This document shows positions 1-64,000 of a DNA stretch of 64,000 bases, one piece after another. This DNA comes from Candidatus Parcubacteria bacterium (GTDB lineage Bacteria > Patescibacteriota > Minisyncoccia > Minisyncoccales > JAGMDC01). The position numbers were made by a program, and so were the translations under genes. The stretch spans positions 1,109 through 65,108 of the forward strand of contig JAGMAD010000003.1 in NCBI GenBank assembly GCA_023130975.1, written 5' to 3'. Below the pieces are notes generated by a model, which did not search any database, was not told where the DNA came from, and was given only the letters and a program-made list of their open reading frames with translations. The first letter of the stretch is position 1. The number at the start of each line of letters is the position of its first letter.

Positions 1-3
1 AAA

Positions 4-513
4 ATGAATAAAGCAATGACCTTGATTGAGGTTTTGGTTGTTATCGCTATTATTCTTATTCTTCTTTCAGTAGTATTTATTAATCCCAGACCTCAAGCAG
101 AGCTTGACCGGGCAGCTCGGCAATTAGCCAATGATCTCCGCCGCGCCCAAAACATGGCAATGGCAAGTGAAATAAGAACTATTCCTTGTGATTACATGCC
201 ATGCGGATACGGGATTAATTTTAATGATTCCGATGGTTTTTATACGCTTTTCGGTGATTTCGGAGCTATTGACTGTGCTGTTATCCCACCAGAGGTGACT
301 TGTCCGGGAAATGAACAAATGGACGGAGGCGAAAGCATTAAAACGATTGAATTTCATTTAGGCACTATCACTATAACAGGTGGTAGCGGTAATGCTATTT
401 TTTATACGCCGAGCGGAGAGGTTTCGTCTTCTGCAGATATTGATATTCAGGATTCTACTGGTGCTACAAAAAGAATTAGTGTTTCTTCAGCTGGGAAGAT
501 TGAAATAGAATAA
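4..513 (+). CDS. type IV pilin / pseudopilin-like protein (prepilin-type N-terminal domain)
   Basis: N-terminus MNKAMTLIEVLVVIAIILILLSVVF: short basic leader, TLIE with Glu5, then a ~20 aa hydrophobic helix. First gene of a pilin-like cluster. Confidence 0.75.
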   Translation: MNKAMTLIEVLVVIAIILILLSVVFINPRPQAELDRAARQLANDLRRAQNMAMASEIRTIPCDYMPCGYGINFNDSDGFYTLFGDFGAIDCAVIPPEVTCPGNEQMDGGESIKTIEFHLGTITITGGSGNAIFYTPSGEVSSSADIDIQDSTGATKRISVSSAGKIEIE

Positions 514-590
514 CTAAAAATTTCTAATTTCTAATTATTAATTTCTAATCAATTTCTAATTCTATAATTTCTAATTTCCAATTACTTACA
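514..590. repeat. AT-rich tandem repeat, unit about aatttctaat(t), ~6 copies
   Basis: Read directly: ctaaaaatttctaatttctaattattaatttctaatcaatttctaattctataatttctaatttcc. The inverse copy lies at 943-1012. Confidence 0.8.
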
Positions 591-941
591 ATGAATTACG
601 ACTTAGAGGAAAGAACAGCCAAATTTGGAGAAAACATTATCGCTCTTGCTAAAAAAGTTCCTAAAAATACTATAACTCTACCAATTATTTCTCAGTTAGT
701 AAGAGCAGGTACAAGTCCAGGCGCTAATTATTGTGAAGCAACTGGAGCGAGCTCAAAAAAGGATTTTAAGAATAAAATTTATATATGTAAAAAAGAAATC
801 CAAGAAACCAAATATTGGTTGAGAATGTTAACTAAGGCCCATTCAGAAATTAAAGAAGAAACTAGAAAATTATGGAAAGAGGCACAGGAGTTAACATTAA
901 TATTTAGTAAGATTGTTGCTACGATGGAGAAGAAGAAATAA
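591..941 (+). CDS. four-helix-bundle protein (23S rRNA intervening-sequence protein / Avd-like family)
   Basis: 116 aa. Family-typical pattern FGENIIALAKKVPKN...ISQLVRAGTSPGANYCEA...SKKDFKNKIYICKKEIQETKYWLRML. Confidence 0.8.
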   Translation: MNYDLEERTAKFGENIIALAKKVPKNTITLPIISQLVRAGTSPGANYCEATGASSKKDFKNKIYICKKEIQETKYWLRMLTKAHSEIKEETRKLWKEAQELTLIFSKIVATMEKKK

Positions 942-942
942 C

Positions 943-1012
943 TTGAAAATTGAAAATTAAAGACTTGAAAATTTAATGAAAATTAGAAATTAGAAATTGA
1001 AAATTATATTTT
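943..1012. repeat. AT-rich repeat (gaaaatt / attagaaatt), inverted relative to 514-590
   Basis: cttgaaaattgaaaatt...gaaaattagaaattagaaattgaaaatt; the reverse complement contains aatttctaatttctaatt. Confidence 0.75.
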
Positions 1013-1873
1013 ATGTTCACAACATCTTTAAAGAAAACAATATTAGATAAACTTCGCATTATAGATTGGCGTTTGAAAAAGGGTTTTTCATTGCTTGAGG
1101 TTTTGGTTGCCATTACAGTTATTACTGTTGGATTGGTTGGAATTGTGGGTTTGATTGTTTATAATATTTCTATTAGCAGGGTGAGTTCCAATAAAGTCAT
1201 TGCTGTTAATTTAGCACAGGAGGGAATTGAGGCAGTGAAAAATATTAGAGATAGTAATTGGCTGGCAAAGAAAGATTGGTATGAAGGTATAAAAGGAACA
1301 GTTGCTGGAAAAAACTATATTTTGGAACTTTCTGACCCAAATCAAAATCCTTCTACTGCGGAATGGGAATTTAGTGATGGAGGAGTAGATACGATAGACC
1401 ATCAAAAATATCAAGTTTATTATGATAAAAATGAAAAATTTTATGCTCAAGAACACGGTGCTCGTCCAGGAGATTGGGAGGAAACTCAATCTGATATTCA
1501 CCGTTTGATTAAAATAACTAAAGTAGATATAGACGCTATGAATTATTATTTAGAAGTAAAATCCAATGTTCAATGGATAGACCAGAACGGCAATTCTCAT
1601 ACAATTACCCTTGAAGACCATTTGTATGAATATGAAGTATCTAATCCTCAAAATTTATATCACTGGGAATTAGCTTCTTTGTTCATAGAGTCAAAAGGAG
1701 GTTGTGAAAAAGCATTTTGTGATACTGGTATTCTTTTTGAATGCAGTGTTGTTGCACCGCCAGGAGAAGAACTTGATGGAAAACGAGCTTTTGGTGGTGA
1801 TCCAGGTTGCGTTTATGATTGGAGCATTATAAATGATTATTCGATTTTTTTTAAAGTAAGAGATGAAATTTAA
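1013..1873 (+). CDS. prepilin-type N-terminal cleavage/methylation domain protein (minor pilin-like)
   Basis: KKGFSLLEVLVAITVITVGLVGIV motif after a long leader; Cys-containing C-terminal domain. Confidence 0.7.
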   Translation: MFTTSLKKTILDKLRIIDWRLKKGFSLLEVLVAITVITVGLVGIVGLIVYNISISRVSSNKVIAVNLAQEGIEAVKNIRDSNWLAKKDWYEGIKGTVAGKNYILELSDPNQNPSTAEWEFSDGGVDTIDHQKYQVYYDKNEKFYAQEHGARPGDWEETQSDIHRLIKITKVDIDAMNYYLEVKSNVQWIDQNGNSHTITLEDHLYEYEVSNPQNLYHWELASLFIESKGGCEKAFCDTGILFECSVVAPPGEELDGKRAFGGDPGCVYDWSIINDYSIFFKVRDEI

Positions 1874-1904
1874 AATAAGAAATTATTTTTAAACAGATTT
1901 TTAA

Positions 1905-2915
1905 ATGATAAAAAACAAACATATTACAAAAGAAAAAAGTTTTACTTTAATTGAGCTTCTTGTTTCCATAACTATTTTTGTTTTGGTCTTTCTTGCTGCT
2001 ATGGGTATTTTTGTTTCTTCATTAAAAGGAAAACAGAGGGTTAATGAACTAAAAGAAATAGAAGATAACGGCCGTTATCTCATGGAATCAATGAGTAGAG
2101 AAATCAGAATGGGAACTATTCCTGACAGTCAATCCGGCAATAATGATTCAGATTTAAGTTTTATTGACAGTGATGAAAACACTATAGTTTTTAGTTTAAA
2201 TGCAAATGATCAGTTATTAAAAAACGCTGATGTTATTAGTTCTGATAGAATTAATATTAGTAATCTTAAATTTTATGTCAATGATTTTCTAAATAATTCT
2301 ATTCAACCTGAAGTAACTATTTCAATAACTATTGAGTCGGTTGCAAATTCTTCTGTGAGTATGGATTTTCAAAATACAGTTTCATTAATGAGTAAAGAAT
2401 GTAATGAGTTTTCAATACCAATACCTCCGGGATCAGATTTGAAACGTGTATTTGTTACTTCTTCGGACTATAGCGGAGCGCTGGGAGGTTTAAATGGAGG
2501 AGATAATGAATGTCAAACGCGAGCAAATATGGCTGGCCTGGGCGGAATATGGAAGGCATGGTTGTCTGGTTCTGCCACTGATGCTAAAGATCGGATATCA
2601 GATGGTGTTTATTATGTTAAAGGACCTACTGAATCAAATATTATAGCGATGACAAAAGCAGATCTTATTGATGGAACTATAGAAAATTTAATAAAATATG
2701 ATGAAAACGGAAATTTTGTTATTGGGTATGTTTGGACAGGAACAGATGATGATGGCACAGCACATTCAAAAAATTGCAACGATTGGACATCGGATAATTT
2801 TTTTGTGGATGGACGTTACGGTCATACTATTCAAAAAAACAGGTATTGGACAGATCGGGGAAGTGATAGTTGTCATTGGTGGTACGAAAAACATCTTTAT
2901 TGTTTTGAACAATAA
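1905..2915 (+). CDS. pilin-like protein with C-terminal endostatin-like / DUF1554-type (C-type-lectin-fold) domain
   Basis: KSFTLIELLVSITIFVLVF prepilin motif. The C-terminus VFVTSSDYSGALGGLNGGDNECQTRANMAGLGGIWKAWLSG...VWTGTDDDGTAHSKNCNDWTS...CHWWYEKHLYCFEQ follows the endostatin/DUF1554 Cys pattern. Confidence 0.7.
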   Translation: MIKNKHITKEKSFTLIELLVSITIFVLVFLAAMGIFVSSLKGKQRVNELKEIEDNGRYLMESMSREIRMGTIPDSQSGNNDSDLSFIDSDENTIVFSLNANDQLLKNADVISSDRINISNLKFYVNDFLNNSIQPEVTISITIESVANSSVSMDFQNTVSLMSKECNEFSIPIPPGSDLKRVFVTSSDYSGALGGLNGGDNECQTRANMAGLGGIWKAWLSGSATDAKDRISDGVYYVKGPTESNIIAMTKADLIDGTIENLIKYDENGNFVIGYVWTGTDDDGTAHSKNCNDWTSDNFFVDGRYGHTIQKNRYWTDRGSDSCHWWYEKHLYCFEQ

Positions 2916-2920
2916 TTATA

Positions 2921-4006
2921 ATGAAATTTAATATGTTTAATTTTAATCAAAACGGCCAAATTGCTTTATTGGTTACTCTTGTCATTTTAACTGTTATTTT
3001 ATCTATTGGCGCTGGATTAACTCTTGTTACTATTAGAGAAATGGAAATGGCAAAAAAAATAGAAGAATCAGCCAAAGCTTTATCTGCTGCTGATGCCGGA
3101 ATGGAGTATGCTTTGTATAGAGTAGATCAAGATCTTATCATTGACCGGCTTTGTAGCAATGGTTGGACGTTATTAGACAATAGCAGTGAGTATTGTTTAG
3201 AGATAGTTGGAGGGACAGCTATTAAATCCATTGGCAAATTTGGGACCGTTAGAAGAGCAATTTTGTCTAATGATGAAGCAGTAATTGTTAATCCTGATCA
3301 ATATTGTAATTATTCCCATTCAGGCGACAATGTTTGTGCAGGCGGAGAATGTGGTGTGTTGCTTGGAACATGTACTGGGGTCGGAGGAGTTGGTGACCTA
3401 TTGAGTTTGGGTTTCTTTCCATCAAATATGGTGGGCCAGACCTTTAGAGTTGACACTGATGGTTATCTTTATCAGATATCAGTTTGGTCAAGTAGTTGCA
3501 CTTGTCTTGGTGATTGTTTCGCTGGCAATCCGTGCTGTTATTGGCAAATGGAGCTAAGAGATGTGGAACAAGTTGGGGTTGATGAAAGTATTAGAAATGA
3601 TCATCCCGGGGACAACGTATTAGCTGAGAGTAATATAATAGACACTCCTAGTTGTATACAACTAGGGGGTTTTTGCCAGCAGGTAGATTTTGTTTTTTCT
3701 ACTCCACATTTAGTTAACAAAGGACAGAGGTATAGTTTTGTAGTTAAGTTAACAGATATGTGGGGGAATTCTCAGGGTCCGACATGGGAACATAGGACTA
3801 GATTAAAAACAGCGGCTGATGGTCCTTATTATCCAGGTCGGGCTTGGTATACTGATGGTGGCGACACCTGGCGGGATGATTGTACTGTGATAGTGCATGA
3901 TGATTGTCCAGATTCCGGAAGTGATTTAATGTTTGAAGTTTTTATTGATCCTGATACAAGCAGTGCCGGAGTTTTATTCCGAGATTTTGAGGAAACTAGA
4001 CCATAA
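2921..4006 (+). CDS. pilus-associated protein with PilX-like N-terminal helix and Cys-rich C-terminal domain
   Basis: N-terminus NGQIALLVTLVILTVILSIGAGLTLVTIREMEMAKK resembles a PilX N-terminal domain. Many Cys in the C-terminal 250 aa. Last gene of the pilin cluster. Confidence 0.55.
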   Translation: MKFNMFNFNQNGQIALLVTLVILTVILSIGAGLTLVTIREMEMAKKIEESAKALSAADAGMEYALYRVDQDLIIDRLCSNGWTLLDNSSEYCLEIVGGTAIKSIGKFGTVRRAILSNDEAVIVNPDQYCNYSHSGDNVCAGGECGVLLGTCTGVGGVGDLLSLGFFPSNMVGQTFRVDTDGYLYQISVWSSSCTCLGDCFAGNPCCYWQMELRDVEQVGVDESIRNDHPGDNVLAESNIIDTPSCIQLGGFCQQVDFVFSTPHLVNKGQRYSFVVKLTDMWGNSQGPTWEHRTRLKTAADGPYYPGRAWYTDGGDTWRDDCTVIVHDDCPDSGSDLMFEVFIDPDTSSAGVLFRDFEETRP

Positions 4007-4101
4007 GTAAGAAAAGTAGGAATGTTTCTGACTTTTTAGCAGGCAGAGATTTATTCTCTGTTTTTCTTTTAAAAAGGAGCTATTTAAGATATAATTTAAG
4101 T

Positions 4102-6096
4102 ATGAATAAAGAACAGGTAAGAGAGAGAATTGGAAAATTGAAAAAAGTGATACAAGAAGCAAGATACAGCTATCATGTTTTGGACAAATCAATAATGTCT
4201 GATGCAGCTTTGGATTCTTTAAAGCACGAACTTTATGAATTGGAGCAGAAACGTCCTGACCTTATCACGCCCGATTCTCCTACTCAAAGGATTGGTGGAA
4301 GGCCTTTGGATGAGTTTAAAAAAGTTCATCATCTTGTTCTTCAGTGGTCATTTAATGATATTTTTAATGAGGAAGAAATAAGAAATTTTGATGAAAGAAT
4401 GAAAAGAGAACTTGGTATCAAAGAGATTGATTATACTGTTGAACTGAAAATTGATGGCATACATATTATTTTAACTTATAAAAAAGGAATATTTAAAACC
4501 GGAGCAACCCGAGGTGATGGCAAAATAGGTGAGGATGTCACTCAGAATCTAAAAACCATTGAATCAATTCCACTCCACTTAAGAGAAAATGTTGATATGG
4601 TGGCTGAGGGAGAGGTTTTTATGAGAAAATCAGTTTTTGACAAATTAAACGAAAAAAGAAAAAAATTAAATCAATCCCTGTTTGCTAATCCCAGAAATGC
4701 AGCGGCTGGCGCTATTCGCCAGCTTGATTCAAAAATTGCAGCAGAACGTTGTCTTGATTGTTATATTTATGATTATTCTTGGCCAGAAAAAGATATTCCT
4801 GAAAGCCAGTTTGAAGAATTAAAAAGATTAACAGAAATGGGCTTTAAAGTAAATAAAAAATTTCAACATTGCCAAAATATAGAAAAGGTAATTAAGTTCT
4901 GGAAAGAATGGCAGAAAAAAAAGGATTCAGAAGATTATTGGATTGATGGAATCGTGGTTAAAGTAAATAAGCGGGAACATCAGAATAAACTTGGCTATAC
5001 TGGGAAAGCGCCGCGATGGGCTATTGCTTTTAAATGGCCGGGAGAGCAAGCAACAACAATTTTAGAAAAAGTAGTTTTTCAGGTTGGCAGAACTGGAAAA
5101 ATAACGCCAGTGGCTTGGCTCAAACCAGTTAATATTAAAGGAACAATTGTTTCCAGGGCAACTCTGCATAATGCTGATGAAATTAAGCGGCTGGGAGTAA
5201 AGATAAAAGATACTGTCATTGTTGAGAAAGCTGGTGATGTTATTCCTCATATCATTAAATTTCTTTCAGAACTGAGACCCAAAAATGCTGAAAAAATTGA
5301 AATACCAAAGACCTGTCCTATTTGTGGTTCAAAAGTGATTAAATTAGAAGGTGAAGTTGCTCATTACTGCTCAAACAGAAAATGCGGAGCCAGACAAAGA
5401 AACAAGCTCTCTTGGTTTGTTTCCAAAAAGGCATTTGACATTGAAGGTTTAGGACCAAAAATCATTGACCAGTTAATGGATGAGGGTCTGGTTTCCAGGG
5501 CCTCTGATATTTTTTTATTAAAACAAGGCGACTTAAAGGAGCTGGAAAGATTTGCTGAAAAATCATCTTTTAATTTAATAAGCGCGATTGAAAAGAGCAA
5601 AACAATAACATTGCCGAAATTTATTGTCTCTTTAGGAATTAAATATATTGGAGAAGAAACTGCTGGACTGTTGGCTGAAAAAATAACAGATATTAAAAAA
5701 ATGCCCCAAGAAAATTTAGAGCAAATTAAAGGAATAGGTCCCAAAGCAACAGAGAGTATTAAGCATTGGTTTTCTCAAAAAGAAAATATTGATTTATTAA
5801 AAGAATTGGAAAAAGCAGGAGTCAGGATTGAAAAGGTTTATCCGCCAGCTGGCGGAGCGGAGAAAAGCGAAAAATTAAAAGGAAAGACATTTGTTTTTAC
5901 CGGGGAACTAAAAACAATATCCAGGGAAAAAGCCAAAGAAAAAGTAAAAGCATTAGGGGGAAAAACTCCTAATTCAATAAATAAAAATACTGATTTTTTG
6001 GTTTTAGGTCAAAATCCTGGTTCTAAGTATGAAAAAGCAAAGAATTTAGGAATAAAAATAATTTCTGAAAAAGAATTCTTAGACATTATTAAATGA
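4102..6096 (+). CDS. ligA: NAD-dependent DNA ligase
   Basis: 664 aa. KxDG adenylation motif (ELKIDG), Zn-finger CPICGS...CSNRKC, HhH region and C-terminal BRCT (GKTFVFTG). Confidence 0.97.
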   Translation: MNKEQVRERIGKLKKVIQEARYSYHVLDKSIMSDAALDSLKHELYELEQKRPDLITPDSPTQRIGGRPLDEFKKVHHLVLQWSFNDIFNEEEIRNFDERMKRELGIKEIDYTVELKIDGIHIILTYKKGIFKTGATRGDGKIGEDVTQNLKTIESIPLHLRENVDMVAEGEVFMRKSVFDKLNEKRKKLNQSLFANPRNAAAGAIRQLDSKIAAERCLDCYIYDYSWPEKDIPESQFEELKRLTEMGFKVNKKFQHCQNIEKVIKFWKEWQKKKDSEDYWIDGIVVKVNKREHQNKLGYTGKAPRWAIAFKWPGEQATTILEKVVFQVGRTGKITPVAWLKPVNIKGTIVSRATLHNADEIKRLGVKIKDTVIVEKAGDVIPHIIKFLSELRPKNAEKIEIPKTCPICGSKVIKLEGEVAHYCSNRKCGARQRNKLSWFVSKKAFDIEGLGPKIIDQLMDEGLVSRASDIFLLKQGDLKELERFAEKSSFNLISAIEKSKTITLPKFIVSLGIKYIGEETAGLLAEKITDIKKMPQENLEQIKGIGPKATESIKHWFSQKENIDLLKELEKAGVRIEKVYPPAGGAEKSEKLKGKTFVFTGELKTISREKAKEKVKALGGKTPNSINKNTDFLVLGQNPGSKYEKAKNLGIKIISEKEFLDIIK

Positions 6097-7202
6097 TAAA
6101 AACTTTTATTTGTCATCTTAGAAAGCTAGATTGGATTTTGATTATTTCGGTTATTCTTCTGGTCTTCATCGGACTTTTGTCCCTTTACAGCTCTTCATTA
6201 GGAAGAGACAGTTTTTTAAATTTTCAAAAACAAATTATTTTTTTTGCTGTAGGGTTATTTCTAATGTTCTTTTTTGCTTTTTTTGATTATAGGATTATTA
6301 AGAACAGCCCTTATCTGATTTTAATTTTTTATTCTTTTTGTTGTTTAGCTTTATTGGGCTTATTTTTTTTCGCTCCAGAAATCAGAGGGAGCAGGGGCTG
6401 GTATCGACTGGGAGGAATTTCTCTTGATCCAATAGAATTTACAAAGATTGCTTTAATTGTCTTATTGGCAAAATATTTTTCTATGAGACATATTGAAATG
6501 TATCGCTTGAAGCATATTTTGGTCTCCAGTGTTTATGTTTTAATACCGGCTTCTTTAATTTTCTTTCAGCCAGACATGGGTTCTATCTTCATTCTAATTT
6601 CTTTATGGCTCGGAGTTTTAATTATTTCCGGCATTAAATTAAAACATTTTTTAATTTTGGTTTTCTGCGGCATTTTAATTTCTATTTTGAGCTGGTCTTT
6701 TTTGCTGGAAACTTACCAGCAGGCAAGAATCTTGAGTTTTCTTGAACCGCAATTAGAACCATTAGGCGTGGGCTGGAGCCAAAATCAATCAAGGATTGCT
6801 ATTGGCTCCGGCGGCATTTTTGGTCAGGGCATTGGCAAAGGTTCTCAAACCCAATACGGCTTTTTGCCAGAGCCCCAAACAGATTTTATTTTTGCTTCTA
6901 TAGCTGAAGAAATGGGATTAATAGGGGTGGGAGTTTTATTGATATTGTTTTTAATACTTCTTTCCCGGATTTTTAAAATTGCTTTAATGGGACCAAGTAA
7001 CTTTTCCCGGCTTTTTGCTTCAGGAGTAACCATTGTTTTGGTGTCCCAGATTTTTATTAATATTGGTATGTGTCTAGGACTTTTGCCCATTATCGGTATT
7101 TCTCTGCCCTTGGTTAGTTACGGCGGCAATAACTTGGTTTTAACTCTTTTAGCTTTAGGAATTCTTCAGAATATATATTCTCAAAGAAAAAACGGTAGCT
7201 AA
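6093..7202 (+). CDS. FtsW/RodA/SpoVE (SEDS) family peptidoglycan polymerase
   Basis: 10-TM protein with PDMGS and QTDFIFA(S)IAEE motifs. ATGA overlap with the ligA stop. Confidence 0.9.
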   Translation: MIKTFICHLRKLDWILIISVILLVFIGLLSLYSSSLGRDSFLNFQKQIIFFAVGLFLMFFFAFFDYRIIKNSPYLILIFYSFCCLALLGLFFFAPEIRGSRGWYRLGGISLDPIEFTKIALIVLLAKYFSMRHIEMYRLKHILVSSVYVLIPASLIFFQPDMGSIFILISLWLGVLIISGIKLKHFLILVFCGILISILSWSFLLETYQQARILSFLEPQLEPLGVGWSQNQSRIAIGSGGIFGQGIGKGSQTQYGFLPEPQTDFIFASIAEEMGLIGVGVLLILFLILLSRIFKIALMGPSNFSRLFASGVTIVLVSQIFINIGMCLGLLPIIGISLPLVSYGGNNLVLTLLALGILQNIYSQRKNGS

Positions 7203-7206
7203 AATA

Positions 7207-7233
7207 ATCTATTGAGGTTCAACCTCAATAGAT
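7207..7233. terminator. 27-nt perfect palindrome atctattgaggttcaacctcaatagat (member of the TATTGAGGT-N3-ACCTCAATA family)
   Basis: Read directly just after the SEDS stop codon, followed by aYagatta direct repeats. Confidence 0.6.
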
Positions 7234-7307
7234 TACCTCAATAGATTAATAGATTAGTCAACAGATTAGAGCTTTAAATTTTTAAGATAAAATGATAAAA
7301 TAATAAT

Positions 7308-10300
7308 ATGAAGAACGATTCGGAAAAAGAAAAAACAAAAGAAAAAACAGCTGAAATCGGTTATGTGAAGCCCAGAGAAATTACTGAAGAAATGAAAGAA
7401 TCATATATTGATTATGCTATGTCAGTAATTGTTGCTCGGGCTTTGCCTGATGTGAGGGACGGCTTAAAACCAGTTCACCGCCGAATTTTGTATGCTATGT
7501 TGGAAGATGGCTTGCGTTATGATGCTAAATTTAGAAAGTCAGCAACTGTAGTGGGCTCGGTCCTGGGCCGCTACCATCCGCACGGCGATCAGGCAGTTTA
7601 TGATTCTTTGGTGCGAATGGCACAGGATTTTTCATTGAGATATCCTTTAATTAAAGGCCAAGGCAACTTTGGTTGTTTTACTAAAGATACAAAAGTGAAG
7701 TTGACAGATGGAAGAAGTTTAGATTTTGGAGAACTTATAAAAGAGCAAAAAGAAAACAAAAGACATTGGGGTTTTACTTTTAATCCTGAATCAAAAAAAA
7801 TTGAAATTACTGAAATAAAAAATCCTCGAAAAACTAGGATAAAAGAAAAACTAATAGAGATTACATTAGACAATGAAGAAAAAATAAAATGTACATTAGA
7901 CCATCGGCTTATGACAAGAAAAGGAGATTATAAAGAGGCGAAAGATTTGAAACCAAGAGATTCTTTAATGCCCTTATATTCCGAAATTTATAATGGAGAA
8001 GAAGATAAAAACTTAAAAGGGTATGAGAGAATTTTACAGCCAGAGCAAAACAATTGGGAATTTATTCATCATTTAGCTGATGCATGGAATTTAAAGAATA
8101 AAGTTTATAAAAAGAGCGCTGGCAGAATAAGGCATCACGTAAATTTTAATAAACTAAACAATAACCCAGATAATATTTTAAGGATTCAATGGGAGAATCA
8201 TTGGAAATATCACAAAGAAATCGCCTCTAACCGACATAAAAATGATCCAGAATATGTAAAAAATATCGCGCAAGGGAAAAAAAGGTATTGGGCGCAGAAG
8301 GAGAATAGAGAGTTACGTTCAAAACTTTTATCTGAAAGAAATAAAAAAATGTGGCAAAATCCAAAATATAGAAAAATGTGGATAGATGCTAAAAAAAAGA
8401 TGTGGCAAGATTTTGAATATAAAGAATTTATGCGAGAAGCTTCAAGAAAAAATCTTAAAAATTTATGGAAAAGAAAAGATTTTCAAGAGTTAATGAGTAA
8501 ATTGAAATCAGAAGAAATGAAAAAGAGATGGCAAAACGAGGATTACCGAAATTCTTGGAAAAAAAAGATGCGAGAAATTTCTTTAAAGATTTGGTCTAAT
8601 CCAAAACATAGAGAATATATTTCTAAGTTAGCCAAGAAACAATGGGAAAATGAAGATTATAAGAACTATATGATCTCTAAATATAAAGAGAAATGGGAAA
8701 ATGACCCGAAATTTCGAGCTAAGTCTTTGAACATTATAAGTAAAAATGGAAAATTGAATCAGAAATATAGATTCCTAAAACTCTGTAAACAAATTCTTAA
8801 AAAGAATAAAAAAATCACCCAAGAAGAATATAAAAAGCGAAGTAAAAACTACGGAGGCAGTTGTATTATAAGTTTTGAGAAAGCTATTTCTAAATATTTT
8901 AACAATAAATTAGGTAATGTTTATCAAGAAATACAACAAAGCGGACTAGTCAATCACAAAGTAATAAAAGTAAAAGTTTTAAAGAAAAAAGAAGATGTTT
9001 ATGATTTAACTACTGAACCTTGGCATAACTTTCTTCTTAATGCTGGAGTGTTTGTTCATAACTCGATTGATGGAGACCCTCCATCGGCGATGAGATATTC
9101 AGAAGCGAAACTCTCAAAAATCGGCGAAGAAACATTAAAAGATATTACTAGAGAGACAGTGAATTTTAGGGATAATTATGACGGCACTCGGAAAGAGCCG
9201 ACTGTTTTGCCGTCGCCAATGCCCCAGCTCCTATTAAACGGCTCTTTGGGTATTGCTGTAGGAATGATGACTAATATCCCTCCTCATAATTTAACAGAAG
9301 TAACTAAGGCCGCTATCTATTTAATTGATAATCCTAAAACAACCACTGAAGACCTCTTTAACTTCATCAAGGGTCCGGATTTCCCTACTGGCGGCATCAT
9401 CTATAACAGAAAAGAAATTATCAGCGCTTATTGTCAAGGTAATGGACCAATAGTGATAAGGGGGAAAACAGAGGTTTCTGAAGATAAAAAAGAGAGAAAC
9501 AGGATTTTAATTACAGAAATCCCCTATCAGGTCCAGAAATCATCTTTAGTAGAACAGTTCGCTAAGTTAGTTCAAGAGAAAAAAATTATAGGGGTAAAAG
9601 ATATTAGAGATGAATCAGATAGAGAAGGTATGAGAATTGTTATTGAGCTTCAGCGAGATGCTTTCCCTCAGAAAATTCTCAATCGGCTTTATAAATTTTC
9701 TGACCTTCAAAAGACCTTTCACTTAAATATGCTTGCCTTGGTGGACGGTATCCAGCCTAAGGTTTTATCGCTTTTGGAAGTTTTAAATTACTTTGTTTTA
9801 CACCGTAAAGAAATAGTAACAAGAAGAGCAAAATATGATTTGAAAAAAGCAGAGGAAAGAGCCCATATTTTGGAAGGGCTGCATAAATGCCTGTCAAAAA
9901 TTGATGCAGTTATAAAAACAATTAAATCATCGGCTAACAGGGAAGATGCGCAAAAGAATTTAATGAAGAAGTTTAAATTAACCGAGATTCAAGCCAATGC
10001 GATTTTGGAAACAAAACTCTCTGCTTTAGCTAAATTGGAAAGAAAGAAAATTGAAGAAGAGTTAGAAGAAAAGAAGAAATTAATAAAAGAGTTAAAAACA
10101 ATTTTGAAAAGTCCTCAAAAAGTAAAGGAAGTAATAAAAAAAGAGCTTAGGGAAGTAATAGAGAATTTTGGAGATGAAAGGAAGACCAGAGTAGTTGTTC
10201 AGAAAATTGGTGAGATTGCTGAAGAGGATTTAATTCCCCAGGAAGAAACCATTATTACTTTAACTCAAGGAGGGTACATAAAAAGAGTGAATCCTAATGT

Positions 10301-11237
10301 CTATAAAATTCAGAAAAGAGGAGGTAAAGGCATTATGGGAATGAAGACCCTGGGAGAGGACATTATTGAGCATTTTCTTTTTTGCCAAACCCATGATTTT
10401 CTGCTTTTCTTTACTGATTCCGGCAAAGTTTTTAAAATTCCGGCTTATGAAATTCCTGAAGGAACAAGAGTGGCTAAAGGCAGAGGACTTTTGAATTTCT
10501 TGGAGCTTACTCCACAAGATAAGATATTATCTATCCTTCCTTTTAAGAAACAAACCCAGGGCAATAAAGAAAACCAAGAGAATGAGATGAGGTATTTGGC
10601 AATGGCAACAAAAAATGGTATGATTAAAAAAACAGTTTTAGATGAATTTGAGAATGTCAGAAAATCAGGTCTGATTGCCATTAATCTTAAAAAAGGAGAT
10701 TTGCTTAAAAGCGTCAACAGAACTTCTGGTGAAGATGAGATGATTTTGGTGACCAAAAAAGGACAGTCAATTAGATTTAAGGAGGATAATGTTCGAGCTA
10801 TGGGCAGGACAGCTGCTGGAGTGACTGGAATAAGATTAAAGAAAGCCTCTGGCCCGTCGGGCCAACGGCTCGGAGGGGATGATGAGTTGATTGGGATGGA
10901 TGTTATAAAAACTCAAAAGATAAAAGAAAAAACACAAAACTATTTAATGGTAGTGAGTGAAAATGGGTATGGGAAGAGGACTGATTTAAGAGAATATAGA
11001 TTGCAGACCAGAGGCGGCTCAGGCATAAAAACAGCCAATGTTACCTCAAAAACAGGGGATTTAGTTGCTTCCAAAGTTCTTTTTGGAGGAGAAGAAGATT
11101 TAATTGTTATTTCCCAAAAGGGCCAAATAATTAGAACTCCTATTAATTCTATTTCCATAATTAGCAGGTCTACCCAGGGTGTGAGGATAATGCGTCTGGA
11201 AAAAGGAGATAAGGTGGCATCTGGCGCCTGCATCTAA
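7308..11237 (+). CDS. gyrA: DNA gyrase subunit A, interrupted by a 463-aa intein (mature extein about 846 aa)
   Basis: The conserved GyrA N-terminus ...RYPLIKGQGNFG and SIDGDPPSAMRYSEAKL (catalytic Tyr) are separated by a Cys...His-Asn element. GyrA C-terminal beta-pinwheel repeats are present. Confidence 0.97.
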   Translation: MKNDSEKEKTKEKTAEIGYVKPREITEEMKESYIDYAMSVIVARALPDVRDGLKPVHRRILYAMLEDGLRYDAKFRKSATVVGSVLGRYHPHGDQAVYDSLVRMAQDFSLRYPLIKGQGNFGCFTKDTKVKLTDGRSLDFGELIKEQKENKRHWGFTFNPESKKIEITEIKNPRKTRIKEKLIEITLDNEEKIKCTLDHRLMTRKGDYKEAKDLKPRDSLMPLYSEIYNGEEDKNLKGYERILQPEQNNWEFIHHLADAWNLKNKVYKKSAGRIRHHVNFNKLNNNPDNILRIQWENHWKYHKEIASNRHKNDPEYVKNIAQGKKRYWAQKENRELRSKLLSERNKKMWQNPKYRKMWIDAKKKMWQDFEYKEFMREASRKNLKNLWKRKDFQELMSKLKSEEMKKRWQNEDYRNSWKKKMREISLKIWSNPKHREYISKLAKKQWENEDYKNYMISKYKEKWENDPKFRAKSLNIISKNGKLNQKYRFLKLCKQILKKNKKITQEEYKKRSKNYGGSCIISFEKAISKYFNNKLGNVYQEIQQSGLVNHKVIKVKVLKKKEDVYDLTTEPWHNFLLNAGVFVHNSIDGDPPSAMRYSEAKLSKIGEETLKDITRETVNFRDNYDGTRKEPTVLPSPMPQLLLNGSLGIAVGMMTNIPPHNLTEVTKAAIYLIDNPKTTTEDLFNFIKGPDFPTGGIIYNRKEIISAYCQGNGPIVIRGKTEVSEDKKERNRILITEIPYQVQKSSLVEQFAKLVQEKKIIGVKDIRDESDREGMRIVIELQRDAFPQKILNRLYKFSDLQKTFHLNMLALVDGIQPKVLSLLEVLNYFVLHRKEIVTRRAKYDLKKAEERAHILEGLHKCLSKIDAVIKTIKSSANREDAQKNLMKKFKLTEIQANAILETKLSALAKLERKKIEEELEEKKKLIKELKTILKSPQKVKEVIKKELREVIENFGDERKTRVVVQKIGEIAEEDLIPQEETIITLTQGGYIKRVNPNVYKIQKRGGKGIMGMKTLGEDIIEHFLFCQTHDFLLFFTDSGKVFKIPAYEIPEGTRVAKGRGLLNFLELTPQDKILSILPFKKQTQGNKENQENEMRYLAMATKNGMIKKTVLDEFENVRKSGLIAINLKKGDLLKSVNRTSGEDEMILVTKKGQSIRFKEDNVRAMGRTAAGVTGIRLKKASGPSGQRLGGDDELIGMDVIKTQKIKEKTQNYLMVVSENGYGKRTDLREYRLQTRGGSGIKTANVTSKTGDLVASKVLFGGEEDLIVISQKGQIIRTPINSISIISRSTQGVRIMRLEKGDKVASGACI
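7674..9062 (+). mobile_element. intein (aa 123-585 of GyrA) with an HNH-type endonuclease region and about 8 basic W/Y tandem repeats
   Basis: Starts CFTKDTKVKL (Cys1). Block B is CTLDHRLMT and the end is GVFVHN followed by Ser+1. HNH-like region: GRIRHHVNFNKLNNNPDNILRIQWENHWKYH. Repeats span aa 312-472. Confidence 0.9.
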
Positions 11238-11242
11238 AAATT

Positions 11243-11758
11243 ATGAATGGTTTTATAAATCCGCAACAGATTTTGAAACAATTGAAACTGCGCAAAGATA
11301 TGACAGCAGTTGATTTTGGCTGCGGTTCTGGCAGCTGGGTTTTGCCTTTAGCTGAAAAATTAGAAGACGGCAAAGTAATAGCCATAGATATATTAGAAGA
11401 ACCCCTATCTGCCTTACAAGGCAAGGCAAAAATCCAGCATTTGGATAATATTGAAAGAGTTTTAGCTGATATAGAAAAAAGTTCTAAACTTGAAGACGGG
11501 ATTGCTGATTTGGTCCTAATGACAGACCTTTTATTTGAGGTTGATGATGTTAAGAAGGTTTTAGAAGAAGGAAAAAGAGTTCTTAAAAAAGGAGGAAGAA
11601 TTTTAGTGGTGGATTGGAGAAAAGACGTTGCTTTAGGCCCAGAACAAGGCCGGGTTTTACCAAGTGAAATTAAAAAAATTGCCAAAGATTTAGGATTAAA
11701 GTTAACAGAAGAATTTGAAGCCGGCACTTATCACTTTGCTCTGGTGTTTGAAAAATAG
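11243..11758 (+). CDS. class I SAM-dependent methyltransferase
   Basis: Motif I VDFGCGSGSW; 171 aa Rossmann-type layout. Confidence 0.8.
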   Translation: MNGFINPQQILKQLKLRKDMTAVDFGCGSGSWVLPLAEKLEDGKVIAIDILEEPLSALQGKAKIQHLDNIERVLADIEKSSKLEDGIADLVLMTDLLFEVDDVKKVLEEGKRVLKKGGRILVVDWRKDVALGPEQGRVLPSEIKKIAKDLGLKLTEEFEAGTYHFALVFEK

Positions 11759-11785
11759 TATAATGTAGTAAGATGGAAAAACAAT

Positions 11786-12121
11786 ATGAATAAAAAGACA
11801 TTATATGTATTTTTAATATTAGTAATAGGATTGATTTTTCTTCTGCCACCAAACGCCCAAATGGTAGAAATTGAAAACCCAATAAGTTCTGACAGTTTTG
11901 CAGATTTAGCTTATAATATTATAAAATTCATTTTTAATGTTGCTTTGGCTATTGTACCGATAATGTTTATCATTGCCGGCTTAGCTTTCATTACTGCTGC
12001 TGGCGATCCAGAGAAAATTAAAAGAGCTAAAGATATGGTTTGGTGGACAATAATAGGGTTTATGGTTATTTTATTAGCTAACGGAATAATCCAGGCAATT
12101 CAAGAAATTTTTGAAGAATAA
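11786..12121 (+). CDS. small membrane protein, TrbC/VirB2-like (type IV secretion pilin-like)
   Basis: Signal peptide plus two TM helices. Shares the motif AAGDPEKIKRAKDMVWWTIIG with its paralog at 12234. Confidence 0.55.
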   Translation: MNKKTLYVFLILVIGLIFLLPPNAQMVEIENPISSDSFADLAYNIIKFIFNVALAIVPIMFIIAGLAFITAAGDPEKIKRAKDMVWWTIIGFMVILLANGIIQAIQEIFEE

Positions 12122-12233
12122 TTGTATAATAATTTAAAATAAGGTATAATAATTTAAAATAACACCTGCCTTTTAGGTTATAAGAAGGGTAGGAAAAGGT
12201 CGAAAAAAATAAAAATTTTGAAAACCTAAAATT

Positions 12234-12560
12234 ATGAAAAAAATAATTTCCGCATTAGTTTTAATGAGCTTATTAGCTTTGCCAGTAATAGTGTTAGCAC
12301 AGGCAGCTCCAGAAGATCCGCCCGATGTTGAAATATGGGCAGCATTGGACACTATTACTACTTATCTTTTCGGTCTTTTAATTATAATAGCAGTTATATT
12401 TTTGATTCTTGCCGCTGTTCAGTATGTTACTGCTTCTGGAGATCCAGAGAAGATAAAATCAGCTCATCAAAAAGTTTTGTACGCTTTAATAGGAATAATA
12501 GTTGGAGTATTGGCCAGAGGATTAGTAATATTTGTGCGAGGAATGGTAGGAAACGTATAA
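12234..12560 (+). CDS. small membrane protein, TrbC/VirB2-like (paralog of 11786..12121)
   Basis: Signal peptide ending LAQA, motif ASGDPEKIKSAHQKVLYALIG, same topology as the paralog. Confidence 0.55.
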   Translation: MKKIISALVLMSLLALPVIVLAQAAPEDPPDVEIWAALDTITTYLFGLLIIIAVIFLILAAVQYVTASGDPEKIKSAHQKVLYALIGIIVGVLARGLVIFVRGMVGNV

Positions 12561-12661
12561 TAATAAGTTTTTATTTCGAAATCATTAAAAATCAACTCAT
12601 ACTGCTATTTAAAGTAGCTGGGTTGATTTTTTGTTTTAGTAAGATAGGATAATAAAGAGGT

Positions 12662-12743
12662 GTCCCTGTGGCGGAATTGGAATACGCGTAGCGCTTAGGA
12701 CGCTATCCTGAAAAGGTTGCAGGTTCGAGTCCTGCCAGGGACA
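12662..12743 (+). tRNA. tRNA-Leu (anticodon UAG)
   Basis: Hand-folded. Acceptor GTCCCTG/CAGGGAC, anticodon stem TAGCG/CGCTA, loop CTTAGGA, 13-nt variable arm, T-arm GCAGG-TTCGAGT-CCTGC. No encoded CCA. Confidence 0.92.
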
Positions 12744-12830
12744 CATTGGGTTTCAAGGACGCCGAAGGCGGACGAAGACCCCGCACCGAATTTATTCTGG
12801 TGCGGGGCAAATCCCTTCCTCGGCACAAAC

Positions 12831-12857
12831 AAAAAAAGGAGCTTAGCTCCTTTTTTT
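12831..12857. terminator. bidirectional intrinsic terminator
   Basis: aaaaaaaggagcttagctccttttttt: GC stem flanked by A and T runs, between the tRNA-Leu and the convergent hsp20 gene. Confidence 0.8.
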
Positions 12858-12863
12858 GATTAG

Positions 12864-13427
12864 TTATGTTTTTATTGCTACTTTTCTTTTTCTTTTCCTC
12901 TGAATTTTCGGAATTCTGATAGTTAAAATCCCATCTTTCATCATTGCTTCAACTCGGGAATTATCCACTTCTTCTTGCAAAATGATTCTTTTAGAAAAAG
13001 GTCCCCAATAGCATTCTTGATAAAAGTAATTTTTTTCCTCGTCTTCGTCTGGTTTTTCCCTGTTTCCTTCTATGGTTAGAATGTCATTTTCAATAACAAT
13101 ATCCAAGTTTTCTGGTTTCACTCCAGCCACAGCGGACTGAATTACTAAGTCAGTTTTGGTTTGATAAACATCAACCGCTAATTCCCCTTTCTGCTCAAAC
13201 CATTTTTCCTTGCTTGCTGAAGCAAAGGCGGGTTTTTCTTCTTTCTTTATTTCGGTTTTAATTTCCTCTTTAATTTTTACCTTTTTCTTTTTAGATTTTG
13301 GTTTTTCCTCGCTCTCCATCTTTCGCTCTACTTTCAACGGAGCTTCGGACGGCAAAGCCGAATCCTTGATGAGAGAAGGTTTTTCTTCAATCCCGATATT
13401 TTTTTTTAATTTTTCTAAAAAAGACAC
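12864..13427 (-). CDS. Hsp20/alpha-crystallin family small heat-shock protein with Lys/Glu-rich N-terminal extension
   Basis: C-terminal ACD pattern LAVDVYQTKTDLVIQSAVAGVKPENLDIVIENDILTIEGNR...DGILTIRIPK. Confidence 0.85.
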   Translation of the reverse strand: MSFLEKLKKNIGIEEKPSLIKDSALPSEAPLKVERKMESEEKPKSKKKKVKIKEEIKTEIKKEEKPAFASASKEKWFEQKGELAVDVYQTKTDLVIQSAVAGVKPENLDIVIENDILTIEGNREKPDEDEEKNYFYQECYWGPFSKRIILQEEVDNSRVEAMMKDGILTIRIPKIQRKRKRKVAIKT

Positions 13428-13536
13428 AATCTAAAAATTTCTAATTCTTAATTTTGTAATTTTTAAATAATGCTCAAATTTTATAATTTTTAAAAATTAA
13501 AAATTAGGATTTATTTATAAAATTAAAAATTAAAAA

Positions 13537-14331
13537 TTAGTTAATCTTGCATACGCTTTTCATTTTTTTGAGTTTTTTAAAAGCCAAAGAAACAAAAAGA
13601 GCAAGCGATATTAAGATAACAGCTGGTATTAAAACCTGTAAGCTTCCTTCAAGTACTATTATAGAATAATTAAATAATCCATGCAACAAAGTAGCTATTA
13701 TTAAACCAGCAAAAAGCAAGTTAAATCGGTTTTTTGCTTCAAAAATAGATAAAGCCAAAAAATAACCTATTGTTGCTGAACAGAGAGCATGTAAAAAAAC
13801 TGCTCCTAAAAATCTGATGGCAGTTATTTGAAATGTCTCGGAGAACTTAATAACAGGGAATAAATGAGGAGAGAGATATAAGATATTTTCCAGAGCAGCA
13901 AAACCCAATCCGGCAATAATCATATAAATCATAGCATCTACTGGTTCGTCAAATTCCGGGTCATTTAGAACTTTATATTTTACCACTAAGTATTTGAAGG
14001 TTTCCTCTACAAAAGCTATTCCGATAATACTGTACAAGAAAAACATCAAAAGAGCAGAGGAGCTTAAATTAGATATTTGGAGAAGCCCTTGCCTTAAAAA
14101 CTGGGAGATTTCGCTGGGAGAAGGGGAAACAGAGAACAAAAGGGATAAAACATCAAAACCTTTTGAAAAACACATTTCTAAAAAAAGAGCAGGTATAGTA
14201 ATAATTGCCCCGCAGAAAAATATCTTTAAAACCATTCTTTTTGGTTCCGGATGAACATCTTTTTGTAAGTAATATGAAAGCCAGATTATACTGGGAGCCA
14301 GACCGAAGGCTATGAGAAGAATGTAGTTCAT
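13537..14331 (-). CDS. PrsW-family intramembrane protease
   Basis: Multi-TM protein with EE..K (FVEETFKY), FLHALCSATIGY and LHGLFN motifs. Confidence 0.7.
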   Translation of the reverse strand: MNYILLIAFGLAPSIIWLSYYLQKDVHPEPKRMVLKIFFCGAIITIPALFLEMCFSKGFDVLSLLFSVSPSPSEISQFLRQGLLQISNLSSSALLMFFLYSIIGIAFVEETFKYLVVKYKVLNDPEFDEPVDAMIYMIIAGLGFAALENILYLSPHLFPVIKFSETFQITAIRFLGAVFLHALCSATIGYFLALSIFEAKNRFNLLFAGLIIATLLHGLFNYSIIVLEGSLQVLIPAVILISLALFVSLAFKKLKKMKSVCKIN

Positions 14332-14332
14332 A

Positions 14333-15454
14333 TTAATTTGTTCTTAAATTAGCATTAACTTTAATATTTTTCCAATCTTTAGCTTCTTTATTATGAAAAT
14401 AAGCTGTTAAAGCTATCATGGCAGCGTTGTCAGTGCAAAATTGGATATTAGGTGTTAGATACTGGATATTAGACAATTCTTTTTTGATTTTTTCTCCAAA
14501 TTGTTTTCGCAGTTCTTCATTAGCTACCACGCCGCCGCCGAGAATAATTGTTTTCACTTTATAGTCCTTGGCTGCTTTGATTGTTTTTTTAATTAAAACA
14601 TCAATTACTGCTTGTTGAATTTCAACAGACATTGCTTGGACATATTTTTTAGATTTTCTTGTTTTAGAATTTTGCTTTTTAAAGTCATACAGGACAGCTG
14701 TTTTTAATCCTGAAAAACTAAAATCATAATCCTTTGAGTAAATCATTGGCCTGGGCAAACTAAAATTTTTAATTTTTAATTTTAAATTTTTAATTTTAGC
14801 CGCTTCAGCGGCGATTGCCGGCCCACCAGGATAGCCAAGGCCTAAAATTCTGGCTGTTTTGTCAAAACACTCTCCGGCAGCATCATCTCTTGTTTCTCCT
14901 AAAATTTTGTATTTGCCAAAATCTCGCATCAATATTAATTGAGTATGTCCTCCAGACACAACTAAACAAATTGCTGGCAGATATTTTTGAAAATTGAAAA
15001 TTGAAAATTGAAAATTTGAGCTAACTGGCGAAAGCCAGTTAGCGAGTATATGTGCTTCAATATGATTAACTGGTATAATTTTTAAATTCCACAAATGAGC
15101 TAATGCCTTGGTAAAGTTCACACCTGTCCATAAACAGGGCTCCAGTCCAGGTCCTTTTGTTGCAGCAATAAAGTCAATTTTCGGTTTGATGAAGTTTTTT
15201 ATCCCTGCTTTTTTAAAAGCTTTTTTCAACACAGGCAAAAGATTTTTCTGATGCTCTCTTTTCGCCATTGTCGGATACACTCCTCCATATTTTTTATGAA
15301 TTTCTACCTGCGACGAAACTATATTAGAAAGAATTTTAATTTCTTTAAGTTTTAAGTTTTGAGTTGTAGCTTTGAGCTTTGAGCTTTGAACTTTGAACTT
15401 TAATATACTTATGCAGGTGTCATCACAAGATGTTTCAATAGCTAAGATAATCAT
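14333..15454 (-). CDS. tsaD: tRNA N6-adenosine threonylcarbamoyltransferase with three low-complexity insertions
   Basis: MIILAIETSCDDT..., YGGVYP, VSGGHT, GYPGGP and CTDNAAMIA motifs. The insertions are encoded by intergenic-type repeats. Confidence 0.9.
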   Translation of the reverse strand: MIILAIETSCDDTCISILKFKVQSSKLKATTQNLKLKEIKILSNIVSSQVEIHKKYGGVYPTMAKREHQKNLLPVLKKAFKKAGIKNFIKPKIDFIAATKGPGLEPCLWTGVNFTKALAHLWNLKIIPVNHIEAHILANWLSPVSSNFQFSIFNFQKYLPAICLVVSGGHTQLILMRDFGKYKILGETRDDAAGECFDKTARILGLGYPGGPAIAAEAAKIKNLKLKIKNFSLPRPMIYSKDYDFSFSGLKTAVLYDFKKQNSKTRKSKKYVQAMSVEIQQAVIDVLIKKTIKAAKDYKVKTIILGGGVVANEELRKQFGEKIKKELSNIQYLTPNIQFCTDNAAMIALTAYFHNKEAKDWKNIKVNANLRTN

Positions 15455-15666
15455 TTTTTAATTCAAGAATATATATTTATAATGCGGAGCATTTCAAGGT
15501 TCTGGCGAAGCCAGGTTCTTATACCTTAACGAATCGGAACCGTTCGCTTTGCTCACTGTAATTTGCTTCGCAAATTAAGGAGGTTCTGAGATGCGAAGCA
15601 TCTCATGGTTCTTATCTTATCATTCAGCTTGCTTTTTTTCAAATTTTAAGGTAATATTCAAATAAT

Positions 15667-15741
15667 GACCCCATCATCTAGTGGTTAGGATATCAGGTTT
15701 TCATCCTGAAAACCGGAGTTCGACTCTCCGTGGGGTCGCCA
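15667..15741 (+). tRNA. tRNA-Glu (anticodon UUC), CCA encoded
   Basis: Acceptor GACCCCA/TGGGGTC, anticodon stem TCAGG/CCTGA, loop TTTTCAT, T-arm CGGAG-TTCGACT-CTCCG, then GCCA. Confidence 0.93.
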
Positions 15742-15830
15742 CGTAAAAACGTTAATTTTGCTTCGCAAAATTTTACGTTCAACGTGGCTGGAACATTAAT
15801 TTTACGAAGTAAAATTTTACGTCCCGCTGT

Positions 15831-18008
15831 TTACTCTAAATGTATCCTTGCTTGAAATTCCTTTAATCGCTCTTCTAAAAAGGAGTGATTTTTTAATTCC
15901 GGGTCTTGTTCTAATAGTTCTTTGGCTGCTTGTCTCGTTTTTTCTATTAAAAATACATCTTTTAGAGAATCCATTATCATATCCGGGATGCCCCATTGTC
16001 TGGCGCCGGAAAAATCGCCAGGCCCCCTGATTTTTAAGTCCTTTTCAGCTAGTTCAAAACCATTTTCAGAAGAAATCAGGGCCTTGAGTCGTTGTCGTGT
16101 TTTTACTGCCCCTGATTCACTAAATAACAAACAATAGGATTGATATTTAGATCTGCCAACCCGACCTCTGAATTGATGAAGCTGGGCCAATCCAAATCTT
16201 TCTGCTCCTTCTATAACCATTACTGTTGTATTAGGAACATCAATACCAACTTCAATTACTGATGTTGAAACCAAAATGTCTGTTTTTCTGTTTTTAAAGT
16301 CCATCATTATTTTTTCTTTTTCTTTTGGTCTCATTTTTCCATGAAGCATCACGACTTTTAATTTTGGAAAAACTTCTTTTGATAATCTTTCGTATTCTTC
16401 CTTCACTGCTTTTACCTCAGCCCAAGATGATATATCTTCTTTTGAGTTTTGCTTGCCCGCCGTAGCTTTAGCAGAGGCGGGACTTTCTATCCGTGGGCAT
16501 ATCACGAAAACCTGTCTTCCCTTTTTAACTTCTTTTTTGATAAATTGATGTGTTTTTTTTCTATTTGCTGGCGCAATAACTTTTGTGATTATTTTTTTTC
16601 TTCCTTTTGGCAGTTCATCAATTAAAGATAAATCCAAGTCCCCATAAATGGTTAAAGCCAAACTTCGGGGGATAGGCGTAGCAGTCATAGAAAGCAGATG
16701 AGGAATAGTTGTTTTCGCGTCAATTTCGCGAGCAACGAGCTTTGCTCGTTGCTGAACTCCAAATCGGTGCTGTTCATCTAAAATTACCAAAGCCAATCCG
16801 CCAGGTGGCGGACCGAATTTAACTTTATCTTGAATTAAAGTATGGGTGCCGATTAAAATATCTATATCGCCCTTAATTGTTTTTTCCAATAATTTTTGTC
16901 TTGAAATTTCTATTGTTTCTTCTTTTAATTTCTTTGAAATAAATTTATCTTCTTTCCCAGTTAAAAGTCCTATATTGATATTAAAATCCTTGAATCGAGA
17001 ACTTACTTCTTTAAAATGCTGCTTGGCTAAAATTTCAGTTGGAGCCATAAAGGCAACTTGATAGCCATTTTTTATGGTTTCCAAAGCAGCTATTAAAGCA
17101 ACTATGGTTTTTCCAGAGCCAACATCTCCTTCTAAAAGCCGGTTCATTGGCCGAGATTTTTCCAAATCTTTTAAAATCTGCCAGCTTGATTTTCTTTGAG
17201 CATCGGTCAATTTAAAAGAAAGAGTTTTTACAAATTTTTTCACTAATTCAATATCCATAAGAATAGAGATTGCTTTTTCTTTATTCAGTGCCATTCTTGC
17301 TTGTAAGACGGCTAATTCAATCAAAAATAGTTCTTCAAAAGAAAATCGTTTTTGCGCTTTTTCAGCTAAATTTATTGAATCAGGAAAATGAATCTGCCAA
17401 ATGGCTTTTCCTATACTCAAAAGTTTGTTTTCTTGAATAATTTTTTGAGGGAGAATTTCCGGGATTTTATTTCCTAGATTTATTAAAAGCGGCTTAATAA
17501 TATATCGCAGCCATCGCGAAGATAATCTTTCGGTCTCTGGGTAAACCGGTACAATTCTACCAGTGTGAGTTAAATTAGATGCTGGATGCTGGATGCTGGA
17601 TTCTGGAACTTTTTCATAAGTAGGATTGGATAGATATAATCCATTGTCTCCCCTAACTACTTTTCCAGCTAAACAGACATTATCTTCTATTTTTAAAGTT
17701 TTTGTTAAATAGGGTTGGTTAAACCAAACAACTTTTATGGCGTCAGTTTTATCCTGAACAACTGCTTGGGTTAAAATCATTCTCCTTTTCCATGTTCTGC
17801 TGTTTTTAATTTCTAAGATTTTTCCCAAAATACAGCAGTTTTCATTTAACTTAATCTTGGAAATCGGTATAATATCAGAAAAATCCTCATAGCGATGAGG
17901 AAAATGATATAAAATGTCTCGTATGGTTTTAATCCCTAATTTCTTTAGTTTCTTTTGAAAAACCGGCCCAATCCTGGGTATTTGTTCAATCGAAGTTGAT
18001 AAGTTCAT
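15831..18008 (-). CDS. recG: ATP-dependent DNA helicase RecG
   Basis: 725 aa. Wedge/OB N-terminus, GDVGSGKT, DEQHRFGV, TATPIPR, QLHQFRGRVGR. Confidence 0.95.
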   Translation of the reverse strand: MNLSTSIEQIPRIGPVFQKKLKKLGIKTIRDILYHFPHRYEDFSDIIPISKIKLNENCCILGKILEIKNSRTWKRRMILTQAVVQDKTDAIKVVWFNQPYLTKTLKIEDNVCLAGKVVRGDNGLYLSNPTYEKVPESSIQHPASNLTHTGRIVPVYPETERLSSRWLRYIIKPLLINLGNKIPEILPQKIIQENKLLSIGKAIWQIHFPDSINLAEKAQKRFSFEELFLIELAVLQARMALNKEKAISILMDIELVKKFVKTLSFKLTDAQRKSSWQILKDLEKSRPMNRLLEGDVGSGKTIVALIAALETIKNGYQVAFMAPTEILAKQHFKEVSSRFKDFNINIGLLTGKEDKFISKKLKEETIEISRQKLLEKTIKGDIDILIGTHTLIQDKVKFGPPPGGLALVILDEQHRFGVQQRAKLVAREIDAKTTIPHLLSMTATPIPRSLALTIYGDLDLSLIDELPKGRKKIITKVIAPANRKKTHQFIKKEVKKGRQVFVICPRIESPASAKATAGKQNSKEDISSWAEVKAVKEEYERLSKEVFPKLKVVMLHGKMRPKEKEKIMMDFKNRKTDILVSTSVIEVGIDVPNTTVMVIEGAERFGLAQLHQFRGRVGRSKYQSYCLLFSESGAVKTRQRLKALISSENGFELAEKDLKIRGPGDFSGARQWGIPDMIMDSLKDVFLIEKTRQAAKELLEQDPELKNHSFLEERLKEFQARIHLE

Positions 18009-18143
18009 ATTGCTCTTGCTTTAATTTTATACTAAAATAAAGACTAAGGAAAGGTTAAAATCAAAATGTCGAATTTTTATCAAATTTTCTAGCAAGTTCG
18101 CATGTAACTTGTTATACAATATAGCCAACCATAAGGAATTGAA

Positions 18144-18485
18144 ATGAAAAAAATATTAATCACACTTTGCATCATTATACTATCGTTTGTATTAGGAATT
18201 CTTGCTAATTATTATGTTTCCGAATATTTCAGAAATATGCATCGTATATCGGGCGTTATTGAGTGTCAGTCCGAGTTACCCTTTTATGTTACAGGACCAC
18301 CACCGGAAGGGTATTATGTAAGCTCTTCGGTTTTTGGACGCGTATATGTCAAGCACAACTCCGTTTCTGAGTATTTGGGCAAAAATATACGAGCAGGAGG
18401 ATGGCTCAAAAATATATGTGGTGTCGATGCTATGCTTTGCTACCCATTGATAGATGCAGAATGGATTAAAATTAGTGAAGATTGA
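18144..18485 (+). CDS. hypothetical small membrane-anchored/secreted protein
   Basis: N-terminal TM helix (ILITLCIIILSFVLGILA); no recognisable domain. Confidence 0.4.
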   Translation: MKKILITLCIIILSFVLGILANYYVSEYFRNMHRISGVIECQSELPFYVTGPPPEGYYVSSSVFGRVYVKHNSVSEYLGKNIRAGGWLKNICGVDAMLCYPLIDAEWIKISED

Positions 18486-18747
18486 ATTGGTTGGCTACAT
18501 CGCCTAACGCAGCATATATGCTGCGGGCTTCGCCCTTGCCCTTTGGGACATTTGCTGTCGCAAACGTCGTATATACTGGTTCCGTTAGGCGACATATTAC
18601 TTCCGATTTTGCTTTTAGAAATTTATTTAATATTCATAAAATAAAGAATGAATATTTTTTATTTTCAGCATATTATTTAAGCAACTGGGATTATTTATCA
18701 AGCCGTAATTTTTTCCAAAGAATTTTAAAATTAAAAGTAAAAATAAG

Positions 18748-18787
18748 TCCGTCACAAAATAGGACGATCGTCCTATTTTGTGACGGA
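18748..18787. repeat. 40-nt perfect palindrome (probable bidirectional terminator or operator)
   Basis: tccgtcacaaaataggacga|tcgtcctattttgtgacgga, followed by ttttattt. Confidence 0.7.
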
Positions 18788-18864
18788 TTTTATTTAGAAA
18801 CGTCATTACAATTGCGTTTTTTGGCAAAATGCACAATTTAGAGATTGATAATATGTTTCCGAAA

Positions 18865-18883
18865 GTATACTATAATAGTATAC
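18865..18883. promoter_or_regulatory. 19-nt palindromic operator-like site overlapping the putative -10 of the mannoside operon
   Basis: GTATACTATAATAGTATAC is a perfect odd palindrome. TTGATA (18845-18850) + 17 nt + TACTAT lies inside it, about 40 nt upstream of the 18920 ATG. Confidence 0.5.
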
Positions 18884-18919
18884 TATAAGAAACGCAAGCG
18901 AATTAAGGATTAAAAAACC

Positions 18920-19681
18920 ATGACAAAACTCAAAAAAATAAAAAATAAATTTTATGTGATTTTTACTGATTTGGACGGGACTTTACTTGATAATGATTAT
19001 TCCTATAAAGATGTCTTGCCGGTTTTGAAGATTTTGAAGAAAAGAAAAGTGCCTGTAATTTTTTGTTCTGCCAAAACAAGAGCAGAGCAGGAATTTTTTC
19101 AAAAAAAGATGGGAATCAACCATCCTTTTATTGTTGAAAACGGTTCAGCCATCTATATTCCCAATAAATATTTTAAAAGAGAAAGAGGTAAGAAAATAGG
19201 GAATTATAGAGTAATTGTTTTAGATGATAAATCTGATAAAATAAGAAAAGAAATTAAAAAGCTTCAAAAAAAATATAAGATAAAGGCATTTTACGACATA
19301 ACTGAAAAGGAGATTTCTAGAATAGCTGGATTTGGTCTAAAAAAAGCAAGATTGGCAAAACTGGCAAAGATTAGAGAATTTGGAGAAACAATAGTAGAGG
19401 CAAATAAACAAGCATTAAAAGAATTAAAAAAGAAGTTTAATGTAGTAAGCGGAGGCAGATTTATTCAGGTCTTTGGCAAAAAAGCAGATAAAGGAAAAGC
19501 TGTAAGGATACTAACTCAAATGTATAAAAACGAGTTTGGAGGAGTAACGACTATAGGCATTGGAAATTCAGAAAACGACAAGCCAATGCTTAAAAACGTA
19601 GATGCGCCTGTTCTCGTTGAGCATGGTCCCAAGGACTGGGCAGAATTTATTAAAAAATTTGTCTTAAAATATGACAGATAA
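18920..19681 (+). CDS. HAD-IIB phosphatase, mannosyl-3-phosphoglycerate phosphatase (MPGP/YedP) family
   Basis: VIFTDLDGTLLD..., VIFCSAKTRAE, PFIVENGSAIYIP and GNSENDKPML motifs. Confidence 0.75.
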   Translation: MTKLKKIKNKFYVIFTDLDGTLLDNDYSYKDVLPVLKILKKRKVPVIFCSAKTRAEQEFFQKKMGINHPFIVENGSAIYIPNKYFKRERGKKIGNYRVIVLDDKSDKIRKEIKKLQKKYKIKAFYDITEKEISRIAGFGLKKARLAKLAKIREFGETIVEANKQALKELKKKFNVVSGGRFIQVFGKKADKGKAVRILTQMYKNEFGGVTTIGIGNSENDKPMLKNVDAPVLVEHGPKDWAEFIKKFVLKYDR

Positions 19682-22217
19682 AATTTATTTAGTTCCTCAT
19701 ACACATTATGATGCTGTCTGGGTTTTTACCAGAGAGGACTACTTTCATATCAATATAGATATTATTTTAAAAAAAGTTGTTGATTTGATTGAGAGAGAAA
19801 AGGACTACAAGTTTTTAATAGAGCAAACATATCTCTTAGAAGAAGTGGAAAAGAAATATCCAGAGCTTTTTAGAAAAATAAGAAAGTATATTAAAGAAGG
19901 AAGAATTGAAATCGCTGACGGAGAATATTTAATGGCAGATACAATGCTTCCCCAGGGAGAAACATTGATTAGAGAAATAATGTTTGGCAAGGAATTTGTG
20001 AAGGAAAAGTTTGATAAAGAAGTAAAAGTAATGTGGCAGGCAGACAGCTTTGGCTTAAACATCCAGCTTCCTCAAATATATAAGAAATGCGGCTATAAAT
20101 ATTTAGCTTTCAGACGCGGCTCTTTTGAAAATAAACCATCAGAGTTTATTTGGCAGGGTTTAGACGGGACAGAGATTTTATCACATTTTATGCCTTTGGG
20201 TTATAGGGCTGGTTTGAATTTAGAAAAACTTGATGAGAATTATAAAAAACTTAAGAAATTGGCTGCGACCAGCAATGTGCTGATGCCTTCTGGCAGCGGG
20301 ATAACCATGCCTCAAGAAGAAACCACAAGAAAAGTTAAGAATTGGAATAAAAACCATAAGTCCAAAATGATAATTGCTACTCCGTTAGAATTTTTCAAAA
20401 AATTAGAAAAAGAAAAAAAGAAATTATTAGTAAGAAAAGGTGAAATGTATTCAGGAAAATATTCTCGAGTTTTCCCTAATATCTCATCAACCAGAATATG
20501 GCTTAAAAAATCTCTAAGAGATTGCGAGAACAAACTGCTTAGTTTTGAAAAATTTAATTTGATCAATTCTCTTTTCAAAAATGATTATTTTAAAGGAGTA
20601 AAAGATTGCTGGAAAAAAGTTTCATTTTTAGCTTTTCATGATGTTATTCCAGGCACAGGCATTGATGCTGGATACAAAGAAGCCAGGGATGATATAAATT
20701 TTTTAAACAAGGAGCTTCCATCTTTAACATCCTATGTTTTAGATTCAATTATTGACAATGATGCCAATAATGAAGATTACGGTGATATTGTAGTTTTTAA
20801 TTCATTATCCTGGCCGGTTTCTAATTGGACAGAGATTGTTTTAAATTTTAAAGAAGGAGAGATTTTTGAGATAAAAGGGCTAAAAAGTGATAATGAAAAG
20901 AAAGAAGTTGAGATTATAGAATCATCAAAGCACAAAGATAAATCTCTAAAAAAAATAAAAATAGGTTTTCTGGCTGATGTTCCGGCAACTGGATACAGGG
21001 TTTATCAGGTTATCAAAGAAAAACCAAAAGGCAAAAGAAGTTGTTTTTTAAAAACAACAAATAATTCAATTGAAAATAAATTTTTTAAAGTTAATTTTTC
21101 CAGAGATAACGGATTGATAGAAGTTTTAAAAGAAGGCAAAAAAATATGCCAAGGAAATGAAATCGTTATTGATGATGAGGGAGGCGATCTTTACTATCAT
21201 AAAGAAAGTTTTGATTTTCCATTAAAAACAGAAAAAGGAGAAGGATTAAAATATGGCACTTTTAAGATCAAAAAACTTTGGCTGGAGGGTTCTTCTCTAA
21301 GAAAAATAATCAACATAGAAACCGATTATTATTCTTTAAGATGGCCATATAGATTAATAGACAATTTAAAGCCGCTCATTTGGAGGTATCCTTTTATAAA
21401 ATTTAAAAAGAAGATAATTATTTACAGAGATATTCCGAGGATTGATTTTTTCACTGTTGTTGAAAACAATCATCCCAGAATAAGATTAAGAGTGAAATTT
21501 GATACCAATATAAACAAACCAGAATACGTTTGCGATACTCAATTCGGTGTTATAAAAAGGAAAACCAATCAATATTACTTAGAAGGCAAGGGATGGATAG
21601 AAAAACCGTCTGGCTTGTTTCCTTGCTTAAGATGGATTGACTATAGCGGTAAAGAAAAAGGAATAGCTCTTATCAATAAAGGGAATCCTGAAAATGAAGT
21701 CAGGGATAAAACTATATATTTAACTTTATTAAGGTCAGTAGATATGCTTTCTTCTGATGGTAAAGCAGGTCCTATGATTCCAGTTTCTGATGCTAAAGAA
21801 TTTAAAAAATATGTTTTTGAATATTCTTTATATCCTCATAAAGGAGATTGGAAAAAGGCGAAGTCCTGGAAGCAGGCATACGAATTCAATAATGCTTTAA
21901 TGGCATTACCACTAGCAAAGAAGAAAAGATATAGAATTAAAAGATCATTTTTAAGAGTCAACCCTGACAATATTATCATTAGTGCCTTGAAAAAAGCAGA
22001 AGACGAAAAAAATATTATAGTTCGGCTTTACGAGACCTCTGGGAAAAAGACAGAAGCGATAATAACTTTATTCAAGAAAATCAAAGAGGCAAAAGCAGTT
22101 GATTTATTAGAAGAAGAGAAAAAAGAATTTGACAAGAGGACTATCTTGAATGAAAATAACATTAAAGTTGATGTTGAAGCGTTTGAAATTATTACTTTAA
22201 AAATAACATTGTTTTGA
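19671..22217 (+). CDS. glycoside hydrolase family 38 (alpha-mannosidase / MngB-like)
   Basis: YLVPHTHYDAVW N-terminal metal site, WQADSFG, 848 aa. Overlaps the phosphatase stop. Confidence 0.85.
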   Translation: MTDKIYLVPHTHYDAVWVFTREDYFHINIDIILKKVVDLIEREKDYKFLIEQTYLLEEVEKKYPELFRKIRKYIKEGRIEIADGEYLMADTMLPQGETLIREIMFGKEFVKEKFDKEVKVMWQADSFGLNIQLPQIYKKCGYKYLAFRRGSFENKPSEFIWQGLDGTEILSHFMPLGYRAGLNLEKLDENYKKLKKLAATSNVLMPSGSGITMPQEETTRKVKNWNKNHKSKMIIATPLEFFKKLEKEKKKLLVRKGEMYSGKYSRVFPNISSTRIWLKKSLRDCENKLLSFEKFNLINSLFKNDYFKGVKDCWKKVSFLAFHDVIPGTGIDAGYKEARDDINFLNKELPSLTSYVLDSIIDNDANNEDYGDIVVFNSLSWPVSNWTEIVLNFKEGEIFEIKGLKSDNEKKEVEIIESSKHKDKSLKKIKIGFLADVPATGYRVYQVIKEKPKGKRSCFLKTTNNSIENKFFKVNFSRDNGLIEVLKEGKKICQGNEIVIDDEGGDLYYHKESFDFPLKTEKGEGLKYGTFKIKKLWLEGSSLRKIINIETDYYSLRWPYRLIDNLKPLIWRYPFIKFKKKIIIYRDIPRIDFFTVVENNHPRIRLRVKFDTNINKPEYVCDTQFGVIKRKTNQYYLEGKGWIEKPSGLFPCLRWIDYSGKEKGIALINKGNPENEVRDKTIYLTLLRSVDMLSSDGKAGPMIPVSDAKEFKKYVFEYSLYPHKGDWKKAKSWKQAYEFNNALMALPLAKKKRYRIKRSFLRVNPDNIIISALKKAEDEKNIIVRLYETSGKKTEAIITLFKKIKEAKAVDLLEEEKKEFDKRTILNENNIKVDVEAFEIITLKITLF

Positions 22218-22243
22218 GGGTGTGGGGTTCGAACCCCACACCC
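22218..22243. other. 26-nt perfect palindrome resembling a tRNA T-arm (gggtgtggggttcgaaccccacaccc)
   Basis: Read directly, between the GH38 stop and the cupin start. No D or anticodon arms, so not a tRNA. Confidence 0.6.
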
Positions 22244-22253
22244 TTAGAAAATT

Positions 22254-22601
22254 ATGGAAAACAAAAAAGATCAAAGACCCTGGGGTTCTTTTGAAGTTAT
22301 AAAAGAAGAGAAATATTATAAAATTAAGAAACTGATTGTTTTGCCTGACAAAAGATTGAGTTTGCAAAAGCATAAGCAAAGAAAAGAACATTGGGTAGTT
22401 GTCAAAGGAACAGCTAAAGTTGTTTTAGAAGATAAAGAATTTATATTGAAAGAAGGCGAGCATGCATTTATAGATATAGAACAAAAACATCGTTTGGAAA
22501 ATCCTGAGAAATCAGTGCTTGAAGTTATTGAAATTCAAATCGGAGATTATTTAGAAGAAGACGATATAGAACGTCTTGAAGACGACTTTAACAGAAACTA
22601 A
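22254..22601 (+). CDS. cupin-domain protein, type II mannose-6-phosphate isomerase-like
   Basis: RPWGSFEVI...LSLQKHKQRKEHWVVVKGTAKV...GEHAFIDIEQKHRLENP. Confidence 0.75.
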   Translation: MENKKDQRPWGSFEVIKEEKYYKIKKLIVLPDKRLSLQKHKQRKEHWVVVKGTAKVVLEDKEFILKEGEHAFIDIEQKHRLENPEKSVLEVIEIQIGDYLEEDDIERLEDDFNRN

Positions 22602-22636
22602 AAATCGCCCCACCGATTGGCGGGGCGATTTTTTTT
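22602..22636. terminator. intrinsic (bidirectional) terminator
   Basis: aaaatcgcccc-accgattggc-ggggcgatttttttt. Confidence 0.8.
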
Positions 22637-22645
22637 ATTCTAGAG

Positions 22646-22728
22646 TGCCCAGGGCGGGACTTGAACCCGCACGCCCAAAAGGGCACGGCTCCTCAAGCCG
22701 CCATGTTTACCAATTACATCACCTGGGC
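22646..22728 (-). tRNA. tRNA-Leu (anticodon GAG)
   Basis: Reverse complement folds as acceptor GCCCAGG/CCTGGGC, D-arm ATGT/ACAT, anticodon loop TTGAGGA, 14-nt variable arm, T-arm GCGGG-TTCAAGT-CCCGC. Confidence 0.92.
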
Positions 22729-23310
22729 TTGTTTATTTTCCTCTTTTGGTTCTTCTTCGGTTTTAGGTGTCGGTTTTTCTTCAATATCTGGTTTTTCTTT
22801 AGCGACGGGTTCTTCTGTTTTTTGTTCTGATTTTGGTTCTGGTTCCCGCCCAGAGTCTTCTGGGCGAGGCTCGCTCCCTTCGGGAGCGGCAATTTTAGGT
22901 TCAGGTGTTGTTGTCACATCAGGCAGGCCTCTTCTCTTTAGACGAGCTTTTCTTCCTTTTGCCTCTCTTAAATAAAAGAGTTTTGCTCTTCTTACTTTCC
23001 CTCTTTTTATTATTTCTATTTTTGTGATAAGAGGGGAGTGAATGGGAAGAATTTTTTCTACCCCAATTCCAGAAATTACTTTTCTTATAGTAATAGTAGC
23101 GTTTATTCCTTTTCCATGCTTTCGAGCTAAAACTAAACCTTCAGAAACCTGAATTTTCTCTTTTTCTTTCTCTTTTTCTTTTATCTTTTTACTTTTAGAA
23201 CCGGATATTACTGGAATTATTTGATGAACCCGGACAGTATCACCAGGCCTGATGTCAGGCAGGTCTTTTTTTAATTGTAATTGATTAAATTTCTCTATTA
23301 TAGTTGGCAT
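22714..23310 (-). CDS. rplS: 50S ribosomal protein L19 with an internal KE-rich insertion and an ~80-aa Pro/Glu/Lys-rich C-terminal extension
   Basis: DIRPGDTVRVHQ...EGLVLARKHGKGINATITIRK...GVEKILPIHSPLITKIEII. The last 15 nt overlap the 5' end of tRNA-Leu(GAG). Confidence 0.88.
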   Translation of the reverse strand: MPTIIEKFNQLQLKKDLPDIRPGDTVRVHQIIPVISGSKSKKIKEKEKEKEKIQVSEGLVLARKHGKGINATITIRKVISGIGVEKILPIHSPLITKIEIIKRGKVRRAKLFYLREAKGRKARLKRRGLPDVTTTPEPKIAAPEGSEPRPEDSGREPEPKSEQKTEEPVAKEKPDIEEKPTPKTEEEPKEENKQAQVM

Positions 23311-23418
23311 ACTAATAAAATTTTTAATTTTTAATTTTTAATTTCTAATGAATTTCTAATTCTTTCTGAAGCTGAAAGCTTCTCCCCGTAGGGTTGCTTT
23401 TTAATTGAAAATTGAAAA

Positions 23419-24051
23419 TTATTTTAACGTTTTTATTACTTTTCTTAAGTTCTCTGACAACTCTGAACTAAACTTTTTTTTCTCTCCATTCGGTAATTTT
23501 ATAGTTAGTTCGTGGGCGTGTAAAAATTGTCGTTTTAATCCTTTTGGCGATGATTGGTTCTTGAATCCGTAGACCTTATCTCCGACAATAGGGTATCCTA
23601 AATAAGCAAGATGGCATCTGATCTGATGCTTTCTGCCAGTTTTCGGCTCTGTCTCAATTAAGGTGTAATCTTTGAATTTTTCTAAAACCCTGTACTCTGT
23701 TATTGCTTCTCTTAATCCTTTTCTTTGGCTGTCTGGTTCATTAAGTAGATATGTTTTTTGCTTTTTTCTATCTTTTAAAGACCGTCCCATTAATGTTTCG
23801 ATTTTACCAGCTTCGGAGATTGTGTCTCCGTAAACTAAAACAAGATATTTTTTGATTACTGTTCTATTTTTAAACTGTTTTTGAAAAAAATCAAGAGCTT
23901 TATCGCTCTTAGCTACTAATAAAATCCCAGATGTATCTTTGTCCAAGCGATGAACTCTCTTTTCAAAATCGTCAGAGTTTATTCCAACCGGCTTATCAAT
24001 CACTAATAAATCATTATCTTGATAAATAATTTTTAACTTTTCACCTTTCAT
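23419..24051 (-). CDS. RluA-family pseudouridine synthase (no S4 domain)
   Basis: HRLDKDTSGILLVAK catalytic Asp motif; ...HQIRCHLAYLGYPIVGD. Confidence 0.85.
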   Translation of the reverse strand: MKGEKLKIIYQDNDLLVIDKPVGINSDDFEKRVHRLDKDTSGILLVAKSDKALDFFQKQFKNRTVIKKYLVLVYGDTISEAGKIETLMGRSLKDRKKQKTYLLNEPDSQRKGLREAITEYRVLEKFKDYTLIETEPKTGRKHQIRCHLAYLGYPIVGDKVYGFKNQSSPKGLKRQFLHAHELTIKLPNGEKKKFSSELSENLRKVIKTLK

Positions 24052-24177
24052 TTTTGTAATTTGTGTGAGTAATTTGTAATTTGGGAGAAAATTCTCATAA
24101 TAAAAGATTTTCTATTCCGAAATACTAATTACAAAGTACAAACTACTTGAAAATTCGAGCAAAGCGAGAATTTTCTG
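24052..24177. repeat. ~125-nt repeat element abutting a tRNA 3' end (copy 1 of 2)
   Basis: Shares gtgtgagtaatttgtaRtt...tctattccgaa...aattacaaa and a terminal gaaaattc...gaattttc hairpin with 29762-29895. Internally inverted (gtaatttgtaatt / aattacaaattac). Confidence 0.65.
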
Positions 24178-24250
24178 TGGGCACTATAGGATTTGAACCT
24201 ATGACCTTCACGATGTCGACGTGACGCGCTAACCACTGCGCCAAGTGCCC
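24178..24250 (-). tRNA. tRNA-Val (anticodon GAC), unusual C33
   Basis: Acceptor GGGCACT/AGTGCCC, D-arm GCGC/GCGC, anticodon stem TCACG/CGTGA, loop TCGACAT, T-arm ATAGG-TTCAAAT-CCTAT. Confidence 0.9.
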
Positions 24251-24267
24251 AAATTTTGAGTTTTTTG

Positions 24268-24339
24268 TGGGCGTACCTGGATTCGAACCAGGAACCTCGG
24301 CCTTATAAGGACCTTGCTCCGCCATTGAGCTATACGCCC
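24268..24339 (-). tRNA. tRNA-Ile (anticodon UAU)
   Basis: Acceptor GGGCGTA/TACGCCC, D-arm GCTC/GAGC, anticodon loop CTTATAA (U34 A35 U36), T-arm CCTGG-TTCGAAT-CCAGG. A27:G43 mismatch. Confidence 0.85.
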
Positions 24340-24353
24340 ACCTATTCTGGCAA

Positions 24354-24389
24354 TATAAGATCAGCGCTCTACCACTGAGCTACACGCCC
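24354..24389 (-). pseudogene. tRNA 5'-half fragment (acceptor + D-arm + anticodon stem/loop up to CTTATA)
   Basis: GGGCGTGTAGCTCAGTGGTAGAGCGCTGATCTTATA, then the linker TTGCCAGAATAGGT. No 3' half. Confidence 0.75.
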
Positions 24390-24403
24390 ACCTATTTTGG
24401 CAA

Positions 24404-24422
24404 TATAAGGACCTATACGCCC
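24404..24422 (-). pseudogene. tRNA-Ile(UAU) remnant (acceptor 5' strand fused to anticodon arm 5' part)
   Basis: GGGCGTATAGGTCCTTATA followed by the same linker TTGCCAAAATAGGT. Confidence 0.7.
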
Positions 24423-24424
24423 GG

Positions 24425-26341
24425 TTATGTTTTCTTTTTTATTTTAGCTTTCTTGATTTTCTTTGCTGATTTAATTTTAGCTGGCTTAATTGGTTTTGAG
24501 GGCTTAAATAAGCTTTCAAATTCTTCTTTTTCAATTGTTTCTTTTTCGATTAAGGTCTTAGCAATTTTTTCCAAAAGCTTTTTGTTTTTAGACAAAAGCT
24601 TTTGGGCTGTAGATTCGGCATTTTTAATGAATTTGGCTATTTCTTTATCAATCTGAGCAGCTACCTTTTCAGAATAATTTCTTTGTTCAGAGATTTCTTT
24701 TCCCAAAAAGACCAATTCCTCTTTTTCGCCAAAAGAGATGGGTCCCAAAGATGACATCCCGTACTCTTTAACCAGTTTCCGAGCTAATTCTGATGCTCTT
24801 TCTAAATCGTTTGCCGCGCCAGTAGAAATTTCTTTGAATTTTAATCTTTCGGCAGTATAACCGCCTAATAAAACCGCCATTTCAGCCAAGAATTCTGATT
24901 TCGTTTTTAATCGTCTTTCTTCAGTAGGAACTTTCAAAGTATAACCGGCTGCCATTCCTCTGGCAACAATGGAAACCTTTCTTACTGGTTCAGTTCCTGG
25001 AATAATCGCAGAAACTAAAGCATGCCCTGCTTCGTGAAAAGCAGCCATTTTCTTTTCTTTTTCTGATAAAATGTGTGATTTTCTTTCTGGTCCTAATAGA
25101 ACTTTTTCAATTGAGTCCAAAAATTCTTCTTGGAAGACCTGGTGCTTGTTTTTCCGAGCCGCTAAAATAGCCGCTTCATTAACAACATTAGCCAAATCAG
25201 CGCCAGAAAAGCCAGGTGTTCTTTCTGCCACCTCTCGCATGTTTATATTTAAGGATAAGGGCTTACCGCGACAATGAATTTTTAGAATTTCTTCTCGGCC
25301 ACTGATGTCGGGTAAATCTAAAATCACTCTTCGGTCAAATCGTCCCGGCCGAAGCAGGGCAGGGTCGAGGACATCAGGTCTGTTGGTGGCCGCAAATACT
25401 AAAGTGGTAGCTTCTTTTTCAAAGCCATCCATTTCAACTAATATCTGATTTAAGGTTTGCTCTCTTTCATCATGTCCGCCGCCAATTCCAGCTCCTCTTA
25501 CTCTACCTATGGCGTCTAACTCATCAATGAAAATTATACTCGGCTGTTGCTTTTTAGCAGTAGAAAAAAGATCTCTTACTCTACTTGAGCCCACTCCGAC
25601 AAACATCTCAATAAATTCTGAACCGGAAATTGAGAAAAAAGGTACACCTGCTTCAGAAGCCACTGCTCTTGCAAGTAGAGTTTTTCCTGTTCCCGGTGGT
25701 CCCATTAATAAAACCCCTCGGGGAATTTTTGCTCCCATTTTTAAATATTTTTTTGGATTTTTTAAGAAGTCAACAATCTCTTCTAATTCCTGCTTGGCTT
25801 CTTTTAGTCCAGCTACATCTTTAAAAGTTATCTTTTCTTTGGGCTGTCCTTCAGCGCCAAAAAGCCGGGCTTTAGCTTTGCCGAAATTAAATGCCTGCAT
25901 AGCTCCTGTTTTTGCTTGGCGGAAAATCAACCAGAAGAACAAAAGGAAAAAGAGTAAAGGCAGAATAATGATAGATAAGGGTCCAAGCCAAAACAATAGT
26001 CCCCCTTCTTCTTCTATTCCAATATTGGCTTTGTTGATTTTTTCTTGGCTTAATCCGTAGTTCAGCAAAGCATCAGAAAGAGCTATTTCAGTTTCTTTTC
26101 TTGTTTTTGCTTTTGTTTCGTCAAGATAGGTTATAGATATCTCATTTCCAGAGACAATTATTTTCCCAATTTTTTCTTCTTCAATATCTTTTACCAATTG
26201 GCTGAGAGAAATTTCTTTTTCCTGCTCAAAGGGCTGGGAAAACAAAGCAAAAATAGCAGAAATAGTTAGAAAAATAAGGAAGATAAACAACAAATTTTTA
26301 GAAATACTTTTAATATCTTTTCTTTTTGGCATATTAGTCAA
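24425..26341 (-). CDS. ftsH: ATP-dependent zinc metalloprotease FtsH
   Basis: [19 protein letters not shown] region, HEAGHA. Confidence 0.97.
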
Positions 26342-27455
26342 TAAAACTTAAAGTCATTCTATGCTCTTTTGGGTCAAGAGATAAAATTTTAAAGTTATAC
26401 TCTTTTTCTGTTTCTATTTTTCTATCCATTTTTTCCTTGGTGCCGAATTCAGAAATATGGCATAATCCCTGAATTTTCGCTTTTTCCAGCTGAACAAAAG
26501 CACCGAAATTATTTAACTTTACTACCTTACCTTTAATTAAATCACCCTTTTTATGTTCTTTTTCAATATCCTGCCATGGGTCTTTTTTCAGGGCTTTCAA
26601 AGACAGGAAAATTCTACTATCAGTAATGTCAATAACCTTGGCTTTTACTTTTTCTTCTATTTTTACTATTTCTGAAGGATTTTTTACTATTTGCCAGTCA
26701 AGCTCAGAAATGTGAATCAGTCCTTCTAAATATTTTTTTGGTTTATCCGTAGAACTATCTTTCTCTTCTAATTCAGCAGCTGGAAATTTTATAAAAGCTC
26801 CAAAATCAGTAATCTTGGTGATTTCTCCTTCAATAATATCTCCCTTTTTATAATTTTTTAGGGCTTCTTTAATGCTTTCCAATTCACCAGCTTTTTCAGA
26901 AAGGACCAATTTTCCTTCTTCTAAATCAAGATTAATTATTTTTACTTCCATTTCCTGGCCAATAAATTTTTGAAGTTCTCTTACTATTTGGGACTTATCT
27001 GAACCTTCTATACGGGGATAGTGCTGGAAAGAAAGCTGGGAAACAGGCAAAAAAGCAGAAATTCCATAGAGATCTGTTAATAGTCCTCCTTTGTTGGCGC
27101 CGGTAATTTTTACTTTGATAGCTTCTTCTTTTTCTTTGATGTCTTTGAGTTTTTTCCAATTGATTTCTCTGCTTGCTTCAGAGACAGAAAGTTCAATATA
27201 GCCCCTTTCGTTATCTAAGCCAATTATTTTAGCCGAAATCTCATCTCCTTTTTTTACATCCTTAAGAATGTTTTTGGCTTCTTGAAATTCTTTTCCGAAA
27301 ATTATTCCCGTGCCTACTGAACCTAAGTCAATAAAAACACTGGAGCGCTCAATGCCCACTACTTTGCCTTCAACAATTTCTCCTGTTTTTGGAGGTTTGA
27401 CTAATTCATTTTTTATTTGGAGAAAATCAGTGTTCTTCATAACTTTAATATACAT
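26334..27455 (-). CDS. rpsA: 30S ribosomal protein S1 (four S1 domains)
   Basis: Repeated G.iveG.V..i...gafv.l S1 motifs; 373 aa. Confidence 0.85.
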   Translation of the reverse strand: MYIKVMKNTDFLQIKNELVKPPKTGEIVEGKVVGIERSSVFIDLGSVGTGIIFGKEFQEAKNILKDVKKGDEISAKIIGLDNERGYIELSVSEASREINWKKLKDIKEKEEAIKVKITGANKGGLLTDLYGISAFLPVSQLSFQHYPRIEGSDKSQIVRELQKFIGQEMEVKIINLDLEEGKLVLSEKAGELESIKEALKNYKKGDIIEGEITKITDFGAFIKFPAAELEEKDSSTDKPKKYLEGLIHISELDWQIVKNPSEIVKIEEKVKAKVIDITDSRIFLSLKALKKDPWQDIEKEHKKGDLIKGKVVKLNNFGAFVQLEKAKIQGLCHISEFGTKEKMDRKIETEKEYNFKILSLDPKEHRMTLSFID

Positions 27456-27625
27456 TATTTTTCCATTTTTTACAAGAGATAGGTTGACAATTCCTTTTAA
27501 AGGGTAGAAAATAAAATAATAAATAAAGGTTGGGGATGACCTTATAATTATTAATAATTCTACAAAATAATTTTAGTTTATATCTAATAGAAATATTTAT
27601 TAAAATTTTTTACAGAAAAAGCAAT

Positions 27626-29308
27626 ATGTCTTTCAAAAACAAATCTCTAAAAATTGTCTTAGTAGTAGTTTTTTTATTTGCTTCAATTGGATTTTTTAAT
27701 CTCAATACTCCAACTGTAAGAGCAATGACAGCCGCAGAGATTGAGGCATTAATTGCTCAGCTTCAGGTCCAGATCACTGACCTTCAGAAACAGTTAGCCG
27801 AGATTACAGGTGAAGAAATGGTTTGGTGTCACGATTTCACTTTTAATTTAAGATATGGAGACGGATATGATGTAGCTGGAGCTACCGGCAGAGAAATTCA
27901 GGCTCTTCAAACCGCATTAATAAAAGAAGGATTCAAAAATCTTTCTTCAGAAAAAGCAAATGGATATTTTGGAGATTATACTGCTTCAGCGATAGTCGGT
28001 TTTCAGGAAAAATACAAGGAAGATGTTTTAGCTCCCTGGGGATTAGCCCACGGCACTGGCTTTGTCGGCTCAACTACCAAACAGAAATTAAATGAATTGT
28101 ACGGCTACAGAGTAGTGAAACCGTATATTAGAGTTCTCTTGCCCAATGGCGGTGAGGAATGGGTGAAAGGGAATACTTATCAAATTAGTTGGGATGCAAA
28201 GGGTTTAGACAAAGTAGTTATTGAGTTAGGTGGCTATGATGAAAATGGAAATCCAATTCGGCAATGGTACACAATTAATGAAGAAATTGCAGCTTATTTT
28301 GCTTCTTTGAAATTAGGATTTTATGAATGGAGCATTCCTTATGATATTGAAGAAAAATTTCAAACTCCTCCGACTAAGTACAAAATAAGAGTGAGAAATT
28401 TTGGATTACCCATTTCAACCAGCGACGAATCCGACAATTATTTCAGTATTGTAGAAAAACTTTGTGGCGATGTTAACTGCGACGGCAAGGTGAATATGGG
28501 TGATGTTGGTGTATTACGTAATTATGTGGCTCATCCCGGACAATCCACAATCTGCAGCGAGTGGGCGGCAGATGTTACTTGTGATGGGAACATAGATATG
28601 GGCGATGTGGTACTATTGCGAAATCATATTACTTACCCGGAGAATGATAAATGTGTTTTGAAATGTTGTGAGGATATAGATGGCTTAGTTGGTTATTGGA
28701 AGTTTGATGAAGGAAGTGGGATAACTGCTAAGGATTCTTCCGGAAGTGGTAATGACGGAATTTTAGTTAATAATCCTACTTGGGTAGATGGACAAGTTGG
28801 CAAGGCTTTAAATTTCGATGGTGTAGATAATTACATTGATTGCGAGAACGATTCGAGTTTGGATATCACTGACGCCATTACGATTGAGGCGTGGGTGAAG
28901 TTAAATGCATTAGGGGCATGGCAACATATCATAGGCAAACAAGGGATGTGGAGAATTAGTGGATATGATTTTCGTGTGACAATCAATAACAAATTGCAAT
29001 TTGCAACTCTCTCTTCCTTTTATGACGTAAATAGCGCAACCGCGTTCACAACAGGTGTTTGGTATCATGTGGTGGCTGTTCAAAGTGGAACGAGTTACAA
29101 AAAAATATATTTGAATGGCGTTGAAGACGGAATAAAGACAAATCCTGGCGCAATAGTTTCAACGTTATCATCTCATTTACAAATAGGAAGAGCTCCACTT
29201 TGGGATGCAGAATATTTCAATGGCACAATCGATGAAGTCAGAATTTACAACAGAGCTTTAAGTTCTGAGGAGATATTAGCCCATTATCAGTCGGGAATAA
29301 GTAATTAG
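27626..29308 (+). CDS. secreted multidomain protein: coiled coil + peptidoglycan-binding domain + dockerin-type repeats + LamG/concanavalin-like lectin domain
   Basis: Signal peptide. PG_binding-like GREIQALQTALIKEGF...GYFGDYTASAIVGFQEKY. Dockerin pair GDVNCDGKVNMGDVGVLRNYV / ADVTCDGNIDMGDVVLLRNHI. LamG: LVGYWKFDEGSG...ALNFDG...IDEVRIYNRALSSEEI. Confidence 0.7.
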   Translation: MSFKNKSLKIVLVVVFLFASIGFFNLNTPTVRAMTAAEIEALIAQLQVQITDLQKQLAEITGEEMVWCHDFTFNLRYGDGYDVAGATGREIQALQTALIKEGFKNLSSEKANGYFGDYTASAIVGFQEKYKEDVLAPWGLAHGTGFVGSTTKQKLNELYGYRVVKPYIRVLLPNGGEEWVKGNTYQISWDAKGLDKVVIELGGYDENGNPIRQWYTINEEIAAYFASLKLGFYEWSIPYDIEEKFQTPPTKYKIRVRNFGLPISTSDESDNYFSIVEKLCGDVNCDGKVNMGDVGVLRNYVAHPGQSTICSEWAADVTCDGNIDMGDVVLLRNHITYPENDKCVLKCCEDIDGLVGYWKFDEGSGITAKDSSGSGNDGILVNNPTWVDGQVGKALNFDGVDNYIDCENDSSLDITDAITIEAWVKLNALGAWQHIIGKQGMWRISGYDFRVTINNKLQFATLSSFYDVNSATAFTTGVWYHVVAVQSGTSYKKIYLNGVEDGIKTNPGAIVSTLSSHLQIGRAPLWDAEYFNGTIDEVRIYNRALSSEEILAHYQSGISN

Positions 29309-29350
29309 GCAGGAATAAGTAATAAAGAAGAAAGTTCGGGACTAAAATCC

Positions 29351-29446
29351 ATGGAAAATCAGTTATCCTCTATTGCTGATATAGTTTCTCAATTAGCAGA
29401 AAAATTAAAAGAATTGATGAAAAAACAAAGAAACTTACGAAAATAG
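29351..29446 (+). CDS. possible 31-aa helical micro-ORF (MENQLSSIADIVSQLAEKLKELMKKQRNLRK)
   Basis: ATG-to-TAG ORF below the track cutoff; no clear SD. Confidence 0.2.
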   Translation: MENQLSSIADIVSQLAEKLKELMKKQRNLRK

Positions 29447-29450
29447 ATTT

Positions 29451-29723
29451 ATGACTAAAGATGAGTTAATTCAAACAATAAGCAAAAAAGTTGGCTTGTC
29501 AAAAAGAGATGCTGGAGAATGTTTGACAGTAATTTTGGAAGAAATTACCAAGGCCTTATCCAAAGGAGAAGAAGTTATTTTAATTGGTTTTGGAAAATTT
29601 GGAATTAGCAAAAGAAAAGAAAGGATGGGTATTAATCCAAAAACAAAAAAGAAGATTAAGATTCCAGCAATGAAAATTCCGAAATTTAAACCAGGCAAGA
29701 TTTTAAAAGAAGCAGTGAAGTAG
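29451..29723 (+). CDS. hup: HU family DNA-binding protein
   Basis: MTKDELIQTISKK...GFGKFGISKRKERMGINPKTKKKIKIPAMKIPKFKPGK. Confidence 0.92.
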   Translation: MTKDELIQTISKKVGLSKRDAGECLTVILEEITKALSKGEEVILIGFGKFGISKRKERMGINPKTKKKIKIPAMKIPKFKPGKILKEAVK

Positions 29724-29728
29724 AAATT

Positions 29729-29761
29729 AAAAAACCGCTCAGAGTTGAAGAGCGGTTTTTT
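29729..29761 (+). terminator. intrinsic terminator of hup
   Basis: aaaaaccgctc-agagttgaa-gagcggtttttt. Confidence 0.85.
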
Positions 29762-29895
29762 AATTTTGTATTAGTGTGAGTAATTTGTAGTTAGGGATAA
29801 ATTTTTCGCTTTTTCATTCTATTTTTTTATCTATTCCGAATTACAAATTACAAATTACTAATTACTCAAATTTTGAGCGAAGCGAAAAATTTATG
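29762..29895. repeat. ~130-nt repeat element abutting a tRNA 3' end (copy 2 of 2)
   Basis: Homologous to 24052-24177. Ends with the aaattttgagcgaagcgaaaaattt hairpin directly next to tRNA-Gly. Confidence 0.65.
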
Positions 29896-29966
29896 AGCGG
29901 GTGAAGGGAATCGAACCCTCATCATTTGGTTGGAAACCAAAAGCTTTACCACTAAGCTACACCCGC
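29896..29966 (-). tRNA. tRNA-Gly (anticodon UCC)
   Basis: Acceptor GCGGGTG/CACCCGC, anticodon stem TTTGG/CCAAA, loop TTTCCAA, U73. Confidence 0.92.
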
Positions 29967-29968
29967 AT

Positions 29969-30039
29969 TCGGGGCGCCGAGATTTGAACTCGAACTAAAT
30001 CCTCCCAAAGGACTCGTGCTACCGTTACACTACGCCCCG
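29969..30039 (-). tRNA. tRNA-Pro (anticodon UGG)
   Basis: Acceptor CGGGGCG/CGCCCCG, anticodon stem AGTCC/GGATT, loop TTTGGGA (G37), T-loop TTCAAAT. Confidence 0.92.
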
Positions 30040-30293
30040 TAATACTTATTTTAATAAAATTTTTCCTTTTAGTCAATTTTTTACCCCGTAAAATCCTGAA
30101 AGCTCTGGACTTTAGGCCAGAGATGAAAGAATTAGAAAATACAATAAAGAAAAAGCCCTGTTCTTTAGGGCAGGGATATACGGGGTTTACTTGCTTAAAA
30201 CCAAATATTGACCAAAAGGCCTAAAGTCGACTTTGGACTTTGTGTCAATATCTAATATAGTGTATAATTATGGAAGAAGTGATATAATAAAAT

Positions 30294-30414
30294 AATGAAC
30301 TACCCCGCCCCGCCAGCTGGCGGGGCGGGGCAGACCTTCTCGCCTCGCTGAAGCTACGGCGAAGCGGGCGGGCAAGTTCTTTCGGCGGCGGGGATGAGAG
30401 CCGCCGAAATAAAA
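30294..30414. repeat. GC-rich structured element, copy A (conserved ends, variable internal hairpins)
   Basis: aatgaactacccc-[hairpin ccccgccccgccagctggcggggcgggg ...]-gggcaagttctttcggcggc-[loop]-gccgccgaaataaaa. The reverse-complement homolog lies at 50849-50954. Confidence 0.7.
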
Positions 30415-30416
30415 GC

Positions 30417-31367
30417 ATGAAAGCCAAAAATCTTCTTCAGCAATTAAATATCTTCAGACAATGTAGAAAATACGGACTGCCTCTTTGTGAATGTCCACAG
30501 TTTCTTTTCGTCATAATGGGCATTGTTATTATTATTACTGCCATTAGCACTTATTTGATTGGTACCCGTTATTTAGATAATCCGGAAACAGTGGCTTTAA
30601 TTACTCTTGGATTAGCAATAGTTTTATTTATCATTTCTTTTGTTATCAATAAAAGTTTGGAGAGATTAGCTGAAGCCAATCGGATGAAGACAGAGTTTGT
30701 GAGAATAGTTTCTCATCAGTTAAGAGCGCCTTTAACTAATTTAAAGTGGAGTATTGAAATGATGATATCCGAAGGATTAGAAAATGTACAGAAGAAGCAA
30801 TTATTAGATTTTATTAAAGCGTTAAAAGAGAACAGCAATAGAATGGAAGAATTAATAAGTGATTTATTAATTGTTTCCAGAATGGAAAAAGACGGAATTC
30901 CTGATAAGAAAGAGAAAGTTAATTTAGAAGAATTGGTAAAGAAATTTGTTTCTGAATTTAAGTCCTTTGCTGATTCCTTAAATGTTGAATTAAAGATTGA
31001 CTGCCAGAAAAATCTACCAATAGTTTTTATTGACCCGAGCAAGATTAAATTAGTTATAGAAAATTTTATAGATAATGCTCTCCGTTATACTAAAGAAAGA
31101 GGAACAATTGAGATAAGATTGAGAGAATATAGAAATGATATTTGTTTTGAAGTTAAAGATGAAGGTGTCGGAATTCCCAAAGAAGATCAAAAATATATTT
31201 TCCAGAAATTTTTCCGGGCAAGCAATATCTTAAAACACCAAACCCAGGGAAGCGGTTTGGGGCTGTTTATTGCTAAGTCAGTTATAGATAAGATGGGTGG
31301 CAAAATAGGATTTAAATCCCAAGAGGGAAAAGGTTCAGCTTTTTGGTTTAAAATACCAATTAAATAA
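30417..31367 (+). CDS. sensor histidine kinase (2 TM, HisKA + HATPase_c)
   Basis: H-box FVRIVSHQLRAPLTNL; N, G1 (DEGVGIP) and G2 (GSGLGL) boxes. Confidence 0.88.
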   Translation: MKAKNLLQQLNIFRQCRKYGLPLCECPQFLFVIMGIVIIITAISTYLIGTRYLDNPETVALITLGLAIVLFIISFVINKSLERLAEANRMKTEFVRIVSHQLRAPLTNLKWSIEMMISEGLENVQKKQLLDFIKALKENSNRMEELISDLLIVSRMEKDGIPDKKEKVNLEELVKKFVSEFKSFADSLNVELKIDCQKNLPIVFIDPSKIKLVIENFIDNALRYTKERGTIEIRLREYRNDICFEVKDEGVGIPKEDQKYIFQKFFRASNILKHQTQGSGLGLFIAKSVIDKMGGKIGFKSQEGKGSAFWFKIPIK

Positions 31368-31387
31368 ATCTACTAATTACGAATTTA

Positions 31388-31435
31388 TACGAATATACGA
31401 ATAGATTTTATCTTTTTTTAATTCGTATATTCGTA
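31388..31435. promoter_or_regulatory. 15-bp-stem hairpin between kinase and response regulator
   Basis: tacgaatatacgaat ... attcgtatattcgta, perfect inverted repeat with an 18-nt loop. Confidence 0.55.
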
Positions 31436-31460
31436 AGTTATTCGTAATTCGTAGGAGCTT

Positions 31461-31841
31461 ATGAAAACTATTCTATTTATTGAAGACGAGTCGGCTCTTC
31501 AAAAAACTTTTGGAAGAATCTTAGAAGAAGAAGGATTTGAGGTAATTTCAGCTTTAGACGGAGATGTTGGTTTGAAATTAGCTAATCCGCCGGCCGGCGG
31601 AAAAAAACCTGATTTAATTTTACTGGATCTTATTCTGCCTAGACGCAATGGCTTTGAGGTCTTGAAAGAAATTAAAGAAGATGAAGAGACAAAAGATATT
31701 CCTATTATTGTTTTAACTAATTTAGAAACAATGGATAATGTGAACAAAGCTCTTGAACTTGGAGCTACTACTTATTTAGTGAAAGCAAATTATAGTTTAA
31801 AAGAAGTCATTACAAAAGTGAAACAAACCCTCGGAGAATAA
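31461..31841 (+). CDS. response regulator, receiver domain only (CheY-like), with PPAGG insertion
   Basis: ILFIEDE...PDLILLDLILP...VLTN...K. No output domain. Confidence 0.88.
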   Translation: MKTILFIEDESALQKTFGRILEEEGFEVISALDGDVGLKLANPPAGGKKPDLILLDLILPRRNGFEVLKEIKEDEETKDIPIIVLTNLETMDNVNKALELGATTYLVKANYSLKEVITKVKQTLGE

Positions 31842-31842
31842 T

Positions 31843-33633
31843 ATGAGAGTGGAATCCAGACAACTAAAATCTTTTCTGCTTGACGCCAATATTGTTAATG
31901 AGTCTCAGTTTAAAGAAATTAAAAAAAGAGCGGAAAAGACAGGTCAAAAAATTGGTGATATTTTAGTCGCTGAAAAATTTATCAGCGAGAGCGATTTTAT
32001 TAAACTAGAGGCCTATATTTTAGGAATTCCCTTTGTTGATTTAGAAAAAGAAAGTATTTCTCCGGATATTTTAAAGATTATCCCTGAACCTATTGCCAGA
32101 ACTCATAATATCATTGCTTTTAGAAAAAAGGACAAAGAGCTGGAAGTGGCCATGCTTGATCCAGAGGACTTACAGACCATTGATTTTATCAGAAAGAAAG
32201 CTGGTTTAAAAATTTTACCGCGGCTGACTACTCCTAAAAGCATAAAAAAAGTTTTACAGCAGTATCAAAAAACCTTAAGAGCTGAATTCGGTGATATTAT
32301 AATGACTCAAGCCAAAACTGTTGGAAAGAAAGAAGAGAAAATTAAAGGAAAAGCCGAAGTTATAAAATCAATTAAAGAAAAAAAAGAGCTCGGGGGAAAG
32401 GAAGACCTTAAAAAAACAGCTGAAGAGCTGCCGGTGATAAGAATCGTAGATACTTTACTTAAGCATGCCATTTTGCAAAGGGCTTCTGATATTCATATTG
32501 AACCAACAGAAAAAGAAGTTATCGTCCGTTATAGAATTGACGGCATTCTTCATGATGCAATGACTCTTCCTAGACAAGCGGCTTCTGGCATCGTTGCTCG
32601 AATTAAGGTTCTGTCAAATTTAAAGCTAGATGAACACCGTCTGCCTCAAGACGGTCGTTTTAAAGTTGAGACAGAGGACTACAAGTATTCCATTAGGGTT
32701 TCTATTTTGCCGATTTTTGGCGGAGAGAAGATTGTTATGCGGCTCTTGTCAGAAACATCAAAAAGTTTTAGTTTAGAAGAATTAGGTTTAAGAGGAAGCG
32801 CCTCAGAGGATATTCAGACAAATATAAGAAAGCCGGTTGGTATGATTTTAGTAACTGGTCCTACTGGTTCTGGAAAAACAACTACTCTTTATGCTATTCT
32901 GGAAATATTGAATACTCCAGAAGTTAATATCTCTACTATTGAAGATCCCATTGAATACCAAATTCCCAGAATCAACCAGACCCAGGTGAGAGCGAAAATA
33001 GGATTAACTTTTGCTAACGGCTTACGTTCTTTAGTCAGGCAGGATCCAGATATAATTATGGTTGGTGAAATCAGAGACAATGAGACCGCTGGATTAGCTA
33101 TCAATGCTGCTCTGACCGGTCATTTGGTCTTATCTACTTTACATACTACTAATGCTGCTGGTGCTATTCCCCGTCTTCTTGATATGAAAGCAGAGCCATT
33201 TTTGATATCTTCTACCTTGGATATTGTTATAGCTCAAAGATTGGTCAGGCGGTTCTGTGCTGATAAGGAAGCATATAAGTTAAATGTCTCAGAAATAAAA
33301 AATTTAGAGGAATACTGCGATTTAAAAAAGATTTTAGAAATTTTAAAAAAAGAAAAAATAATAAAAGAGGAACAAAGCTTTGAAAATATTGAATTTTATA
33401 AACCCAAGTCATCAAAAAAATGCCCGGATGGCTATCAAGGGAGGGTGGGAATTTATGAAGTTCTTTCTGTTACTGAAAGTATAAAAGAATTAATTGTGAA
33501 AGGAGCCACTTCTGATCAAATTCAGGAACAGGCTCAAAAAGAAGGAATGAGAACAATGATTGAAGATGGCTTTGTCAAAGCTGCCCAAGGTCTTACCAGC
33601 ATTGAAGAAGTCCTACGGGTAGTCAAAGAGTAA
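31843..33633 (+). CDS. type II/IV secretion system ATPase (GspE/PilB family) with N-terminal MshEN-like domain
   Basis: Walker A GPTGSGKTTT, Asp box, Walker B, His box, tetracysteine-like region. Confidence 0.9.
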   Translation: MRVESRQLKSFLLDANIVNESQFKEIKKRAEKTGQKIGDILVAEKFISESDFIKLEAYILGIPFVDLEKESISPDILKIIPEPIARTHNIIAFRKKDKELEVAMLDPEDLQTIDFIRKKAGLKILPRLTTPKSIKKVLQQYQKTLRAEFGDIIMTQAKTVGKKEEKIKGKAEVIKSIKEKKELGGKEDLKKTAEELPVIRIVDTLLKHAILQRASDIHIEPTEKEVIVRYRIDGILHDAMTLPRQAASGIVARIKVLSNLKLDEHRLPQDGRFKVETEDYKYSIRVSILPIFGGEKIVMRLLSETSKSFSLEELGLRGSASEDIQTNIRKPVGMILVTGPTGSGKTTTLYAILEILNTPEVNISTIEDPIEYQIPRINQTQVRAKIGLTFANGLRSLVRQDPDIIMVGEIRDNETAGLAINAALTGHLVLSTLHTTNAAGAIPRLLDMKAEPFLISSTLDIVIAQRLVRRFCADKEAYKLNVSEIKNLEEYCDLKKILEILKKEKIIKEEQSFENIEFYKPKSSKKCPDGYQGRVGIYEVLSVTESIKELIVKGATSDQIQEQAQKEGMRTMIEDGFVKAAQGLTSIEEVLRVVKE

Positions 33634-33690
33634 GTAAATCAAAATGTCGGGTTTTAAATTCCCAGAGCCCGACATTAAACATTTTATTAA

Positions 33691-34698
33691 ATGCCAAAAG
33701 CGAAAATAAAAAAAAGGATTTTAACAGGTGACCGGCCTACCGGCCCCCTGCATCTCGGACACTATGTCGGCTCTCTGGAGAACAGAGTAAAGCTTCAGGA
33801 CAAATATGAATGCTTTTTTATTATTTCTGATTATGCATATATCACAGATCGTTTAGTTGAAACAAAAAAACTTAATAACAATGTTAAAAGTCTTGTTCTT
33901 GATTATTTATCTGTAGGCATAGATCCTAAAAAAAGCACAATTTATGTTCAGTCAAAAATACCTCAAGTTGCTGAATTGGCATTGCTATTTTCAATGATGG
34001 TAACCCTGTCTAGATTAAAAAGAAATCCAACCATCAAAGAAGAAATAAAAGATAGAGGTATCTCTAAAGTGAGTTATGGCTTTATGGGCTGGCCTATAAT
34101 CCAAGCAGCTGATATTCTTTGCGTCAGAGCAGATTTGGTGCCAGTAGGAGAAGATCAGGTTCCCCATATTGAGCAGACAAGGGAAATAGCCAGAGATTTT
34201 AATCGTATGTTTGGCAGAATTTTCCCTATACCAGAAGTATTAACAGGCAAGGTGGCACGCTTACCTGGTTTGGACGGAAGAAAAATGTCAAAAAGCTTAG
34301 GTAATGCGATTAATCTTTCTGATTCTCCAAAACAAATAAAAGAAAAAATTAACAGAGCAATAACTGATCCTAAAAGAATACACTCCTTTGACAAGGGTCA
34401 TCCGGAAATTTGTAATATATTCCAGTATTACAAAGCATTCAACAGGGAAGAGCTAAGTGAGATTAAAGAGAAATGTCAGAAAGGCAAAATTGGCTGTGTT
34501 GCCTGTAAAGAGAAAATGACTAAAGCCATAAATGAATTTTTAGAGCCAATACGGGAAAGAAGAAATTTTTATGAAAAGAAAAAAGATATTGTTAAAGAAA
34601 TTTTAAATTCTGGAAATAAAAAAACAGAAAAAGAAACAGCCAAGACATTAACATTAGTAAAAGAAAAAATGCATCTTGATTACAAATCTTTATTATAA
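33691..34698 (+). CDS. trpS: tryptophan--tRNA ligase
   Basis: GDRPTGPLHLGHYVG (HIGH), KMSKS, 335 aa. Confidence 0.95.
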   Translation: MPKAKIKKRILTGDRPTGPLHLGHYVGSLENRVKLQDKYECFFIISDYAYITDRLVETKKLNNNVKSLVLDYLSVGIDPKKSTIYVQSKIPQVAELALLFSMMVTLSRLKRNPTIKEEIKDRGISKVSYGFMGWPIIQAADILCVRADLVPVGEDQVPHIEQTREIARDFNRMFGRIFPIPEVLTGKVARLPGLDGRKMSKSLGNAINLSDSPKQIKEKINRAITDPKRIHSFDKGHPEICNIFQYYKAFNREELSEIKEKCQKGKIGCVACKEKMTKAINEFLEPIRERRNFYEKKKDIVKEILNSGNKKTEKETAKTLTLVKEKMHLDYKSLL

Positions 34699-34742
34699 AT
34701 TTTATAAATCCATTATTATCAATAACTATCGGTTGTTTATAC

Positions 34743-34804
34743 AATCCTGCGGTAAACCGCAGGATTTTTTGTTGTTGTTTCAGAGGAAATTTGCTAAATC
34801 CCCA
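34743..34804. repeat. island junction repeat R1: hairpin aatcctgcgg-taaa-ccgcaggatt + block ttgttgttgtttcagaggaaatttgctaaatcccc
   Basis: The same composite recurs at 37476-37535 and 39370-39430, with degenerate traces at ~41868-41910 and 48335-48350. Confidence 0.75.
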
Positions 34805-34863
34805 CACCAAAATTTTGGTAAGGAGGGTTTACGGCAGACATTTACCTCTTTGTTGAAAAGCTA

Positions 34864-34920
34864 TTGACAAACTTTGTTCTATTTGATAGATTGAAAATAG
34901 AACCTTTTCAATGATATATA
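34864..34920 (+). promoter_or_regulatory. sigma70-type promoter block P1 (TTGACA-N17-TAGATT with TG extension) + conserved downstream box
   Basis: ttgacaaactttgttctatttgaTAGATTgaaaatagaaccttttcaatgatatat; paralogous blocks at 37590, 39431 and 46207. Confidence 0.6.
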
Positions 34921-34964
34921 GGAAGATGGAGAGAAGGTTTGAATGAAAAAAGGGGGTGAAAAGA

Positions 34965-35126
34965 ATGGAAAAGAAAGAGAATGAAAAAGGACAAAGAGAA
35001 AGTATGCCGAGATTAGTTACAGTTGAAGAACGGAAAGGAGTTTTGGGTACCCTACAAAAGATATCTAATGACGAAGGAATTAGTTGCGTGCACTGTCCCT
35101 GCTATACATCGTGTACTCGATGCTGA
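34965..35126 (+). CDS. Cys-rich RiPP precursor peptide candidate (53 aa)
   Basis: MEKKENEKGQRESMPRLVTVEERKGVLGTLQKISNDEGISCVHCPCYTSCTRC. GGGGGTG SD-like box 5-6 nt upstream. Lies 78 nt upstream of the rSAM/SPASM gene. Below the ORF-track cutoff. Confidence 0.6.
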   Translation: MEKKENEKGQRESMPRLVTVEERKGVLGTLQKISNDEGISCVHCPCYTSCTRC

Positions 35127-35204
35127 TATCAAAGTAATAGTGGGCTTGTTAAATAATGAAAGTCCACTTATTTTTTTCTAAGAAAGAAAAAGGAGGTGAT
35201 TCTT

Positions 35205-36617
35205 ATGAAAAAATACAGAATTTCTCGTTTTGTGAAAACTTTTCAGTATAACGAGGTAGTTGCAGTATATCATTCTACCAACATGGAACTTTTGTTTTTC
35301 GATCAAATATCAGCAGAGAAAATCATCAAGCGTTTCAAACATCCCAACGATATTAAGGACCGCATTTTTCAATCCTCAAAAGGGACAACATCTCAAGATA
35401 TAATTTCCTTTCTTATTGAAAAACAGTTCCTAGTTCCTTGGGATTACGATGAGGTTCATGTCTTTCAGAAACAAGTACAGAAACTTCAAAGAGAGCGTTT
35501 TATCCGAGTGATGTATCTGATGCTTACAGATGACTGTAATTTTCAATGCACATACTGTTTTCAGAACAAAGATGAAATACAAGACCTTCAGGCAACCAGA
35601 ATGAGAAAAGATGTCTGTCAGGCAGCTATAGAACTTTTATCTCGAATGAACCAGAAATATCCTATTAATCCGAAAAGAGAGATAACTATTGAACTTTATG
35701 GCGGAGAACCCTTGTTAAACTTTCCCGCCTTAGTTGTAGCTACACTACATACAGAGTACCTTATTAAAAAAAATCGTCTACCGGTAAATACAAAACTTGC
35801 AATGGTAACTAACGGATCTTTAGTAACTCCTGAGATAGCCGAGTTTATTGCTGAACATCAAATTTCTATAGGAGTTTCTATTGATGGTCCAGGAGAGATT
35901 CACGATGTTTATCGTATTTCTAAAAATGGGAAGGGAACATCTCAACGAGCGATTGCTGCATATAGAATGCTTCAAAAAGCTGGTGCCGAAGTAGGGATAT
36001 CATGTACACTAACTCCTTTAGTAGTGGATCACTTTACAGAGATACTTGATTTCTTTGAGTACGAACTCGGATTGCAAAATGGATTAGCGTTTAACATTCT
36101 TCACTACAATCCAAAGATACCAGTAGACAAAACTTACTACAAGAAAGCCGCTGAATGTTTACTTGAGTCATTCTCACGATTTCGGGATAAAGGAATATGG
36201 GAAGAACGGATGATGAGAAAAGCACAATCATTTGCTTATCGGAAAATTATGTTTGCTGATTGTGCTGCAATTGGACACCAATTAGTTATTTCTCCTGATG
36301 GCAAGATAGGAATCTGTCCAGATTTTATCAAATCCCGTCGATTTTTTAACAATTCGGTCTTCGATAAATCTTTTGACCCCTACCAAAACAAGGACTTTCA
36401 AGAATGGTTAAGACGTTCTCCTTTGAATATGCCACAATGTTTAGATTGTGAAGCAATCGCTATCTGTGGTGGAGGTTGCCCGGCAAGTGCAGAAGCTCAC
36501 TATGGAAGTATGTGGGACGTTGATCAAAGAATCTGTCCTCATTCCAAAAAAGCATTAGAATGGCTTATTTGGGACACCTATCAGCGAGTGAAGCAACCTT
36601 TACAAAATACTACCTAA
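35205..36617 (+). CDS. radical SAM / SPASM-domain peptide maturase with N-terminal RRE(PqqD)-like extension
   Basis: AGGAGG 8 nt before the ATG. CNFQCTYC cluster, GGEPLL, C-terminal auxiliary clusters CAAIGHQ...CPDF...CLDCEAIAICGGGCPASA...CPHS. Confidence 0.85.
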   Translation: MKKYRISRFVKTFQYNEVVAVYHSTNMELLFFDQISAEKIIKRFKHPNDIKDRIFQSSKGTTSQDIISFLIEKQFLVPWDYDEVHVFQKQVQKLQRERFIRVMYLMLTDDCNFQCTYCFQNKDEIQDLQATRMRKDVCQAAIELLSRMNQKYPINPKREITIELYGGEPLLNFPALVVATLHTEYLIKKNRLPVNTKLAMVTNGSLVTPEIAEFIAEHQISIGVSIDGPGEIHDVYRISKNGKGTSQRAIAAYRMLQKAGAEVGISCTLTPLVVDHFTEILDFFEYELGLQNGLAFNILHYNPKIPVDKTYYKKAAECLLESFSRFRDKGIWEERMMRKAQSFAYRKIMFADCAAIGHQLVISPDGKIGICPDFIKSRRFFNNSVFDKSFDPYQNKDFQEWLRRSPLNMPQCLDCEAIAICGGGCPASAEAHYGSMWDVDQRICPHSKKALEWLIWDTYQRVKQPLQNTT

Positions 36618-36655
36618 TAGCTAGAATAAGATAATATTCTAGCCGTTTTTTTATA

Positions 36656-37405
36656 ATGAAGAAAGTTAAATATCATAATGTAAAATTTCTTGTTAGGTCA
36701 GCAGAAGATATTTCTGTTTATTTTGCTTTTGAAAAAGAGGCTAAAATATTTAATAGATGGTCTACTATGGAGGATTATTTTTTTAAAAAACATCCAAAGA
36801 TTAAATCATTAAAACAAACACAAGATAGAAAAACAAAAAAGGAATTTATAGAAAGATATGTGAAAGATTATTATAAGTCTCATAAAGAATTGATTGGAAA
36901 AAGAATGAAAGAAGCCGAAACGAGATGGAAAAAAGTTGAACAGAAATTTTTTTATCTCGCTGATAAATTATTTCAAAAATATCCTTGGCCTAAGGGTGAT
37001 TATAGAGCATTTGTGACAATTTGGAATATTTTTCCAAGAGATATCTCTAAGAAAACATTTCAACTTCCTTACAAAGGTAGAATTTTCAAAAAAGTTGAGG
37101 CAATTATTGTCCACGAAATGCTTCATTTTTTATTTTACGATTATCTTTTTAAGTATTTTCCTAAATATAAAAAATCCCAATATTCCTATGCTGTTTGGGT
37201 TCTTTCCGAGGCTTTTAATGAAGTAATAATGGCAGAACCAAAATGGAGAAAGATTTTTTCTTTACAACTACAACCTTATCCAGAAACCGTAATTGTAAGA
37301 AAAAAAATTAGAGAATTAAGAAAGAATAAAAAAACAGTAAAAGAAATTTTAGAAGAATTACTTCCATTTGTAATTCAAAAATATACAAGACCCCCTTCAA
37401 AATAA
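36656..37405 (+). CDS. HExxH-motif protein (putative metallopeptidase), paralog of 41187..41798
   Basis: AIIVHEMLHFLFYDY. Shares layout (W+K.E..FF ... HExxH) with the second-locus protein. Confidence 0.5.
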   Translation: MKKVKYHNVKFLVRSAEDISVYFAFEKEAKIFNRWSTMEDYFFKKHPKIKSLKQTQDRKTKKEFIERYVKDYYKSHKELIGKRMKEAETRWKKVEQKFFYLADKLFQKYPWPKGDYRAFVTIWNIFPRDISKKTFQLPYKGRIFKKVEAIIVHEMLHFLFYDYLFKYFPKYKKSQYSYAVWVLSEAFNEVIMAEPKWRKIFSLQLQPYPETVIVRKKIRELRKNKKTVKEILEELLPFVIQKYTRPPSK

Positions 37406-37475
37406 TTATTTCAGATTTCGTAATACCTTATAAGTTTCATTGACGAATCTTTAATAATTTGAAAAAGAGAAAAAC

Positions 37476-37535
37476 AATCCTGTATTGAACTGCAGGATTT
37501 TTTGTTGTTGTTTCAAAGGAAATTTGCTAAATCCC
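37476..37535. repeat. island junction repeat R2
   Basis: aatcctgtattgaactgcaggatt + ttttgttgttgtttcaaaggaaatttgctaaatcccc. Confidence 0.75.
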
Positions 37536-37589
37536 CACCCCAAATTTTGGTAGTAGGGATTTACGGCGAGCATCTATTTTCAAAATTAA

Positions 37590-37646
37590 TTGACAAAATC
37601 TATTGAGCTTGGTAAATTAAAAACAGTACCTTTTTAGCAATATAGC
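37590..37646 (+). promoter_or_regulatory. promoter block P2 (TTGACA-N17-TAAATT)
   Basis: ttgacaaaatctattgagcttggTAAATTaaaaacagtacctttttagcaatatagc; near-identical to 46207-46263. Confidence 0.6.
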
Positions 37647-37677
37647 ATTTTTTAAATTAAATATGGATTGAATGAAT

Positions 37678-37733
37678 CTCGGATAATCTAATTCGTTTAT
37701 CAAGAGTTTGGTAGATAAATTAGGCTATCCGAG
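37678..37733 (+). ncRNA. conserved 5'-leader hairpin, copy L1 (cis-regulatory RNA candidate)
   Basis: ctcggataatctaatt...aaattaggctatccgag: ~16 bp stem, ~24-nt loop. Homologs at 39503-39552 and 46295-46358. Confidence 0.55.
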
Positions 37734-37792
37734 ACACCAGAATAGCGAGAACCTTGGATTAGCCATTGAATAAAAAGGAAGTAAAAGAAAAA

Positions 37793-38395
37793 ATGAATGA
37801 CAAGAAAAAGAAGATAGTTGAAGTAGGGGCAATAGTTGCTTTATTAATGGTAGCAATGGCCAGTGTTATGGTAGCACCAGTAATAGCGGCACCAGATGGA
37901 ATTTCAGAATATGCGGTTATCTCAGGATCCTATTCGTGGCTAGGAGTACCTTATGATTATGGCGGAGAGTCGAAAAGTGGTGTTGATTGTTCTGGTCTAG
38001 TTCGTCAAGTGTATATGCGAGCAAGTGGGCGACCTGCAAGTTGTTATGACGGAACAAGAGGATGGCATGCATGCTGTTCTAAAGGAACAGGAGCATGTTA
38101 TTATGACAGAGGAGCAGAAAATATAAGAAGAGCTTCTTACCCGGTATATCCGCCAAGACCTGGTGATGCAGTAATTTTCGTTGATAAAAAGAAAGGAACA
38201 GCAACCCATGTTGGAATCTATGTAGGGGCTAGTCCCAATGGTTATTGGGACAGTTATTTTATCCATGCTGGATATGGTCCGGGGAAAGTGGTGAAAGATC
38301 GCCTTTACTATAGCTCTTACTACGGAACAGGCTGGTGGTACAGGAACTACAATATCTACTTTGCTAGATACAATCCAGATTACTGGGTATCGTAG
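37793..38395 (+). CDS. secreted NlpC/P60 (C40) family peptidoglycan endopeptidase with shared N-terminal module
   Basis: Signal MNDKKKKIVEVGAIVALLMVAMASVMVAPVIAA. GVPYDYGGESKSGVDCSGLV (catalytic Cys), ATHVGIYVG (His), FIHAG. The track start (TTG 37766) is less likely than ATG 37793. Confidence 0.8.
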   Translation: MNDKKKKIVEVGAIVALLMVAMASVMVAPVIAAPDGISEYAVISGSYSWLGVPYDYGGESKSGVDCSGLVRQVYMRASGRPASCYDGTRGWHACCSKGTGACYYDRGAENIRRASYPVYPPRPGDAVIFVDKKKGTATHVGIYVGASPNGYWDSYFIHAGYGPGKVVKDRLYYSSYYGTGWWYRNYNIYFARYNPDYWVS

Positions 38396-38442
38396 AGGAT
38401 GTAGTGAAACGAAGATAAAAGATACTCAAAACATAAAAAATT

Positions 38443-38480
38443 AAAAGGGCAGATTTCTTAATTACTGCCTTTTTTATTTT
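38443..38480. terminator. shared convergent-gene terminator hairpin (module 1)
   Basis: aaaagggcagatttcttaattactgccttttttatttt; homolog at 47017-47057. Confidence 0.65.
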
Positions 38481-38487
38481 CTTCTGA

Positions 38488-39273
38488 TTATTTTCCTTCC
38501 AAGAGTTTATTAAGGGTTTCCTCTGAGATGCGGGGACAAACAGAAGGTGAGTTTAGTTTCCATAGTTCCTTGTCTTTTATTAATTCAAAAGTAATAGTTT
38601 CCGTTTGTGTTTCAAAGTCATATTCTATAATAGAAGAATCGGTTGATGGATTGTAAAAATAATCGCAATCAAAACTTACTAATCCAGGACCGTTGCCCAT
38701 TTCCTCAATAGAGATTTTTTCTCCTGTTTCTATGTTTCTTGCTCCTTCAATAAAGCCAGATGAAATTCCCTCTTTACAAAAATATCTTACTTTAACAAAA
38801 TACTGTTCTTTTATCATAGATGGATATTCATCAATGATTTCATATTTTTTGATAACCATTTGTAAATCTGTTTCTAATATAAAATTCTCAGTACTATATT
38901 TTTCAATCGTTGTTTCTTCATCAAATCTTTTTCCAGCAATATCCGCTTTCAGAAATCTTTCAACAACTTCTCTCGGATTTAAATCTTCTGCGTAATATTC
39001 CATTTCTGCTTCGTATTTTTCTTTTAATTCAGCGATTTCCTGTTTGTGTTCTGATTCTATTGTTGCTTGATTGAATAAATCAGCCAATCTCCAATAATCC
39101 CTTATGAGCTCCTTTCTTTCGCTTTGAAGAGAGGTGAGTTTTTTTGTAATATCTTCCTTCTCCTTTTTTATGTTTGAGATTTCTCTATAACATAAACCAA
39201 CTGTCAAGGCTAAGAAGACAATGACAAAAATAAAAATCAATTTTAGATATTTTTCTTTTTTGATTTTTTCCAT
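38488..39273 (-). CDS. membrane-anchored partner protein (N-terminal TM, coiled coil, unknown C-terminal domain)
   Basis: MEKIKKEKYLKLIFIFVIVFLALTVGL... shares its first 12 codons and promoter with 47071..48261. ATG 8 nt after TAGGAT, no SD. Confidence 0.5.
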   Translation of the reverse strand: MEKIKKEKYLKLIFIFVIVFLALTVGLCYREISNIKKEKEDITKKLTSLQSERKELIRDYWRLADLFNQATIESEHKQEIAELKEKYEAEMEYYAEDLNPREVVERFLKADIAGKRFDEETTIEKYSTENFILETDLQMVIKKYEIIDEYPSMIKEQYFVKVRYFCKEGISSGFIEGARNIETGEKISIEEMGNGPGLVSFDCDYFYNPSTDSSIIEYDFETQTETITFELIKDKELWKLNSPSVCPRISEETLNKLLEGK

Positions 39274-39369
39274 ATTAATTAATCCTATCAAAGAAAAATG
39301 GTCTGGTCAAATTCAATTCGCGGACGAATTCATTACCAAATCCCTGATAATCTGAAAAAAGAAAAAGTC

Positions 39370-39430
39370 AATCCTGCGGTTTCGCCACAGGATTGATTAT
39401 TGTTGTTTCAAAGGAAATTTGCTAAATTCC
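39370..39430. repeat. island junction repeat R3
   Basis: aatcctgcggtttcgccacaggatt + gattattgttgtttcaaaggaaatttgctaaattcc. Confidence 0.75.
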
Positions 39431-39486
39431 TTGACAGGTTTTCTTGCGTTTGATAGAAAAAGGATAGAACCTTTTCAATAATATAT
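39431..39486 (+). promoter_or_regulatory. promoter block P3 (TTGACA-N17-TAGAAA)
   Basis: ttgacaggttttcttgcgtttgaTAGAAAaaggatagaaccttttcaataatatat. Confidence 0.6.
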
Positions 39487-39502
39487 GGACAGAATATAGT
39501 TA

Positions 39503-39552
39503 GGATAGCCTAATTTGTTTATCAAAAGTTTGACAAATAAATTAGGCTATCC
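39503..39552 (+). ncRNA. conserved 5'-leader hairpin, copy L2
   Basis: ggatagcctaattt-gtttatcaaaagtttgacaaat-aaattaggctatcc (14-bp perfect stem), followed by the conserved atccgttgaaNNgaaaggagga RBS block. Confidence 0.55.
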
Positions 39553-39601
39553 AAGAAGAGCAATCTTGAGATATCCGTTGAATAGAAAGGAGGAAAAAAC
39601 T

Positions 39602-39730
39602 ATGGAAATAGAGAATGAAGCCACTATGGCTAAGTTTAGCGTCTTGAAAGAAGTTCATCCCAAAGTAGAACCGATGCAATTGCATTCGATGAAATGTCAA
39701 GGCCAGTGTACCTGTCGTTGTTGTAAGTGA
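39602..39730 (+). CDS. Cys-rich RiPP precursor peptide candidate (42 aa)
   Basis: MEIENEATMAKFSVLKEVHPKVEPMQLHSMKCQGQCTCRCCK. AGGAGG 8 nt upstream. Lies 58 nt upstream of the second rSAM/SPASM gene. The track ORF 39515.. uses an unlikely TTG start. Confidence 0.65.
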   Translation: MEIENEATMAKFSVLKEVHPKVEPMQLHSMKCQGQCTCRCCK

Positions 39731-39788
39731 ATAGAGCGGAGAGTGGAATGTAGATTTTCACTCTCCTAAATTTTTAGGAGGATATGAA

Positions 39789-40802
39789 ATGAACGAATTA
39801 ATAGCATTAAAGTCTCCCCTATCTGTAAATTTTGAAGTGACACCCGTATGTGATTTGAACTGCGAATTTTGTTTCAATGCTGAAGTGGAATGCAAAAGAA
39901 TGGAGCATCCCTCATTGAATCAAGTCAAATCTATTTTACGTGCACTTGCCAAAGCAGAGGTTTTTGAAGTTAGGCTTTTTGGAGGAGAATTTTTTATCTA
40001 CCCTTATTGGAAAGAAGTGTTGGAATATGCAGATTCTCTTGGTTTTTTTCTGTCGTTTGTATCTAATGGCACACATATAAACAAAGATGTAGTAAAAAAG
40101 ATGCTATTACATAGAATAGTTTGCGGTGCTATTTCATTACATGGCAAAAAAAGTATCCATGAGAGAATAACAGGGGTGGATGGTTCGTTTGAGGCAACAC
40201 TGAAAGGCATAAAGTCCTGCATTGATTGTGGATTGGGAATTTCTATTTTATATACCTTAACGAAAGATAACCATCGATTTATTTTTGAGACCTGCGAATG
40301 GTTAAAGATGAACGGTATCAATATAGACGAAATAAATGTGGGACGCTTAACTCCTTACGGTAGAGCAAAATCTGACTGGGATAAAGCCAAACTTTCTCTT
40401 AAAGATTACTTGATTGTTTTTTCTCAGATAGAGAAAGTTAGAAAGGAATTGGATATTTTAGCCAATTTTGGCGATGCTTTTCCTTTGTGTTTATTGCCCC
40501 AGAAATATCACGATTTTGTGGTTGGTTGTTGGCAAGGTACAGGTTTTGGGCATATTGATCACATGGGAAATGTTCGTTCCTGTCCTATCGCCAAAGGGAG
40601 TTACGGTAACATTTTAGAGACTCCGCTGATTGAAATATGGACTGATCGCCTAGCTCATTTTAGATCTTTGAAGTGGTTGCCTGCCAAGTGTCGCGAGTGC
40701 GATAATTTCTGCGGTGGCGGATGTTCTGCTTCTCGTTATAATGGCGGTATGTATGCTCCGGACGAATTCATTTCACAAAATGAGGAGGTCAAAAATGAAT
40801 GA
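39789..40802 (+). CDS. radical SAM / SPASM-domain peptide maturase
   Basis: CDLNCEFC cluster, GGEFFIYP, C-terminal CWQGTGFGHID...CPIA...CRECDNFCGGGCSASR. Confidence 0.85.
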   Translation: MNELIALKSPLSVNFEVTPVCDLNCEFCFNAEVECKRMEHPSLNQVKSILRALAKAEVFEVRLFGGEFFIYPYWKEVLEYADSLGFFLSFVSNGTHINKDVVKKMLLHRIVCGAISLHGKKSIHERITGVDGSFEATLKGIKSCIDCGLGISILYTLTKDNHRFIFETCEWLKMNGINIDEINVGRLTPYGRAKSDWDKAKLSLKDYLIVFSQIEKVRKELDILANFGDAFPLCLLPQKYHDFVVGCWQGTGFGHIDHMGNVRSCPIAKGSYGNILETPLIEIWTDRLAHFRSLKWLPAKCRECDNFCGGGCSASRYNGGMYAPDEFISQNEEVKNE

Positions 40803-41052
40803 AAAATTTGTGCCTAAAGTAAACTGTCGGTTTAAAATCAGGCAAGATATTGATGGCTATATCGGATTTTTTCAGACAAAGGGTGTTTTGACTTTCAATG
40901 AAGTTGGAGCATTCATCGTGAGCCAAATGACGGGAGATAAAAATATCCAAGAAATTGGGAAATTAGTTGGGGATAATTTTCCAAAAATGAAAAATCCTGC
41001 GGGTGAGGTTGTGTCTGTTGCTAAGCAGTTGCAAGATTCAGGATTTTTCTGA
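40795..41052 (+). CDS. PqqD-like RiPP recognition element (RRE) protein, 85 aa
   Basis: ATG overlaps the rSAM stop (ATGAATGA) and GAGGAGG lies upstream. ...LTFNEVGAFIVSQMTGDKNIQEIGKLVGDNF...EVVSVAKQLQDSGFF matches the PqqD winged-helix pattern. Confidence 0.6.
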   Translation: MNEKFVPKVNCRFKIRQDIDGYIGFFQTKGVLTFNEVGAFIVSQMTGDKNIQEIGKLVGDNFPKMKNPAGEVVSVAKQLQDSGFF

Positions 41053-41186
41053 GTGCGAATTGGCCAAGGAGATAAATTAAAATTACTTTGGCCATTTTTT
41101 TATACAATCTTTAATCACAAAATAGCCAAAATTTTAATAATAGAGTATTATAATAATAATATAAAAGAATTTAAGAATTTTGTCCT

Positions 41187-41798
41187 ATGATGATACAATT
41201 TATATATTCAAAAAAAAGAGAAAAAGAGAAATTATTACATATTCATTCGGAATATCAATGGTTTGTTGATAATAATTTTCCTATTGTATTACCTAAATTT
41301 TATAAAAAACTATACCAAACAACAAAAGGGAATAAGAAACTATTCAAAAAAGAATTAGATAAAAGGTTGGATAATATTTATGATAAAAATGTTTATAAAA
41401 AGAGAAAAGAAATAATAAGAAAAAATTGGAAAAGAAATGAAAAAGAATTTTTTAATATTTTAAGAAATTTCAATGTTAAAATAAAAGATAAATATATTTG
41501 CTATATTACTTTATATGGGCCACAAGGACAATTTGAATATCCTAATATTATTGACTTGCGAAGTAATAAAAAAATAGATATCGAAGAAGCTGATATAACG
41601 ATTGCCCATGAATTGATGCATTTAATATTGTTTGATAAATTTAAAAAATTAGGATTGAACTATAAGAAGACAGAAGGTGTAATTGATATGTTTTTTTTGG
41701 AAACAAAACTAAAAACCATCTTCTCTGGATACAAATTACAAAGTATAGCTGTTCATGATAAAAGACTATTTAAAGAAGTAAAAGATAGCCCTAAATAA
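41187..41798 (+). CDS. HExxH-motif protein (putative metallopeptidase), paralog of 36656..37405
   Basis: ITIAHELMHLILFDKF. Confidence 0.5.
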   Translation: MMIQFIYSKKREKEKLLHIHSEYQWFVDNNFPIVLPKFYKKLYQTTKGNKKLFKKELDKRLDNIYDKNVYKKRKEIIRKNWKRNEKEFFNILRNFNVKIKDKYICYITLYGPQGQFEYPNIIDLRSNKKIDIEEADITIAHELMHLILFDKFKKLGLNYKKTEGVIDMFFLETKLKTIFSGYKLQSIAVHDKRLFKEVKDSPK

Positions 41799-41955
41799 TA
41801 ATTTTGCCGACAGGCAAGATAATAGTATCCAATTCCGATATCGACATCCGATGTTGACATTGAAAACCTAATCCTGCAGCAAATCGTAGGGTTTTTTATT
41901 GTTATTTTATGTAAAATTTAGTAGAATTAAAGAATGAAATTAAAACCCAAAAATT

Positions 41956-42819
41956 ATGGCAATTGAGAAAATCCTAAAATTTACCTGGAATGAGTTTATT
42001 TACGGCGGACATTTACTTTCATTAGGAGGTGTTGCTATAGTGCTTTTTTCAGGTATTTTGCTGAATATTAAAATAACCTGGGATTGTTTGTTTGTAGTTT
42101 ATTTAATTATTTATATAGTTTATTTATACAATCGTTTCAAGGAAGTTCATATAGATTATCTAACCAATCCTCAAAGAACTAAGCATCTCAAAATCTATTT
42201 TTCTAAAATACCTAAAATTTTCTATGTTATAATTTTTATTATAATAGGAAGTTTGATATATTTTAGTAATGTTTGGGCTTTAATTTTTGGGTTGTCTTTA
42301 CTTCTACTTGGGTGGCTTTATACAATAGTTTTCAAAAAAATTACCAAAAAGATAATTATCTTTAAAAATTTATCTGTTTCCGCAACTTTTTCTTTATTAG
42401 TATTTTTTCCGCTTATTTATTATTCTTGCCCATTAACTATTTCTATTTTATCTATTGCTTTTTTAATTGTGACTTTTGTTTATTTTAAGGCGTTTACGAT
42501 GCAGGTTTTTTTAGATGTAAAGGATGTAGAAAGCGATGAGAAACAAGGCCTGCTTACTTTTCCAGTTATTTTTGGAAAGGAAAAAACACTTAATATTTTA
42601 GGAATAATAAGTTTGTTGTCTACTGCGCCGATTCCAATCATTTTCTCTCTTTATTTTAATATCTTTCCTATATCAACTTTAATGCTTTTACTAACTATTC
42701 CTTTTAATTTTTTTTGTTTTAGCCAAGCCAAAAATCAAAATTATCATTCTTACACTCTTGAAAGTTCAGAATTTATTCTCTGGCCAATTTTAATTCTAAT
42801 TGGTGAAATCATAATATGA
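41956..42819 (+). CDS. UbiA-family integral-membrane prenyltransferase
   Basis: 8-9 TM. First motif YNRFKEVHIDYLTNPQRT (degenerate NDxxDxxxD), second FLDVKDVESDEKQGLLTFPV. Confidence 0.7.
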   Translation: MAIEKILKFTWNEFIYGGHLLSLGGVAIVLFSGILLNIKITWDCLFVVYLIIYIVYLYNRFKEVHIDYLTNPQRTKHLKIYFSKIPKIFYVIIFIIIGSLIYFSNVWALIFGLSLLLLGWLYTIVFKKITKKIIIFKNLSVSATFSLLVFFPLIYYSCPLTISILSIAFLIVTFVYFKAFTMQVFLDVKDVESDEKQGLLTFPVIFGKEKTLNILGIISLLSTAPIPIIFSLYFNIFPISTLMLLLTIPFNFFCFSQAKNQNYHSYTLESSEFILWPILILIGEIII

Positions 42820-44435
42820 TAGAATTTCTTCTTATCAATAAGGTCTTAATATTTCTAATTAACGCTATAGCACTTTGGCTGGCTCTTTTAGTTTATAAAA
42901 ATAATCCTAAAGGAAAAACCAATAAATTATTTATTTTAATGACAGTTTCAATGCTTTTTTGGGTTAACTTTTCTTATTTTGCAAGATTTGTAGGGCAAGA
43001 TCAAATTTATCAATCTCTATCGTTTATCAAAATTGCCTGGTTCGTCACTCCTTTATTTTTTTTGTTCCTTTCATTAGTCGCAGTTCATATTATTCAAGAA
43101 GAAAAGAAATATCATTTCTTAAATAAAATCGTTTTATTTTTAGGAATAATCATTGCCTTTATCACTGGATTTACTAATTTAGTTATTGAGGGAATAAAAT
43201 TTGAAAATGGAAACCTGATAGTAATATACGGAAAAGGAATGATGTGGTTTCTTGCGATAGGACTTTTTTTAATGTCCGCCGCTTTATATCCATTGTTTAA
43301 AAAATATTTCAAATCTTTAGAAAAGGAAAGAAAGAAAATTGAATTTTTCTTGCTTGGAATTTTTATATTTTATTTAGCCAATATTATTTTCAATATTGCT
43401 CTTCCTATTAAATTCAAGGTCTCCCAATACTACTATATAGGTGACTATTCCACGATTTTTCTTTTAGGTTTTACTGCTTATGCTATTGTCAGGCACGAAC
43501 TTTTTGGAATTAAGGTTGTTTTAACTACTCTTTTTGTTACCCTAATTGCTATTCTGCTTTTGCTGGATATTATAGTTTTCACTCCAGAACTTCTTATTCA
43601 ACTTTTTAAAGGTTTGATTTTAGCATTCTTCCTCTACTTTGGATATTTATTAGTTAAGAGTGTTTTAGGGGAAATTGAAAGAAGAAAGGAGTTGGAAAGA
43701 TTAACTATTCAATTAGAAGAAGCCAATGTTAATCTTGAAAGACTGAGTCAATCAAAAACCGAGTTTATTTCTATGGCTTCGCATCAGTTGAGAACCCCGT
43801 TAACATCTATTAAGGGCTATAGCACAATGCTTTTGGAAGGAAGCTATGGAAAGTTTGAGAAAAAAGGAGAGAGAGTGCTAAAAAATATTTTAACTTCTAC
43901 TGACCGGTTAATTAAAATCATCAATGATTTATTGAATATTTCTCGAATTGAATTAGGAAAATTGGAATTAGAAAAAACACCTGCTCAGATTAAAGAAATT
44001 ATTGACAGTGTTTATAAGGAGATGAAACCAAAAGCTCAGGAAAAGAATCTTAAACTTATTTGGCAGAAGCCAATAAAATCTTTACCTGAAATCAATATAG
44101 ATATTTTGAAAATAAGACAGGTTATCTTGAATATTGTGGATAATGCCATTAAGTATACTGATAAAGGGAATATAACTATTAAAATCCAAAATCTAACATC
44201 CAAAATCCAAATTGTAATTTCTGATACTGGCAGAGGATTTACCAAAGAAGAAAAAAATCGTGTTTTTGAATTATTTGTTAGAGGTCGAGCAGGTATAGAT
44301 ACTTTTGTTGAGGGAACAGGGATTGGTCTTAATGTTGCCAGAAAATTTGTTGAACTCCACGACGGCAAAGTCCAAGCCGAATCCGAGGGCAAGGGCAAAG
44401 GCGCCACTTTCTATATTGAACTGCCGGTGGAGTAA
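42816..44435 (+). CDS. sensor histidine kinase with N-terminal 7-TM sensor region
   Basis: ATGA overlap with UbiA. H-box FISMASHQLRTPLTSI; N/G1/G2 boxes (DTGRGF, GTGIGL). Confidence 0.88.
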   Translation: MIEFLLINKVLIFLINAIALWLALLVYKNNPKGKTNKLFILMTVSMLFWVNFSYFARFVGQDQIYQSLSFIKIAWFVTPLFFLFLSLVAVHIIQEEKKYHFLNKIVLFLGIIIAFITGFTNLVIEGIKFENGNLIVIYGKGMMWFLAIGLFLMSAALYPLFKKYFKSLEKERKKIEFFLLGIFIFYLANIIFNIALPIKFKVSQYYYIGDYSTIFLLGFTAYAIVRHELFGIKVVLTTLFVTLIAILLLLDIIVFTPELLIQLFKGLILAFFLYFGYLLVKSVLGEIERRKELERLTIQLEEANVNLERLSQSKTEFISMASHQLRTPLTSIKGYSTMLLEGSYGKFEKKGERVLKNILTSTDRLIKIINDLLNISRIELGKLELEKTPAQIKEIIDSVYKEMKPKAQEKNLKLIWQKPIKSLPEINIDILKIRQVILNIVDNAIKYTDKGNITIKIQNLTSKIQIVISDTGRGFTKEEKNRVFELFVRGRAGIDTFVEGTGIGLNVARKFVELHDGKVQAESEGKGKGATFYIELPVE

Positions 44436-44467
44436 TCTTGTTGCTTGGCGAAGCCAAGCACAAAAAT

Positions 44468-44987
44468 ATGTATATTATTAAATCAAAAGATTTTATTTTG
44501 AGGCCTTTTAAAAAAAGCGATGAGAAATCATTAGCTCAAAATATAAATAATAAAAAAAATCTATAGAAATACTCTTGAAATTTCTTATCCTTATATCTTA
44601 AAAGATGCTAAAGAATGGATAACAGAAGATTTAAAGGAACAAAAAAAGAAAAAACCGACAATGATTAATTTTGTGATTGATATAAATGGCGAAGTTGTTG
44701 GTTCAGTTAGTTTTTCTAAAATCAAAGAATATAAAGCTGAATTGGGTTATTGGCTAGCCGAGAAATATTGGAACAAAGGCATAATAACAGAGGCAGTGAA
44801 GTTGGCAACAAAGTTTGGATTTAAAAAACTAAAATTAAAAAGAATTTATATTCCCACTTTTTCCTTTAATAAGGCTTCTATGCGCGTGACAGAGAAGAAC
44901 GATTACAAACTTGAAGGCGTTTTAAGAAAGAATGTAAAAAAAGATAATAAATTTATTGATGAATATATTTTTGCTAAAATTAAGTAA
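44468..44987 (+). pseudogene. GNAT (RimJ/RimL-type) N-acetyltransferase, frameshifted in an A8 run
   Basis: MYIIKSKDFILRPFKKSDEKSLAQNINNKK stops at 44560-44565. Removing one A of 44552-44559 joins it to ...IYRNTLEISYPYILKDAKEWI...MINFVIDINGEVVGSVSF (ORF 44661..44987). Confidence 0.7.
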
Positions 44988-44996
44988 AATAGATTT

Positions 44997-45401
44997 ATGA
45001 AAATATTTATTTCACATAAGTTTCGCGGAGTAAATAAAAAAAGTCTAAGAAAAAAATTAGAGAAAATTTCTTTTGTACTTGAAAAATCAGAGCATAAGAC
45101 ATTTATTTTTTTTCGAGATAAAAAAAACTGGGAAGAAAGAGAATTTCCATCTGGACAAGTAATTCTTGAGGCATTTTCACAAATTAAAAAATGTGATATT
45201 CTTTTTGGTTTTATTGATAACCAAAAGATGAGCGAAAGCATGCTTTTAGAAATTGGTTTTGCCAAGGCCTTAAATAAAAAGATAGTTCTGTTGATTTCTA
45301 AAAAATGCTCTTTCCCGACCTTAGAAGCTGTTTCTGACCGAGTGATTAAATTTGATGATATAAAGCAAATTGATAAAGAATTACTTAGAATCAAAGTTTA
45401 G
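44997..45401 (+). CDS. nucleoside 2-deoxyribosyltransferase-like (Rossmann) protein
   Basis: MKIFISH...CDILFGFIDNQKMSESMLLEIGFAKALNKKIVLL resembles the NDT-family Glu motif. Weak call. Confidence 0.4.
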   Translation: MKIFISHKFRGVNKKSLRKKLEKISFVLEKSEHKTFIFFRDKKNWEEREFPSGQVILEAFSQIKKCDILFGFIDNQKMSESMLLEIGFAKALNKKIVLLISKKCSFPTLEAVSDRVIKFDDIKQIDKELLRIKV

Positions 45402-45537
45402 GCTTGAGTTGAGAGAAGTTTTTAATTCAAAATAAGGAGTAGTGGTTTTATATCTGCTCTTTTTTTATTAAAATTAGAGATGTTTTGTATAAGCTTGTTT
45501 TTTAGGTAAAAAAATGATACTTTTAAATTAGTGAATT

Positions 45538-45984
45538 ATGAATAATAAAGAATTTGAAGTTTGTGTCAGGGCTATAATTCAATACCAGAACAAGATTTTA
45601 GTTTGCAAGCATAAAGAAAAAGATTATTATTTCTTTCCCGGCGGACATATTAATTTTGGTGAAAGCGCGAAAGAAACACTTTTGCGTGAGATGAAGGAAG
45701 AATTAGATTTACTGCCCGATAAATGTAAATTTATCGGTGCAGTAGAGAATTTTTTTGTTGAAGATAATGAAAATCATCATGAAATTAATTTAGTTTTTGG
45801 CACAGAGGTTGAAAAAATAAATGCCGAGAGTAAAGAAAATCATATAAGTTTTGTTTTAATGGATAGAAATCAATTTTCGCAAGAAAATATTTTACCAATT
45901 GCCTTAAAGAAAGCAATTTTAAAATGGCTAAAAGATAAAAAAATATTCTGGGCAAGCCAGATTTATAATCAATCAATTTTATAG
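45538..45984 (+). CDS. NUDIX hydrolase
   Basis: Nudix box GGHINFGESAKETLLREMKEELDL. Confidence 0.85.
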   Translation: MNNKEFEVCVRAIIQYQNKILVCKHKEKDYYFFPGGHINFGESAKETLLREMKEELDLLPDKCKFIGAVENFFVEDNENHHEINLVFGTEVEKINAESKENHISFVLMDRNQFSQENILPIALKKAILKWLKDKKIFWASQIYNQSIL

Positions 45985-45985
45985 C

Positions 45986-46133
45986 GTGAAAAAGCAATAT
46001 TCTAAAAATTTAGAGAAAAAGTGGCAGAGGTTTTGGGAGAAAGAAAAAATTTACAAATTTAATCCTCAAAAAAAAGGAAAGATTTTTTCCATTGATACTC
46101 CGCCTCCTACAGTTAGTGGTAAAATGCATTTAG
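45986..46133 (+). pseudogene. valS: valS 5' fragment (first ~49 codons), displaced by cassette insertion
   Basis: GTG 1 nt after the NUDIX stop. MKKQYSKNLEKKWQRFWEKEKIYKFNPQKKGKIFSIDTPPPTVSGKMHL is identical to valS 48405.. over 118 nt, then diverges. Confidence 0.85.
46016..46133 (+). repeat. 118-bp perfect direct repeat, left copy
   Basis: aaaaagtggcagaggttttgggag...gtaaaatgcatttag, identical to 48432-48549. Confidence 0.9.
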
Positions 46134-46144
46134 ACATAGTTTCG

Positions 46145-46173
46145 AGAATATTGAGGTCAAACCTCAATATTCT
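46145..46173. repeat. palindrome agaatattgaggt-caa-acctcaatattct at the cassette junction
   Basis: 13-bp arms. Core shared with 7207-7233 and 55023-55049. Confidence 0.75.
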
Positions 46174-46206
46174 TTTATACCATAAGGACAAAAACCGAAA
46201 TCGTCA

Positions 46207-46263
46207 TTGACAAAATCTATTGGGCTTGATAGATTAGGAATAGTGTCTTTTTAACAATATAGC
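46207..46263 (+). promoter_or_regulatory. promoter block P4 (TTGACA-N17-TAGATT)
   Basis: ttgacaaaatctattgggcttgaTAGATTaggaatagtgtctttttaacaatatagc. Confidence 0.6.
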
Positions 46264-46294
46264 ATTTTTTCAATAAAATATGGATTGAATGAAT

Positions 46295-46358
46295 CTCGGA
46301 TAACTTAATTTGTTTGTCAAAATATCAAAAGTTTGGTAGATAAATTAGGCTATCCGAG
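46295..46358 (+). ncRNA. conserved 5'-leader hairpin, copy L3
   Basis: ctcggataacttaattt...taaattaggctatccgag. Confidence 0.55.
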
Positions 46359-46418
46359 AGAACAAAATAGCGAGAACCTCGGGTAGATCCGTTGAACGAA
46401 AAGGAGGAAAAAGAAAAA

Positions 46419-46973
46419 ATGAATGACAAGAAAGAGAAAATAGTTAAAGTAGGAGTAATCGTTGCTTTATTAATGGCAGCGATGGCAAGTGTATCAGTGA
46501 TGCCGATTCAGGCAGCAAACGGTCAAATAATGAACAAGCCAGTCTATGGAACATTCACGGTTAGTCAGGAATTTGGAGTATATAACCCAACATATGGATG
46601 GCATACAGGAATAGATATTGTTCCTAAATACTATTATTGGGTTTTTGCTCCCTTAGATGGCAAAATTGAAGCAACCGGCTATGACTGGAGGGCTGGCGAC
46701 TACATTGTGATTTCCCATATACCCGGTGATTCAAATCAGTATCGTGGATATTATCCTTCGGAAGTATGGACAAAATACTACCATCTAGATGGAATTTTCG
46801 TTGAACAGGGAGAACGAGTTACGCGGGGACAAGTGATTGGACATATCGGAGACACAGGTACTTGGTGCACTGGCACGCATCTTCATTTTGAAATCCGAGA
46901 AAATGGAAGATATGGAACAGCTGTGAATCCTCGAGAATATATCAGATTTGGTGACGGAAAAGATATCTGGTGA
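46419..46973 (+). CDS. secreted M23-family peptidoglycan metalloendopeptidase with shared N-terminal module
   Basis: MNDKKEKIVKVGVIVALLMAAMASVSVMPIQAA. HxxxD (WHTGIDI) and HxH (THLHFEI) Zn ligands. AGGAGG upstream. Confidence 0.85.
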   Translation: MNDKKEKIVKVGVIVALLMAAMASVSVMPIQAANGQIMNKPVYGTFTVSQEFGVYNPTYGWHTGIDIVPKYYYWVFAPLDGKIEATGYDWRAGDYIVISHIPGDSNQYRGYYPSEVWTKYYHLDGIFVEQGERVTRGQVIGHIGDTGTWCTGTHLHFEIRENGRYGTAVNPREYIRFGDGKDIW

Positions 46974-47016
46974 ACATAGAAAGATTCCTCTGGGGGTCAA
47001 AAGATTAAAAAAGATA

Positions 47017-47057
47017 AAAGGGGCAGATTCTTTAATTACTGCTCCTCTTTTTATTTT
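47017..47057. terminator. shared convergent-gene terminator hairpin (module 2)
   Basis: aaaaggggcagattctttaattactgctcctctttttatttt. Confidence 0.6.
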
Positions 47058-47070
47058 GGGCTTATTTGGT

Positions 47071-48261
47071 TTATTTAATTGTGATTATCCAAATCTCACC
47101 TCCTCGAGCGAAAGCTATGTTTTTACCGTCAGGACTCCAAGAAGGATTAAAATCATCCATTTTATCCGTAGTTAATTGTGTTTCGTTGCTTCCATCACTA
47201 TTCATTATCCAAATATCACTATTTGTTTCACCTTCGCTCCAAATATTCATACCGTTAGTGTTGTTTTTGAATAGGCTAAAAACTATCTTTTTCCCGTCAG
47301 GGCTCCAAGAAGAATCTCTAGCGTTTGCTTCAGATTCAGTCAATTTTTTTTGATTACTTCCATTACTATCCATTGTCCAGACCTGACAAGGCCCATTACA
47401 TAAATTAAAGAGTATTTTGTTACCATCAGGACTCCAAGAGCTTTTCTTTATTGTTGACCACCAAAAAAGTCTTTCATTTTCTTCTATTTTTTTTAATGGT
47501 TTTTTATTAGTTCTGTCACTATTTATTATCCAGAGATCATAAGAAAGAGTATGACCTACGCTTCCAATATGTTCAAGTTTTAATGGAGTAGCTTCAAAAA
47601 TTATTTTATTTCCATCAGGGCTCCACGAAGGATTTCTCTTACCCCTTAAATCTTTAATTAAGCGTCTTTGATTCTCTCCATCACTGTCCATAATACATAA
47701 ATCAATGGCATTATCTTCTAACGAAACATAAACTATTTTTTTACCATCAGAGGAAAAAGATGAATTGATCGCACTCTCTTCTGGCTTAGTTAACCTCTTC
47801 TGATTACTGCCATCGCTGTCCATTATCCAAAGGTTGGATTTCCTGTCCCATTCTTCGCCTTCGCCGAACCTTTTAATTCGTTCTCCTTCTCTATTAGATA
47901 CATAAACTATTGTTTTACCATCAGGACTCCAAGAAGGATCAGAATCATCTCCCTCAGGCCCTGTTAATCTTTTTTGATTGCTTCCGTCGTTATCCATTAT
48001 CCAAATATCAAAACTTCTTTTTTTGTGATGGTCATAGTCAGAGTGAGTTACGAATACTATTTTACCGCCATCAGGGCTCCAAGAAAAACCATAAACTCCT
48101 GCTCGAAGATTGGTTAATTGTTGTTCTTTAAGGTTAACTTCTTTCTTTTCTTCTGGCTTTTTAATCTCTCTAAAAAAATAGGAGCTTGATCCAAGGATAA
48201 GAGAAATTAAAATAACTCCAAAAACTAATCTTAGATATTTTTCTTTCTTGATTTTTTCCAT
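47071..48261 (-). CDS. membrane-anchored TolB-like (PD40/WD40-like) beta-propeller protein
   Basis: MEKIKKEKYLRLVFGVILISLIL anchor, then repeated SWSPDGKKIVF...DIWIMDSDGSNQKRLT units (7-8 blades). Confidence 0.8.
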   Translation of the reverse strand: MEKIKKEKYLRLVFGVILISLILGSSSYFFREIKKPEEKKEVNLKEQQLTNLRAGVYGFSWSPDGGKIVFVTHSDYDHHKKRSFDIWIMDNDGSNQKRLTGPEGDDSDPSWSPDGKTIVYVSNREGERIKRFGEGEEWDRKSNLWIMDSDGSNQKRLTKPEESAINSSFSSDGKKIVYVSLEDNAIDLCIMDSDGENQRRLIKDLRGKRNPSWSPDGNKIIFEATPLKLEHIGSVGHTLSYDLWIINSDRTNKKPLKKIEENERLFWWSTIKKSSWSPDGNKILFNLCNGPCQVWTMDSNGSNQKKLTESEANARDSSWSPDGKKIVFSLFKNNTNGMNIWSEGETNSDIWIMNSDGSNETQLTTDKMDDFNPSWSPDGKNIAFARGGEIWIITIK

Positions 48262-48404
48262 ATTAATTAACTCTATCAAAGAAAAATGGTCTGGTCAAAT
48301 TTTTATTTTTCATTACCAAATCCCCAATCATCTGAGAATGATGAAAAATTGTTGTTGCTATTTTACGATAAATCGGCTAAAATTTAATGAGACGGTCTTA
48401 ATAT

Positions 48405-50819
48405 ATGAGGAAACATTATCCAAAAAATTTGAAAAAGTGGCAGAGGTTTTGGGAGAAAGAAAAAATTTACAAATTTAATCCTCAAAAAAAAGGAAAGATT
48501 TTTTCCATTGATACTCCGCCTCCTACAGTTAGTGGTAAAATGCATTTAGGTCATGCTTTTTCTTACACTCATTTAGATATAATAGCCAGATATCAGAGAA
48601 TGAAAGGAAAAAATGTTTTTTATCCTTTTGGCACTGACGATAATGGTTTGCCAACAGAAAAATTAGTAGAAAAAGAGAATAAAGTTAGCATTTTCAATAT
48701 GAAAAGGCAGGATTTTGTAAAATTGTGCCAAAAAACCTTAAAGAGAATAAAACCTTCTTTTGTTCAGGACTGGAAAGACATTGGAATGTCTTGTGATTTT
48801 GATCTTGGTTATTCCACTATTGATAAAGAAGTTCAGAAGCTAAGCCAGAGATTTTTTATTGAACTTTATGAAAAGAAAAGAATTTACCAAAAAGAGACAC
48901 CAACTCTTTGGTGTCCTCAATGCCGAACAGCAATTGCTCAAGCAGATTTGGAGAATAAGGAAACTGAAACAGTGTTTAATGATATTATTTTTAAATTAGA
49001 AAATGGAAAAGAGATTCTCATTGCCACAACACGCCCTGAACTTTTATCAAGCTGTGTAGCAATCTTTATTCATCCGAGTGATAAAAGATATAAAAATCTT
49101 ATTGGTAAAACAGCAGTTGTTCCAATTTTTAAACAAAAAGTAAAAATTTACAATGATAAAGGTGTAGATCCTAAAAAAGGAACAGGTGTTGTAATGTGCT
49201 GCACTTTTGGAGATACAACTGATATTGAATGGTATTTTGTCCATCATTTGCCGCTTAAGATTTCAATAAATCAAGACGGAACAATGACGAAAATCGCTGG
49301 TCCTTTTCAAGGGTTAAAAATCAAAGAAGCCCGTCAGAGAATTATTGAGGAGTTAAAAAAACAAGGATTTATTCGTAGCCAGAAAAAGATAAAGCATTTT
49401 GTAAATGTTCACGAAAGATGTAATGCAGAAATTGAAATTCTTAATACATCTCAGTGGTTTATTAAGTATTTAGATTTCAAGAAAGATTTTCTGAAAATGG
49501 GCAGACAAATAGAATGGTATCCTGATTTTATGCGAAAACGTTATGAGAATTGGGTTTCAGGGCTTCGTTGGGATTGGTGCATATCACGTCAGAGATATTT
49601 TGGTATTCCTTTTCCTGTTTGGTATTGCCAGAAATGCGGTGAAATAAGGCTAGCCAGAATTTCAGATTTGCCAGTTGATCCTCTTTATTCCAAACCGAAA
49701 ACAAGATGTTCTTGCGGTAGTAATAGGTTTATTCCTGAAACAGATATTTTAGATACTTGGGCAACAAGTTCTTTAACTCCCAAAATAACCATTGATTTAG
49801 TTAAGGATGAAAAAACAAAAAAGAAACTATTTCCAATGTCTCTTCGTCCTCAAGCCCATGATATTATTAATTTTTGGCTTTTTTATACAATTGCTCGTTC
49901 AAAACTTCATTTTAATAAAATTCCCTGGAAAGAAGTAACAATTTCTGGTTTTGTTTTAGATCCTAAAGGAGAAAAAATGTCAAAGAGTAAAGGGAATGTA
50001 GTGGCGCCTCAAGAAGTAATTGAAAAGTATGGAGTTGATGTTTTAAGGCATTGGACAGCCAAAGCAAGTTTAGGTGAGGATTTACGTTGGAATGAGGAAG
50101 AAATAAAAGCAAGCAAGAGAACTGTTATCAAAATTTGGAACGCTTTTCGATTCTCCTTTATGCATTTAGAAAGCTTCAAAAAAAACAATTTAATTATTAG
50201 TAATTTAGAGGATGAAGATAGATGGATATTACATCTTCTTGAGATGACTATTAAGGATTATAAAGTTTATTTTGAAAAGTATCAATTTAAAAAAAGTAGG
50301 GAAACCATTGATAATTTCTTTTGGAAAAACTTCTGCGATAATTACTTAGAGATTGTAAAACCGAGACTTTACAATAATGATGTTTTAAAAGAATCAAAAG
50401 AAGCGGCAAAATACACTCTTTATCTTTGCCTGTTTTCTATTATTAAACTTTATGCCCCGTTTATGCCTTATATCACTGAAGAAGTTTATCAAACTTTTTT
50501 TAGAAGACTAGAAAAAGAAAAAAGCATTCATCTAACTTTACTTCCAACAATCAATCGGAATTTAGTCAATCCAAAAATTAAAGAGAAATTCGATAATGTT
50601 ATTGGAATTATTGGTGCAATCAGAAAATACAAGAGTGAAAAAAAGGTTTCAATCAGAAAAGAGGTGAATAAATTATTTATTAAAAGTAAAAATAAAGAAA
50701 TTAAAAAATACTTTAATCTTATAAAATCAGTTATGAATATAAAATCAATTAAGATGAAAGATAAAAATGTATCTGGTTATTTTGAAGTTAATTCTTCTAT
50801 AAAAATCAAAATAATATGA
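48405..50819 (+). CDS. valS: valine--tRNA ligase (intact copy)
   Basis: PPPTVSGKMHLGHAFSY (HIGH), CP1 editing domain, KMSKSKGN, 804 aa. Confidence 0.95.
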   Translation: MRKHYPKNLKKWQRFWEKEKIYKFNPQKKGKIFSIDTPPPTVSGKMHLGHAFSYTHLDIIARYQRMKGKNVFYPFGTDDNGLPTEKLVEKENKVSIFNMKRQDFVKLCQKTLKRIKPSFVQDWKDIGMSCDFDLGYSTIDKEVQKLSQRFFIELYEKKRIYQKETPTLWCPQCRTAIAQADLENKETETVFNDIIFKLENGKEILIATTRPELLSSCVAIFIHPSDKRYKNLIGKTAVVPIFKQKVKIYNDKGVDPKKGTGVVMCCTFGDTTDIEWYFVHHLPLKISINQDGTMTKIAGPFQGLKIKEARQRIIEELKKQGFIRSQKKIKHFVNVHERCNAEIEILNTSQWFIKYLDFKKDFLKMGRQIEWYPDFMRKRYENWVSGLRWDWCISRQRYFGIPFPVWYCQKCGEIRLARISDLPVDPLYSKPKTRCSCGSNRFIPETDILDTWATSSLTPKITIDLVKDEKTKKKLFPMSLRPQAHDIINFWLFYTIARSKLHFNKIPWKEVTISGFVLDPKGEKMSKSKGNVVAPQEVIEKYGVDVLRHWTAKASLGEDLRWNEEEIKASKRTVIKIWNAFRFSFMHLESFKKNNLIISNLEDEDRWILHLLEMTIKDYKVYFEKYQFKKSRETIDNFFWKNFCDNYLEIVKPRLYNNDVLKESKEAAKYTLYLCLFSIIKLYAPFMPYITEEVYQTFFRRLEKEKSIHLTLLPTINRNLVNPKIKEKFDNVIGIIGAIRKYKSEKKVSIRKEVNKLFIKSKNKEIKKYFNLIKSVMNIKSIKMKDKNVSGYFEVNSSIKIKII
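48432..48549 (+). repeat. 118-bp perfect direct repeat, right copy
   Basis: Identical to 46016-46133. Confidence 0.9.
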
Positions 50820-50848
50820 TCATTAAAAAAAAGTTTTGTGTTTTTAGG

Positions 50849-50954
50849 TTTTATTTCGGCGGCGAGAATACCCCGCTGCAAGCAGTAGGGATGAAAGCCG
50901 CCGAAAGAACTTGCCCGAAGGGATACCACGTCCTTTAGGGTGGGGTAGTTCATT
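50849..50954. repeat. GC-rich structured element, copy B (inverted relative to 30294-30414)
   Basis: ttttatttcggcggc-[loop]-gccgccgaaagaacttgccc-[hairpins]-ggggtagttcatt, then tttttt. Sits after valS. Confidence 0.7.
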
Positions 50955-50982
50955 TTTTATGTTATACTAAAACAATAAACTT

Positions 50983-51351
50983 ATGCCTAAGATACTTTTA
51001 ATTGAAGACGAGCAAATTTTATCTGAGATGTATATAGATAAATTTTCTGAAGCAAAGTTTGAAGTAATTTCAGCTTTTGACGCTGAAAGCGGTTTAAAAA
51101 TAGCCCAGAAAGAAAAGCCAGATTTAATTGTTTTAGATATTATTTTACCTAAAAACGATGGCATTTCTTTTTTAGAGAATTTAAGAAAAAACAAAGAAAC
51201 ATCTTCAATGTTAGTTGTTGTTTTATCTAATTATGATAATCCTAAGGCAAAGAAAGAGGCACGAAGATTAGGAGCTATGGATTATTTAATAAAAACCGAT
51301 TTTACGCCAACTGGATTGACTAAAAAAATAAAAGAATATTTACCCAGTTAA
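50983..51351 (+). CDS. response regulator, receiver domain only
   Basis: ILLIEDE...KPDLIVLDIILP...VLSN...K. No PPAGG insertion. Confidence 0.88.
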   Translation: MPKILLIEDEQILSEMYIDKFSEAKFEVISAFDAESGLKIAQKEKPDLIVLDIILPKNDGISFLENLRKNKETSSMLVVVLSNYDNPKAKKEARRLGAMDYLIKTDFTPTGLTKKIKEYLPS

Positions 51352-51436
51352 AAAAGGACTAAAACGCGGCTTTGGACATTTTGATTAAGGCAAAAAATGC
51401 CTTTTTTTATTATAAATTTTAAGTTAGTATAAAATT

Positions 51437-52744
51437 ATGATAAAGGATTCAATCAAAAAATTTATTCCTGTTTTTTTACTTGATTTTTATCACTTTTCTT
51501 TAGCTGGTTTAGGTGCTTTTCTGTATGGCTTTCCTGCTAAAAAAATTAAAGTTATTGGAGTTACTGGCACTAATGGAAAAACAACAGTGGTTAGTTTAGC
51601 AGCCAAGATTTTGGAAGAAACCGGCTACAAAGTTGCTTCTATCTCCTCAATTAAATTTAAGCTTGGCGAAAAAGAATGGAAAAATGACTTAAAAATGACA
51701 ATGCCCGGCCGTTTGAAATTACAAAAGTTTTTGAGGCAGGCCGTAAAGGCAGGATGCCGGTATGTTGTTTTAGAGGTGACTTCTGAAGGAATAAAACAAC
51801 ACCGCCATCGTTTTATTGATTTTGATACAGCTGTTTTTACTAATTTAACACCAGAGCATATAGAAAGCCATGGGTCCTTTGAAAAGTATAAAGAAGCCAA
51901 GGGAAAGCTTTTTCAAGCCACAAAAAATATCCATATCATTAATTTAGATGACAAAAATGCTGAATACTTTTTGAAATTTCCAGCCAGAAAAAAATATACT
52001 TATGGATTAGAAAAAGGAGATATCAATACTAAAAATACCCAATTTAAGCTTAATTTGTTTGGGGAATTCAATATCTATAATTCGCTGGCAGCAATTTGTA
52101 TAGGATTATCGCAGGGAGTTGATTTAGAAACCAGCCAGAATGCTTTAGAAAAAATAAAAGCAATTCCCGGCAGAATGGAAAAAGTAATAGGGGAGCCATT
52201 TACCCCGCACCTTTTGCGGACTGCACCTCGTGCAAAAAAGCAAAATATGTCCGCAAAAGGTGCGGGGTTTACAGTCATAGTGGATTACGCTCATACACCG
52301 GATGCTTTAGAAAATGTTTATAAAACTATTCAAGGATCAATGGTCAATAGTCAAGAGTCAAAAGTTATATGTGTTCTCGGCTCTGCTGGCGGCGGAAGGG
52401 ATAAATGGAAAAGACCAGAAATGGGGAAAATTGCTGGCAAGTATTGCGATGAAATTATTTTAACCAACGAAGACCCTTATGATGAAAATCCGCTTAAAAT
52501 TTTAAAAGAAATTGAAAATGGCATTCGCACTAATTCGCGTTTAGATTCGCGTAGATTTACTTCTATTCATAAGATTTTAGATAGAAGAGAAGCAATCAAA
52601 AAAGCCCTGACCTTGGCAAAATTCGGGGATATAGTAATTATCACTGGCAAGGGTTGCGAACCCTGGATGTGTGTGGCTGATGGCAAAAAAATACCCTGGG
52701 ACGATAGACAGATAGTAAAAGAAGAACTTAGAGCACATAAATAA
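51437..52744 (+). CDS. murE: Mur ligase, MurE-like (UDP-MurNAc-tripeptide synthetase), carrying a 23-codon palindromic insertion
   Basis: VIGVTGTNGKTT, VLEVTSEG, DYAHTPDALENV, LTNEDP. Confidence 0.85.
   Translation: MIKDSIKKFIPVFLLDFYHFSLAGLGAFLYGFPAKKIKVIGVTGTNGKTTVVSLAAKILEETGYKVASISSIKFKLGEKEWKNDLKMTMPGRLKLQKFLRQAVKAGCRYVVLEVTSEGIKQHRHRFIDFDTAVFTNLTPEHIESHGSFEKYKEAKGKLFQATKNIHIINLDDKNAEYFLKFPARKKYTYGLEKGDINTKNTQFKLNLFGEFNIYNSLAAICIGLSQGVDLETSQNALEKIKAIPGRMEKVIGEPFTPHLLRTAPRAKKQNMSAKGAGFTVIVDYAHTPDALENVYKTIQGSMVNSQESKVICVLGSAGGGRDKWKRPEMGKIAGKYCDEIILTNEDPYDENPLKILKEIENGIRTNSRLDSRRFTSIHKILDRREAIKKALTLAKFGDIVIITGKGCEPWMCVADGKKIPWDDRQIVKEELRAHK
52203..52267. mobile_element. MITE-like 65-nt palindromic element inserted in frame in murE, flanked by TTTA on both sides
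   Basis: ccccgcaccttttgcggac (19 nt) ... gtccgcaaaaggtgcgggg perfect inverted repeat with a 27-nt loop. 65+4 nt = 23 codons (TPHLLRTAPRAKKQNMSAKGAGF). Confidence 0.7.
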
Positions 52745-52778
52745 AAATTTATGTGCTCTGATTTCAAAAATTAAAATT

Positions 52779-54233
52779 ATGATAAACAAAAAAGATTTTA
52801 TAAAGATAAGTGATTATCTTTGGGAAATTCCTAAAAGTTTCAGTCAGTCCACCAGCCGGCGGATGCGAGTGCCTGCTCGAATTTATGCTTCGGAAAAAAT
52901 TCTGGAAGATATTTTCAGAGACAGATCTATTTCTCAATTGATAAATGGAACAACCCTGCCAGGAATTGTAAGGCATGGAATTGCTATGCCTGATTGCCAT
53001 GAAGGTTATGCGGTTCCCATTGGTTTTGTCGGAGCGATTAAAATACCAGAAGGAGTTATTTCACCTGGTGCTTGCGGTTTTGACATTAATTGCGGGATGC
53101 GATTGTTAAAATCAGAACATAAAGAAAAAGAAATCAAACCTTATTTAGATGAATTGGCAACAGGAATTCAAAAACAAGTTCCCTCTGGTTTAGGCAGAGG
53201 AAGGCAAATAAAACTTTCAATTAAAGAAATTGATAAAATTTTAGAAAAAGGAGTGCCGGGATTAGTAGAAAAAGGATACGGCGAAAAAGAAGATGTAATA
53301 AATTGCGAAGCAAATGGTAAATTAGATTGGGCAGATGCTTTTGTTGTTTCAGATTATGCTAAGAATCGGGGCAGGGACCAAGTTGGGACTCTTGGAAGCG
53401 GAAATCATTTTTTAGAAGTCCAAAAAGTAGATGAAATTTTTGATGAGGAAGTAGCTAAAGTTTTTGGGTTATTTAAAAATCAAGTTGTGATAATGATTCA
53501 TACTGGAAGCCGAGGCCTTGGCCATCAAGTTTGCACTGATTATTTAAAAACAATGATTCCAGCTATGCAGAAATACAATATTAAAGTCCCGGATAAAGAA
53601 TTTGCTTGTGTACCTTTTAGTTCATCAGAAGGTCAAAGATATTTTAAAGCCATGGCTTCTGCTGCTAATTATGCTTGGGCAAACAGGCAAATGATTGTTT
53701 ATTATACTCGTCTTGCATGGAAAAAAGTTTTGGGCAAAAAAAAGAGATTAGAATTATTATATGATGTGGCTCATAATATTATTAAAAAAGAAACATATAA
53801 AATTGATGGCGCGGAAGTAAAGCTTGCTGTTCATCGCAAGGGAGCTACTCGGGCTTTTCCGCCGGGCCATCCGGAAATCCCAGAGAAATATCGCTTAGTT
53901 GGCCAGCCGGTTTTAATTCCTGGCTCAATGGGAACAGCTTCTTATGTTTTAAATGGCCAGAAAACAGGGGAGGAAGCATTTTATTCTACCAGTCATGGTG
54001 CTGGACGAACAATGTCTCGCCATCAAGCAGTAAGGCAAATTTCTGGACAAAAAGTCATAAACGAGCTAAAATCAAAAGGTATTATTGTAAAATGCCGGTC
54101 AGATAGAGGAATTGCTGAAGAAGCGCCAATGGCTTATAAAAATATTGATGAAATAGTAGAAATTGTTCACAGAGCTGGTCTTTCAAAGAAAGTTGCTAAA
54201 CTGGTGCCATTAGCTGTTATCAAAGGAGAATGA
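52779..54233 (+). CDS. rtcB: RNA-splicing ligase RtcB
   Basis: MPDCHEGY, GSGNHF, HTGSRGLG, SHGAGR; 484 aa. Confidence 0.95.
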   Translation: MINKKDFIKISDYLWEIPKSFSQSTSRRMRVPARIYASEKILEDIFRDRSISQLINGTTLPGIVRHGIAMPDCHEGYAVPIGFVGAIKIPEGVISPGACGFDINCGMRLLKSEHKEKEIKPYLDELATGIQKQVPSGLGRGRQIKLSIKEIDKILEKGVPGLVEKGYGEKEDVINCEANGKLDWADAFVVSDYAKNRGRDQVGTLGSGNHFLEVQKVDEIFDEEVAKVFGLFKNQVVIMIHTGSRGLGHQVCTDYLKTMIPAMQKYNIKVPDKEFACVPFSSSEGQRYFKAMASAANYAWANRQMIVYYTRLAWKKVLGKKKRLELLYDVAHNIIKKETYKIDGAEVKLAVHRKGATRAFPPGHPEIPEKYRLVGQPVLIPGSMGTASYVLNGQKTGEEAFYSTSHGAGRTMSRHQAVRQISGQKVINELKSKGIIVKCRSDRGIAEEAPMAYKNIDEIVEIVHRAGLSKKVAKLVPLAVIKGE

Positions 54234-54244
54234 AAAAGAAGAAA

Positions 54245-54376
54245 ATGCCAAAATCAATTCGAAAACATATTCGCAAAGAAAAATCTCGCATTCGGCGAGA
54301 AGTTTTTGATATAAAGCAACAAGAAAAACAGATGGATGAACTATACAAAAAGTTTTCAAGCAAATCAAAAAATTAA
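54245..54376 (+). CDS. possible 43-aa basic micro-protein
   Basis: MPKSIRKHIRKEKSRIRREVFDIKQQEKQMDELYKKFSSKSKN, 11 nt after the rtcB stop. Unverified. Confidence 0.25.
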   Translation: MPKSIRKHIRKEKSRIRREVFDIKQQEKQMDELYKKFSSKSKN

Positions 54377-54395
54377 AATTATGTGGATAACTTTT

Positions 54396-54424
54396 TTGAC
54401 AAATAGTTTTTAGTTTAGTATAAA
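54396..54424 (+). promoter_or_regulatory. near-consensus sigma70 promoter TTGACA-N17-TATAAA
   Basis: ttgacaaatagtttttagtttagTATAAA read directly. Confidence 0.65.
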
Positions 54425-54430
54425 GAAATC

Positions 54431-54695
54431 AGCACGTTAGTGTTTTAGGAGGTGGAATACGGGTTGCCCAATAGGAGCAAAAAAGGAACTCGCTGGCGGG
54501 TTTGAGACAATATTTGCTATTGCGGGATAATACGAAGCAAGAGTATAACAAAGAATCCGCTGACACGATTCCCGGCAGTGGATTGACCAACAAGACCAAA
54601 TTTCATTTTCCCAATTAAGAGGGGGGCATTCTTTTTTTTCGTCCTCCTATTTTTATTTCATTTTGAAATCCAACTGGCTAAAAAGCCAGTTTTTT
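54431..54695 (+). ncRNA. candidate ~265-nt non-coding RNA (unknown class)
   Basis: Promoter at 54396; no ATG anywhere in the interval. End pairing TAGGAGG (54447) / CCTCCTA (54643). Relatively GC-rich. Intrinsic terminator aactggct-aaaa-agccagtt+tttt at 54672-54695. Confidence 0.45.
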
Positions 54696-54835
54696 GATAA
54701 GATAAATTTGTGAAAAAATATTCTTCTAAGCAAGCTAAAAAAGGAAAATTGGCATATCGAACACCTTCAAAATTTATCTATAAAAAGTTTAAGCAAATTT
54801 CTAAAGAGAAAAATAAGAAGAAATAAAAGAGATAT

Positions 54836-56488
54836 TTAAAGAAATTTAACCATATAAGTGTCTTTTAATTTATATCCTGCTTTGCGAAAGAAATCTCTTA
54901 CTCCAATTCCTGAGATCACAGTAATTTTAGATAGTTTAAATTTCTCTTTTGTGATTTTTTCTGCTTCTCTGATGAGTTTTTTACCAAGTCCTTTATGTTG
55001 AGCCGCCATTAAATCTATTGAGGTTGAACCTCGATAGATTGGTATCATTTGTCCATAAGTGTGAAGCTCCCTGATAATAGCAGAATTTTTTAAAGCCAAA
55101 ATAGAATACCGAGACCCGACCCCGGGTCTGGGAGCCCGAGGTCGGGTCTCGGTGCTACTTTGAAGGGGGATACGGAGACGTAATAAACTATAAAGTTTTG
55201 TTCTGTTTTTATTTTCAAAACTCAAAAATATTTCTTTGCTATTTGACGCTTCATAGTCCTGGCTGAATAAATAGATTTTTTCTTTTGGATTGTATTTTTC
55301 TTTTACTTCTCTACATCTTATACAATGACAGGTTGAGCCTCTTTTCTTCATCTCTTTTTGAACCACTTGTCTTAGATTAGAAATTTTACTGCCAGATTCA
55401 ATATGATAAGCAGGTATGTCTCTAAATAATCGAGCTGTCCGAACCCAATATGGCAATATTTCTTTTATTTGAATTAAAAGATTGATTAACTGTTTATCAG
55501 AATACGACTTATACTTACCTTGCTTCCAAAGTTGGTAAAGTTTTGTATTTTTACAAACAACACAAGGATAAATTTTTAACCAGTCCGGCTTGAAATCCGG
55601 ATTCTGAAAAATTTCTTTAAGAGATGAAAAGTCCTTTTTTGGATTAGAGCCAGGCAAATTTGGCATTATTTGATACATTATTTTAAACCCGGTCTCTTTT
55701 AAGAGCTTCGTTGCCTTTATAGTTTCTTTTACAGAATGGCCTCTCTGGCATTTTTCTAAAATGTTATCGTATGTGGTCTGTACTCCCAATTCTACCATTG
55801 TTATTCCCAACTTTCTTAAATTAAGAATTTCCTTCTCATTAATTAAATCAGGTCTTGTTTCTATGCTTATTCCAACAATCCTATGTTTTGCTTTTTCGTT
55901 CTTCTTTTGCTCTTTTTCTAAAGATTTAATTTTTCGCGTAGTTTTGCGTTCATTTTCGCGTTGTTCTGCGTTACACGCTGCGAAGCAGCGTGTAATAAAC
56001 CAAGATTGGTATTTCTTTGGATAGGCAGTCCAGCTTCCACCGATTATTCTCAATTCAATTTTATCTGTTGGATGGCCTTGAATTTCCAAACTTCTAATTC
56101 TGTCTATAACTTGAAGATATGGATTAAATTTGTTTCTTTTTGCTCTTTCTACTGCTGGTTCTCCAGAAAGATAGCTTTTGGGCAGGCCTTTTTCTTGAGG
56201 GCAATAAATACATTTTCCCGGACAGGGATAGGACTTAGTTAAAACCGAGACCACTACTACTCCAGACAAACTCCTAATTTTTCTTTTTCTCAAGAGTTCT
56301 TCTAAAATTTCGTTCTTTTTGAGCCCTTTATTTTTTACTAAATTATGGTATGCTTTAAGTAGTTCAACATTAGAAGGACAGGAAATTTTGTATCTCTTGG
56401 CTATTTTTCTTTTAATCACAGCCAAGCCCTCCAAAGTTTTAACTTTATTTCTTAGCAGTTTTTTGATTATTAATTTCTCGATCTCCAT
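54836..56488 (-). CDS. elp3: Elp3-type radical SAM + GNAT tRNA-modification enzyme
   Basis: CPGKCIYCP rSAM cluster, TRPD, C-terminal GNAT (QHKGLGKKLI); 550 aa with palindromic in-frame insertions. Confidence 0.9.
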   Translation of the reverse strand: MEIEKLIIKKLLRNKVKTLEGLAVIKRKIAKRYKISCPSNVELLKAYHNLVKNKGLKKNEILEELLRKRKIRSLSGVVVVSVLTKSYPCPGKCIYCPQEKGLPKSYLSGEPAVERAKRNKFNPYLQVIDRIRSLEIQGHPTDKIELRIIGGSWTAYPKKYQSWFITRCFAACNAEQRENERKTTRKIKSLEKEQKKNEKAKHRIVGISIETRPDLINEKEILNLRKLGITMVELGVQTTYDNILEKCQRGHSVKETIKATKLLKETGFKIMYQIMPNLPGSNPKKDFSSLKEIFQNPDFKPDWLKIYPCVVCKNTKLYQLWKQGKYKSYSDKQLINLLIQIKEILPYWVRTARLFRDIPAYHIESGSKISNLRQVVQKEMKKRGSTCHCIRCREVKEKYNPKEKIYLFSQDYEASNSKEIFLSFENKNRTKLYSLLRLRIPLQSSTETRPRAPRPGVGSRYSILALKNSAIIRELHTYGQMIPIYRGSTSIDLMAAQHKGLGKKLIREAEKITKEKFKLSKITVISGIGVRDFFRKAGYKLKDTYMVKFL

Positions 56489-56573
56489 ACAAAGGGCCTA
56501 AAACTCGAGGTTAGTCCCTAAAATTACTATAACTTAATTGTCTTTATGCTTCAACTTACCTGGCTAAGATTTT

Positions 56574-56645
56574 GTCCCTGTGATTTAATGGATAGAATAG
56601 AGACCTCCGGAGTCTCAAATGTAGGTTCGATTCCTACCAGGGGCA
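56574..56645 (+). tRNA. tRNA-Arg (anticodon CCG)
   Basis: Acceptor GTCCCTG/CAGGGGC (U2:G71), anticodon stem GAGAC/GTCTC, loop CTCCGGA, T-arm GTAGG-TTCGATT-CCTAC. Confidence 0.9.
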
Positions 56646-56679
56646 TGTATAAAATAGTACTTAAAATTAAGAAAAAGAG

Positions 56680-57006
56680 GTGATAAAAATGGGAATGCAG
56701 TATCCTATAATTGGTAGGCTGATTTCATTAGAACTTTTAAAAAGAAAGATAGACTATACTACTCTCTTTTCTTTGGTAGGGAGCAGGATGAAAAAGGATT
56801 ATTATGAGTTAGAGTTTAACGAAGAAATTTTCAGTAATGCCCTGGGCGAACTCGGAATAAAGAAGTTAGTTACTTGTGATATCGATGAGGAAAAAGGAGA
56901 GTTTCTGTGGAGATTAACAGAGAAAGGAAACAAGATGGTTCGAGAAAAAACAAGAAAAGCCAAAGAGAATAGAGAAGCGATAGAGAAAAACACAAAAGAT
57001 AATTAA
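56680..57006 (+). CDS. hypothetical protein (possible winged-helix)
   Basis: ORF only; the start may be ATG 56689. Confidence 0.4.
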   Translation: MIKMGMQYPIIGRLISLELLKRKIDYTTLFSLVGSRMKKDYYELEFNEEIFSNALGELGIKKLVTCDIDEEKGEFLWRLTEKGNKMVREKTRKAKENREAIEKNTKDN

Positions 57007-57068
57007 AGGGAGATTTCTCCCTATTTTTTATACTTGAAAAAAATGGGTTTTATGGTAGAATTAAAAAT

Positions 57069-57695
57069 ATGAAAGTATCTATCTTGTTTAGTGGTGGGAA
57101 GGATTCTTGTTTAGCAGCGGTTTTACTATCAAAGTTTTTTGAAGTAGAATTGGTTACTTGTAGTTTTGGGATTTTATCAAACTGGAAAAAAGCAGAAGAG
57201 GTGGCTAAGAAATTAGGTTTTTCCTTCAACGAGCTCAAGACAAGCTCTTTTAAGGTCTTAAAGTTAGATAAAAAAATTTTAGAAGAAGCGGCAGAAAAAA
57301 TAATTCAAGATAGCTTCCCGGCGAATGGGATAAAATACATTCATCAAAAAGCATTAGAAACATTGGCTGAACAGACAGAGCTTATTGCCGATGGTATTCG
57401 AAGAGACGATAGAGTACCGGTTCTTTCTTTAGCAGAAGTTAAACATCTTGAGGATAAATTCAATATTCATTATATTCAGCCGTTAATGGGCTATAGCCGA
57501 AAAACAATTAACATTTTAGTAGATAAATTTTTTAAAATTAAGGAATACAAAAGCACTGATTTTGTAGGTGCAGAATACGAATTTGAATTAAGGGAATACA
57601 TTAAAAAAAAATATGGTGCTGGGAAAATCAAAGAAATTTTTCCTCAAAACCATACCCAATCAATAGTAGTAGATATAAAAGAAAAAATCTGTTAG
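57069..57695 (+). CDS. PP-loop (adenine nucleotide alpha-hydrolase superfamily) ATPase
   Basis: VSILFSGGKDSCLAA SGGKDS motif; ADGIRRDD. Confidence 0.65.
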   Translation: MKVSILFSGGKDSCLAAVLLSKFFEVELVTCSFGILSNWKKAEEVAKKLGFSFNELKTSSFKVLKLDKKILEEAAEKIIQDSFPANGIKYIHQKALETLAEQTELIADGIRRDDRVPVLSLAEVKHLEDKFNIHYIQPLMGYSRKTINILVDKFFKIKEYKSTDFVGAEYEFELREYIKKKYGAGKIKEIFPQNHTQSIVVDIKEKIC

Positions 57696-57706
57696 AATAA
57701 AAATAT

Positions 57707-58243
57707 ATGAAGCATAAAATTGCCGTGTCAGGCGCAGCTCAAACGAGCATTTGCTCAAAGAACGCTGAAAAATTGGCGAAAGAGATAGGTAAGGAAATTG
57801 CTAAGCAAGGATGTATTTTAGTGACCGGAGCCACTACCGGCATACCTTATTTTTCTGTACAAGGATTAGAAGAAGAAGGTGGGATTAGTGTTGGTTTTTC
57901 ACCTGCTGCTTCTGAAACAGCGCATAGAAAGAAATACCGTCTTCCGAGGATTTCTGATATTATTGTCCATACCGGCTTTGGCTATGCTGGCAGGAATCTT
58001 TTAATGACCAGAGCTGCAGACGCTGTAATTATAATTTGCGGCAGAATGGGAACCTTAAATGAATTCACTATTGCTTTTGAAGATCAAAAACCGATTGGTG
58101 TTTTAGAAGGCACTGGTGGAACAGCAGATATTATAAAAGATTTAATTAAGTTCCCTCATAGAGGAAAAATAAGAATTGTTTTTGAAAAAGATCCTAAGAA
58201 ATTAGTGGAAAAATTAATTAGATTAATAAAAAATTCAAAATAA
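57707..58243 (+). CDS. TIGR00725 / LOG-like Rossmann family protein
   Basis: KIAVSGAA...GCILVTGATTGIPY...AADAVIIICGRMGTLNEFTIA. Confidence 0.65.
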   Translation: MKHKIAVSGAAQTSICSKNAEKLAKEIGKEIAKQGCILVTGATTGIPYFSVQGLEEEGGISVGFSPAASETAHRKKYRLPRISDIIVHTGFGYAGRNLLMTRAADAVIIICGRMGTLNEFTIAFEDQKPIGVLEGTGGTADIIKDLIKFPHRGKIRIVFEKDPKKLVEKLIRLIKNSK

Positions 58244-58534
58244 CCCCCCACCACTTTTTATGTTTTATGTATATCTTTTGAAAAGCAAAAAAGATAAAAA
58301 GTTTTATATTGGATTAACCTCGAATCTAAAAAGAAGATTTAAAGAACATAATAATGGGTATACAAGATCTACAAAGGGCAGAAGGCCATTTGATATAATA
58401 TACTATGAGGCATATCTAAATTTTGAAGATGCGAAAACAAGAGAATCAAGATTAAAGAAATTCAAGAATTCATATACAGAGTTAAAAAAGAGAATACCCC
58501 GTAGCTTAAAAGAAGTATAAAAAGTGGTGGGGGG
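58244..58534. mobile_element. single-gene GIY-YIG cassette bounded by 16-bp perfect inverted repeats
   Basis: ccccccaccacttttt (58244-58259) abuts the ATG. aaaaagtggtgggggg (58519-58534) overlaps the TAA. Confidence 0.55.
58260..58520 (+). CDS. GIY-YIG nuclease family protein (86 aa)
   Basis: FYVYLLKSKKDKKFYIGLTSNLKRRFKEHNNG. Confidence 0.85.
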   Translation: MFYVYLLKSKKDKKFYIGLTSNLKRRFKEHNNGYTRSTKGRRPFDIIYYEAYLNFEDAKTRESRLKKFKNSYTELKKRIPRSLKEV

Positions 58535-58630
58535 AAAGGTCGAAAAAGTAGATATTAGATTTTTGATGTTGGATAATAGAAATTAAATCTAATATCTATA
58601 ATCTATTATCTAATATCTAATTCTAAATTT

Positions 58631-58903
58631 ATGCCAGAAAATAATCCTCCAGAAGAAGGAAAATTAATAGGGAAAATTAGTCATTATTTTGGAAATATTG
58701 CTGTAGCGGTAATTGAATTATCTGGTCCTCTTAAAGTAGGAGATGAAATTAGAATTGTCGGCGGCGAAGAAACTGATTTTAATCAGACCGTTGATTCGAT
58801 GGAATTTGAACATAAAAAAATTGATAAAGCGAAAAAAGGAGATAGTATTGGACTGAAAGTAAATGAGAAAATCAGGGAGGGCTATAAAGTATATAAAGTT
58901 TAA
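58631..58903 (+). CDS. translation-elongation-factor domain-2-like small beta-barrel protein
   Basis: GKISHYFGNIAVAVIELSGPLKVGDEIRIVG...KGDSIGLKV. Confidence 0.55.
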   Translation: MPENNPPEEGKLIGKISHYFGNIAVAVIELSGPLKVGDEIRIVGGEETDFNQTVDSMEFEHKKIDKAKKGDSIGLKVNEKIREGYKVYKV

Positions 58904-58973
58904 ATCTGAATAGTTGTGCTTAGCTAAACTAAGCACAAAAGCTAAGCGCAAAAACAGAAAAGGGAAGAAAAAA

Positions 58974-59255
58974 ATGAACAAGAAAATTAGAGTTCATCTT
59001 TTTATCAGTGGTAGAGTGCAAGGAGTATTTTTTCGAGAAAACACCCGGAGAAAAGCTGAAAAGTTAGAACTAAATGGCTGGGTTAGAAATTTACCTGATG
59101 GTAGAGTGGAAATCATTTTAGAGGGAGATGAAGAAAAAGTTAAAAAGATGATTAAATGGACAAAAAAAGGTCCCATTATTGCTAAAGTTGATGAAGTTGA
59201 GATTGAAGAAAAAGAATATGAAAACGAATTTAAAGATTTTAAGATAGAATATTAA
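58974..59255 (+). CDS. acyP: acylphosphatase
   Basis: VHLFISGRVQGVFFRENTRRKAEKLELNGWVRNLPDGRVEIILEG. Start taken at MNKKIRV rather than the track start 58914. Confidence 0.85.
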   Translation: MNKKIRVHLFISGRVQGVFFRENTRRKAEKLELNGWVRNLPDGRVEIILEGDEEKVKKMIKWTKKGPIIAKVDEVEIEEKEYENEFKDFKIEY

Positions 59256-59256
59256 T

Positions 59257-59544
59257 ATGTCTTTTTCAACTATTATTTTAATATATCTATTTTTATTCTT
59301 ATTGTGTTTTGTTTTTACATTGAGGTATAAAGCCCGCATATCTAAACATGACGGTGATTTCCCCGAGACCTTAATGAAAACTTTTGTTATTTTTGTGTAT
59401 TTAGGATTAGCAGTAGCAGTAGGAGTATTTCTTTCCTTGCCATTTTTAATCTCTCAAGGCCAGCAAATTACTCGATCGCTGGATTTATCATTTAATATTG
59501 CCTCTTTAGTAGATAGTTTCACAGATTTGTTAGAGTTTAAATAA
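59257..59544 (+). CDS. hypothetical 2-TM membrane protein
   Basis: ORF with two hydrophobic helices, tightly packed between neighbours. Confidence 0.4.
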   Translation: MSFSTIILIYLFLFLLCFVFTLRYKARISKHDGDFPETLMKTFVIFVYLGLAVAVGVFLSLPFLISQGQQITRSLDLSFNIASLVDSFTDLLEFK

Positions 59545-59545
59545 A

Positions 59546-60667
59546 ATGCGAAATTTTCTAAAAGCTTTGGCTGTCTTTGTAGGAACTATAATTGGAGTAG
59601 GAATTTTCGGCTTGCCTTATGTTGCTTCAAAGGCAGGTTTTTTTATTGTCTTTTTTTATTTTTTACTGATTTTAGGAATAGTAATCACTATTCATTTAAT
59701 TTATGGAAAAATTTGTTTAGGGACAAAGGGACTGCACCGTCTGCCTGGTTATGTGAATAAATATCTTGGAGCTGGCTGGAAAAATTTATCTTTTTTGCTT
59801 ATTTGGACGGGTCTTACCGGCGCCTCCTTGGCTTATTTAATTGTTGGCGGAGAGTTTTTGAAATTTCTTTTTGCTCCTTATTTCGGCGGCAGCAATTTAA
59901 TTTATACTCTAATATTTTTTAGTGCTGGCAGTTATCTGATTTTTCGAGGAATTAAGAGTATATCCCAAATTGAACTTTCTCTTTTATTTATTTTTTTTGC
60001 TATTTTAATTATTTTTTTTCTAAAAGCCCTGCCTTTTATTAACATTGATTACTTAAAAACAATTGATTGGAAGTTCTTAACTTTTCCTTACGGCGTCATT
60101 CTTTTCTCTCTATGCGGTTTGGCCATGATACCGGAGCTTAAAGAAATATTAGGAGAAGATAGACAGAAATTAAATAAAGTTATAATTTCTGGGATTTTGA
60201 TTGCAGCTATTGCTTATCTATTTTTTGTTTTTATCATTTTTGGAACTTGCGGAGTTCATACTTCAGAAGAAGCCATTTCTGGTTTTGCTTTCACCTTGGG
60301 TGATGGCATTATTGGATTGGGTTTTATTTTTGGAATTATTGCTTGCTTTACTTCCTTTCTTACTTTGGGTTTGACTCTAAAAAAAGTTTTTTGGTATGAT
60401 TTTGGATTATCCAAACATCTTTCCTGGTTTATTGCCTGTTTTTTACCTTTAGTTTTATTTTTAATAGGTATACGGGAATTTATTGATGTTATTGGTATCA
60501 CTGGCGCCTTTGCTCTTGGGGGAGAAGGAATTATTGTTGTTTTTCTTTATAAGGCCTTTTTGAAAAAGAAATTTTCTAAGAAAATGAATCCATTATTATA
60601 CTTTCTGCCCTTATTTTTTATCTTAGGATTTGGCTTAGAAATTTTCTATTTCATATTTACTAAATAA
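59546..60667 (+). CDS. amino acid permease (aromatic amino acid/APC-like, ~11 TM)
   Basis: VGTIIGVGIFGLPY N-terminal motif; polytopic. Confidence 0.65.
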   Translation: MRNFLKALAVFVGTIIGVGIFGLPYVASKAGFFIVFFYFLLILGIVITIHLIYGKICLGTKGLHRLPGYVNKYLGAGWKNLSFLLIWTGLTGASLAYLIVGGEFLKFLFAPYFGGSNLIYTLIFFSAGSYLIFRGIKSISQIELSLLFIFFAILIIFFLKALPFINIDYLKTIDWKFLTFPYGVILFSLCGLAMIPELKEILGEDRQKLNKVIISGILIAAIAYLFFVFIIFGTCGVHTSEEAISGFAFTLGDGIIGLGFIFGIIACFTSFLTLGLTLKKVFWYDFGLSKHLSWFIACFLPLVLFLIGIREFIDVIGITGAFALGGEGIIVVFLYKAFLKKKFSKKMNPLLYFLPLFFILGFGLEIFYFIFTK

Positions 60668-60672
60668 ATCTT

Positions 60673-61941
60673 ATGAAATTTATAGCTGATTTTCATCTTC
60701 ATTCTAAATATTCAAGAGCGACCAGCCCGCAAATGGATTTAGAGAATATGGCTCAATGGGCGAAAATAAAAGGTATAGATATTTTAGGGACCGGTGATTT
60801 CACCCACCCGGAATGGTTCAAAGAACTGAAAGAAAAATTAGAACCAGCAGAACCAGGACTTTTTAAATTAAAAAACAGTGATTCTGAAACTCGTTTTATT
60901 TTAACCGCTGAAATTAGTTGTATTTACTCAAAAGGCGGAAAGGTTAGAAAAATTCACATTGTGGTTTTTGCTCCTTCTTTGGAAATCGTAGAAAAAATCA
61001 ATACTCAATTGGGATGGATTGGCAATTTGAAAGCCGATGGTAGACCAATTTTGGGATTGGATGCTAAGGAATTAGCAAAGATTGTTTTAAGTATTTCAAA
61101 AGATTGCTTGATTGTACCTGCTCATTGTATGACCCCATGGTTCGGCATCTTTGGTTCTAAGTCAGGGTTTGATTCTATTGAAGAATGCTTTGAAGATTAT
61201 TCAAAACATATTTATGCAATAGAAAGTGGTTTAAGCGCGGACCCAGCAATGCTTTGGCGAATACCTGATGGCCGAAAGCTTACTATAATCTCAAACAGTG
61301 ACGCGCATAGTCCAGCTAAGCTTGGAAGGGAAGCAAATGTTTTTGAAGGCGAGGAATTAAGTTATAATTTGATAGTTCAGGCAATAAAAGCCGGGGGAGG
61401 CCCGGCCTCCCCCAATTTCTTGAAACTGATTTACACAATTGAATTTTATCCTCAAGAAGGGAAGTACCATTATGACGGCCATCGCAATTGCGGAATTAGC
61501 TTATCGCCTTCAGAGGCAAAAAAATATAATAATATCTGTCCTAATTGCGGTAAGCCATTAACTATTGGAGTTTTAAACCGAGTAGAGGAATTAGCAGATA
61601 AACCAGAGGGATTTAAACCAGAAGAAGCTATTCCTTTTAAAAGTTTAGTCCCCTTAGAAGAAGTAATTGCTGAAAGTTTGGGTCAAAATACAGGAACGAA
61701 GCAAGTAGAAGCAGAGTATAAAAATTTAATTGAGAAATTTGGTCAGGAGTTTAAGATTTTATTAGATATTTCCAAGACAGATTTAGAATCAGCAACTTTG
61801 CCAGAAATTGCTGAAGGAATCATAAGAGTAAGACAGGGAAAAGTTAATGTTGAGCCCGGTTATGACGGCGTTTTTGGCAAAGTAAGAATTTTTTCTAAAG
61901 CAGAACAAAAAGAATTACCAAACCAAAAAACTTTATTCTAA
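60673..61941 (+). CDS. endonuclease Q-like PHP-domain protein (TIGR00375 family)
   Basis: FIADFHLHSKYSRATSPQMDL...GTGDFTHPEW, Zn-finger CPNCGK. Confidence 0.75.
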   Translation: MKFIADFHLHSKYSRATSPQMDLENMAQWAKIKGIDILGTGDFTHPEWFKELKEKLEPAEPGLFKLKNSDSETRFILTAEISCIYSKGGKVRKIHIVVFAPSLEIVEKINTQLGWIGNLKADGRPILGLDAKELAKIVLSISKDCLIVPAHCMTPWFGIFGSKSGFDSIEECFEDYSKHIYAIESGLSADPAMLWRIPDGRKLTIISNSDAHSPAKLGREANVFEGEELSYNLIVQAIKAGGGPASPNFLKLIYTIEFYPQEGKYHYDGHRNCGISLSPSEAKKYNNICPNCGKPLTIGVLNRVEELADKPEGFKPEEAIPFKSLVPLEEVIAESLGQNTGTKQVEAEYKNLIEKFGQEFKILLDISKTDLESATLPEIAEGIIRVRQGKVNVEPGYDGVFGKVRIFSKAEQKELPNQKTLF

Positions 61942-62041
61942 AAAGATTTATTGGAGATACCTTCTCTGAAATGAGAAGGTTTTTTGTTTACAAAAAAAGA
62001 TTAAAGATATAGAATAAAATAATTATGTAACTAAAAAATAT

Positions 62042-63073
62042 ATGATAACATATTCAAAAGCCGGAGTTGATAGAAAAATAAGGGCTCAGGCGAAAAAATC
62101 TTTAAAGAGTTTCGAACTTACTTACAAATTAAGTAAATATGGAAAAATAATCAAAACTCCTTTTAATGTTCTTTATCCAATTGGAAACAAAAAATATCAG
62201 GTGAAAACCTGTGATGGGATAGGAACAAAAGTTCTTTTAGCTGAATGGATTAACAAACATAATACTATTGGTCAAGATGCTGTGGCTATGGTGGTCAATG
62301 ATTGTATAAGATGCGGAGCAAAACCAATAGCTATTACAGATATGATTGATATAAAAAAATCAGAGCCGAAGCTATTAAGAGAAATTCAGAAAGGATTGAT
62401 TTTTGGGGCAAAAGAAGCAGATTGTCCTTTAATAGGAGGAGAGACAGCAGATGTGCCAGAACTTTTAAACACTACTTACCATATAAATTGTGACTGTGTC
62501 GGGGAACTAAAAAAGAAAGACATAATTACTGGAGAGAAGATAAAACCCGGCAATATTATAATTGGCTTTCAAAGTTCTGGAGTTCACTCCAATGGCTTAA
62601 CTTTAGTAAGGAAAGTGCTTTTTAAAAAATGGGGCGGTAAATTTAATGCTTTTGACAAGCCAAAAGGTTTTAAAAGAGAATTAATTTTTGAGTGCCTTGA
62701 ACCAACAAAAATTTATGTCAATCCATTTTTAAAAATTGTCAAAAGGTTTGAAATCCTTGGAGTTGTTCATATAACTGGTGATGCTTATTTAAAATTTAAA
62801 AAATTAAATAGAAAAATTGGCTTTGAGTTTAATAATTTTAAACCTCAGCCAATTTTTAATTTAATCCAGAAAACAGGAAAAATCAGTTTAAAAGAAATGG
62901 CAAGTGTATTTAATTTAGGGTGGGGATTTGCAGTAATTATTGATAAGGCAAGTGTCAATGGAGTGTTGAATCTACTTAAAAAGGAGCGAATCCATACTGA
63001 AATCATTGGAAGAGTGATTAAAGAGAAAAAAATTATAATTAGATATAGAAACAAAAAGATAGTTTTAGCTTAG
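62042..63073 (+). CDS. purM: phosphoribosylformylglycinamidine cyclo-ligase (AIR synthase)
   Basis: YSKAGVD..., CDGIGTK, VAMVVNDCIRCGAKP, GGETADVP. Confidence 0.85.
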   Translation: MITYSKAGVDRKIRAQAKKSLKSFELTYKLSKYGKIIKTPFNVLYPIGNKKYQVKTCDGIGTKVLLAEWINKHNTIGQDAVAMVVNDCIRCGAKPIAITDMIDIKKSEPKLLREIQKGLIFGAKEADCPLIGGETADVPELLNTTYHINCDCVGELKKKDIITGEKIKPGNIIIGFQSSGVHSNGLTLVRKVLFKKWGGKFNAFDKPKGFKRELIFECLEPTKIYVNPFLKIVKRFEILGVVHITGDAYLKFKKLNRKIGFEFNNFKPQPIFNLIQKTGKISLKEMASVFNLGWGFAVIIDKASVNGVLNLLKKERIHTEIIGRVIKEKKIIIRYRNKKIVLA

Positions 63074-63387
63074 CATAGGTATTGACAGATTTATAAAAAT
63101 AGTTAAGGTATAAATAAAGGACAATGAAGTCCTGCCTCAAATGAGGCGACTGAGTTCTTTACCAAAAAGGAGGGATAGAAAATGATAGGAAAAGATATTA
63201 GAGAAAAAATGGAGGAATTTTTGAGATTAGATAAAAAAGCAGACGAGAATGATTAGCTCGATGAAGAAGAATGGAAAACATACGGTAAGTTAGAACTCGA
63301 AATAGCAATAGGGCTAATAAAAAAGTGTGGAGGAGAATATACGATTTTTTGTGAAAGGTAAGGATTTAGGAGGTGAAATAGAAAAAA

Positions 63388-63633
63388 ATGATAATAAAAA
63401 TACCTGATGAATTGATAGAAAAAATAATGGATGTGGCAAGAGCAGAGAAAAGAGCTGCTCCTTATTACAACCATTATCCCTATAAAGATACATCCGAAGA
63501 ACAAATTATTGCAATCTTGGAACAGGTCTGCCATAAAGAAGGTGCGCATTTTGGCTTGTTATTGGAATGGCAAGTCAAAAGAGAAAAAAATAAGAGAAAT
63601 GAAGAAAGAAAGGAAAGCGATAGTGAAGATTGA
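63388..63633 (+). CDS. hypothetical protein
   Basis: AGGAGG-preceded ORF; no recognisable domain. Confidence 0.35.
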   Translation: MIIKIPDELIEKIMDVARAEKRAAPYYNHYPYKDTSEEQIIAILEQVCHKEGAHFGLLLEWQVKREKNKRNEERKESDSED

Positions 63634-63888
63634 AACCAAAAGAAGAAAATATAGGATGGTCGGCGGCTGCCTGTTTAGAAAAGTGGAAAAAGACAAAAAG
63701 GAAAAGCCATTAAATAATAATAGCTAATTCTACGTTTATTAAAAAAGAATTAGCTTTTTTTATTTGACTAAAATTTCAAGGTGTGCTAATTCAAGGTTAA
63801 TGATGGTAAAAACCATCAAAAAGCACATTGACAATCTATAAGGATTGTCTGACTGAATGAAAAAGATTAGGAAGTGAAAAGAAAAGAA

Positions 63889-64000
63889 ATGAAAAAAATA
63901 GCTGAAGGAAAAACAAAAAAGATTTTGAAAATTGAAAATTCAGAAGGCATTGTCAAAATCGTAAGCAAAAATACAATCACGGCCAAAGACGGAGAAAAAA
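63889..64000 (+). CDS. purC: SAICAR synthetase, N-terminal fragment (runs off the window)
   Basis: MKKIAEGKTKKILKIENSEGIVKIVSKNTITAKDGEK matches the PurC N-terminus (EGKTK). Confidence 0.7.
   Translation, partial: MKKIAEGKTKKILKIENSEGIVKIVSKNTITAKDGEK

Follow-up and report, generated by a model that had tools for sequence, protein, structure and literature searches.

The stretch of DNA analysed here (the window, 64 kb at 33.5% GC, whose nearest relatives carry the labels Minisyncoccales and Nealsonbacteria) contains a histidine kinase-response regulator-PilB operon. The regulator of this operon is a stand-alone receiver domain whose gene carries a 16-nt GC-rich palindrome, formed by two inverted 6-nt arms around a 4-nt centre (TCCGCC-N4-GGCGGA, TCCGCCNNNNGGCGGA). 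Copies of the palindrome also lie in ligA, recG and rtcB:

5841-5856, plus strand: ligA, perfect 16-nt palindrome TCCGCCAGCTGGCGGA in the HhH-BRCT linker, encoding (Y)PPAGG(A)
16797-16812, minus strand: recG, 16-nt palindrome, TCCGCCAGGTGGCGGA on the window strand and TCCGCCACCTGGCGGA on the coding strand, placed by motif count and by structure and ortholog alignment
31586-31601, plus strand: response regulator, perfect 16-nt palindrome TCCGCCGGCCGGCGGA in the alpha2-beta3 loop of the receiver domain, encoding (N)PPAGG(K)
52848-52863, plus strand: rtcB, degenerate copy TCCACCAGCCGGCGGA with one mismatch, in codon phase 1, net gain 12 nt

The exact motif occurs three times in the window, in ligA, recG and the response regulator, and not once in 100 dinucleotide-preserving shuffles. 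Allowing up to two mismatches adds the rtcB copy and an intergenic copy at 30309-30324, giving five sites against a mean of 0.32 in the shuffles, none of which attains five. The recurrence of a GC palindrome at five places, as described in an earlier note on this DNA, is therefore real, and its frequency far exceeds random expectation in the one 64-kb window of the genome that these counts cover. The arms GGCGGA/TCCGCC are also frequent singly (30 seen against about 6 expected), and TCCGCC placed exactly 4 nt upstream of GGCGGA, expected by chance about 1e-3 times per window, is seen three times. GC-rich perfect hairpins of any sequence number 18, compared with 0.47 in Markov simulations. The 16-mers at the different sites are one sequence family. 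Chance or a codon artefact is ruled out by the shuffles, by codon usage and by the synonymous-site tests described below. An assembly artefact is rejected because the regulator allele is the same in NCBI, ENA and Logan assemblies of several samples and related alleles are present in unrelated JGI metagenomes.

The receiver domain has 126 aa, 4 residues more than the 122-aa paralog encoded at 50983, and alignment to Thermotoga RR468 likewise leaves a 4-residue gap in the alpha2-beta3 loop. The comparison with the paralog had previously been read as an insertion of about six codons; it amounts to four (12 nt net), both against the paralog and against orthologs. All seven syntenic orthologs and about 70 metagenomic relatives lack the insert, and NPPAGG is present in 87 of 120 regulator homologs among the matches listed by a search biased toward shared words.

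The recG palindrome encodes (G)PPPGG(L) directly N-terminal to helicase motif II (DEQH). Without the insert, 118 of 120 close homologs read VKFG-x-LALV at this position, and comparison with the Thermotoga and E. coli RecG structures shows a 4-residue gap at the palindrome site. Relatives read AAA TTT GGA AAT TTA where the window reads AAA TTC GGT CCG CCA CCT GGC GGA TTG, so that an empty site GG[AAAT]TTA corresponds to a filled site GG[16-mer]TTG, an event of replacement type with a net gain of 12 nt. A simple insertion that duplicates its target was rejected for this site, as dropping the CGG...CGG repeat would delete a universally present residue. The same recG codon holds three different palindromes: that of the window, TCCCGGCCCATCGGGA in L012 and one with a CCGCCGGCGG core in L234 (L numbers denote the genomes and loci compared). 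A duplication of AGGL is visible at the L234 site.

The rtcB copy differs in codon phase from those that encode PPxGG. The window copy reads TCC ACC AGC CGG CGG (STSRR), and relatives carry TCCGCCAGCCGGCGGA (L174) and TCCGCCAGTTGGCGGA (L173) at the same site, encoding SASRR/SASWR. SF-RSD-MRVP, without insert, is found in 116 of 120 homologs, and SF-SQS(A/T)S(R/W)R-MRVP in the window and three relatives. In the DNA, AG[A TCG GAT]ATG has become AG[C CAG TCC GCC AGC CGG CGG]ATG, the remaining flanks being 91-96% identical. The empty site contains TCGGA, but entry of a 12-nt palindrome at a TCGA-like site would give the wrong lengths and was rejected. The rtcB copy is degenerate, with one mismatch, and a true family member. 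That the motif is always in frame is trivially so for a surviving coding insertion, and the rtcB copy sits in a different phase from the others.

In ligA, the linker site is variable: L012 is empty, and L009 and L010 carry a different GC-rich insert. A further 33-nt hairpin lies elsewhere in the gene in L010 and L012. A local GCGGA-GCGGA duplication is visible in ligA. Outside the window, NusA of genome L016 (39% GC) contains the identical TCCGCCAGCTGGCGGA, where it encodes H-PPAGG-E within the KH2 hairpin; those 4 residues are missing from about 55 other nusA genes among the loci compared.

PPxGG is thus encoded in four genes (ligA, recG, the regulator and NusA of L016), and a net gain of 12 nt (4 codons) relative to orthologs is seen in recG, the regulator, rtcB and NusA of L016, about one codon being swapped for five at each coding copy. 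All coding copies map to loops in the alignments and structures, at the surface of otherwise unrelated conserved proteins. The peptides claimed in the earlier note (YPPAGGA in ligA, GPPPGGL on the minus strand in recG and NPPAGGK in the receiver), the status of the copies as insertions and their placement in loops are all borne out. No orthologs keeping PPAGG without the palindrome were found, and the decayed L133 copy lacks both.

Comparisons of filled and empty sites revealed no target-site duplication, terminal inverted repeats or conserved flanking tetranucleotide for the 16-mer, though terminal repeats have little meaning for a unit that is itself a palindrome. Two other routes to the inserted DNA were considered and rejected. 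Inverted duplication of flanking sequence (P-nucleotide or fold-back) is at odds with empty sites that contain no GGCGGA and with the length arithmetic. Translational bypass of the T4 gene 60 or byp-like kind fails for want of a stop codon and of matched take-off and landing codons.

The regulator copy allows conservation to be followed over a long divergence. Four independent metagenomic lineages, whose regulators are 72-76% identical to that of the window, all carry TCCGCCAGCTGGCGGA, reading AAT/GAT CCG CCA GCT GGC GGA at the insert. Among these four lineages, four-fold codons are identical at 5 of 5 positions within the insert and at 3 of 20 outside it (P about 8e-5), and the synonymous sites flanking the insert are saturated. 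Over the 100 nt around the insert, insert-bearing alleles are no closer to one another than over the rest of the gene; because the flanks are as diverged as the remainder, identity is confined to the palindrome, and recent common ancestry of the flanks is not seen. The PPAGG codons used are minority codons in this genome, and given its codon usage the string has a probability of about 0.003 per lineage. Since lineages at 72-76% identity share an identical 16-mer despite saturated flanks, the regulator insertion is old and no recent hop. The constancy of synonymous bases points to nucleotide-level constraint or drive rather than to a neutrally tolerated passenger. The earlier picture of a spreading mini-element tolerated as Pro/Gly loops is therefore only partly retained: the family, the insertions, the loops and a copy elsewhere in NusA are all present, whereas the synonymous bases are too constant for a neutral passenger.

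The centre of the regulator palindrome has changed stepwise, from AGCT in most lineages to AGCC in L235 and then to GGCC in the window. The step from AGCC to GGCC, in the one lineage series on which this argument is built, brings back perfect symmetry at positions 7 and 10, which would be loop bases in an RNA. Decayed copies are found in the L133 regulator, the window rtcB and several regulator protein variants. A third arm, TGGCGGA, has formed upstream in L104/L105.

The distribution of the insertions among relatives is patchy. In neighbour-joining trees of short alignments, RtcB sequences bearing the insert fall into two clades when the insert-free part is analysed, with empty alleles nested near the window; in a tree of the flanking PilB and histidine-kinase genes, the regulators that bear the insert are spread over three clades, and every one of these has empty sister lineages. 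Over most of 7 kb, the filled L097 and the empty L122 share 93-100% identity, interrupted by mosaic divergent blocks. In their regulator genes a divergent patch, with about 20 substitutions and an indel within about 110 nt and the palindrome at its centre, stands between identical stretches of about 55 nt on the upstream side and about 140 nt on the downstream side. This patch, from a single pair picked for its difference at the site, reads as a signature of short-patch recombination. Filled and empty alleles have been exchanged among related lineages by short-patch homologous recombination, to which the patchy distribution is at least partly due. Precise excision is not the cause, because empty alleles never resemble simple 12-nt deletions of filled ones. 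Transposition is not demonstrated as a source of the patchiness. Strains compared within a species were too alike to inform.

The intergenic copy had been recorded as an intergenic occurrence at 30303-30330. A motif core does lie there, and it forms part of a perfect 28-nt palindrome inside a longer insertion with direct repeats. This insertion and the sequences related to it are as follows:

30300-30416, plus strand: 117-nt GC-rich insertion with three hairpins, from alignment with L009/L235
30303-30330, plus strand: perfect 28-nt palindrome CCCCGCCCCGCCAGCTGGCGGGGCGGGG with a CCGCCAGCTGGCGG core, the first hairpin of the 117-nt element
50845-50952, minus strand: second, diverged copy of the element, with TGAACTACCCC..., GGGCAAGTTCTTTCGGCGGC and GCCGCCGAAATAAA in common with 30296-30416
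16452-16472, minus strand: second GC-rich in-frame insert in recG, AKATAGK (GCTAAAGCTACGGCGGGCAAG), absent from three close relatives

The 16-mer-like core, CCCGCCAGCTGGCGGG, occupies 30309-30324 within the 28-nt palindrome. The close relative L009/L235 lacks the 117-nt element. In the window it follows directly on the original start codon of the histidine-kinase gene, which seems to have been leaderless, and a direct repeat on either side, ATGAA at 30295-30299 and at 30417-30421 (about 11 nt with imperfect matches), re-forms that start codon. Its predicted fold has an energy of -74.1 kcal/mol (z = -5.35), and no terminal inverted repeats were seen when its ends were read. A search of Rfam at the gathering threshold returned tRNAs only; the element gave weak sub-threshold matches, and its identity with a known RNA family was rejected. 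The distant genome L169 shares an identical 34-nt stretch with the element, and L012 has a similar one. The second recG insert resembles the middle of the element (GCTGAAGCTACGGCG...GGGCAAG), while a wider ligA insert at 5842-5862 (CCGCCAGCTGGCGGAGCGGAG) resembles the right part of the 28-nt palindrome with 2 mismatches. It is possible that both are fragments of the 117-nt element.

GC-rich hairpin inserts of unrelated sequence also occur in the window:

10845-10877, plus strand: gyrA, 33-nt hairpin insert in the C-terminal domain, ASGPSGQRLGG, with core TGGCCCGTCGGGCCA, absent from L009, L010 and L012
61390-61413, plus strand: PHP-domain protein, palindrome GGGGGAGGCC-C-GGCCTCCCCC, KAGGGPASPN, in a variable-length loop

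In gyrA, L010 and L012 bear other GC hairpin inserts nearby, and the PHP-domain loop exceeds in length that of about 45 homologs aligned with it. An unbiased scan of the window against three syntenic relatives found many in-frame indels in which the inserted DNA is 55-85% GC and hairpin-forming; ordinary AT-rich indels occur as well. Across 74 AT-rich Patescibacteria loci (853 kb), 79 GC-rich perfect hairpins were counted against 12.3 expected, 65 of them within long ORFs. The exact 16-mer is present in 55 viral contigs, most of them GC-rich, as chance would give, and a few of them AT-flanked extended hairpins of uncertain bearing on the family; a phage origin was rejected.

Several known classes of repeat resemble the family in part. 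Rickettsia palindromic elements (RPEs) are 100-150 bp long, have a family-specific consensus, are confined to Rickettsia and are kept over speciation. In the account of Ogata and colleagues (2000, Science 290:347) they reportedly lie in frame in unrelated conserved protein-coding genes. The insertions in recG, the regulator, rtcB and NusA are similar in being palindromic, in frame, absent from orthologs, located at tolerant protein positions and likewise kept over speciation. They differ in their size (16 nt, 12 nt net, the largest relative being the 117-nt element, against about 100-150 bp), in being GC-rich in AT-rich Patescibacteria and in their strictly conserved arms.

The GC clusters of yeast mitochondria are short GC-rich palindromes in AT-rich genomes, with in-frame insertions in var1 (PMC8811140), and GC-rich palindromes of Neurospora mitochondria enter through the reference list of the same article (Yin et al. 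1981). The present family shares with mitochondrial GC clusters a GC-rich palindrome in an AT-rich genome, polymorphism between close relatives, a link to recombination, in-frame insertion into coding DNA and a variable loop. Mitochondrial clusters differ in having 30-60 nt, AG/TAG terminal repeats taken as target duplications and an organelle host. The Neurospora palindromes are of the PstI type. No AG/TAG-type terminal repeats were found for the 16-mer, for which filled/empty pairs show replacement without duplication; ATGAA flanks the 117-nt element only.

REP/BIME elements and their RAYT transposases are the subject of PMC3733652. REPs are palindromic repeats of 20-40 nt that form hairpins and are scattered through bacterial genomes, and the 28-nt palindrome, like the 117-nt unit with its three hairpins, is reminiscent of REP clusters. 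REPs, however, are extragenic and carry a GTAG/CGTC tag, whereas 4 of the 5 copies in the window lie inside genes, no GTAG/CGTC tetranucleotide stands beside the 16-mer and the flanks differ among all copies. No cognate Y1 (IS200/IS605-like) transposase is present among the genes annotated in the 64-kb window. MITEs combine terminal inverted repeats with a target-site duplication. A direct repeat flanks the 117-nt element, at whose ends no terminal inverted repeats were seen, and the 16-mer has no target-site duplication.

parS and Noc-binding sites are perfect 14-16-bp palindromes that lie in coding sequences and whose bases are kept from species to species, and DNA uptake sequences spread by recombination, sit in tolerated frames and are over-represented across the genome at roughly one copy per kb. 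The 16-mer is like both in being a site in coding DNA, palindromic in the manner of the former, whose bases are conserved across species, and unlike them in arising by a 12-nt insertion, not by point mutation. The parS consensus TGTTNCACGTGNAACA has no match within 2 mismatches in the window and is unrelated in sequence to the 16-mer, which was therefore rejected as a parS site. The density is also much below that of uptake sequences, with five copies in 64 kb and, in relatives carrying the motif at the regulator locus, a single copy in up to 10 kb. The literature searched for the sequence and for palindromic insertions in CPR bacteria held no prior description.

We propose, with about an even chance of being right, that TCCGCC-N4-GGCGGA is the smallest member of a GC-rich hairpin palindromic repeat family (REP-, RPE- or GC-cluster-like) of AT-rich Patescibacteria (Minisyncoccales/Nealsonbacteria-like). 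Copies have entered coding sequences as replacement-type insertions with a constant gain of 12 nt. New copies would be templated from existing ones by DNA-level copy-and-insert or gene conversion, as proposed for RPEs, mitochondrial GC clusters and REPs, and selection would then spare only in-frame copies located in loops. The conservation of the arms could reflect a sequence-specific partner, such as a protein bound to two inverted half-sites, or a hairpin-based self-correcting drive. In keeping with this proposal, synonymous positions in both 6-nt arms have stayed constant through long divergence while the central 4 nt vary, larger relatives built on the same core sit in intergenic DNA, and single sites in recG and ligA are repeatedly occupied by different palindromes. 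Several observations weigh against a repeat family. The 16-mer has no termini, target-site duplication or flanking tetranucleotide, its density is low (5 per 64 kb), and no transposase, Y1/RAYT or obvious nuclease partner is found among the genes annotated across the 64-kb window. The long-term conservation of the regulator copy is unlike that of a neutrally decaying selfish insert and fits a functional site equally well, and recurrence at one site could mean permissive loops plus recombination, not targeting.

The strongest rival, and one compatible with the repeat family, is a functional protein-binding or uptake site, a possibility that we consider real though on balance unlikely. The 16-mer would be kept by selection as two inverted TCCGCC half-sites with a 4-bp spacer for a putative dimeric protein, candidates being a chromosome-organising signal like parS or Noc sites, an operator or a DNA-uptake signal, and insertion would be the only route to a 16-bp GC palindrome in AT-rich genes. 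Such a site would account for arms that are invariant at synonymous positions despite saturated flanks and are the same in five genes, for the regained symmetry of the centre, of which an RNA tetraloop would have no need, and for a recombination patch centred on the palindrome, as biased uptake or homing would give. One copy lies in a promoter or leader region and another within the same HK-RR-PilB operon, with type IV pilus and competence-type genes nearby. On the other hand, many close relatives have no site at each locus, decayed copies exist (L133, the window rtcB and protein variants), known uptake sequences are far denser, the 16-mer does not resemble canonical parS and the window has no parS site, no protein emerged as a candidate for binding, and the many other unrelated GC hairpin inserts are left unexplained. 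A related and rather improbable scenario is that the 16-mer is the recognition site of a Patescibacteria homing-type nuclease, recombinase or uptake/recombination machinery, which would write a fixed 16-for-4-nt replacement and then drive the palindrome into homologous sites of related lineages by very short gene-conversion tracts. If true, this 'homing palindrome' would be the smallest mobile genetic unit described.

Three further readings, in which the selected unit is an RNA, the mutations are local or the peptide is what matters, fit less well than a repeat family or a functional site. An mRNA hairpin (6-bp GC stem, 4-nt loop) that stabilises or punctuates polycistronic transcripts or slows the ribosome, possibly together with the encoded Pro-Pro, agrees with local folds of -12.6 to -17 kcal/mol that beat shuffles for recG and the regulator, with loop bases that vary while stems are kept, and with the many other inserts that form hairpins with GAA/GAAG-type loops. 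The ligA fold, however, is no better than its shuffles (z = -1.16), the specific arm sequence is conserved across genes beyond what pairing demands, and none of the DNA copies examined has G-U or compensatory arm variants. Positions 7 and 10, which changed as a pair, would also lie in the RNA loop, and copies occupy two codon phases and either strand relative to neighbouring genes, with no positional rule within genes; we regard this reading as improbable. It is very unlikely that there is no family at all, each palindrome having formed locally by template switching or slippage at Gly-Gly codons (GGC GGA) with the similarity due to convergence. The excess of single arms, the local duplications in ligA, L234 and L104/L105 and the replacement-type events without transposon hallmarks are what such an origin would give. 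Set against these are the empty sites that contain no GGCGGA, the threefold occurrence of an arm pairing that is rare by chance, the recurrence of one 16-mer, AGCT centre included, in unrelated genes and genomes, and a core common to a repeated 117-nt element; nor were filled/empty pairs that always show an inverted copy of adjacent sequence found. Selection on PPAGG as a turn or motif, with the palindrome a by-product of codon choice, could explain PPxGG in four genes and the wide conservation of PPAGG in the regulator family. It would require the same improbable codon string in four diverged lineages, it leaves the intergenic copy aside, and it is contradicted by the synonymous-site result and by the rtcB copies, whose DNA encodes SASRR/SASWR in another phase; we give it almost no credence.

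Patescibacteria, whose genomes are tiny and streamlined, are known for odd rRNA-gene insertions. The literature searched describes no repeat elements within their essential protein genes. If the family is selfish, gene-invading palindromes like those of Rickettsia and yeast mitochondria would also exist in a major bacterial radiation, with a far smaller unit; if it is a recognition site, it would open a way to study DNA uptake, segregation or regulation in bacteria that cannot be cultured. The inserts can serve as lineage markers, are a source of homoplasy in alignments and flag permissive loops in RecG, RtcB, LigA, GyrA, NusA and receiver domains. Alignments of RecG and RtcB homologs contain many lineage-specific inserts in which Pro, Gly, Ala, Arg and Ser abound, together with a longer '...NPVR...SNG' hairpin family. 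Recurrent families among the hairpins of the 853-kb set of loci include CCTGCC...GGCAGG, some copies of which lie in pilin leader peptides.

In the close relative L009, the histidine-kinase start codon lies about 7 nt downstream of a TATAAT box, and the transcript therefore looks leaderless. The 117-nt GC-rich insertion in the window converts this arrangement into a long structured leader (30295-30421) that contains a short upstream ORF (MNYPAPPAGGAGQTFSPR, followed by a stop). The insertion probably alters expression of the operon encoding the histidine kinase, the response regulator and the PilB-like protein. A further hairpin-rich stretch between tRNA-Pro and the kinase promoter is missing from L009, and a search for a second copy of it in the collected loci found none. 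Another insertion, defined by comparison with L235, includes the inverted repeat ATGTCGGG...CCCGACAT.

Window ~30066-30235: hairpin-rich stretch, CCCCGTAAAATCC...GGGATATACGGGG
Window 33639-33689: insertion of 51 nt compared with L235, located in the interval from the pilB-like gene to trpS

The regulator palindrome has an additional arm immediately upstream in two loci, L104 (6119-6141) and L105 (1281-1303). Two substitutions, GCT AAT to GCG GAT, produce this third arm, giving TGGCGGA|TCCGCCA|GC|TGGCGGA, as if one arm had been copied by a templated process. Two metagenomic genomes, L097 and L122, compared over their whole loci, are 93-100% identical across most of 7 kb, yet identity falls to 65-79% in several blocks. 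This near-identity interrupted by divergent blocks indicates that short-patch recombination with divergent donors is frequent in these populations.

Inserts of 15-25 residues with the pattern '...(N/H)PVR...(K/Q)...(S)NG(V)' recur at different positions in different proteins, among the RecG and RtcB homologues P0001, P0003, P0013, P0113, P0119, P0247 and P0303. The residues of this family look as if they were translated from a longer hairpin element of the CCCGTTAGA...TCTAACGGG type. A second palindrome family, CCTGCC...GGCAGG, is repeated across genomes. In two pilin paralogues it encodes PAGRQG directly before the prepilin cleavage motif (GFTIIE), while at other sites it encodes LPAQAG. Repeats on a further Patescibacteria contig, L170, are array-like and possibly CRISPR-like.

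L018 13868-13887 and 14366-14381: CCTGCC...GGCAGG copies, found also in L015, L026, L054, L066, L085 and L175
L170 2803-4728: CGTCCGGCATGCGCCGGACG, five copies in two blocks, repeating every 74 nt

Several genes in the window have features of their own. At its C-terminus, ribosomal protein L19 extends into a long tail of low complexity. Two GC-rich hairpins in this tail, CGCTCCCGAAGGGAGCG and CGCCCAGAAGACTCTGGGCG (22847-22888), are common to the window and its syntenic relative L012 and variable in L009 and L010. The end of the rplS ORF overlaps tRNA-Leu. The TAT anticodon called for the tRNA-Ile is unusual in bacteria. The gyrA intein is missing from the three closest relatives, in which gyrA encodes 843-844 aa or is split. 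No link was drawn between the palindromes and the PF05635-type or GIY-YIG genes.

591-941: small gene for a 23S-rRNA-intervening-sequence-type protein (PF05635)
7308-11237: gyrA
7674-9062: intein within gyrA, 463 aa, CFTKD...VFVHN, Pfam Intein_splicing
22714-23310, minus strand: rplS (ribosomal protein L19)
24267-24339: tRNA-Ile, anticodon TAT, called by ARAGORN
~58260-58520: small gene for an 86-aa GIY-YIG domain protein

Follow-up and report, generated by a model that had tools for sequence, protein, structure and literature searches.

A leader stem-loop shared by three predicted transcripts was found in a 64-kb stretch of Candidatus Parcubacteria DNA (the window), and it is very probably a transcribed, structurally constrained, cis-acting RNA hairpin. 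The transcripts encode a Cys-rich RiPP precursor (precursor 2) and two secreted lytic enzymes, an NlpC/P60 peptidase and an M23 metallopeptidase. Our preferred reading, to which we give a probability of roughly 0.4, is that the leader stem-loop of these three mRNAs acts as a processing or stability determinant of the RNase III type.

Gene contexts and the duplicated promoter-leader module

The features discussed here are collected in Table 1. The NlpC/P60 protein has a 100% identical entry named C40 peptidase from Candidatus Parcubacteria, and precursor 2, whose family is kept in 60+ metagenomic loci, is followed by a radical SAM (rSAM)-SPASM maturase gene (39789-40802). A terminator scan placed a terminator-like hairpin inside this operon, 3' of the precursor-2 gene (39738-39766), while the NlpC/P60 and M23 genes look monocistronic, each with a terminator directly 3' of it. 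The cluster also encodes a 7TM histidine kinase. Both response-regulator genes examined (31461-31841 and an open reading frame [ORF] at 50983-51351 that repeats the first) appear to be stand-alone receivers without a DNA-binding part. The unknown neighbor proteins had no Pfam or NCBIfam match and no RNA-binding or regulatory domain, and no RNase III signature motif was seen in the 64-kb window.

Table 1. Positions of the promoters, leaders, hairpins, and genes in the window
Feature	Positions	Strand	Basis or details
Precursor-1 paralogous promoter and short leader	34864..34965	+	Repeat family D5; hairpin absent
NlpC/P60 promoter, TTGACA-17 nt-TAAATT, TG-extended	37590..37618	+	Promoter scan, 10/12 with TG; paralog alignment
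NlpC/P60 predicted 5' leader, ~168 nt	37625..37792	+	Start inferred from -10 box
Hairpin copy 1 (NlpC/P60)	37677..37734	+	25/27 stem positions paired, 4 G-U, 2 mismatches, loop GAGT
Second small hairpin CGAG-AAC-CUUG, copy 1	37746..37756	+	MFE structures; weak
NlpC/P60 gene SD (AAGGAAG) and start codon	37775..37795	+	
NlpC/P60 (C40) peptidase gene, secreted	37793..38395	+	Pfam PF00877, E = 5.6e-14
Precursor-2 operon promoter, TTGACA-17 nt-TAGAAA, TG-extended	39431..39459	+	Read from sequence; paralog alignment
Hairpin copy 2 (precursor 2)	39503..39552	+	22 bp, 1 G-U, one A/C mismatch, loop AAGT
Cys-rich RiPP precursor 2, MEIENEATMAKFSVLKEVHPKVEPMQLHSMKCQGQCTCRCCK	39602..39730	+	
M23 promoter, TTGACA-17 nt-TAGATT, TG-extended	46207..46235	+	Promoter scan
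Hairpin copy 3 (M23)	46294..46359	+	27 bp including 5 G-U, 10-nt loop
M23 metallopeptidase gene, secreted	46419..46973	+	Pfam PF01551, E = 1e-20

An earlier sequence-only reading had reported three plus-strand copies of a hairpin downstream of near-identical promoters. We recovered all three where it had placed them, each 3' of a TG-extended TTGACA-17-TA.A.. promoter and each with the exact 3' arm AAATTAGGCTATCC (at 37717, 39539, and 46342); the reverse complement of this arm occurs at 39503, and diverged 5' arms are found at 37681 and 46298. The hairpin always lies between this conserved, strong promoter and the Shine-Dalgarno sequence (SD), 40 to 55 nt 3' of the predicted promoter. All three genes are predicted to be transcribed from one duplicated promoter-leader module. 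The leader of precursor 1, which the sequence-only reading missed, is a fourth paralogous promoter and leader: it has the -35 and -10 boxes of its paralogs, the early ATAGAACCTTTTCAAT box, and the TTGAAT...AAAGG tail, with no hairpin. Copies 1 and 3 share 87% identity over a stretch that starts at the promoter and includes the signal peptide (37589-37866 versus 46206-46492), and the similarity of the M23 and NlpC/P60 signal peptides (~87% DNA identity) falls within repeats D7 and D8. Judged by this alignment, the NlpC/P60 and M23 copies are one duplicated cassette, and about two of the three window copies are independent.

The earlier proposal that the NlpC/P60, M23, and precursor-2 genes form one regulon holds in part. 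The common promoter-leader module is consistent with their co-regulation, but the argument partly rests on a segmental duplication that also copied the signal peptide; moreover, the leader element of distant relatives (see below) stands, within ±6 kb, only 5' of precursors, and other NlpC/P60 and M23 homologs (≤67% identity) are without the hairpin. Short upstream ORFs that begin in the conserved AUAUGGA box (MD*, MDRI*, ME*, and MEKTTG*) were dropped as having neither an SD nor a conserved peptide. The direct repeat GATAGA-N5-(G/A)ATAGA, considered as a response-regulator site, was dropped too, since relatives do not keep it and it coincides in part with the extended -10 box.

Geometry and folding of the hairpin

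The element had been described as a 14- to 17-bp stem with a loop of 22 to 30 nt. This description needs revision, as the supposed loop is itself paired; the stems extend over 22 to 27 bp with loops of 4, 4, and 10 nt, the last created in copy 3 by a 9-nt internal duplication. On the sense strand, the minimum free energies (MFEs; z scores are relative to dinucleotide shuffles) of copies 1 and 3 are -26.9 kcal/mol (z = -7.1) and -27.5 kcal/mol (z = -7.7), versus -20.4 and -18.9 kcal/mol on the antisense strand. Copy 2 is near strand-symmetric (-28.2 kcal/mol, z = -7.6, sense versus -27.9 antisense). The entire NlpC/P60 leader folds at -36.6 kcal/mol (z = -2.9). As previously noted, every difference among the window copies is one-sided, giving a G-U wobble or a mismatch, and they show no compensatory change.

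Like intrinsic terminators and attenuators, the element is a stable leader stem-loop. However, its stems are A/U-rich, are followed by GAGACACC, AAGAAGAG, and GAGAGAAC with no U-tract, and were unlisted by the terminator scan, whereas true terminators of this genome have a U-tract (e.g., AATCCTGCGG...CCGCAGGATTTTTT at 34743 and 37476). An RNA thermometer of the ROSE or fourU kind was rejected because the SD lies 40 to 55 nt 3' of the stem and is not paired inside the hairpin.

Conservation of pairing in orthologous loci

Two orthologous contigs keep the hairpin, L067 5' of the precursor and L160 5' of an NlpC/P60 gene (73% identical). L067 is a 2.7-kb contig binned in a "Thermoplasmatales" MAG and is probably mis-binned. 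Although both of its arms have changed, the L160 hairpin pairs at 27 of 27 positions, and its MFE is -39.3 kcal/mol in the sense orientation versus -14.1 in the antisense. The corresponding values for L067 are -28.1 and -22.0. The helix has 22 to 27 bp with 0 to 2 mismatches in all five family members, and in four of the five the sense strand folds much better than the antisense, via G-U pairs.

When the five members are aligned without gaps in MAFFT, 94.1% of the cells are paired, and both-side changes occur at 8 pairs, versus 1.9 ± 1.2 in shuffles and 0 to 1 in slid controls; every one of these changes comes from L160 alone, the members representing effectively three lineages (copies 1 and 3, copy 2 with L067, and L160). 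An indel-aware alignment retains ~3 clean compensatory substitutions and one coordinated pair loss. Between copy 1 and L160, leader identity is 72% inside the hairpin, comparable to that of the catalytic domain (70 to 82%), and 38 to 57% outside it. In this pair, the apical ~30 nt differ only by one gap column and three loop mismatches; the apical GUUUAUCAA...UUGGUAGAU is near-invariant across the window copies and L160, and it is the outer stem that covaries. The hairpin, as a conserved island in a diverged leader, is supported as being under purifying selection, and the alignments show a helix apparently selected for pairing, not for sequence. The earlier preference for an RNA structure over a protein operator is supported by the L160 pairing kept through changes in both arms and by the strand asymmetry of folding. 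The window paralogs are nevertheless more alike than the orthologs, copy 1 and L160, which suggests concerted evolution.

The segment between the stem and the SD behaves differently from the hairpin. A tail previously called conserved is indeed shared by copies 2 and 3 (ATCCGTTGAA-NNN-AAAGGAGG), but copy 1 differs (AGCCATTGAA...AAAGGAAG), and the tail is kept among this genome's paralogs and L067 only, not in L160. Shared ancestry or gene conversion seems to account for its conservation better than constraint does. The second small hairpin in this segment reads CGAG/CUCG in copy 3 and CAAGA/UCUUG in copy 2 and is likewise not kept in L160.

Searches for further copies

A scan of the window with Rfam 15 at gathering thresholds recovered tRNAs only and no leader family, in agreement with the earlier statement that no known leader class matched; a permissive scan of 34700-46500 gave weak chance matches on the leaders, far below thresholds. 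A family covariance model (R2), the kind of check that the sequence-only reading had suggested, recovered exactly three leader sites in one orientation in the 64-kb window (91.4, 89, and 88.6 bits for copies 1, 2, and 3; minus-strand matches are those three sites again) and, among 92 other loci, L067 and L160 only. A weak match in another locus (L085, 800-870) was discarded as an unrelated perfect palindrome beside an apparent tRNA end.

An arm-pattern scan (GGATANNNTAATT-N14-40-AATTANNNTATCC) of 185,579 species genomes recovered 77 stretches; L067 is the single true match, and the other 76, from unrelated taxa, match by chance. When the four window leaders were compared by blastn with 80 orthologous rSAM loci, nothing matched. 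The NlpC/P60 homologs L161 to L164 (65 to 67% identity) and the M23 homologs L165 to L168 (≤60% identity) are without the hairpin, and it was not seen at the rSAM homologs L169 and L170, the former being cut off just 5' of the SD and hence uninformative. A MITE- or REP-like dispersed repeat was rejected, as there are only three same-orientation leader copies in the window and, among the 92 other loci, those of the two orthologs. Since the precursor-1 leader and many related loci lack any hairpin, the element would be dispensable for expression as such.

A different leader element in distant relatives

The older A3-type leader RNA of the ...KCAGQCTCRCCK RiPP family shows strong covariation and is absent from Rfam. 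It is a hairpin that 12 distinct CPR metagenomic loci of this family have at the same leader position (model R1; listed in L081, L089, L093-L095, L105, L107, L109, L112, L144, and L155). As in the window, it lies 3' of a promoter (TTGACA-17-TAAGAT) and a CTTTAACA-like box and 5' of the SD of a ...KCAGQCTCRCCK precursor, and it is a long sense-strand hairpin with covariation: 88.5% of the cells are paired, 20 of its 30 pairs show compensatory changes (versus 7.5 ± 2.1 in shuffles), and the sense strand folds better in 11 of 12. It differs from the window hairpin in that its 30 pairs are interrupted, its foot abuts the SD, and it has an inner hairpin of 9 bp and an asymmetric internal loop of 14 nt. 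This loop is conserved and makes the A3-type leader the more riboswitch-like of the two elements.

The A3-type hairpin appears ancestral. A search of the window with R1 gave no structural match (the best, 22.9 bits at 39509-39604, aligns the SD/ATG flank only), and only position and phylogeny link the two hairpins, which have a short string in common (UAUCAAAAGUUUG in the window versus GUCAAUAAAGUUAAA in the relatives). The A3-type element was found only 5' of precursors and beside no other genes, including peptidase genes, within ±6 kb. A pseudoknot in the relatives, between a 5' CUUUAAC box and GUUAAA of the internal loop, was kept as no more than a lead; it is 95.8% paired, but its pairs are mostly invariant and do no better than shuffles. 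The idea that every member of this RiPP family has a stable leader hairpin was rejected, given that a local hairpin with z < -2 was seen in only 11 of 43 distinct leaders, some of these hairpins being upstream terminators.

Candidate function and alternative explanations

We favor an element of the RNase III type because the helix is near-uninterrupted over at least two turns, has no U-tract, includes no SD, and has no conserved pocket. Long near-uninterrupted helices are classic substrates of double-strand-specific endonucleases, and about two turns (≥20 bp) of such double-stranded RNA are present in this family. The hairpin would act after transcription, with the 5' part of the leader being lost on cleavage. 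In four of five modeled leaders, this part contains a CCUUUU box in partial pairing with the SD. Partition-function models pair the SD in part with leader nt 5 to 7 (CCU) and show it freer once the 3' arm is cut, in four of five leaders; this effect is small and is absent in copy 3. With the box partly masking the SD, cleavage would set mRNA half-life and translatability, and one processing step would be common to the peptide and both lytic enzymes. The RNase III step taken by itself remains tentative, and we hold it slightly less firmly than the reading as a whole.

The closest parallel is the 5'-untranslated-region hairpin of Staphylococcus aureus cspA, in which an RNase III cut raises stability and translation (Lioliou et al. 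2012, PMC3386247). The cspA leader likewise has a long near-perfect helix between the promoter and the SD, with no terminator, and loss of its upstream part plausibly frees the ribosome-binding site and alters mRNA stability, as is proposed for the window hairpin. However, the two have no sequence similarity, and cleavage of the window hairpin is a prediction. The window element further differs in being common to three functionally linked transcripts via the duplicated module and in the distance of the SD from the stem, with masking that is weak in the models. A 5'-untranslated-region element of Haemophilus influenzae is also reportedly targeted by RNase III (PMC12721329).

Alternatively, the hairpin might be the RNA site of a dedicated protein that reads the apical helix with its fixed G-U pairs, either a translational repressor or activator or an antitermination factor of the LoaP/NusG-paralog type. 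This we consider unlikely, though not negligible. The near-invariant apical segment beside a covarying outer stem and the fixed-position G-U pairs kept in four of five members fit a sequence-specific binder as well as a nuclease, but the loops vary in sequence and size (GAGU, AAGU, UUUUU, and 10 nt), and the vicinity of the loci yielded neither a candidate RNA-binding protein nor a NusG paralog. LoaP-dependent leader hairpins are known from Bacillus antibiotic gene clusters and resemble the present case in preceding a secondary-metabolite operon with an internal terminator; a leader-recruited factor could override the terminator-like hairpin of the precursor-2 operon. Unlike those leaders, the window stem is much longer, and it also precedes two apparently monocistronic peptidase genes, each with a terminator directly after it, at which antitermination would have no purpose. 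More speculatively, and with low probability, the hairpin and the older covarying leader may together receive a dedicated signal, which could be a cell-wall fragment, a protein, or the mature Cys-rich peptide and would switch on the peptide effector and the two secreted peptidoglycan hydrolases in one step; they would then represent a new cis-regulatory RNA class governing an "attack" regulon of an episymbiotic, genome-reduced CPR bacterium.

It is improbable that the hairpin is instead the 5'-end stabilizer of a shorter transcript, started at a secondary promoter just 5' of it, which would block 5'-end-dependent decay with no regulated step. Stem-loops at 5' ends are known stabilizers (PMC3386247), and promoter-like sites do occur just 5' of the stem in copies 3 and 2 (TTAACA-17-TAAAAT, 46251-46279, 10/12; TTTTCA-17-TATAGT, 39472-39500, 9/12). 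These sites are weak, though, and copy 1 and L160 have poor ones or none; the predicted secondary start of copy 2 falls inside the 5' arm; the promoter scan count is near that of shuffled sequence (70 sites versus 59.7 ± 7.8); and the conserved promoter is the primary one.

We regard as similarly doubtful a functionless or selfish palindrome that entered one leader and later spread when duplication and gene conversion copied the promoter-leader-signal-peptide module. Copies 1 and 3 do lie within the duplicated cassette, the M23 cassette has at its flanks an exact direct repeat (119 nt) of the LeuRS 5' end, the paralogs are more alike than the orthologs, and the precursor-1 leader works without a hairpin. 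Such a palindrome, however, does not account for pairing maintained in L160 through multiple two-sided changes, for a hairpin kept while the surrounding leader decayed between copy 1 and L160, for the single orientation and position of its few copies, or for an ancestral covarying hairpin at the same position in relatives.

A DNA operator, at which a dimeric transcription factor bound to the inverted repeat 3' of the promoter would repress the three genes, is very unlikely. The dyad symmetry is clear, with copy 2 nearly a perfect palindrome; strings resembling GATAG are repeated at +1, in both arms, and in the -10 region; and a histidine kinase is available in the cluster. Nevertheless, an operator is expected to conserve sequence, whereas here the outer arms change on both sides with pairing kept; the 4 to 6 conserved G-T positions per copy would be mismatches in a duplex-DNA dyad; 50 to 66 bp is very long for an operator; and no DNA-binding response regulator adjoins the kinase, those examined appearing to be stand-alone receivers.

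Finally, a riboswitch or other ligand-sensing leader, e.g., for cell-wall fragments or the mature peptide, is hardly credible: the leader is long, conserved, and without a known family match, and the L160 3' arm (CUAUCCUGU) can pair perfectly with a downstream ACAGGAUAG as a possible switch, but this alternative pairing is not kept in the window copies, and the near-continuous helix, unpaired only at one or two variable mismatches and the variable loop, offers no conserved internal loop, bulge, or junction for a pocket and no terminator or SD-sequestering expression platform, so that the riboswitch-like aspect of the sequence-only reading finds little support.

Implications for CPR bacteria

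To our knowledge, almost nothing is known about gene regulation in CPR bacteria (Patescibacteria), which cannot be grown alone, and we are aware of no RNA motif associated with RiPP precursors, as checked against Rfam only. If either processing, as we prefer, or binding of the hairpin proves true, the element would provide a handle for heterologous expression of such clusters and a marker by which co-regulated effector genes could be found in CPR genomes; otherwise, it would be one more lineage-specific leader stem-loop. The presence of the module 5' of a RiPP precursor operon and of two secreted hydrolases suggests that a small set of secreted effectors is coordinated post-transcriptionally, and the locus shows the recruitment of genes to such a set by module duplication.

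A paired leader element in three genes of the window

We show that three genes of the window, encoding a secreted NlpC/P60 peptidase (copy 1), a Cys-rich RiPP precursor (precursor 2; copy 2), and a secreted M23 peptidase (copy 3), have in common a structurally constrained hairpin in their predicted 5' leaders by way of a duplicated module (see the table). All three sites described in a sequence-only reading were recovered: the 14-mer AAATTAGGCTATCC has exact matches at 37717, 39539, and 46342, with its reverse complement at 39503 and diverged 5' arms at 37681 and 46298. That reading had drawn 14- to 17-bp stems with 22- to 30-nt loops, a geometry that needed correction, as did the independence of the copies. 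On folding, the supposed loop is itself paired, so that the element had been drawn too small, and each copy forms one nearly continuous hairpin; the 10-nt loop of copy 3 results from a 9-nt internal duplication. Relative to dinucleotide shuffles, the MFEs of the three copies (-26.9 to -28.2 kcal/mol) have z scores of -7.1 to -7.7. A TG-extended TTGACA-17-TA.A.. promoter precedes each hairpin by about 50 nt, and a Shine-Dalgarno sequence (SD) follows it after 40 to 55 nt. Stem differences among the window copies are all one-sided (wobbles or mismatches), with no compensatory change.

Sigma-70-like secondary promoter matches are also present within the leaders, just 5' of the hairpins (TTAACA-17-TAAAAT, 46251-46279; TTTTCA-17-TATAGT, 39472-39500), and the leaders of copies 1 and 3 have the early box in tandem duplicate (AGTACCTTTTTAGCAAT/ATAGCATTTTTTAAAT).

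Positions and folding of the leader hairpins and associated features (window coordinates; MFE in kcal/mol; L160 and L067 are related loci)
Feature	Position	Pairs	Loop or composition	Sense MFE	Antisense MFE
Hairpin copy 1	37677-37734	25	GAGU	-26.9	-20.4
Hairpin copy 2	39503-39552	22	AAGU	-28.2	-27.9
Hairpin copy 3	46294-46359	27	10 nt	-27.5	-18.9
L160 hairpin			CCACGGGGTAGTTGATTTGTTTATCAA-TTTTT-TTGGTAGATAAATCAGCTATCCTGTGG	-39.3	-14.1
L067 hairpin				-28.1	-22.0
Secreted NlpC/P60 peptidase gene	37793-38395				
Cys-rich RiPP precursor gene (precursor 2)	39602-39730				
Secreted M23 peptidase gene	46419-46973				
Repeated module	34741-34850, 37474-37575, 39369-39430, 41868-41942		Intrinsic terminator (AATCCTGCGG...CCGCAGGATTTTTT), then conserved TTGTTGTTTCA(A/G)AGGAAATTTGCTAAAT		

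Duplication and the independence of the copies

Copies 1 and 3 lie in the two versions of a duplicated two-gene cassette (37589-39358 versus 46206-48338) of which the ends alone are conserved. From the promoter to the signal peptide, 37589-37866 and 46206-46492 are 87% identical, and the catalytic domains beyond differ; the convergent downstream genes are 93% alike in their N termini (a membrane anchor) and upstream DNA with the promoter (39232-39313 versus 48220-48301), and a terminator between the genes is common to both cassettes. The middles differ, with NlpC/P60 and a 267-aa protein without assigned function in one and M23 and a PD40 beta-propeller in the other, a pattern suggesting that secreted effector domains may be swapped as modules while the regulatory and export parts stay constant. 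The M23-PD40 cassette is flanked by an exact 119-nt direct repeat (46015-46133 = 48431-48549), in which the upstream copy is a piece of LeuRS 5' coding sequence (gene at 48405-50819); the cassette therefore appears to have been inserted or duplicated recently, and an assembly artefact is a further possibility. Precursor 1 is driven by the fourth paralogous promoter, at 34864; its leader shares the early box (ATAGAACCTTTTCAAT) and the TTGAAT...AAAGG tail and lacks the hairpin. Given this leader and the cassette duplication, about two hairpin lineages in the window are independent, and the promoter-leader module works without the stem too. The proposal that the three genes form one regulon is plausible but rests partly on a duplication.

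Orthologs and the case for an RNA structure

The window (G+C, 33.5%) is part of a metagenome scaffold in ENA, and its proteins are 99 to 100% identical to entries named Candidatus Parcubacteria. Pattern scanning of 185,579 species genomes yielded a single true match, L067, the orthologous precursor-2 locus, whose stem differs by four changes. The nearest NlpC/P60 homolog (P0114, locus L160; 73% identity) shares the promoter, the ATAGAACCTT and AAUAUGGA boxes, and a homologous hairpin, which is absent from more distant NlpC/P60, M23, and rSAM homologs. A covariance model built from five family members (R2) found nothing besides the known members in the window or 92 other loci.

The L067 contig (CAZFFN010000077.1; 2.7 kb) carries a bacterial Parcubacteria-like RiPP operon inside a MAG labelled as a Thermoplasmatales archaeon, where it is probably a binning contaminant. 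In L160 (188-215), the hairpin's outer 3' arm (CTATCCTGT) can pair without mismatch over 9 bp with a downstream ACAGGATAG, giving a mutually exclusive alternative structure, and a 13-bp hairpin lies directly 5' of the SD; neither is kept in the window copies.

Three lines of evidence favor a structure in the sense-strand RNA, as the sequence-only reading had proposed. First, pairing has survived sequence change: a gapless MAFFT alignment of the five members, not fitted to structure, has 94.1% of its cells paired, and both sides have changed in 8 of 27 pairs (shuffles, 1.9 ± 1.2; partner slid by 1 to 3 columns, 0 to 1). All eight stem from L160; once indels are allowed for, about three clean compensatory substitutions remain (in the outer stem, U-A to C-G and U-A to A-U; in UAAUU/AAUUA, A-U to G-C), plus one coordinated C-G pair loss. 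Second, the fold is strand specific because of G-U pairs, copy 2 being the only strand-symmetric member of the five. Third, identity between the leaders of copy 1 and L160 has fallen to 38 to 57%, whereas the hairpin segment retains 72%, with hardly any differences in its apical ~30 nt, a conservation comparable to that of the catalytic domain (70 to 82%). The tail described as conserved is not kept in L160; that the window copies agree in it is probably due to paralogy. In a DNA operator, the sequence of the half-sites rather than their pairing would be kept, and G-T positions would not be preserved; a dispersed palindromic repeat would not be restricted to one position and one orientation.

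Possible functions of the hairpin

The hairpin would act posttranscriptionally. Near-perfect double-stranded RNA of two or more turns is a textbook RNase III substrate. In Staphylococcus aureus, RNase III cuts a hairpin in the cspA 5' UTR, and the mRNA becomes more stable and better translated (PMC3386247). Partition-function models of five leaders show the SD of four partly paired with a CCU box (leader nt 5 to 7), and truncating the leader in the 3' arm makes it more accessible, an effect that is modest and absent in copy 3. On the helix geometry, the cspA precedent, and these models, our leading candidate is an element for processing or stability of the RNase III type, with the RNase III-type step given a probability of roughly one in three; no RNase III motif occurs within the 64-kb window. 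Ranked second is a protein-binding element, with which the invariant apical helix and fixed G-U pairs agree. Behind these stand, as further rivals, a constitutive 5' stabiliser used with a weak secondary promoter, a neutral passenger of the module duplication, a DNA operator, and a riboswitch. The continuous helix without a conserved pocket does not look like an aptamer. A thermometer is ruled out by the SD lying outside the stem, and a terminator by the missing U-tract: no U-run follows the stem in the three copies, whereas the genome's true terminators have one (e.g., 34743 and 37476).

Among known systems, RNase III-processed 5' UTR hairpins would be the closest in working; the window hairpins have their helix geometry, and the leader position is here predicted only. 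The window hairpin belongs to no Rfam family and is a new, narrowly distributed case of the known class of cis-acting leader stem-loops.

A covarying leader RNA in more distant relatives

A protein-anchored metagenome scan yielded 80 loci of the same RiPP system (rSAM 45 to 76% identical) with conserved precursors (...AKFSVLKG...LKCAGQCTCRCCK; ending also given as ...KCAGQCTCRCCK), whose leaders share no detectable sequence with those of the window. In 12 distinct loci (L094, 5652-5804, and equivalents in L081, L082, L089, L093, L095, L105, L107, L109, L112, L144, and L155; alignment A3), a different long hairpin occupies the same leader position, between a TTGACA-17-TAAGAT promoter with a CTTTAACA box and the SD. 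This A3-type element has 30 interrupted pairs in four helices, with an inner 9-bp stem and a conserved 14-nt asymmetric internal loop (UCAAUAAAGUUAAAU). Pairing extends to 88.5% of alignment cells, compensatory changes occur in 20 of 30 pairs (shuffles, 7.5 ± 2.1; slid controls, 5 to 9), and 11 of 12 leaders fold better on the sense strand. A pseudoknot with a 5' CUUUAAC box is possible (95.8% paired, not significant). The element has no Rfam match, and with its covariance model (R1) each locus gives a single copy, in every case 5' of the precursor. Compared with the window hairpin, it has more the look of an RNA that binds a ligand or a protein.

R1 fails to recognise the window hairpins, which cannot be aligned with the A3-type leader; the two are nevertheless probably related by descent. 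The element is present in both L094 and L144, and the rSAM identities (ours versus L094, 73%; ours versus L144, 47%; L094 versus L144, 48%) make the A3 type ancestral by parsimony, the window-type stem then being a putative lineage-specific remodelled descendant or replacement. Losses are seen in several relatives: in L080 the promoter is fused about 25 nt from the ATG, and in L085 and L098 the 5' arm is replaced. Of 43 distinct leaders in the RiPP family, only 11 have a stable hairpin, which is therefore not a universal feature. This ancestral covarying leader RNA of a CPR RiPP family may be a sturdier novelty than the window hairpin.

Other elements near the shared promoters

The repeated terminator module lies upstream of the shared promoters at variable distance, two copies extending ~45 nt further with the palindrome CCAAAATTTTGG; candidate roles are those of an upstream activating site and of a small RNA. 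Precursor 2 is followed by an rSAM-SPASM maturase, a PqqD-like protein, an HExxH-motif protein without Pfam or NCBIfam assignment, a UbiA-family protein, and a 7TM histidine kinase. Directly 3' of precursor 2 and 5' of the maturase, a terminator-like hairpin (39738-39766; GGAGAGTGGAAT...TTCACTCTCC, then a T-rich run) is kept in L067; such a hairpin between precursor and maturase is the usual arrangement for excess precursor mRNA.

Follow-up and report, generated by a model that had tools for sequence, protein, structure and literature searches.

An envelope-gene module between long perfect repeats in valS of an uncultured Parcubacteria genome looks like an insertion with long target duplication

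How did a block of two genes come to lie within valS, an essential gene, and does this block represent a mobile element? The initial annotation described a lytic-enzyme module and proposed an element directed at the 5' end of an essential gene. In the window, i.e., the whole 64-kb stretch of DNA analyzed here, which stems from an uncultured Parcubacteria genome, the locus overall has the look of a one-off "insertion with long target duplication" rather than that of a self-mobile element.

Architecture of the valS locus

The left side of the locus consists of the following features.

45538-45984, plus strand: NUDIX hydrolase gene, conserved left neighbor of valS (Pfam NUDIX, E=2.8e-13)
45986-46210, plus strand: dead valS 5' stub, 49 ValRS codons followed by 25 out-of-context codons to the stop (ORF list)
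46015-46133, no strand: left repeat copy, valS codons ~11-49 (repeat family D3, 100% identity; self-BLAST)
46134-46205, plus strand: unique left-end segment of the insert, a 14-bp perfect hairpin and then UUCUUUUAU

The NUDIX stop codon (TAG, 45982-45984) is followed 1 nt further by the GTG of the stub at 45986. Stub residues 12-49 match positions 1-40 of the Pfam tRNA-synt_1 profile, and the ValRS reading then breaks within the HIGH motif (GKMHL, continued by DIVSR). The palindrome noted earlier at 11 nt inside the left junction was confirmed as a 14-bp perfect hairpin at 46144-46173 with the core TATTGAGGTcaaACCTCAATA (RNA folding: -17.7 kcal/mol, z=-5.7). It belongs to a family, TATTGAGGT, which occurs 6 times in the window versus 0.59 expected and was found in this genome only, including two unrelated places besides the island. 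Judged by its form, the hairpin with the following UUCUUUUAU probably acts as an intrinsic terminator that halts read-through from NUDIX and the stub.

On the right side, the gene is regenerated.

48349-48404, plus strand: unique 56-nt segment now upstream of valS, with a promoter-like TTGCTA-17-TAAAAT at 48355-48383 (promoter scan)
48405-48430, plus strand: heterologous valS start MRKHYPKNL, diverged from the ancestral start (alignment and N-terminal comparison)
48431-48549, no strand: right repeat copy of the perfect 119-nt direct repeat (repeat search and self-BLAST)
48405-50819, plus strand: intact valS, 804 aa (Pfam tRNA-synt_1, E=2.4e-92; GenBank MCK4453885.1)

The intact ValRS covers tRNA-synt_1 profile positions 1-413 of 414 and additionally contains Anticodon_1. 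With the left copy broken inside the HIGH motif and the right copy intact, the suggested insertion at valS codon ~50 was verified, and so was the suggestion that the downstream copy supplies a replacement start and a new upstream region, the latter carrying a promoter-like site. The essential gene survives the insertion because its first 50 codons are given again after the insert.

The two repeat copies are 100% identical over 119 nt, one base more than the 118 bp initially reported for this indeed perfect repeat, at a spacing of 2416 (repeat search, family D3; self-BLAST), and they bracket 2,297 nt of DNA. A perfect repeat of this length cannot have arisen by chance within 64 kb. The ~33 nt preceding each copy are homologous yet diverged (left GTGAAAAAGCAATATTCTAAAAATTTAGAG, right ATGAGGAAACATTATCCAAAAAATTT---G), and the diverged starts encode MKKQYSKNLEKK on the left versus MRKHYPKNLKK on the right. 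Comparing the copies, the 33 nt ahead of the repeat contain 8 substitutions and a 3-nt indel (~25%), against 0/119 within it, while the window and a syntenic relative (L083) differ by ~12% across those 119 nt. The sharp switch from ~25% to 0/119 indicates that the repeat copies share one template and are not independently evolving homologues. A perfect repeat beside a ~25% diverged block is the signature of a single-template duplication and not of independently evolving attP/attB arms.

The sequence evidence derives throughout from one study and its short-read metagenome assemblies. Separately assembled contigs of at least 5 samples show the arrangement with 100% identity, and so does the GenBank MAG; this agreement supports a real duplication and establishes the anatomy of the locus. 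Every long contig, from at least 4 samples, resolves the integrated path. The Logan contig L166 comprises the island plus 30 nt of the repeat per side, and L165 ends 55 nt into the right repeat.

Polarity and related loci

In L083, the gene order is NUDIX...valS-RR-MurE; its ValRS is 75% identical, and its NUDIX gene upstream of valS shares 79% identity with the counterpart at the locus studied here. The L083 valS is uninterrupted and starts with MKKQYSKNLEKK, the type of the left copy. The first 36 nt of the stub match the L083 start at 33/36 positions, versus 7 substitutions and one codon deletion for the right copy. An uninterrupted valS with a left-type start establishes the left stub as the ancestral 5' end and the insert as derived, in agreement with the context initially assigned to the upstream copy. 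The comparison of relatives for empty sites, as advised earlier, yielded an uninterrupted valS, but no strict empty site was found, the closest genome being at 75% ValRS identity. Neither M23 nor PD40 occurred near valS at any of 172 related loci.

Between NUDIX and valS, L083 has a 2-kb insert of its own with restriction-modification genes, accompanied by neither a valS duplication nor a flanking repeat. Different cargo at this boundary could hint at a site preference, which a purely accidental event does not predict.

The heterologous start has TTATCCAAAAAA in common with the L084/L085 lineage. When segment 48349-48404 was compared with the R repeats and with the DNA preceding valS in relatives, no significant similarity emerged. 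A search for the donor of the MRKHYPKNL start and the 56-nt segment did not find one, so that the right join can only be called putatively homologous.

Island genes and their regulatory frame

The insert itself contains two convergent genes, and a paralogous module resides 7 kb upstream.

46206-46418, plus strand: promoter-like site and leader, TTGACA-17-TAGATT at 46207-46235 and a long leader hairpin at 46294-46359, upstream of the M23 gene
46419-46973, plus strand: M23 family metallopeptidase, 184 aa (GenBank MCK4453883.1; Pfam Peptidase_M23, E=1.1e-20)
46997-47057, no strand: terminator region common to both convergent genes, 82% identical to 38426-38480 (self-BLAST)
47071-48261, minus strand: PD40 (TolB-like) beta-propeller gene, 396 aa (GenBank MCK4453884.1; Pfam PD40, E=1.2e-46)
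48192-48348, minus strand: PD40 gene 5' end and upstream region, 78% identical to 39205-39366, the matching part of the resident module
37589-39366, no strand: resident paralogous module with an NlpC/P60 gene, a terminator and the gene of a 261-aa protein (self-BLAST and sequence)

The label "lytic-enzyme module" fits one of the two genes: the M23 peptidase is of the lytic type, while the second gene encodes a PD40/TolB-like beta-propeller. Given a signal-peptide-like segment at the N-terminus of the former and an N-terminal membrane anchor in the latter, a secreted peptidase and a membrane-anchored propeller are predicted, i.e., an envelope gene pair. The promoter-like site at 46207-46235 reaches 10/12 matches with TG (promoter scan), the M23 leader hairpin folds at -32.2 kcal/mol (z=-4.2), and the fold of 46997-47057 is weakly better than that of shuffles.

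The resident module encodes a secreted NlpC/P60 protein (37793-38395, plus strand; Pfam NLPC_P60) and the membrane-anchored 261-aa protein (38488-39273, minus strand), with 38426-38480 lying between the two genes. Promoter, leader, signal peptide, terminator and divergent promoter are common to island and resident module at 78-84% identity (46206-46492 versus 37589-37866, 84%, self-BLAST, a region for which a four-copy alignment was made), while the payload domains are unrelated. Both GC and GC3 of the island fall inside the genome's own range. Together, the resident-module frame, the genome-specific hairpin family and GC/GC3 show the insert to be native-like in origin.

No integrase, transposase or recombinase family was present among the genes called in the window between ~5.8 and 61 kb (about 55 kb annotated), which establishes the lack of an integrase or recombinase stated initially. 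The insert is unique: no second copy turned up in the public collections searched, no PD40 homologue above 38% identity existed among 5.8 billion proteins, and no close viral relatives were found. M23 homologues (48-60% identity) occur in unrelated contexts, and no flanking duplications or repeats were found at their loci.

Origin of the arrangement

On balance, we favor one duplicative recombination event of fairly recent date, of the type known as "insertion with long target duplication"; how it proceeded, what the promoter-like and terminator-like sites do and what kind of donor was involved are inferred. The 2.3-kb envelope module (M23 and PD40) would have been placed into valS at codon ~50 by incoming DNA that terminated in a valS-like start of another lineage. 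The right end may have been resolved by homology near nt 33 of valS and the left end by an illegitimate join at valS nt 148, a combination that duplicates nt 30-148 of the host gene. This host segment would have been copied twice from one template, through either a template switch or a join that bridged sister chromosomes. The outcome would be an inert 49-codon stub attached to NUDIX and followed by the terminator-like hairpin, an M23-PD40 module with its own promoters, and a full-length valS whose N-terminus is altered at 11 residues and which would be expressed from a new promoter-like site at the right edge of the island. Cells need valS, and an insertion can survive in it only by restoring the 5' end; this explains the architecture without targeting machinery.

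A Campbell-type, RecA-dependent integration appears unlikely. Here, a 2.4-kb circle of the module and a 150-nt valS 5' segment would have entered by one crossover within the 119-nt identity, and recombination between the repeats could loop the island out again. Repeat-unique-repeat is the exact product of such a single crossover between circle and chromosome, and 119 nt of perfect identity is probably enough as a RecA substrate. The short-read graph (L165, L166) fits the integrated form as well as a circle plus empty site, for which the junctions would be 48430 > repeat > 46134 and left-type start > repeat > GGTCATGC, respectively. However, the valS segment of the circle would have to equal the host's over 119 nt yet differ by ~25% in the adjacent 33 nt, and a foreign homologue would not show such a pattern, given the ~12% divergence of L083 over the same 119 nt. 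Moreover, the insert encodes nothing for replication or transfer that would keep or deliver a circle, and the long contigs all follow the integrated path.

We regard as more doubtful still an integrase-less element of the CIME/mobilisable-island type, which would use the valS 5' end as attachment site, depend on a recombinase from a helper element or from another genomic locus, and bring a replacement 5' end. The island-borne 5' end indeed replaces the gene's own and leaves the old end as a remnant, as in dusA islands (PMC4482086); in addition, the right-copy start resembles an allele of another lineage, the NUDIX-valS boundary of L083 holds different cargo, and a palindrome lies close to the left junction. 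Yet the L083 insert duplicates nothing, palindromes of this family are present at two unrelated genome places as well, the one here being followed by a terminator-like U-run, and about 55 kb of annotated genes contain no recombinase. The single instance across all collections searched, the island frame paralogous to the resident module and a repeat pattern unlike att arms leave the proposed dusA-like targeting of an essential-gene 5' end without support.

It is highly improbable that module-valS is ancestral and the 148-nt stub after NUDIX a later-inserted fragment. This reverse polarity could draw on the compact TAG-C-GTG junction, which has no Shine-Dalgarno sequence, and on the non-adjacency of NUDIX and valS in L083, but the stub has the start type of the closest syntenic relative, the functional copy has the odd one, and no relative has M23/PD40 upstream of valS. 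A start codon 1 nt past an intact NUDIX stop also speaks for an old compact operon junction and not for a random fragment.

Hardly credible at all is an assembly artefact, in which the assembler produced the duplication or the path through the repeat from strain mixtures: the repeat is a branching de Bruijn node at which L165 and L166 break in one study's short-read assemblies, but the contigs are identical across samples and MAG, and the junctions 46133/46134 (repeat > island) and 48404-48431 (island > heterologous start > repeat) are unique and must exist in the reads. Together with NUDIX > left start > repeat and repeat > valS body, these junctions need two copies of the 119-mer, and whether on one chromosome or on chromosome plus circle, the valS 5' segment is physically linked to the module either way.

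Comparison with known systems

Homology-facilitated illegitimate recombination (HFIR) as a rule removes or replaces the recipient's DNA between anchor and join, and was reportedly invoked in a study of Vibrio T6SS effector arrays for cassette displacement leaving remnants. At valS, in contrast, recipient DNA was duplicated, which requires two templates or a template switch. HFIR, described for natural transformation and conjugation, likewise brings in foreign DNA through a homologous anchor on one side, here valS, and an illegitimate join on the other, with no mobility genes involved (PMC3240628).

The island also resembles CIMEs/MGIs in being small, bounded by direct repeats and free of recombination or transfer genes. 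Those elements are recognized by way of a relative that bears an integrase and shares their att site, whereas neither such an element nor a recurrence of the site was found for the valS island.

The dusA-specific integrative islands and prophages (Farrugia et al. 2015, NAR 43:4547, PMC4482086) similarly hit the 5' end of a housekeeping gene, provide a functional 5' end from the insert and keep the original as a remnant. They carry a dedicated tyrosine integrase beside the junction and a 21-bp semiconserved imperfect-repeat att core, and are known from >200 genomes with demonstrated excision (PMC4482086); none of integrase, att core, recurrence and excision was found for the valS island.

The favored duplicative event finds its closest counterpart in the insertions with long target duplication (Nobusato et al. 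2000, Gene 259:99; Furuta, Abe & Kobayashi 2010, NAR 38:2428, PMC2853133), a class defined on restriction-modification cargo, while the island carries envelope genes. Further differences are the Parcubacterium host, the essential aminoacyl-tRNA synthetase target hit 148 nt inside the coding region, the ~33 nt heterologous (other-allele) start on the regenerated valS, which is not described in the published cases, and a comparison made with a relative at 75% ValRS identity rather than with a same-species empty site. In this class, near-perfect direct repeats of the target, 30 to more than 400 bp long, enclose a gene block of a few kb without integrase or transposase, and the repeats resemble each other more than the other genome's sequence (PMC2853133); the repeat covers the start of the target gene, which leaves the gene intact. 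The valS island shares the block size, the long repeats, the lack of integrase and transposase, the preserved gene and the repeat-to-repeat similarity.

Structure of the duplicated valS 5′ end

The valS locus carries a perfect direct repeat of 119 nt (46015-46133 = 48431-48549) with a spacing of 2,416 nt, so the self-comparison of the window bore out the repeat flanking a valS insert that the initial annotation had described. From left to right, the locus is composed as follows.

45986-46210: left stub ORF, GTG start 1 base past the NUDIX stop, 49 ValRS residues
45990...46150: left join, left-type start, repeat and island sequence GACATAGTTTCG
Island left end: unique segment of 72 nt, 14-bp perfect hairpin followed by UUCUUUUAU
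Upstream of the M23 gene: strong promoter-like site and long leader hairpin
M23 peptidase gene: N-terminus resembling a signal peptide
Between the M23 and PD40 genes: shared terminator region
PD40 beta-propeller gene, convergent to M23: N-terminal membrane anchor, followed by its own upstream region
Directly before the valS ATG: unique 56-nt segment carrying TTGCTA-17-TAAAAT
48400...48560: right join, island, right-type start, repeat and valS body GGTCATGC

The stub ORF is interrupted within the HIGH motif, between GKMHL and DIVSR..., and the right copy opens an intact ValRS of 804 aa that covers positions 1-413 of 414 of the catalytic-domain profile and includes the anticodon-binding domain. 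The approximately 33 nt preceding either repeat copy are homologous, but differ by eight substitutions and one codon (about 25% divergence). The right copy combines a heterologous start with a new upstream region, and the first 11 residues of valS, which belong to a region highly variable among ValRS sequences, are altered. We infer that valS is now uncoupled from the NUDIX operon and that its transcription depends on the promoter-like site at 48355-48383, which leaves it a leader of about 15 nt. Within the new upstream region, an apparent likeness of 48349-48404 to the valS upstream region of a more distant relative (L084) and to the intergenic R repeats of the window was rejected, as the scores were no better than those of shuffled sequence.

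The island encodes an M23 peptidase and a membrane-anchored PD40 propeller, and its earlier description as a lytic-enzyme module is therefore right for the first gene and wrong for the second. Compositional foreignness was ruled out, with GC/GC3 values of 0.41/0.32 for M23 and 0.35/0.26 for PD40 lying inside the genome's range (window means 0.335/0.262; a resident NlpC/P60 gene is higher still).

Sample coverage and related loci

The identical stretch is also present at 15022-79021 of DAOVOQ010000001.1 (GCA_030629575.1), a MAG labelled ‘Candidatus Parcubacteria bacterium’. Contigs assembled independently for at least five samples, all from a single study (SAMN18200500, -01, -02, -03 and -06 of the BioSample series SAMN18200500-506) were 100% identical to the window sequence, as were Logan contigs from the source runs (SRR13892597, SRR13892598, SRR13892600), and in the valS region this held for every covering contig. 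One Logan contig of SRR13892597 (L174) differed from 30600-37637 by five mismatches and two gaps over 7 kb, which points to slight differences between strains of the population at other loci. Logan contig L166 consists of the island flanked on both sides by 30 nt of repeat, and contig L165 ends 55 nt into the right repeat; de Bruijn graphs ordinarily break at a repeat, and these ends therefore do not discriminate.

Among GTDB species representatives, no ValRS exceeded 53% identity, and in JGI metagenomes the values were 75% for contig L083 and 71% for L084 and L085. ValRS, M23 and PD40 are each the sole member of their 90%-identity cluster. Compared for an empty site, the valS loci of relatives yielded an uninterrupted, left-type valS in L083, and no empty site of the same species was present in the three collections (GTDB representatives, JGI metagenomes, 90%-identity clusters). 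L083 represents a different species, but is syntenic with the window (NUDIX 79%, ValRS 75%, response regulator 82% and MurE-like protein 82% identical) and holds a single copy of the valS 5′ end, starting with MKKQYSKNLEKK. This start is identical to the left stub at 33 of 36 nt, whereas it differs from the right copy by seven substitutions and a codon gap; over the 119-nt block, a count from the alignment gave about 88% identity between L083 and the window. Because L083 matches the stub and not the right copy, the stub is the vertically inherited 5′ end and the current valS start is the newcomer. The earlier claim that the island supplies the functional 5′ end and leaves the old one as a remnant was thereby substantiated.

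Three distinctive bases of the right copy (the TTATCCAAAAAA stretch) are common to the more distant L084/L085 lineage, which argues for a right-copy start that would be a natural foreign allele instead of a product of mutation after the event. A search with the N-terminal 186 aa for a donor of this start returned only ValRS fragments of at most 68% identity, none with HYPKNL-KKWQ.

L083 has a cargo of its own between NUDIX and valS (480-2280 of Ga0209636_10028978), comprising a methyltransferase, a putative restriction endonuclease and a 71-aa zinc-ribbon ORF. This second, unrelated 2-kb cargo at the NUDIX-valS boundary comes with neither a valS duplication nor a flanking repeat.

Kinship with a resident module

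In the self-comparison of the window, the non-payload parts of the island showed 78-84% DNA identity to a resident gene pair 7 kb upstream (37589-39366). These parts are:

46206-46492: promoter, leader and signal peptide
46997-47057: inter-gene terminator
48192-48348: 5′ end and promoter of the reverse gene

The payloads of the resident pair, a secreted NlpC/P60 hydrolase and a membrane-anchored 261-aa protein, are unrelated to those of the island, which looks home-grown. Between 37589-39366 and 46206-48348, a common frame of promoter, leader, signal peptide, terminator and divergent promoter surrounds unrelated payloads, and it looks as if secreted cell-wall hydrolases were shuffled like cassettes onto a common N-terminal and regulatory frame.

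The promoter itself (TTGACA-17-(T)GATAGATT-like) occurs in four copies (34860-34965, 37589-37792, 39430-39602 and 46206-46418), three of them with a leader hairpin of about 27 bp (-32 kcal/mol, z=-4.2). The genes downstream of the four copies encode M23, NlpC/P60 and two Cys-rich small peptides, with a radical-SAM/SPASM gene after either peptide in RiPP-like operons (~34966-36617 and 39603-40802). According to the four-copy alignment, the M23/PD40 pair would belong to a set of four transcription units sharing promoter and leader, which may form a lineage-specific regulon or carry a cis-regulatory RNA; Rfam matches in the window were confined to tRNAs, and the leader hairpin had no known RNA family. 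An intergenic element, R (34742-34802, 37474-37535 and 39369-39430), precedes three of the four promoter/leader copies; in it, TTTGTTGTTGTTTCAAAGGAAATTTGCTAAAT comes after a GC-rich hairpin (CAATCCTGCGG...CCGCAGGATT). Two of its copies bracket the resident module within direct repeats that are 79% identical (37436-37535 and 39329-39430).

A palindrome family, TATTGAGGT-N3-ACCTCAATA, is represented by six half-sites in the window versus 0.59 expected. Its copies are:

7205-7235: downstream of ftsW, with an extra third half-site
46144-46173: in the island, followed by a U-run
55012-55040: within a 550-aa radical-SAM coding region, about 60 codons before the stop

No copy was present in 2.1 Mb of relatives' loci. 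A role as recombination site was rejected given the copies at ftsW and in the radical-SAM gene and the U-run in the island; the palindrome more likely serves as a terminator or operator than as an att site. The hairpin at 46144-46173 probably ends transcription that enters the stub from NUDIX.

Tests for mobility

No integrase, transposase or other recombinase family was found among the called genes from ~5.8 to 61 kb of the window (~55 kb), in agreement with the initial annotation. Neither M23 nor PD40 lies near valS in any of 172 related loci. PD40 is essentially an orphan: among 5.8 billion clustered proteins, its homologues reach 38% identity at most. The twelve members of the M23 family (48-60% identity) have ribosomal protein or hypothetical genes as neighbours, and their neighbourhoods contain no PD40, valS or flanking repeats. 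Viral contigs offered only generic M23 at 33-35% and lacked the palindrome. The PD40, M23 and viral-contig searches thus provided no further copies of the island, and every test run says that it is not a mobile element, or not a recognisable one. What stands of the earlier interpretation as an element targeting an essential gene is the replacement of the 5′ end by island sequence; the targeting mobile element is not supported, as an integrase (in the ~55 kb of called genes), a short att core and recurrence (in the 172 related loci) are all missing.

Elsewhere in the window, precomputed Pfam matches mark an 86-aa GIY-YIG/T5orf172 ORF followed by a 90-aa ORF that matches EF-Tu domain 2 only (~58260-58903). 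The former may be a homing-endonuclease-like gene beside a fragment of another essential gene. The gyrA gene (7308-11237, 1,309 aa) contains an intein, as Intein_splicing is flanked by two DNA_topoisoIV matches, and a repeat of about 135 nt (24046-24177 vs 29758-29895, 74% identity) adjoins two tRNA clusters (24178-24339 and 29896-30039).

Proposed mechanism and alternatives

At the repeat edge, divergence between the two copies drops from about 25% to 0 of 119 positions, while divergence from the closest relative is about 12% over the same positions. The repeat does not resemble an element's attP arm paired with a host attB, since independently evolving homologues would differ throughout. Also discarded was a model in which the host crossed over once with a diverged foreign homologue, because the Holliday-junction products, reasoned by hand, leave non-identical copies with either strand. 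Drift of the first 33 nt after duplication would need eight substitutions and an indel there versus none in 2 x 119 nt, and is also contradicted by the three right-copy states shared with L084.

The simplest account would derive both 119-nt copies from the same host template in a single event. The incoming DNA would have consisted of the module and a foreign valS start. Its right-hand join, at about nt 33 of valS, would be homologous and its left-hand join, at nt 148, illegitimate; the event could have come about when replication switched templates or when a join bridged sister chromosomes. The survivor looks ‘designed’ because valS is essential and only outcomes that rebuild its 5′ end are viable. 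We therefore consider it somewhat more probable than otherwise that the locus records a single duplicative event in which a gene pair of native type was inserted, of the class ‘insertion with long target duplication’. The window also encodes a PilB/T2SSE-type ATPase and pilin-like proteins, which, as far as gene content can tell, would be compatible with DNA uptake.

Had a 2.4-kb circle been inserted in a RecA-mediated, Campbell-type event, the topology would be right and reversibility would be predicted, but the valS segment of the circle would have to equal that of the host over exactly 119 nt and yet be foreign before it, which makes this route unlikely. Rather less plausible is a trans-mobilised integrative element following a dusA-like logic without an integrase of its own. 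The 5′ end is truly replaced, as in dusA islands (PMC4482086), and L083 holds another cargo at the same boundary; however, integrase, short imperfect att core and recurrence were all tested and found wanting. It is improbable, too, that the NUDIX-valS boundary is a hotspot in this Parcubacteria clade, where integrase-less cassettes with a portable valS 5′ ‘landing pad’ insert and loop out in a RecA-dependent manner. If this were true, the essential gene would guarantee retention of the site, the perfect 119-nt repeats would keep the island excisable, and the two unrelated cargos, M23/PD40 here and restriction-modification in L083, would give a first glimpse of the hotspot. The reverse polarity, with the right-hand start as the ancestral one, is contradicted by L083 and hardly credible. 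An assembly artefact is the faintest prospect: both junctions between island and repeat are unique and must be represented in reads, taken with the two chromosomal junctions they need two copies of the 119-mer, and an artefact could at most turn ‘integrated’ into ‘circle plus empty site’.

If the duplicative insertion is the right reading, the locus provides a clean natural example of accessory genes entering a compact, recombinase-poor CPR genome without mobile-element machinery, and of selection on an essential gene shaping the form of an accident by forcing the regeneration of its 5′ end. Since the 119-nt repeats are perfect, they predict a reversible state, in which loop-out by homologous recombination could restore the ancestral, NUDIX-coupled valS. 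A gene-end duplication around an island is insufficient evidence for a site-specific integrative element.

Comparison with known systems

IS200/IS605-like or REP/PATE elements have subterminal hairpins at both ends and depend on a Y1 transposase in cis or trans, whereas the island has a hairpin at its left end only, and no transposase family was present in the annotated genes. Such elements are not known to create long duplications. Islands of the dusA type share with the valS island the replaced 5′ end and the old end left as a remnant. However, they carry an integrase adjoining the target gene, which is lacking in the island and the ~55 kb around it, and recur at the same site in many genomes, compared with 0 of 172 related loci here. 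Their att core is a semiconserved, imperfect sequence of about 21 bp (PMC4482086), in contrast to 119 perfect nucleotides abutting a block of about 25% divergence. They also excise as circles, whereby the target gene is restored. Homology-facilitated illegitimate recombination combines one homologous anchor with one illegitimate join at donor-end microhomology; for the valS island, searches with the right-type start and with the segment upstream of it yielded no donor.

The ‘insertion with long target duplication’ was described as bounded by long, near-perfect repeats of the target and devoid of mobility genes, with the mechanism left unexplained (PMC2853133). Of its hallmarks (Furuta 2010), repeats above 30 bp are present here as 119 perfect nucleotides, and an insert below 20 kb without mobile-element genes as 2,297 nt with two genes. 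As to a single-copy target in an insert-free genome, the nearest comparison in the collections searched is L083, which has one uninterrupted left-type copy but is another species with its own restriction-modification insert upstream of valS. Restriction-modification cargo is replaced by M23 and PD40, but it was a criterion of the screen of Furuta 2010 and not of the rearrangement type. On the best reading, a cargo other than restriction-modification, a CPR host and an essential-gene target are new to the class, which, if this reading is right, would extend past the restriction-modification cargo and the cultured, mostly competent bacteria of the original description.
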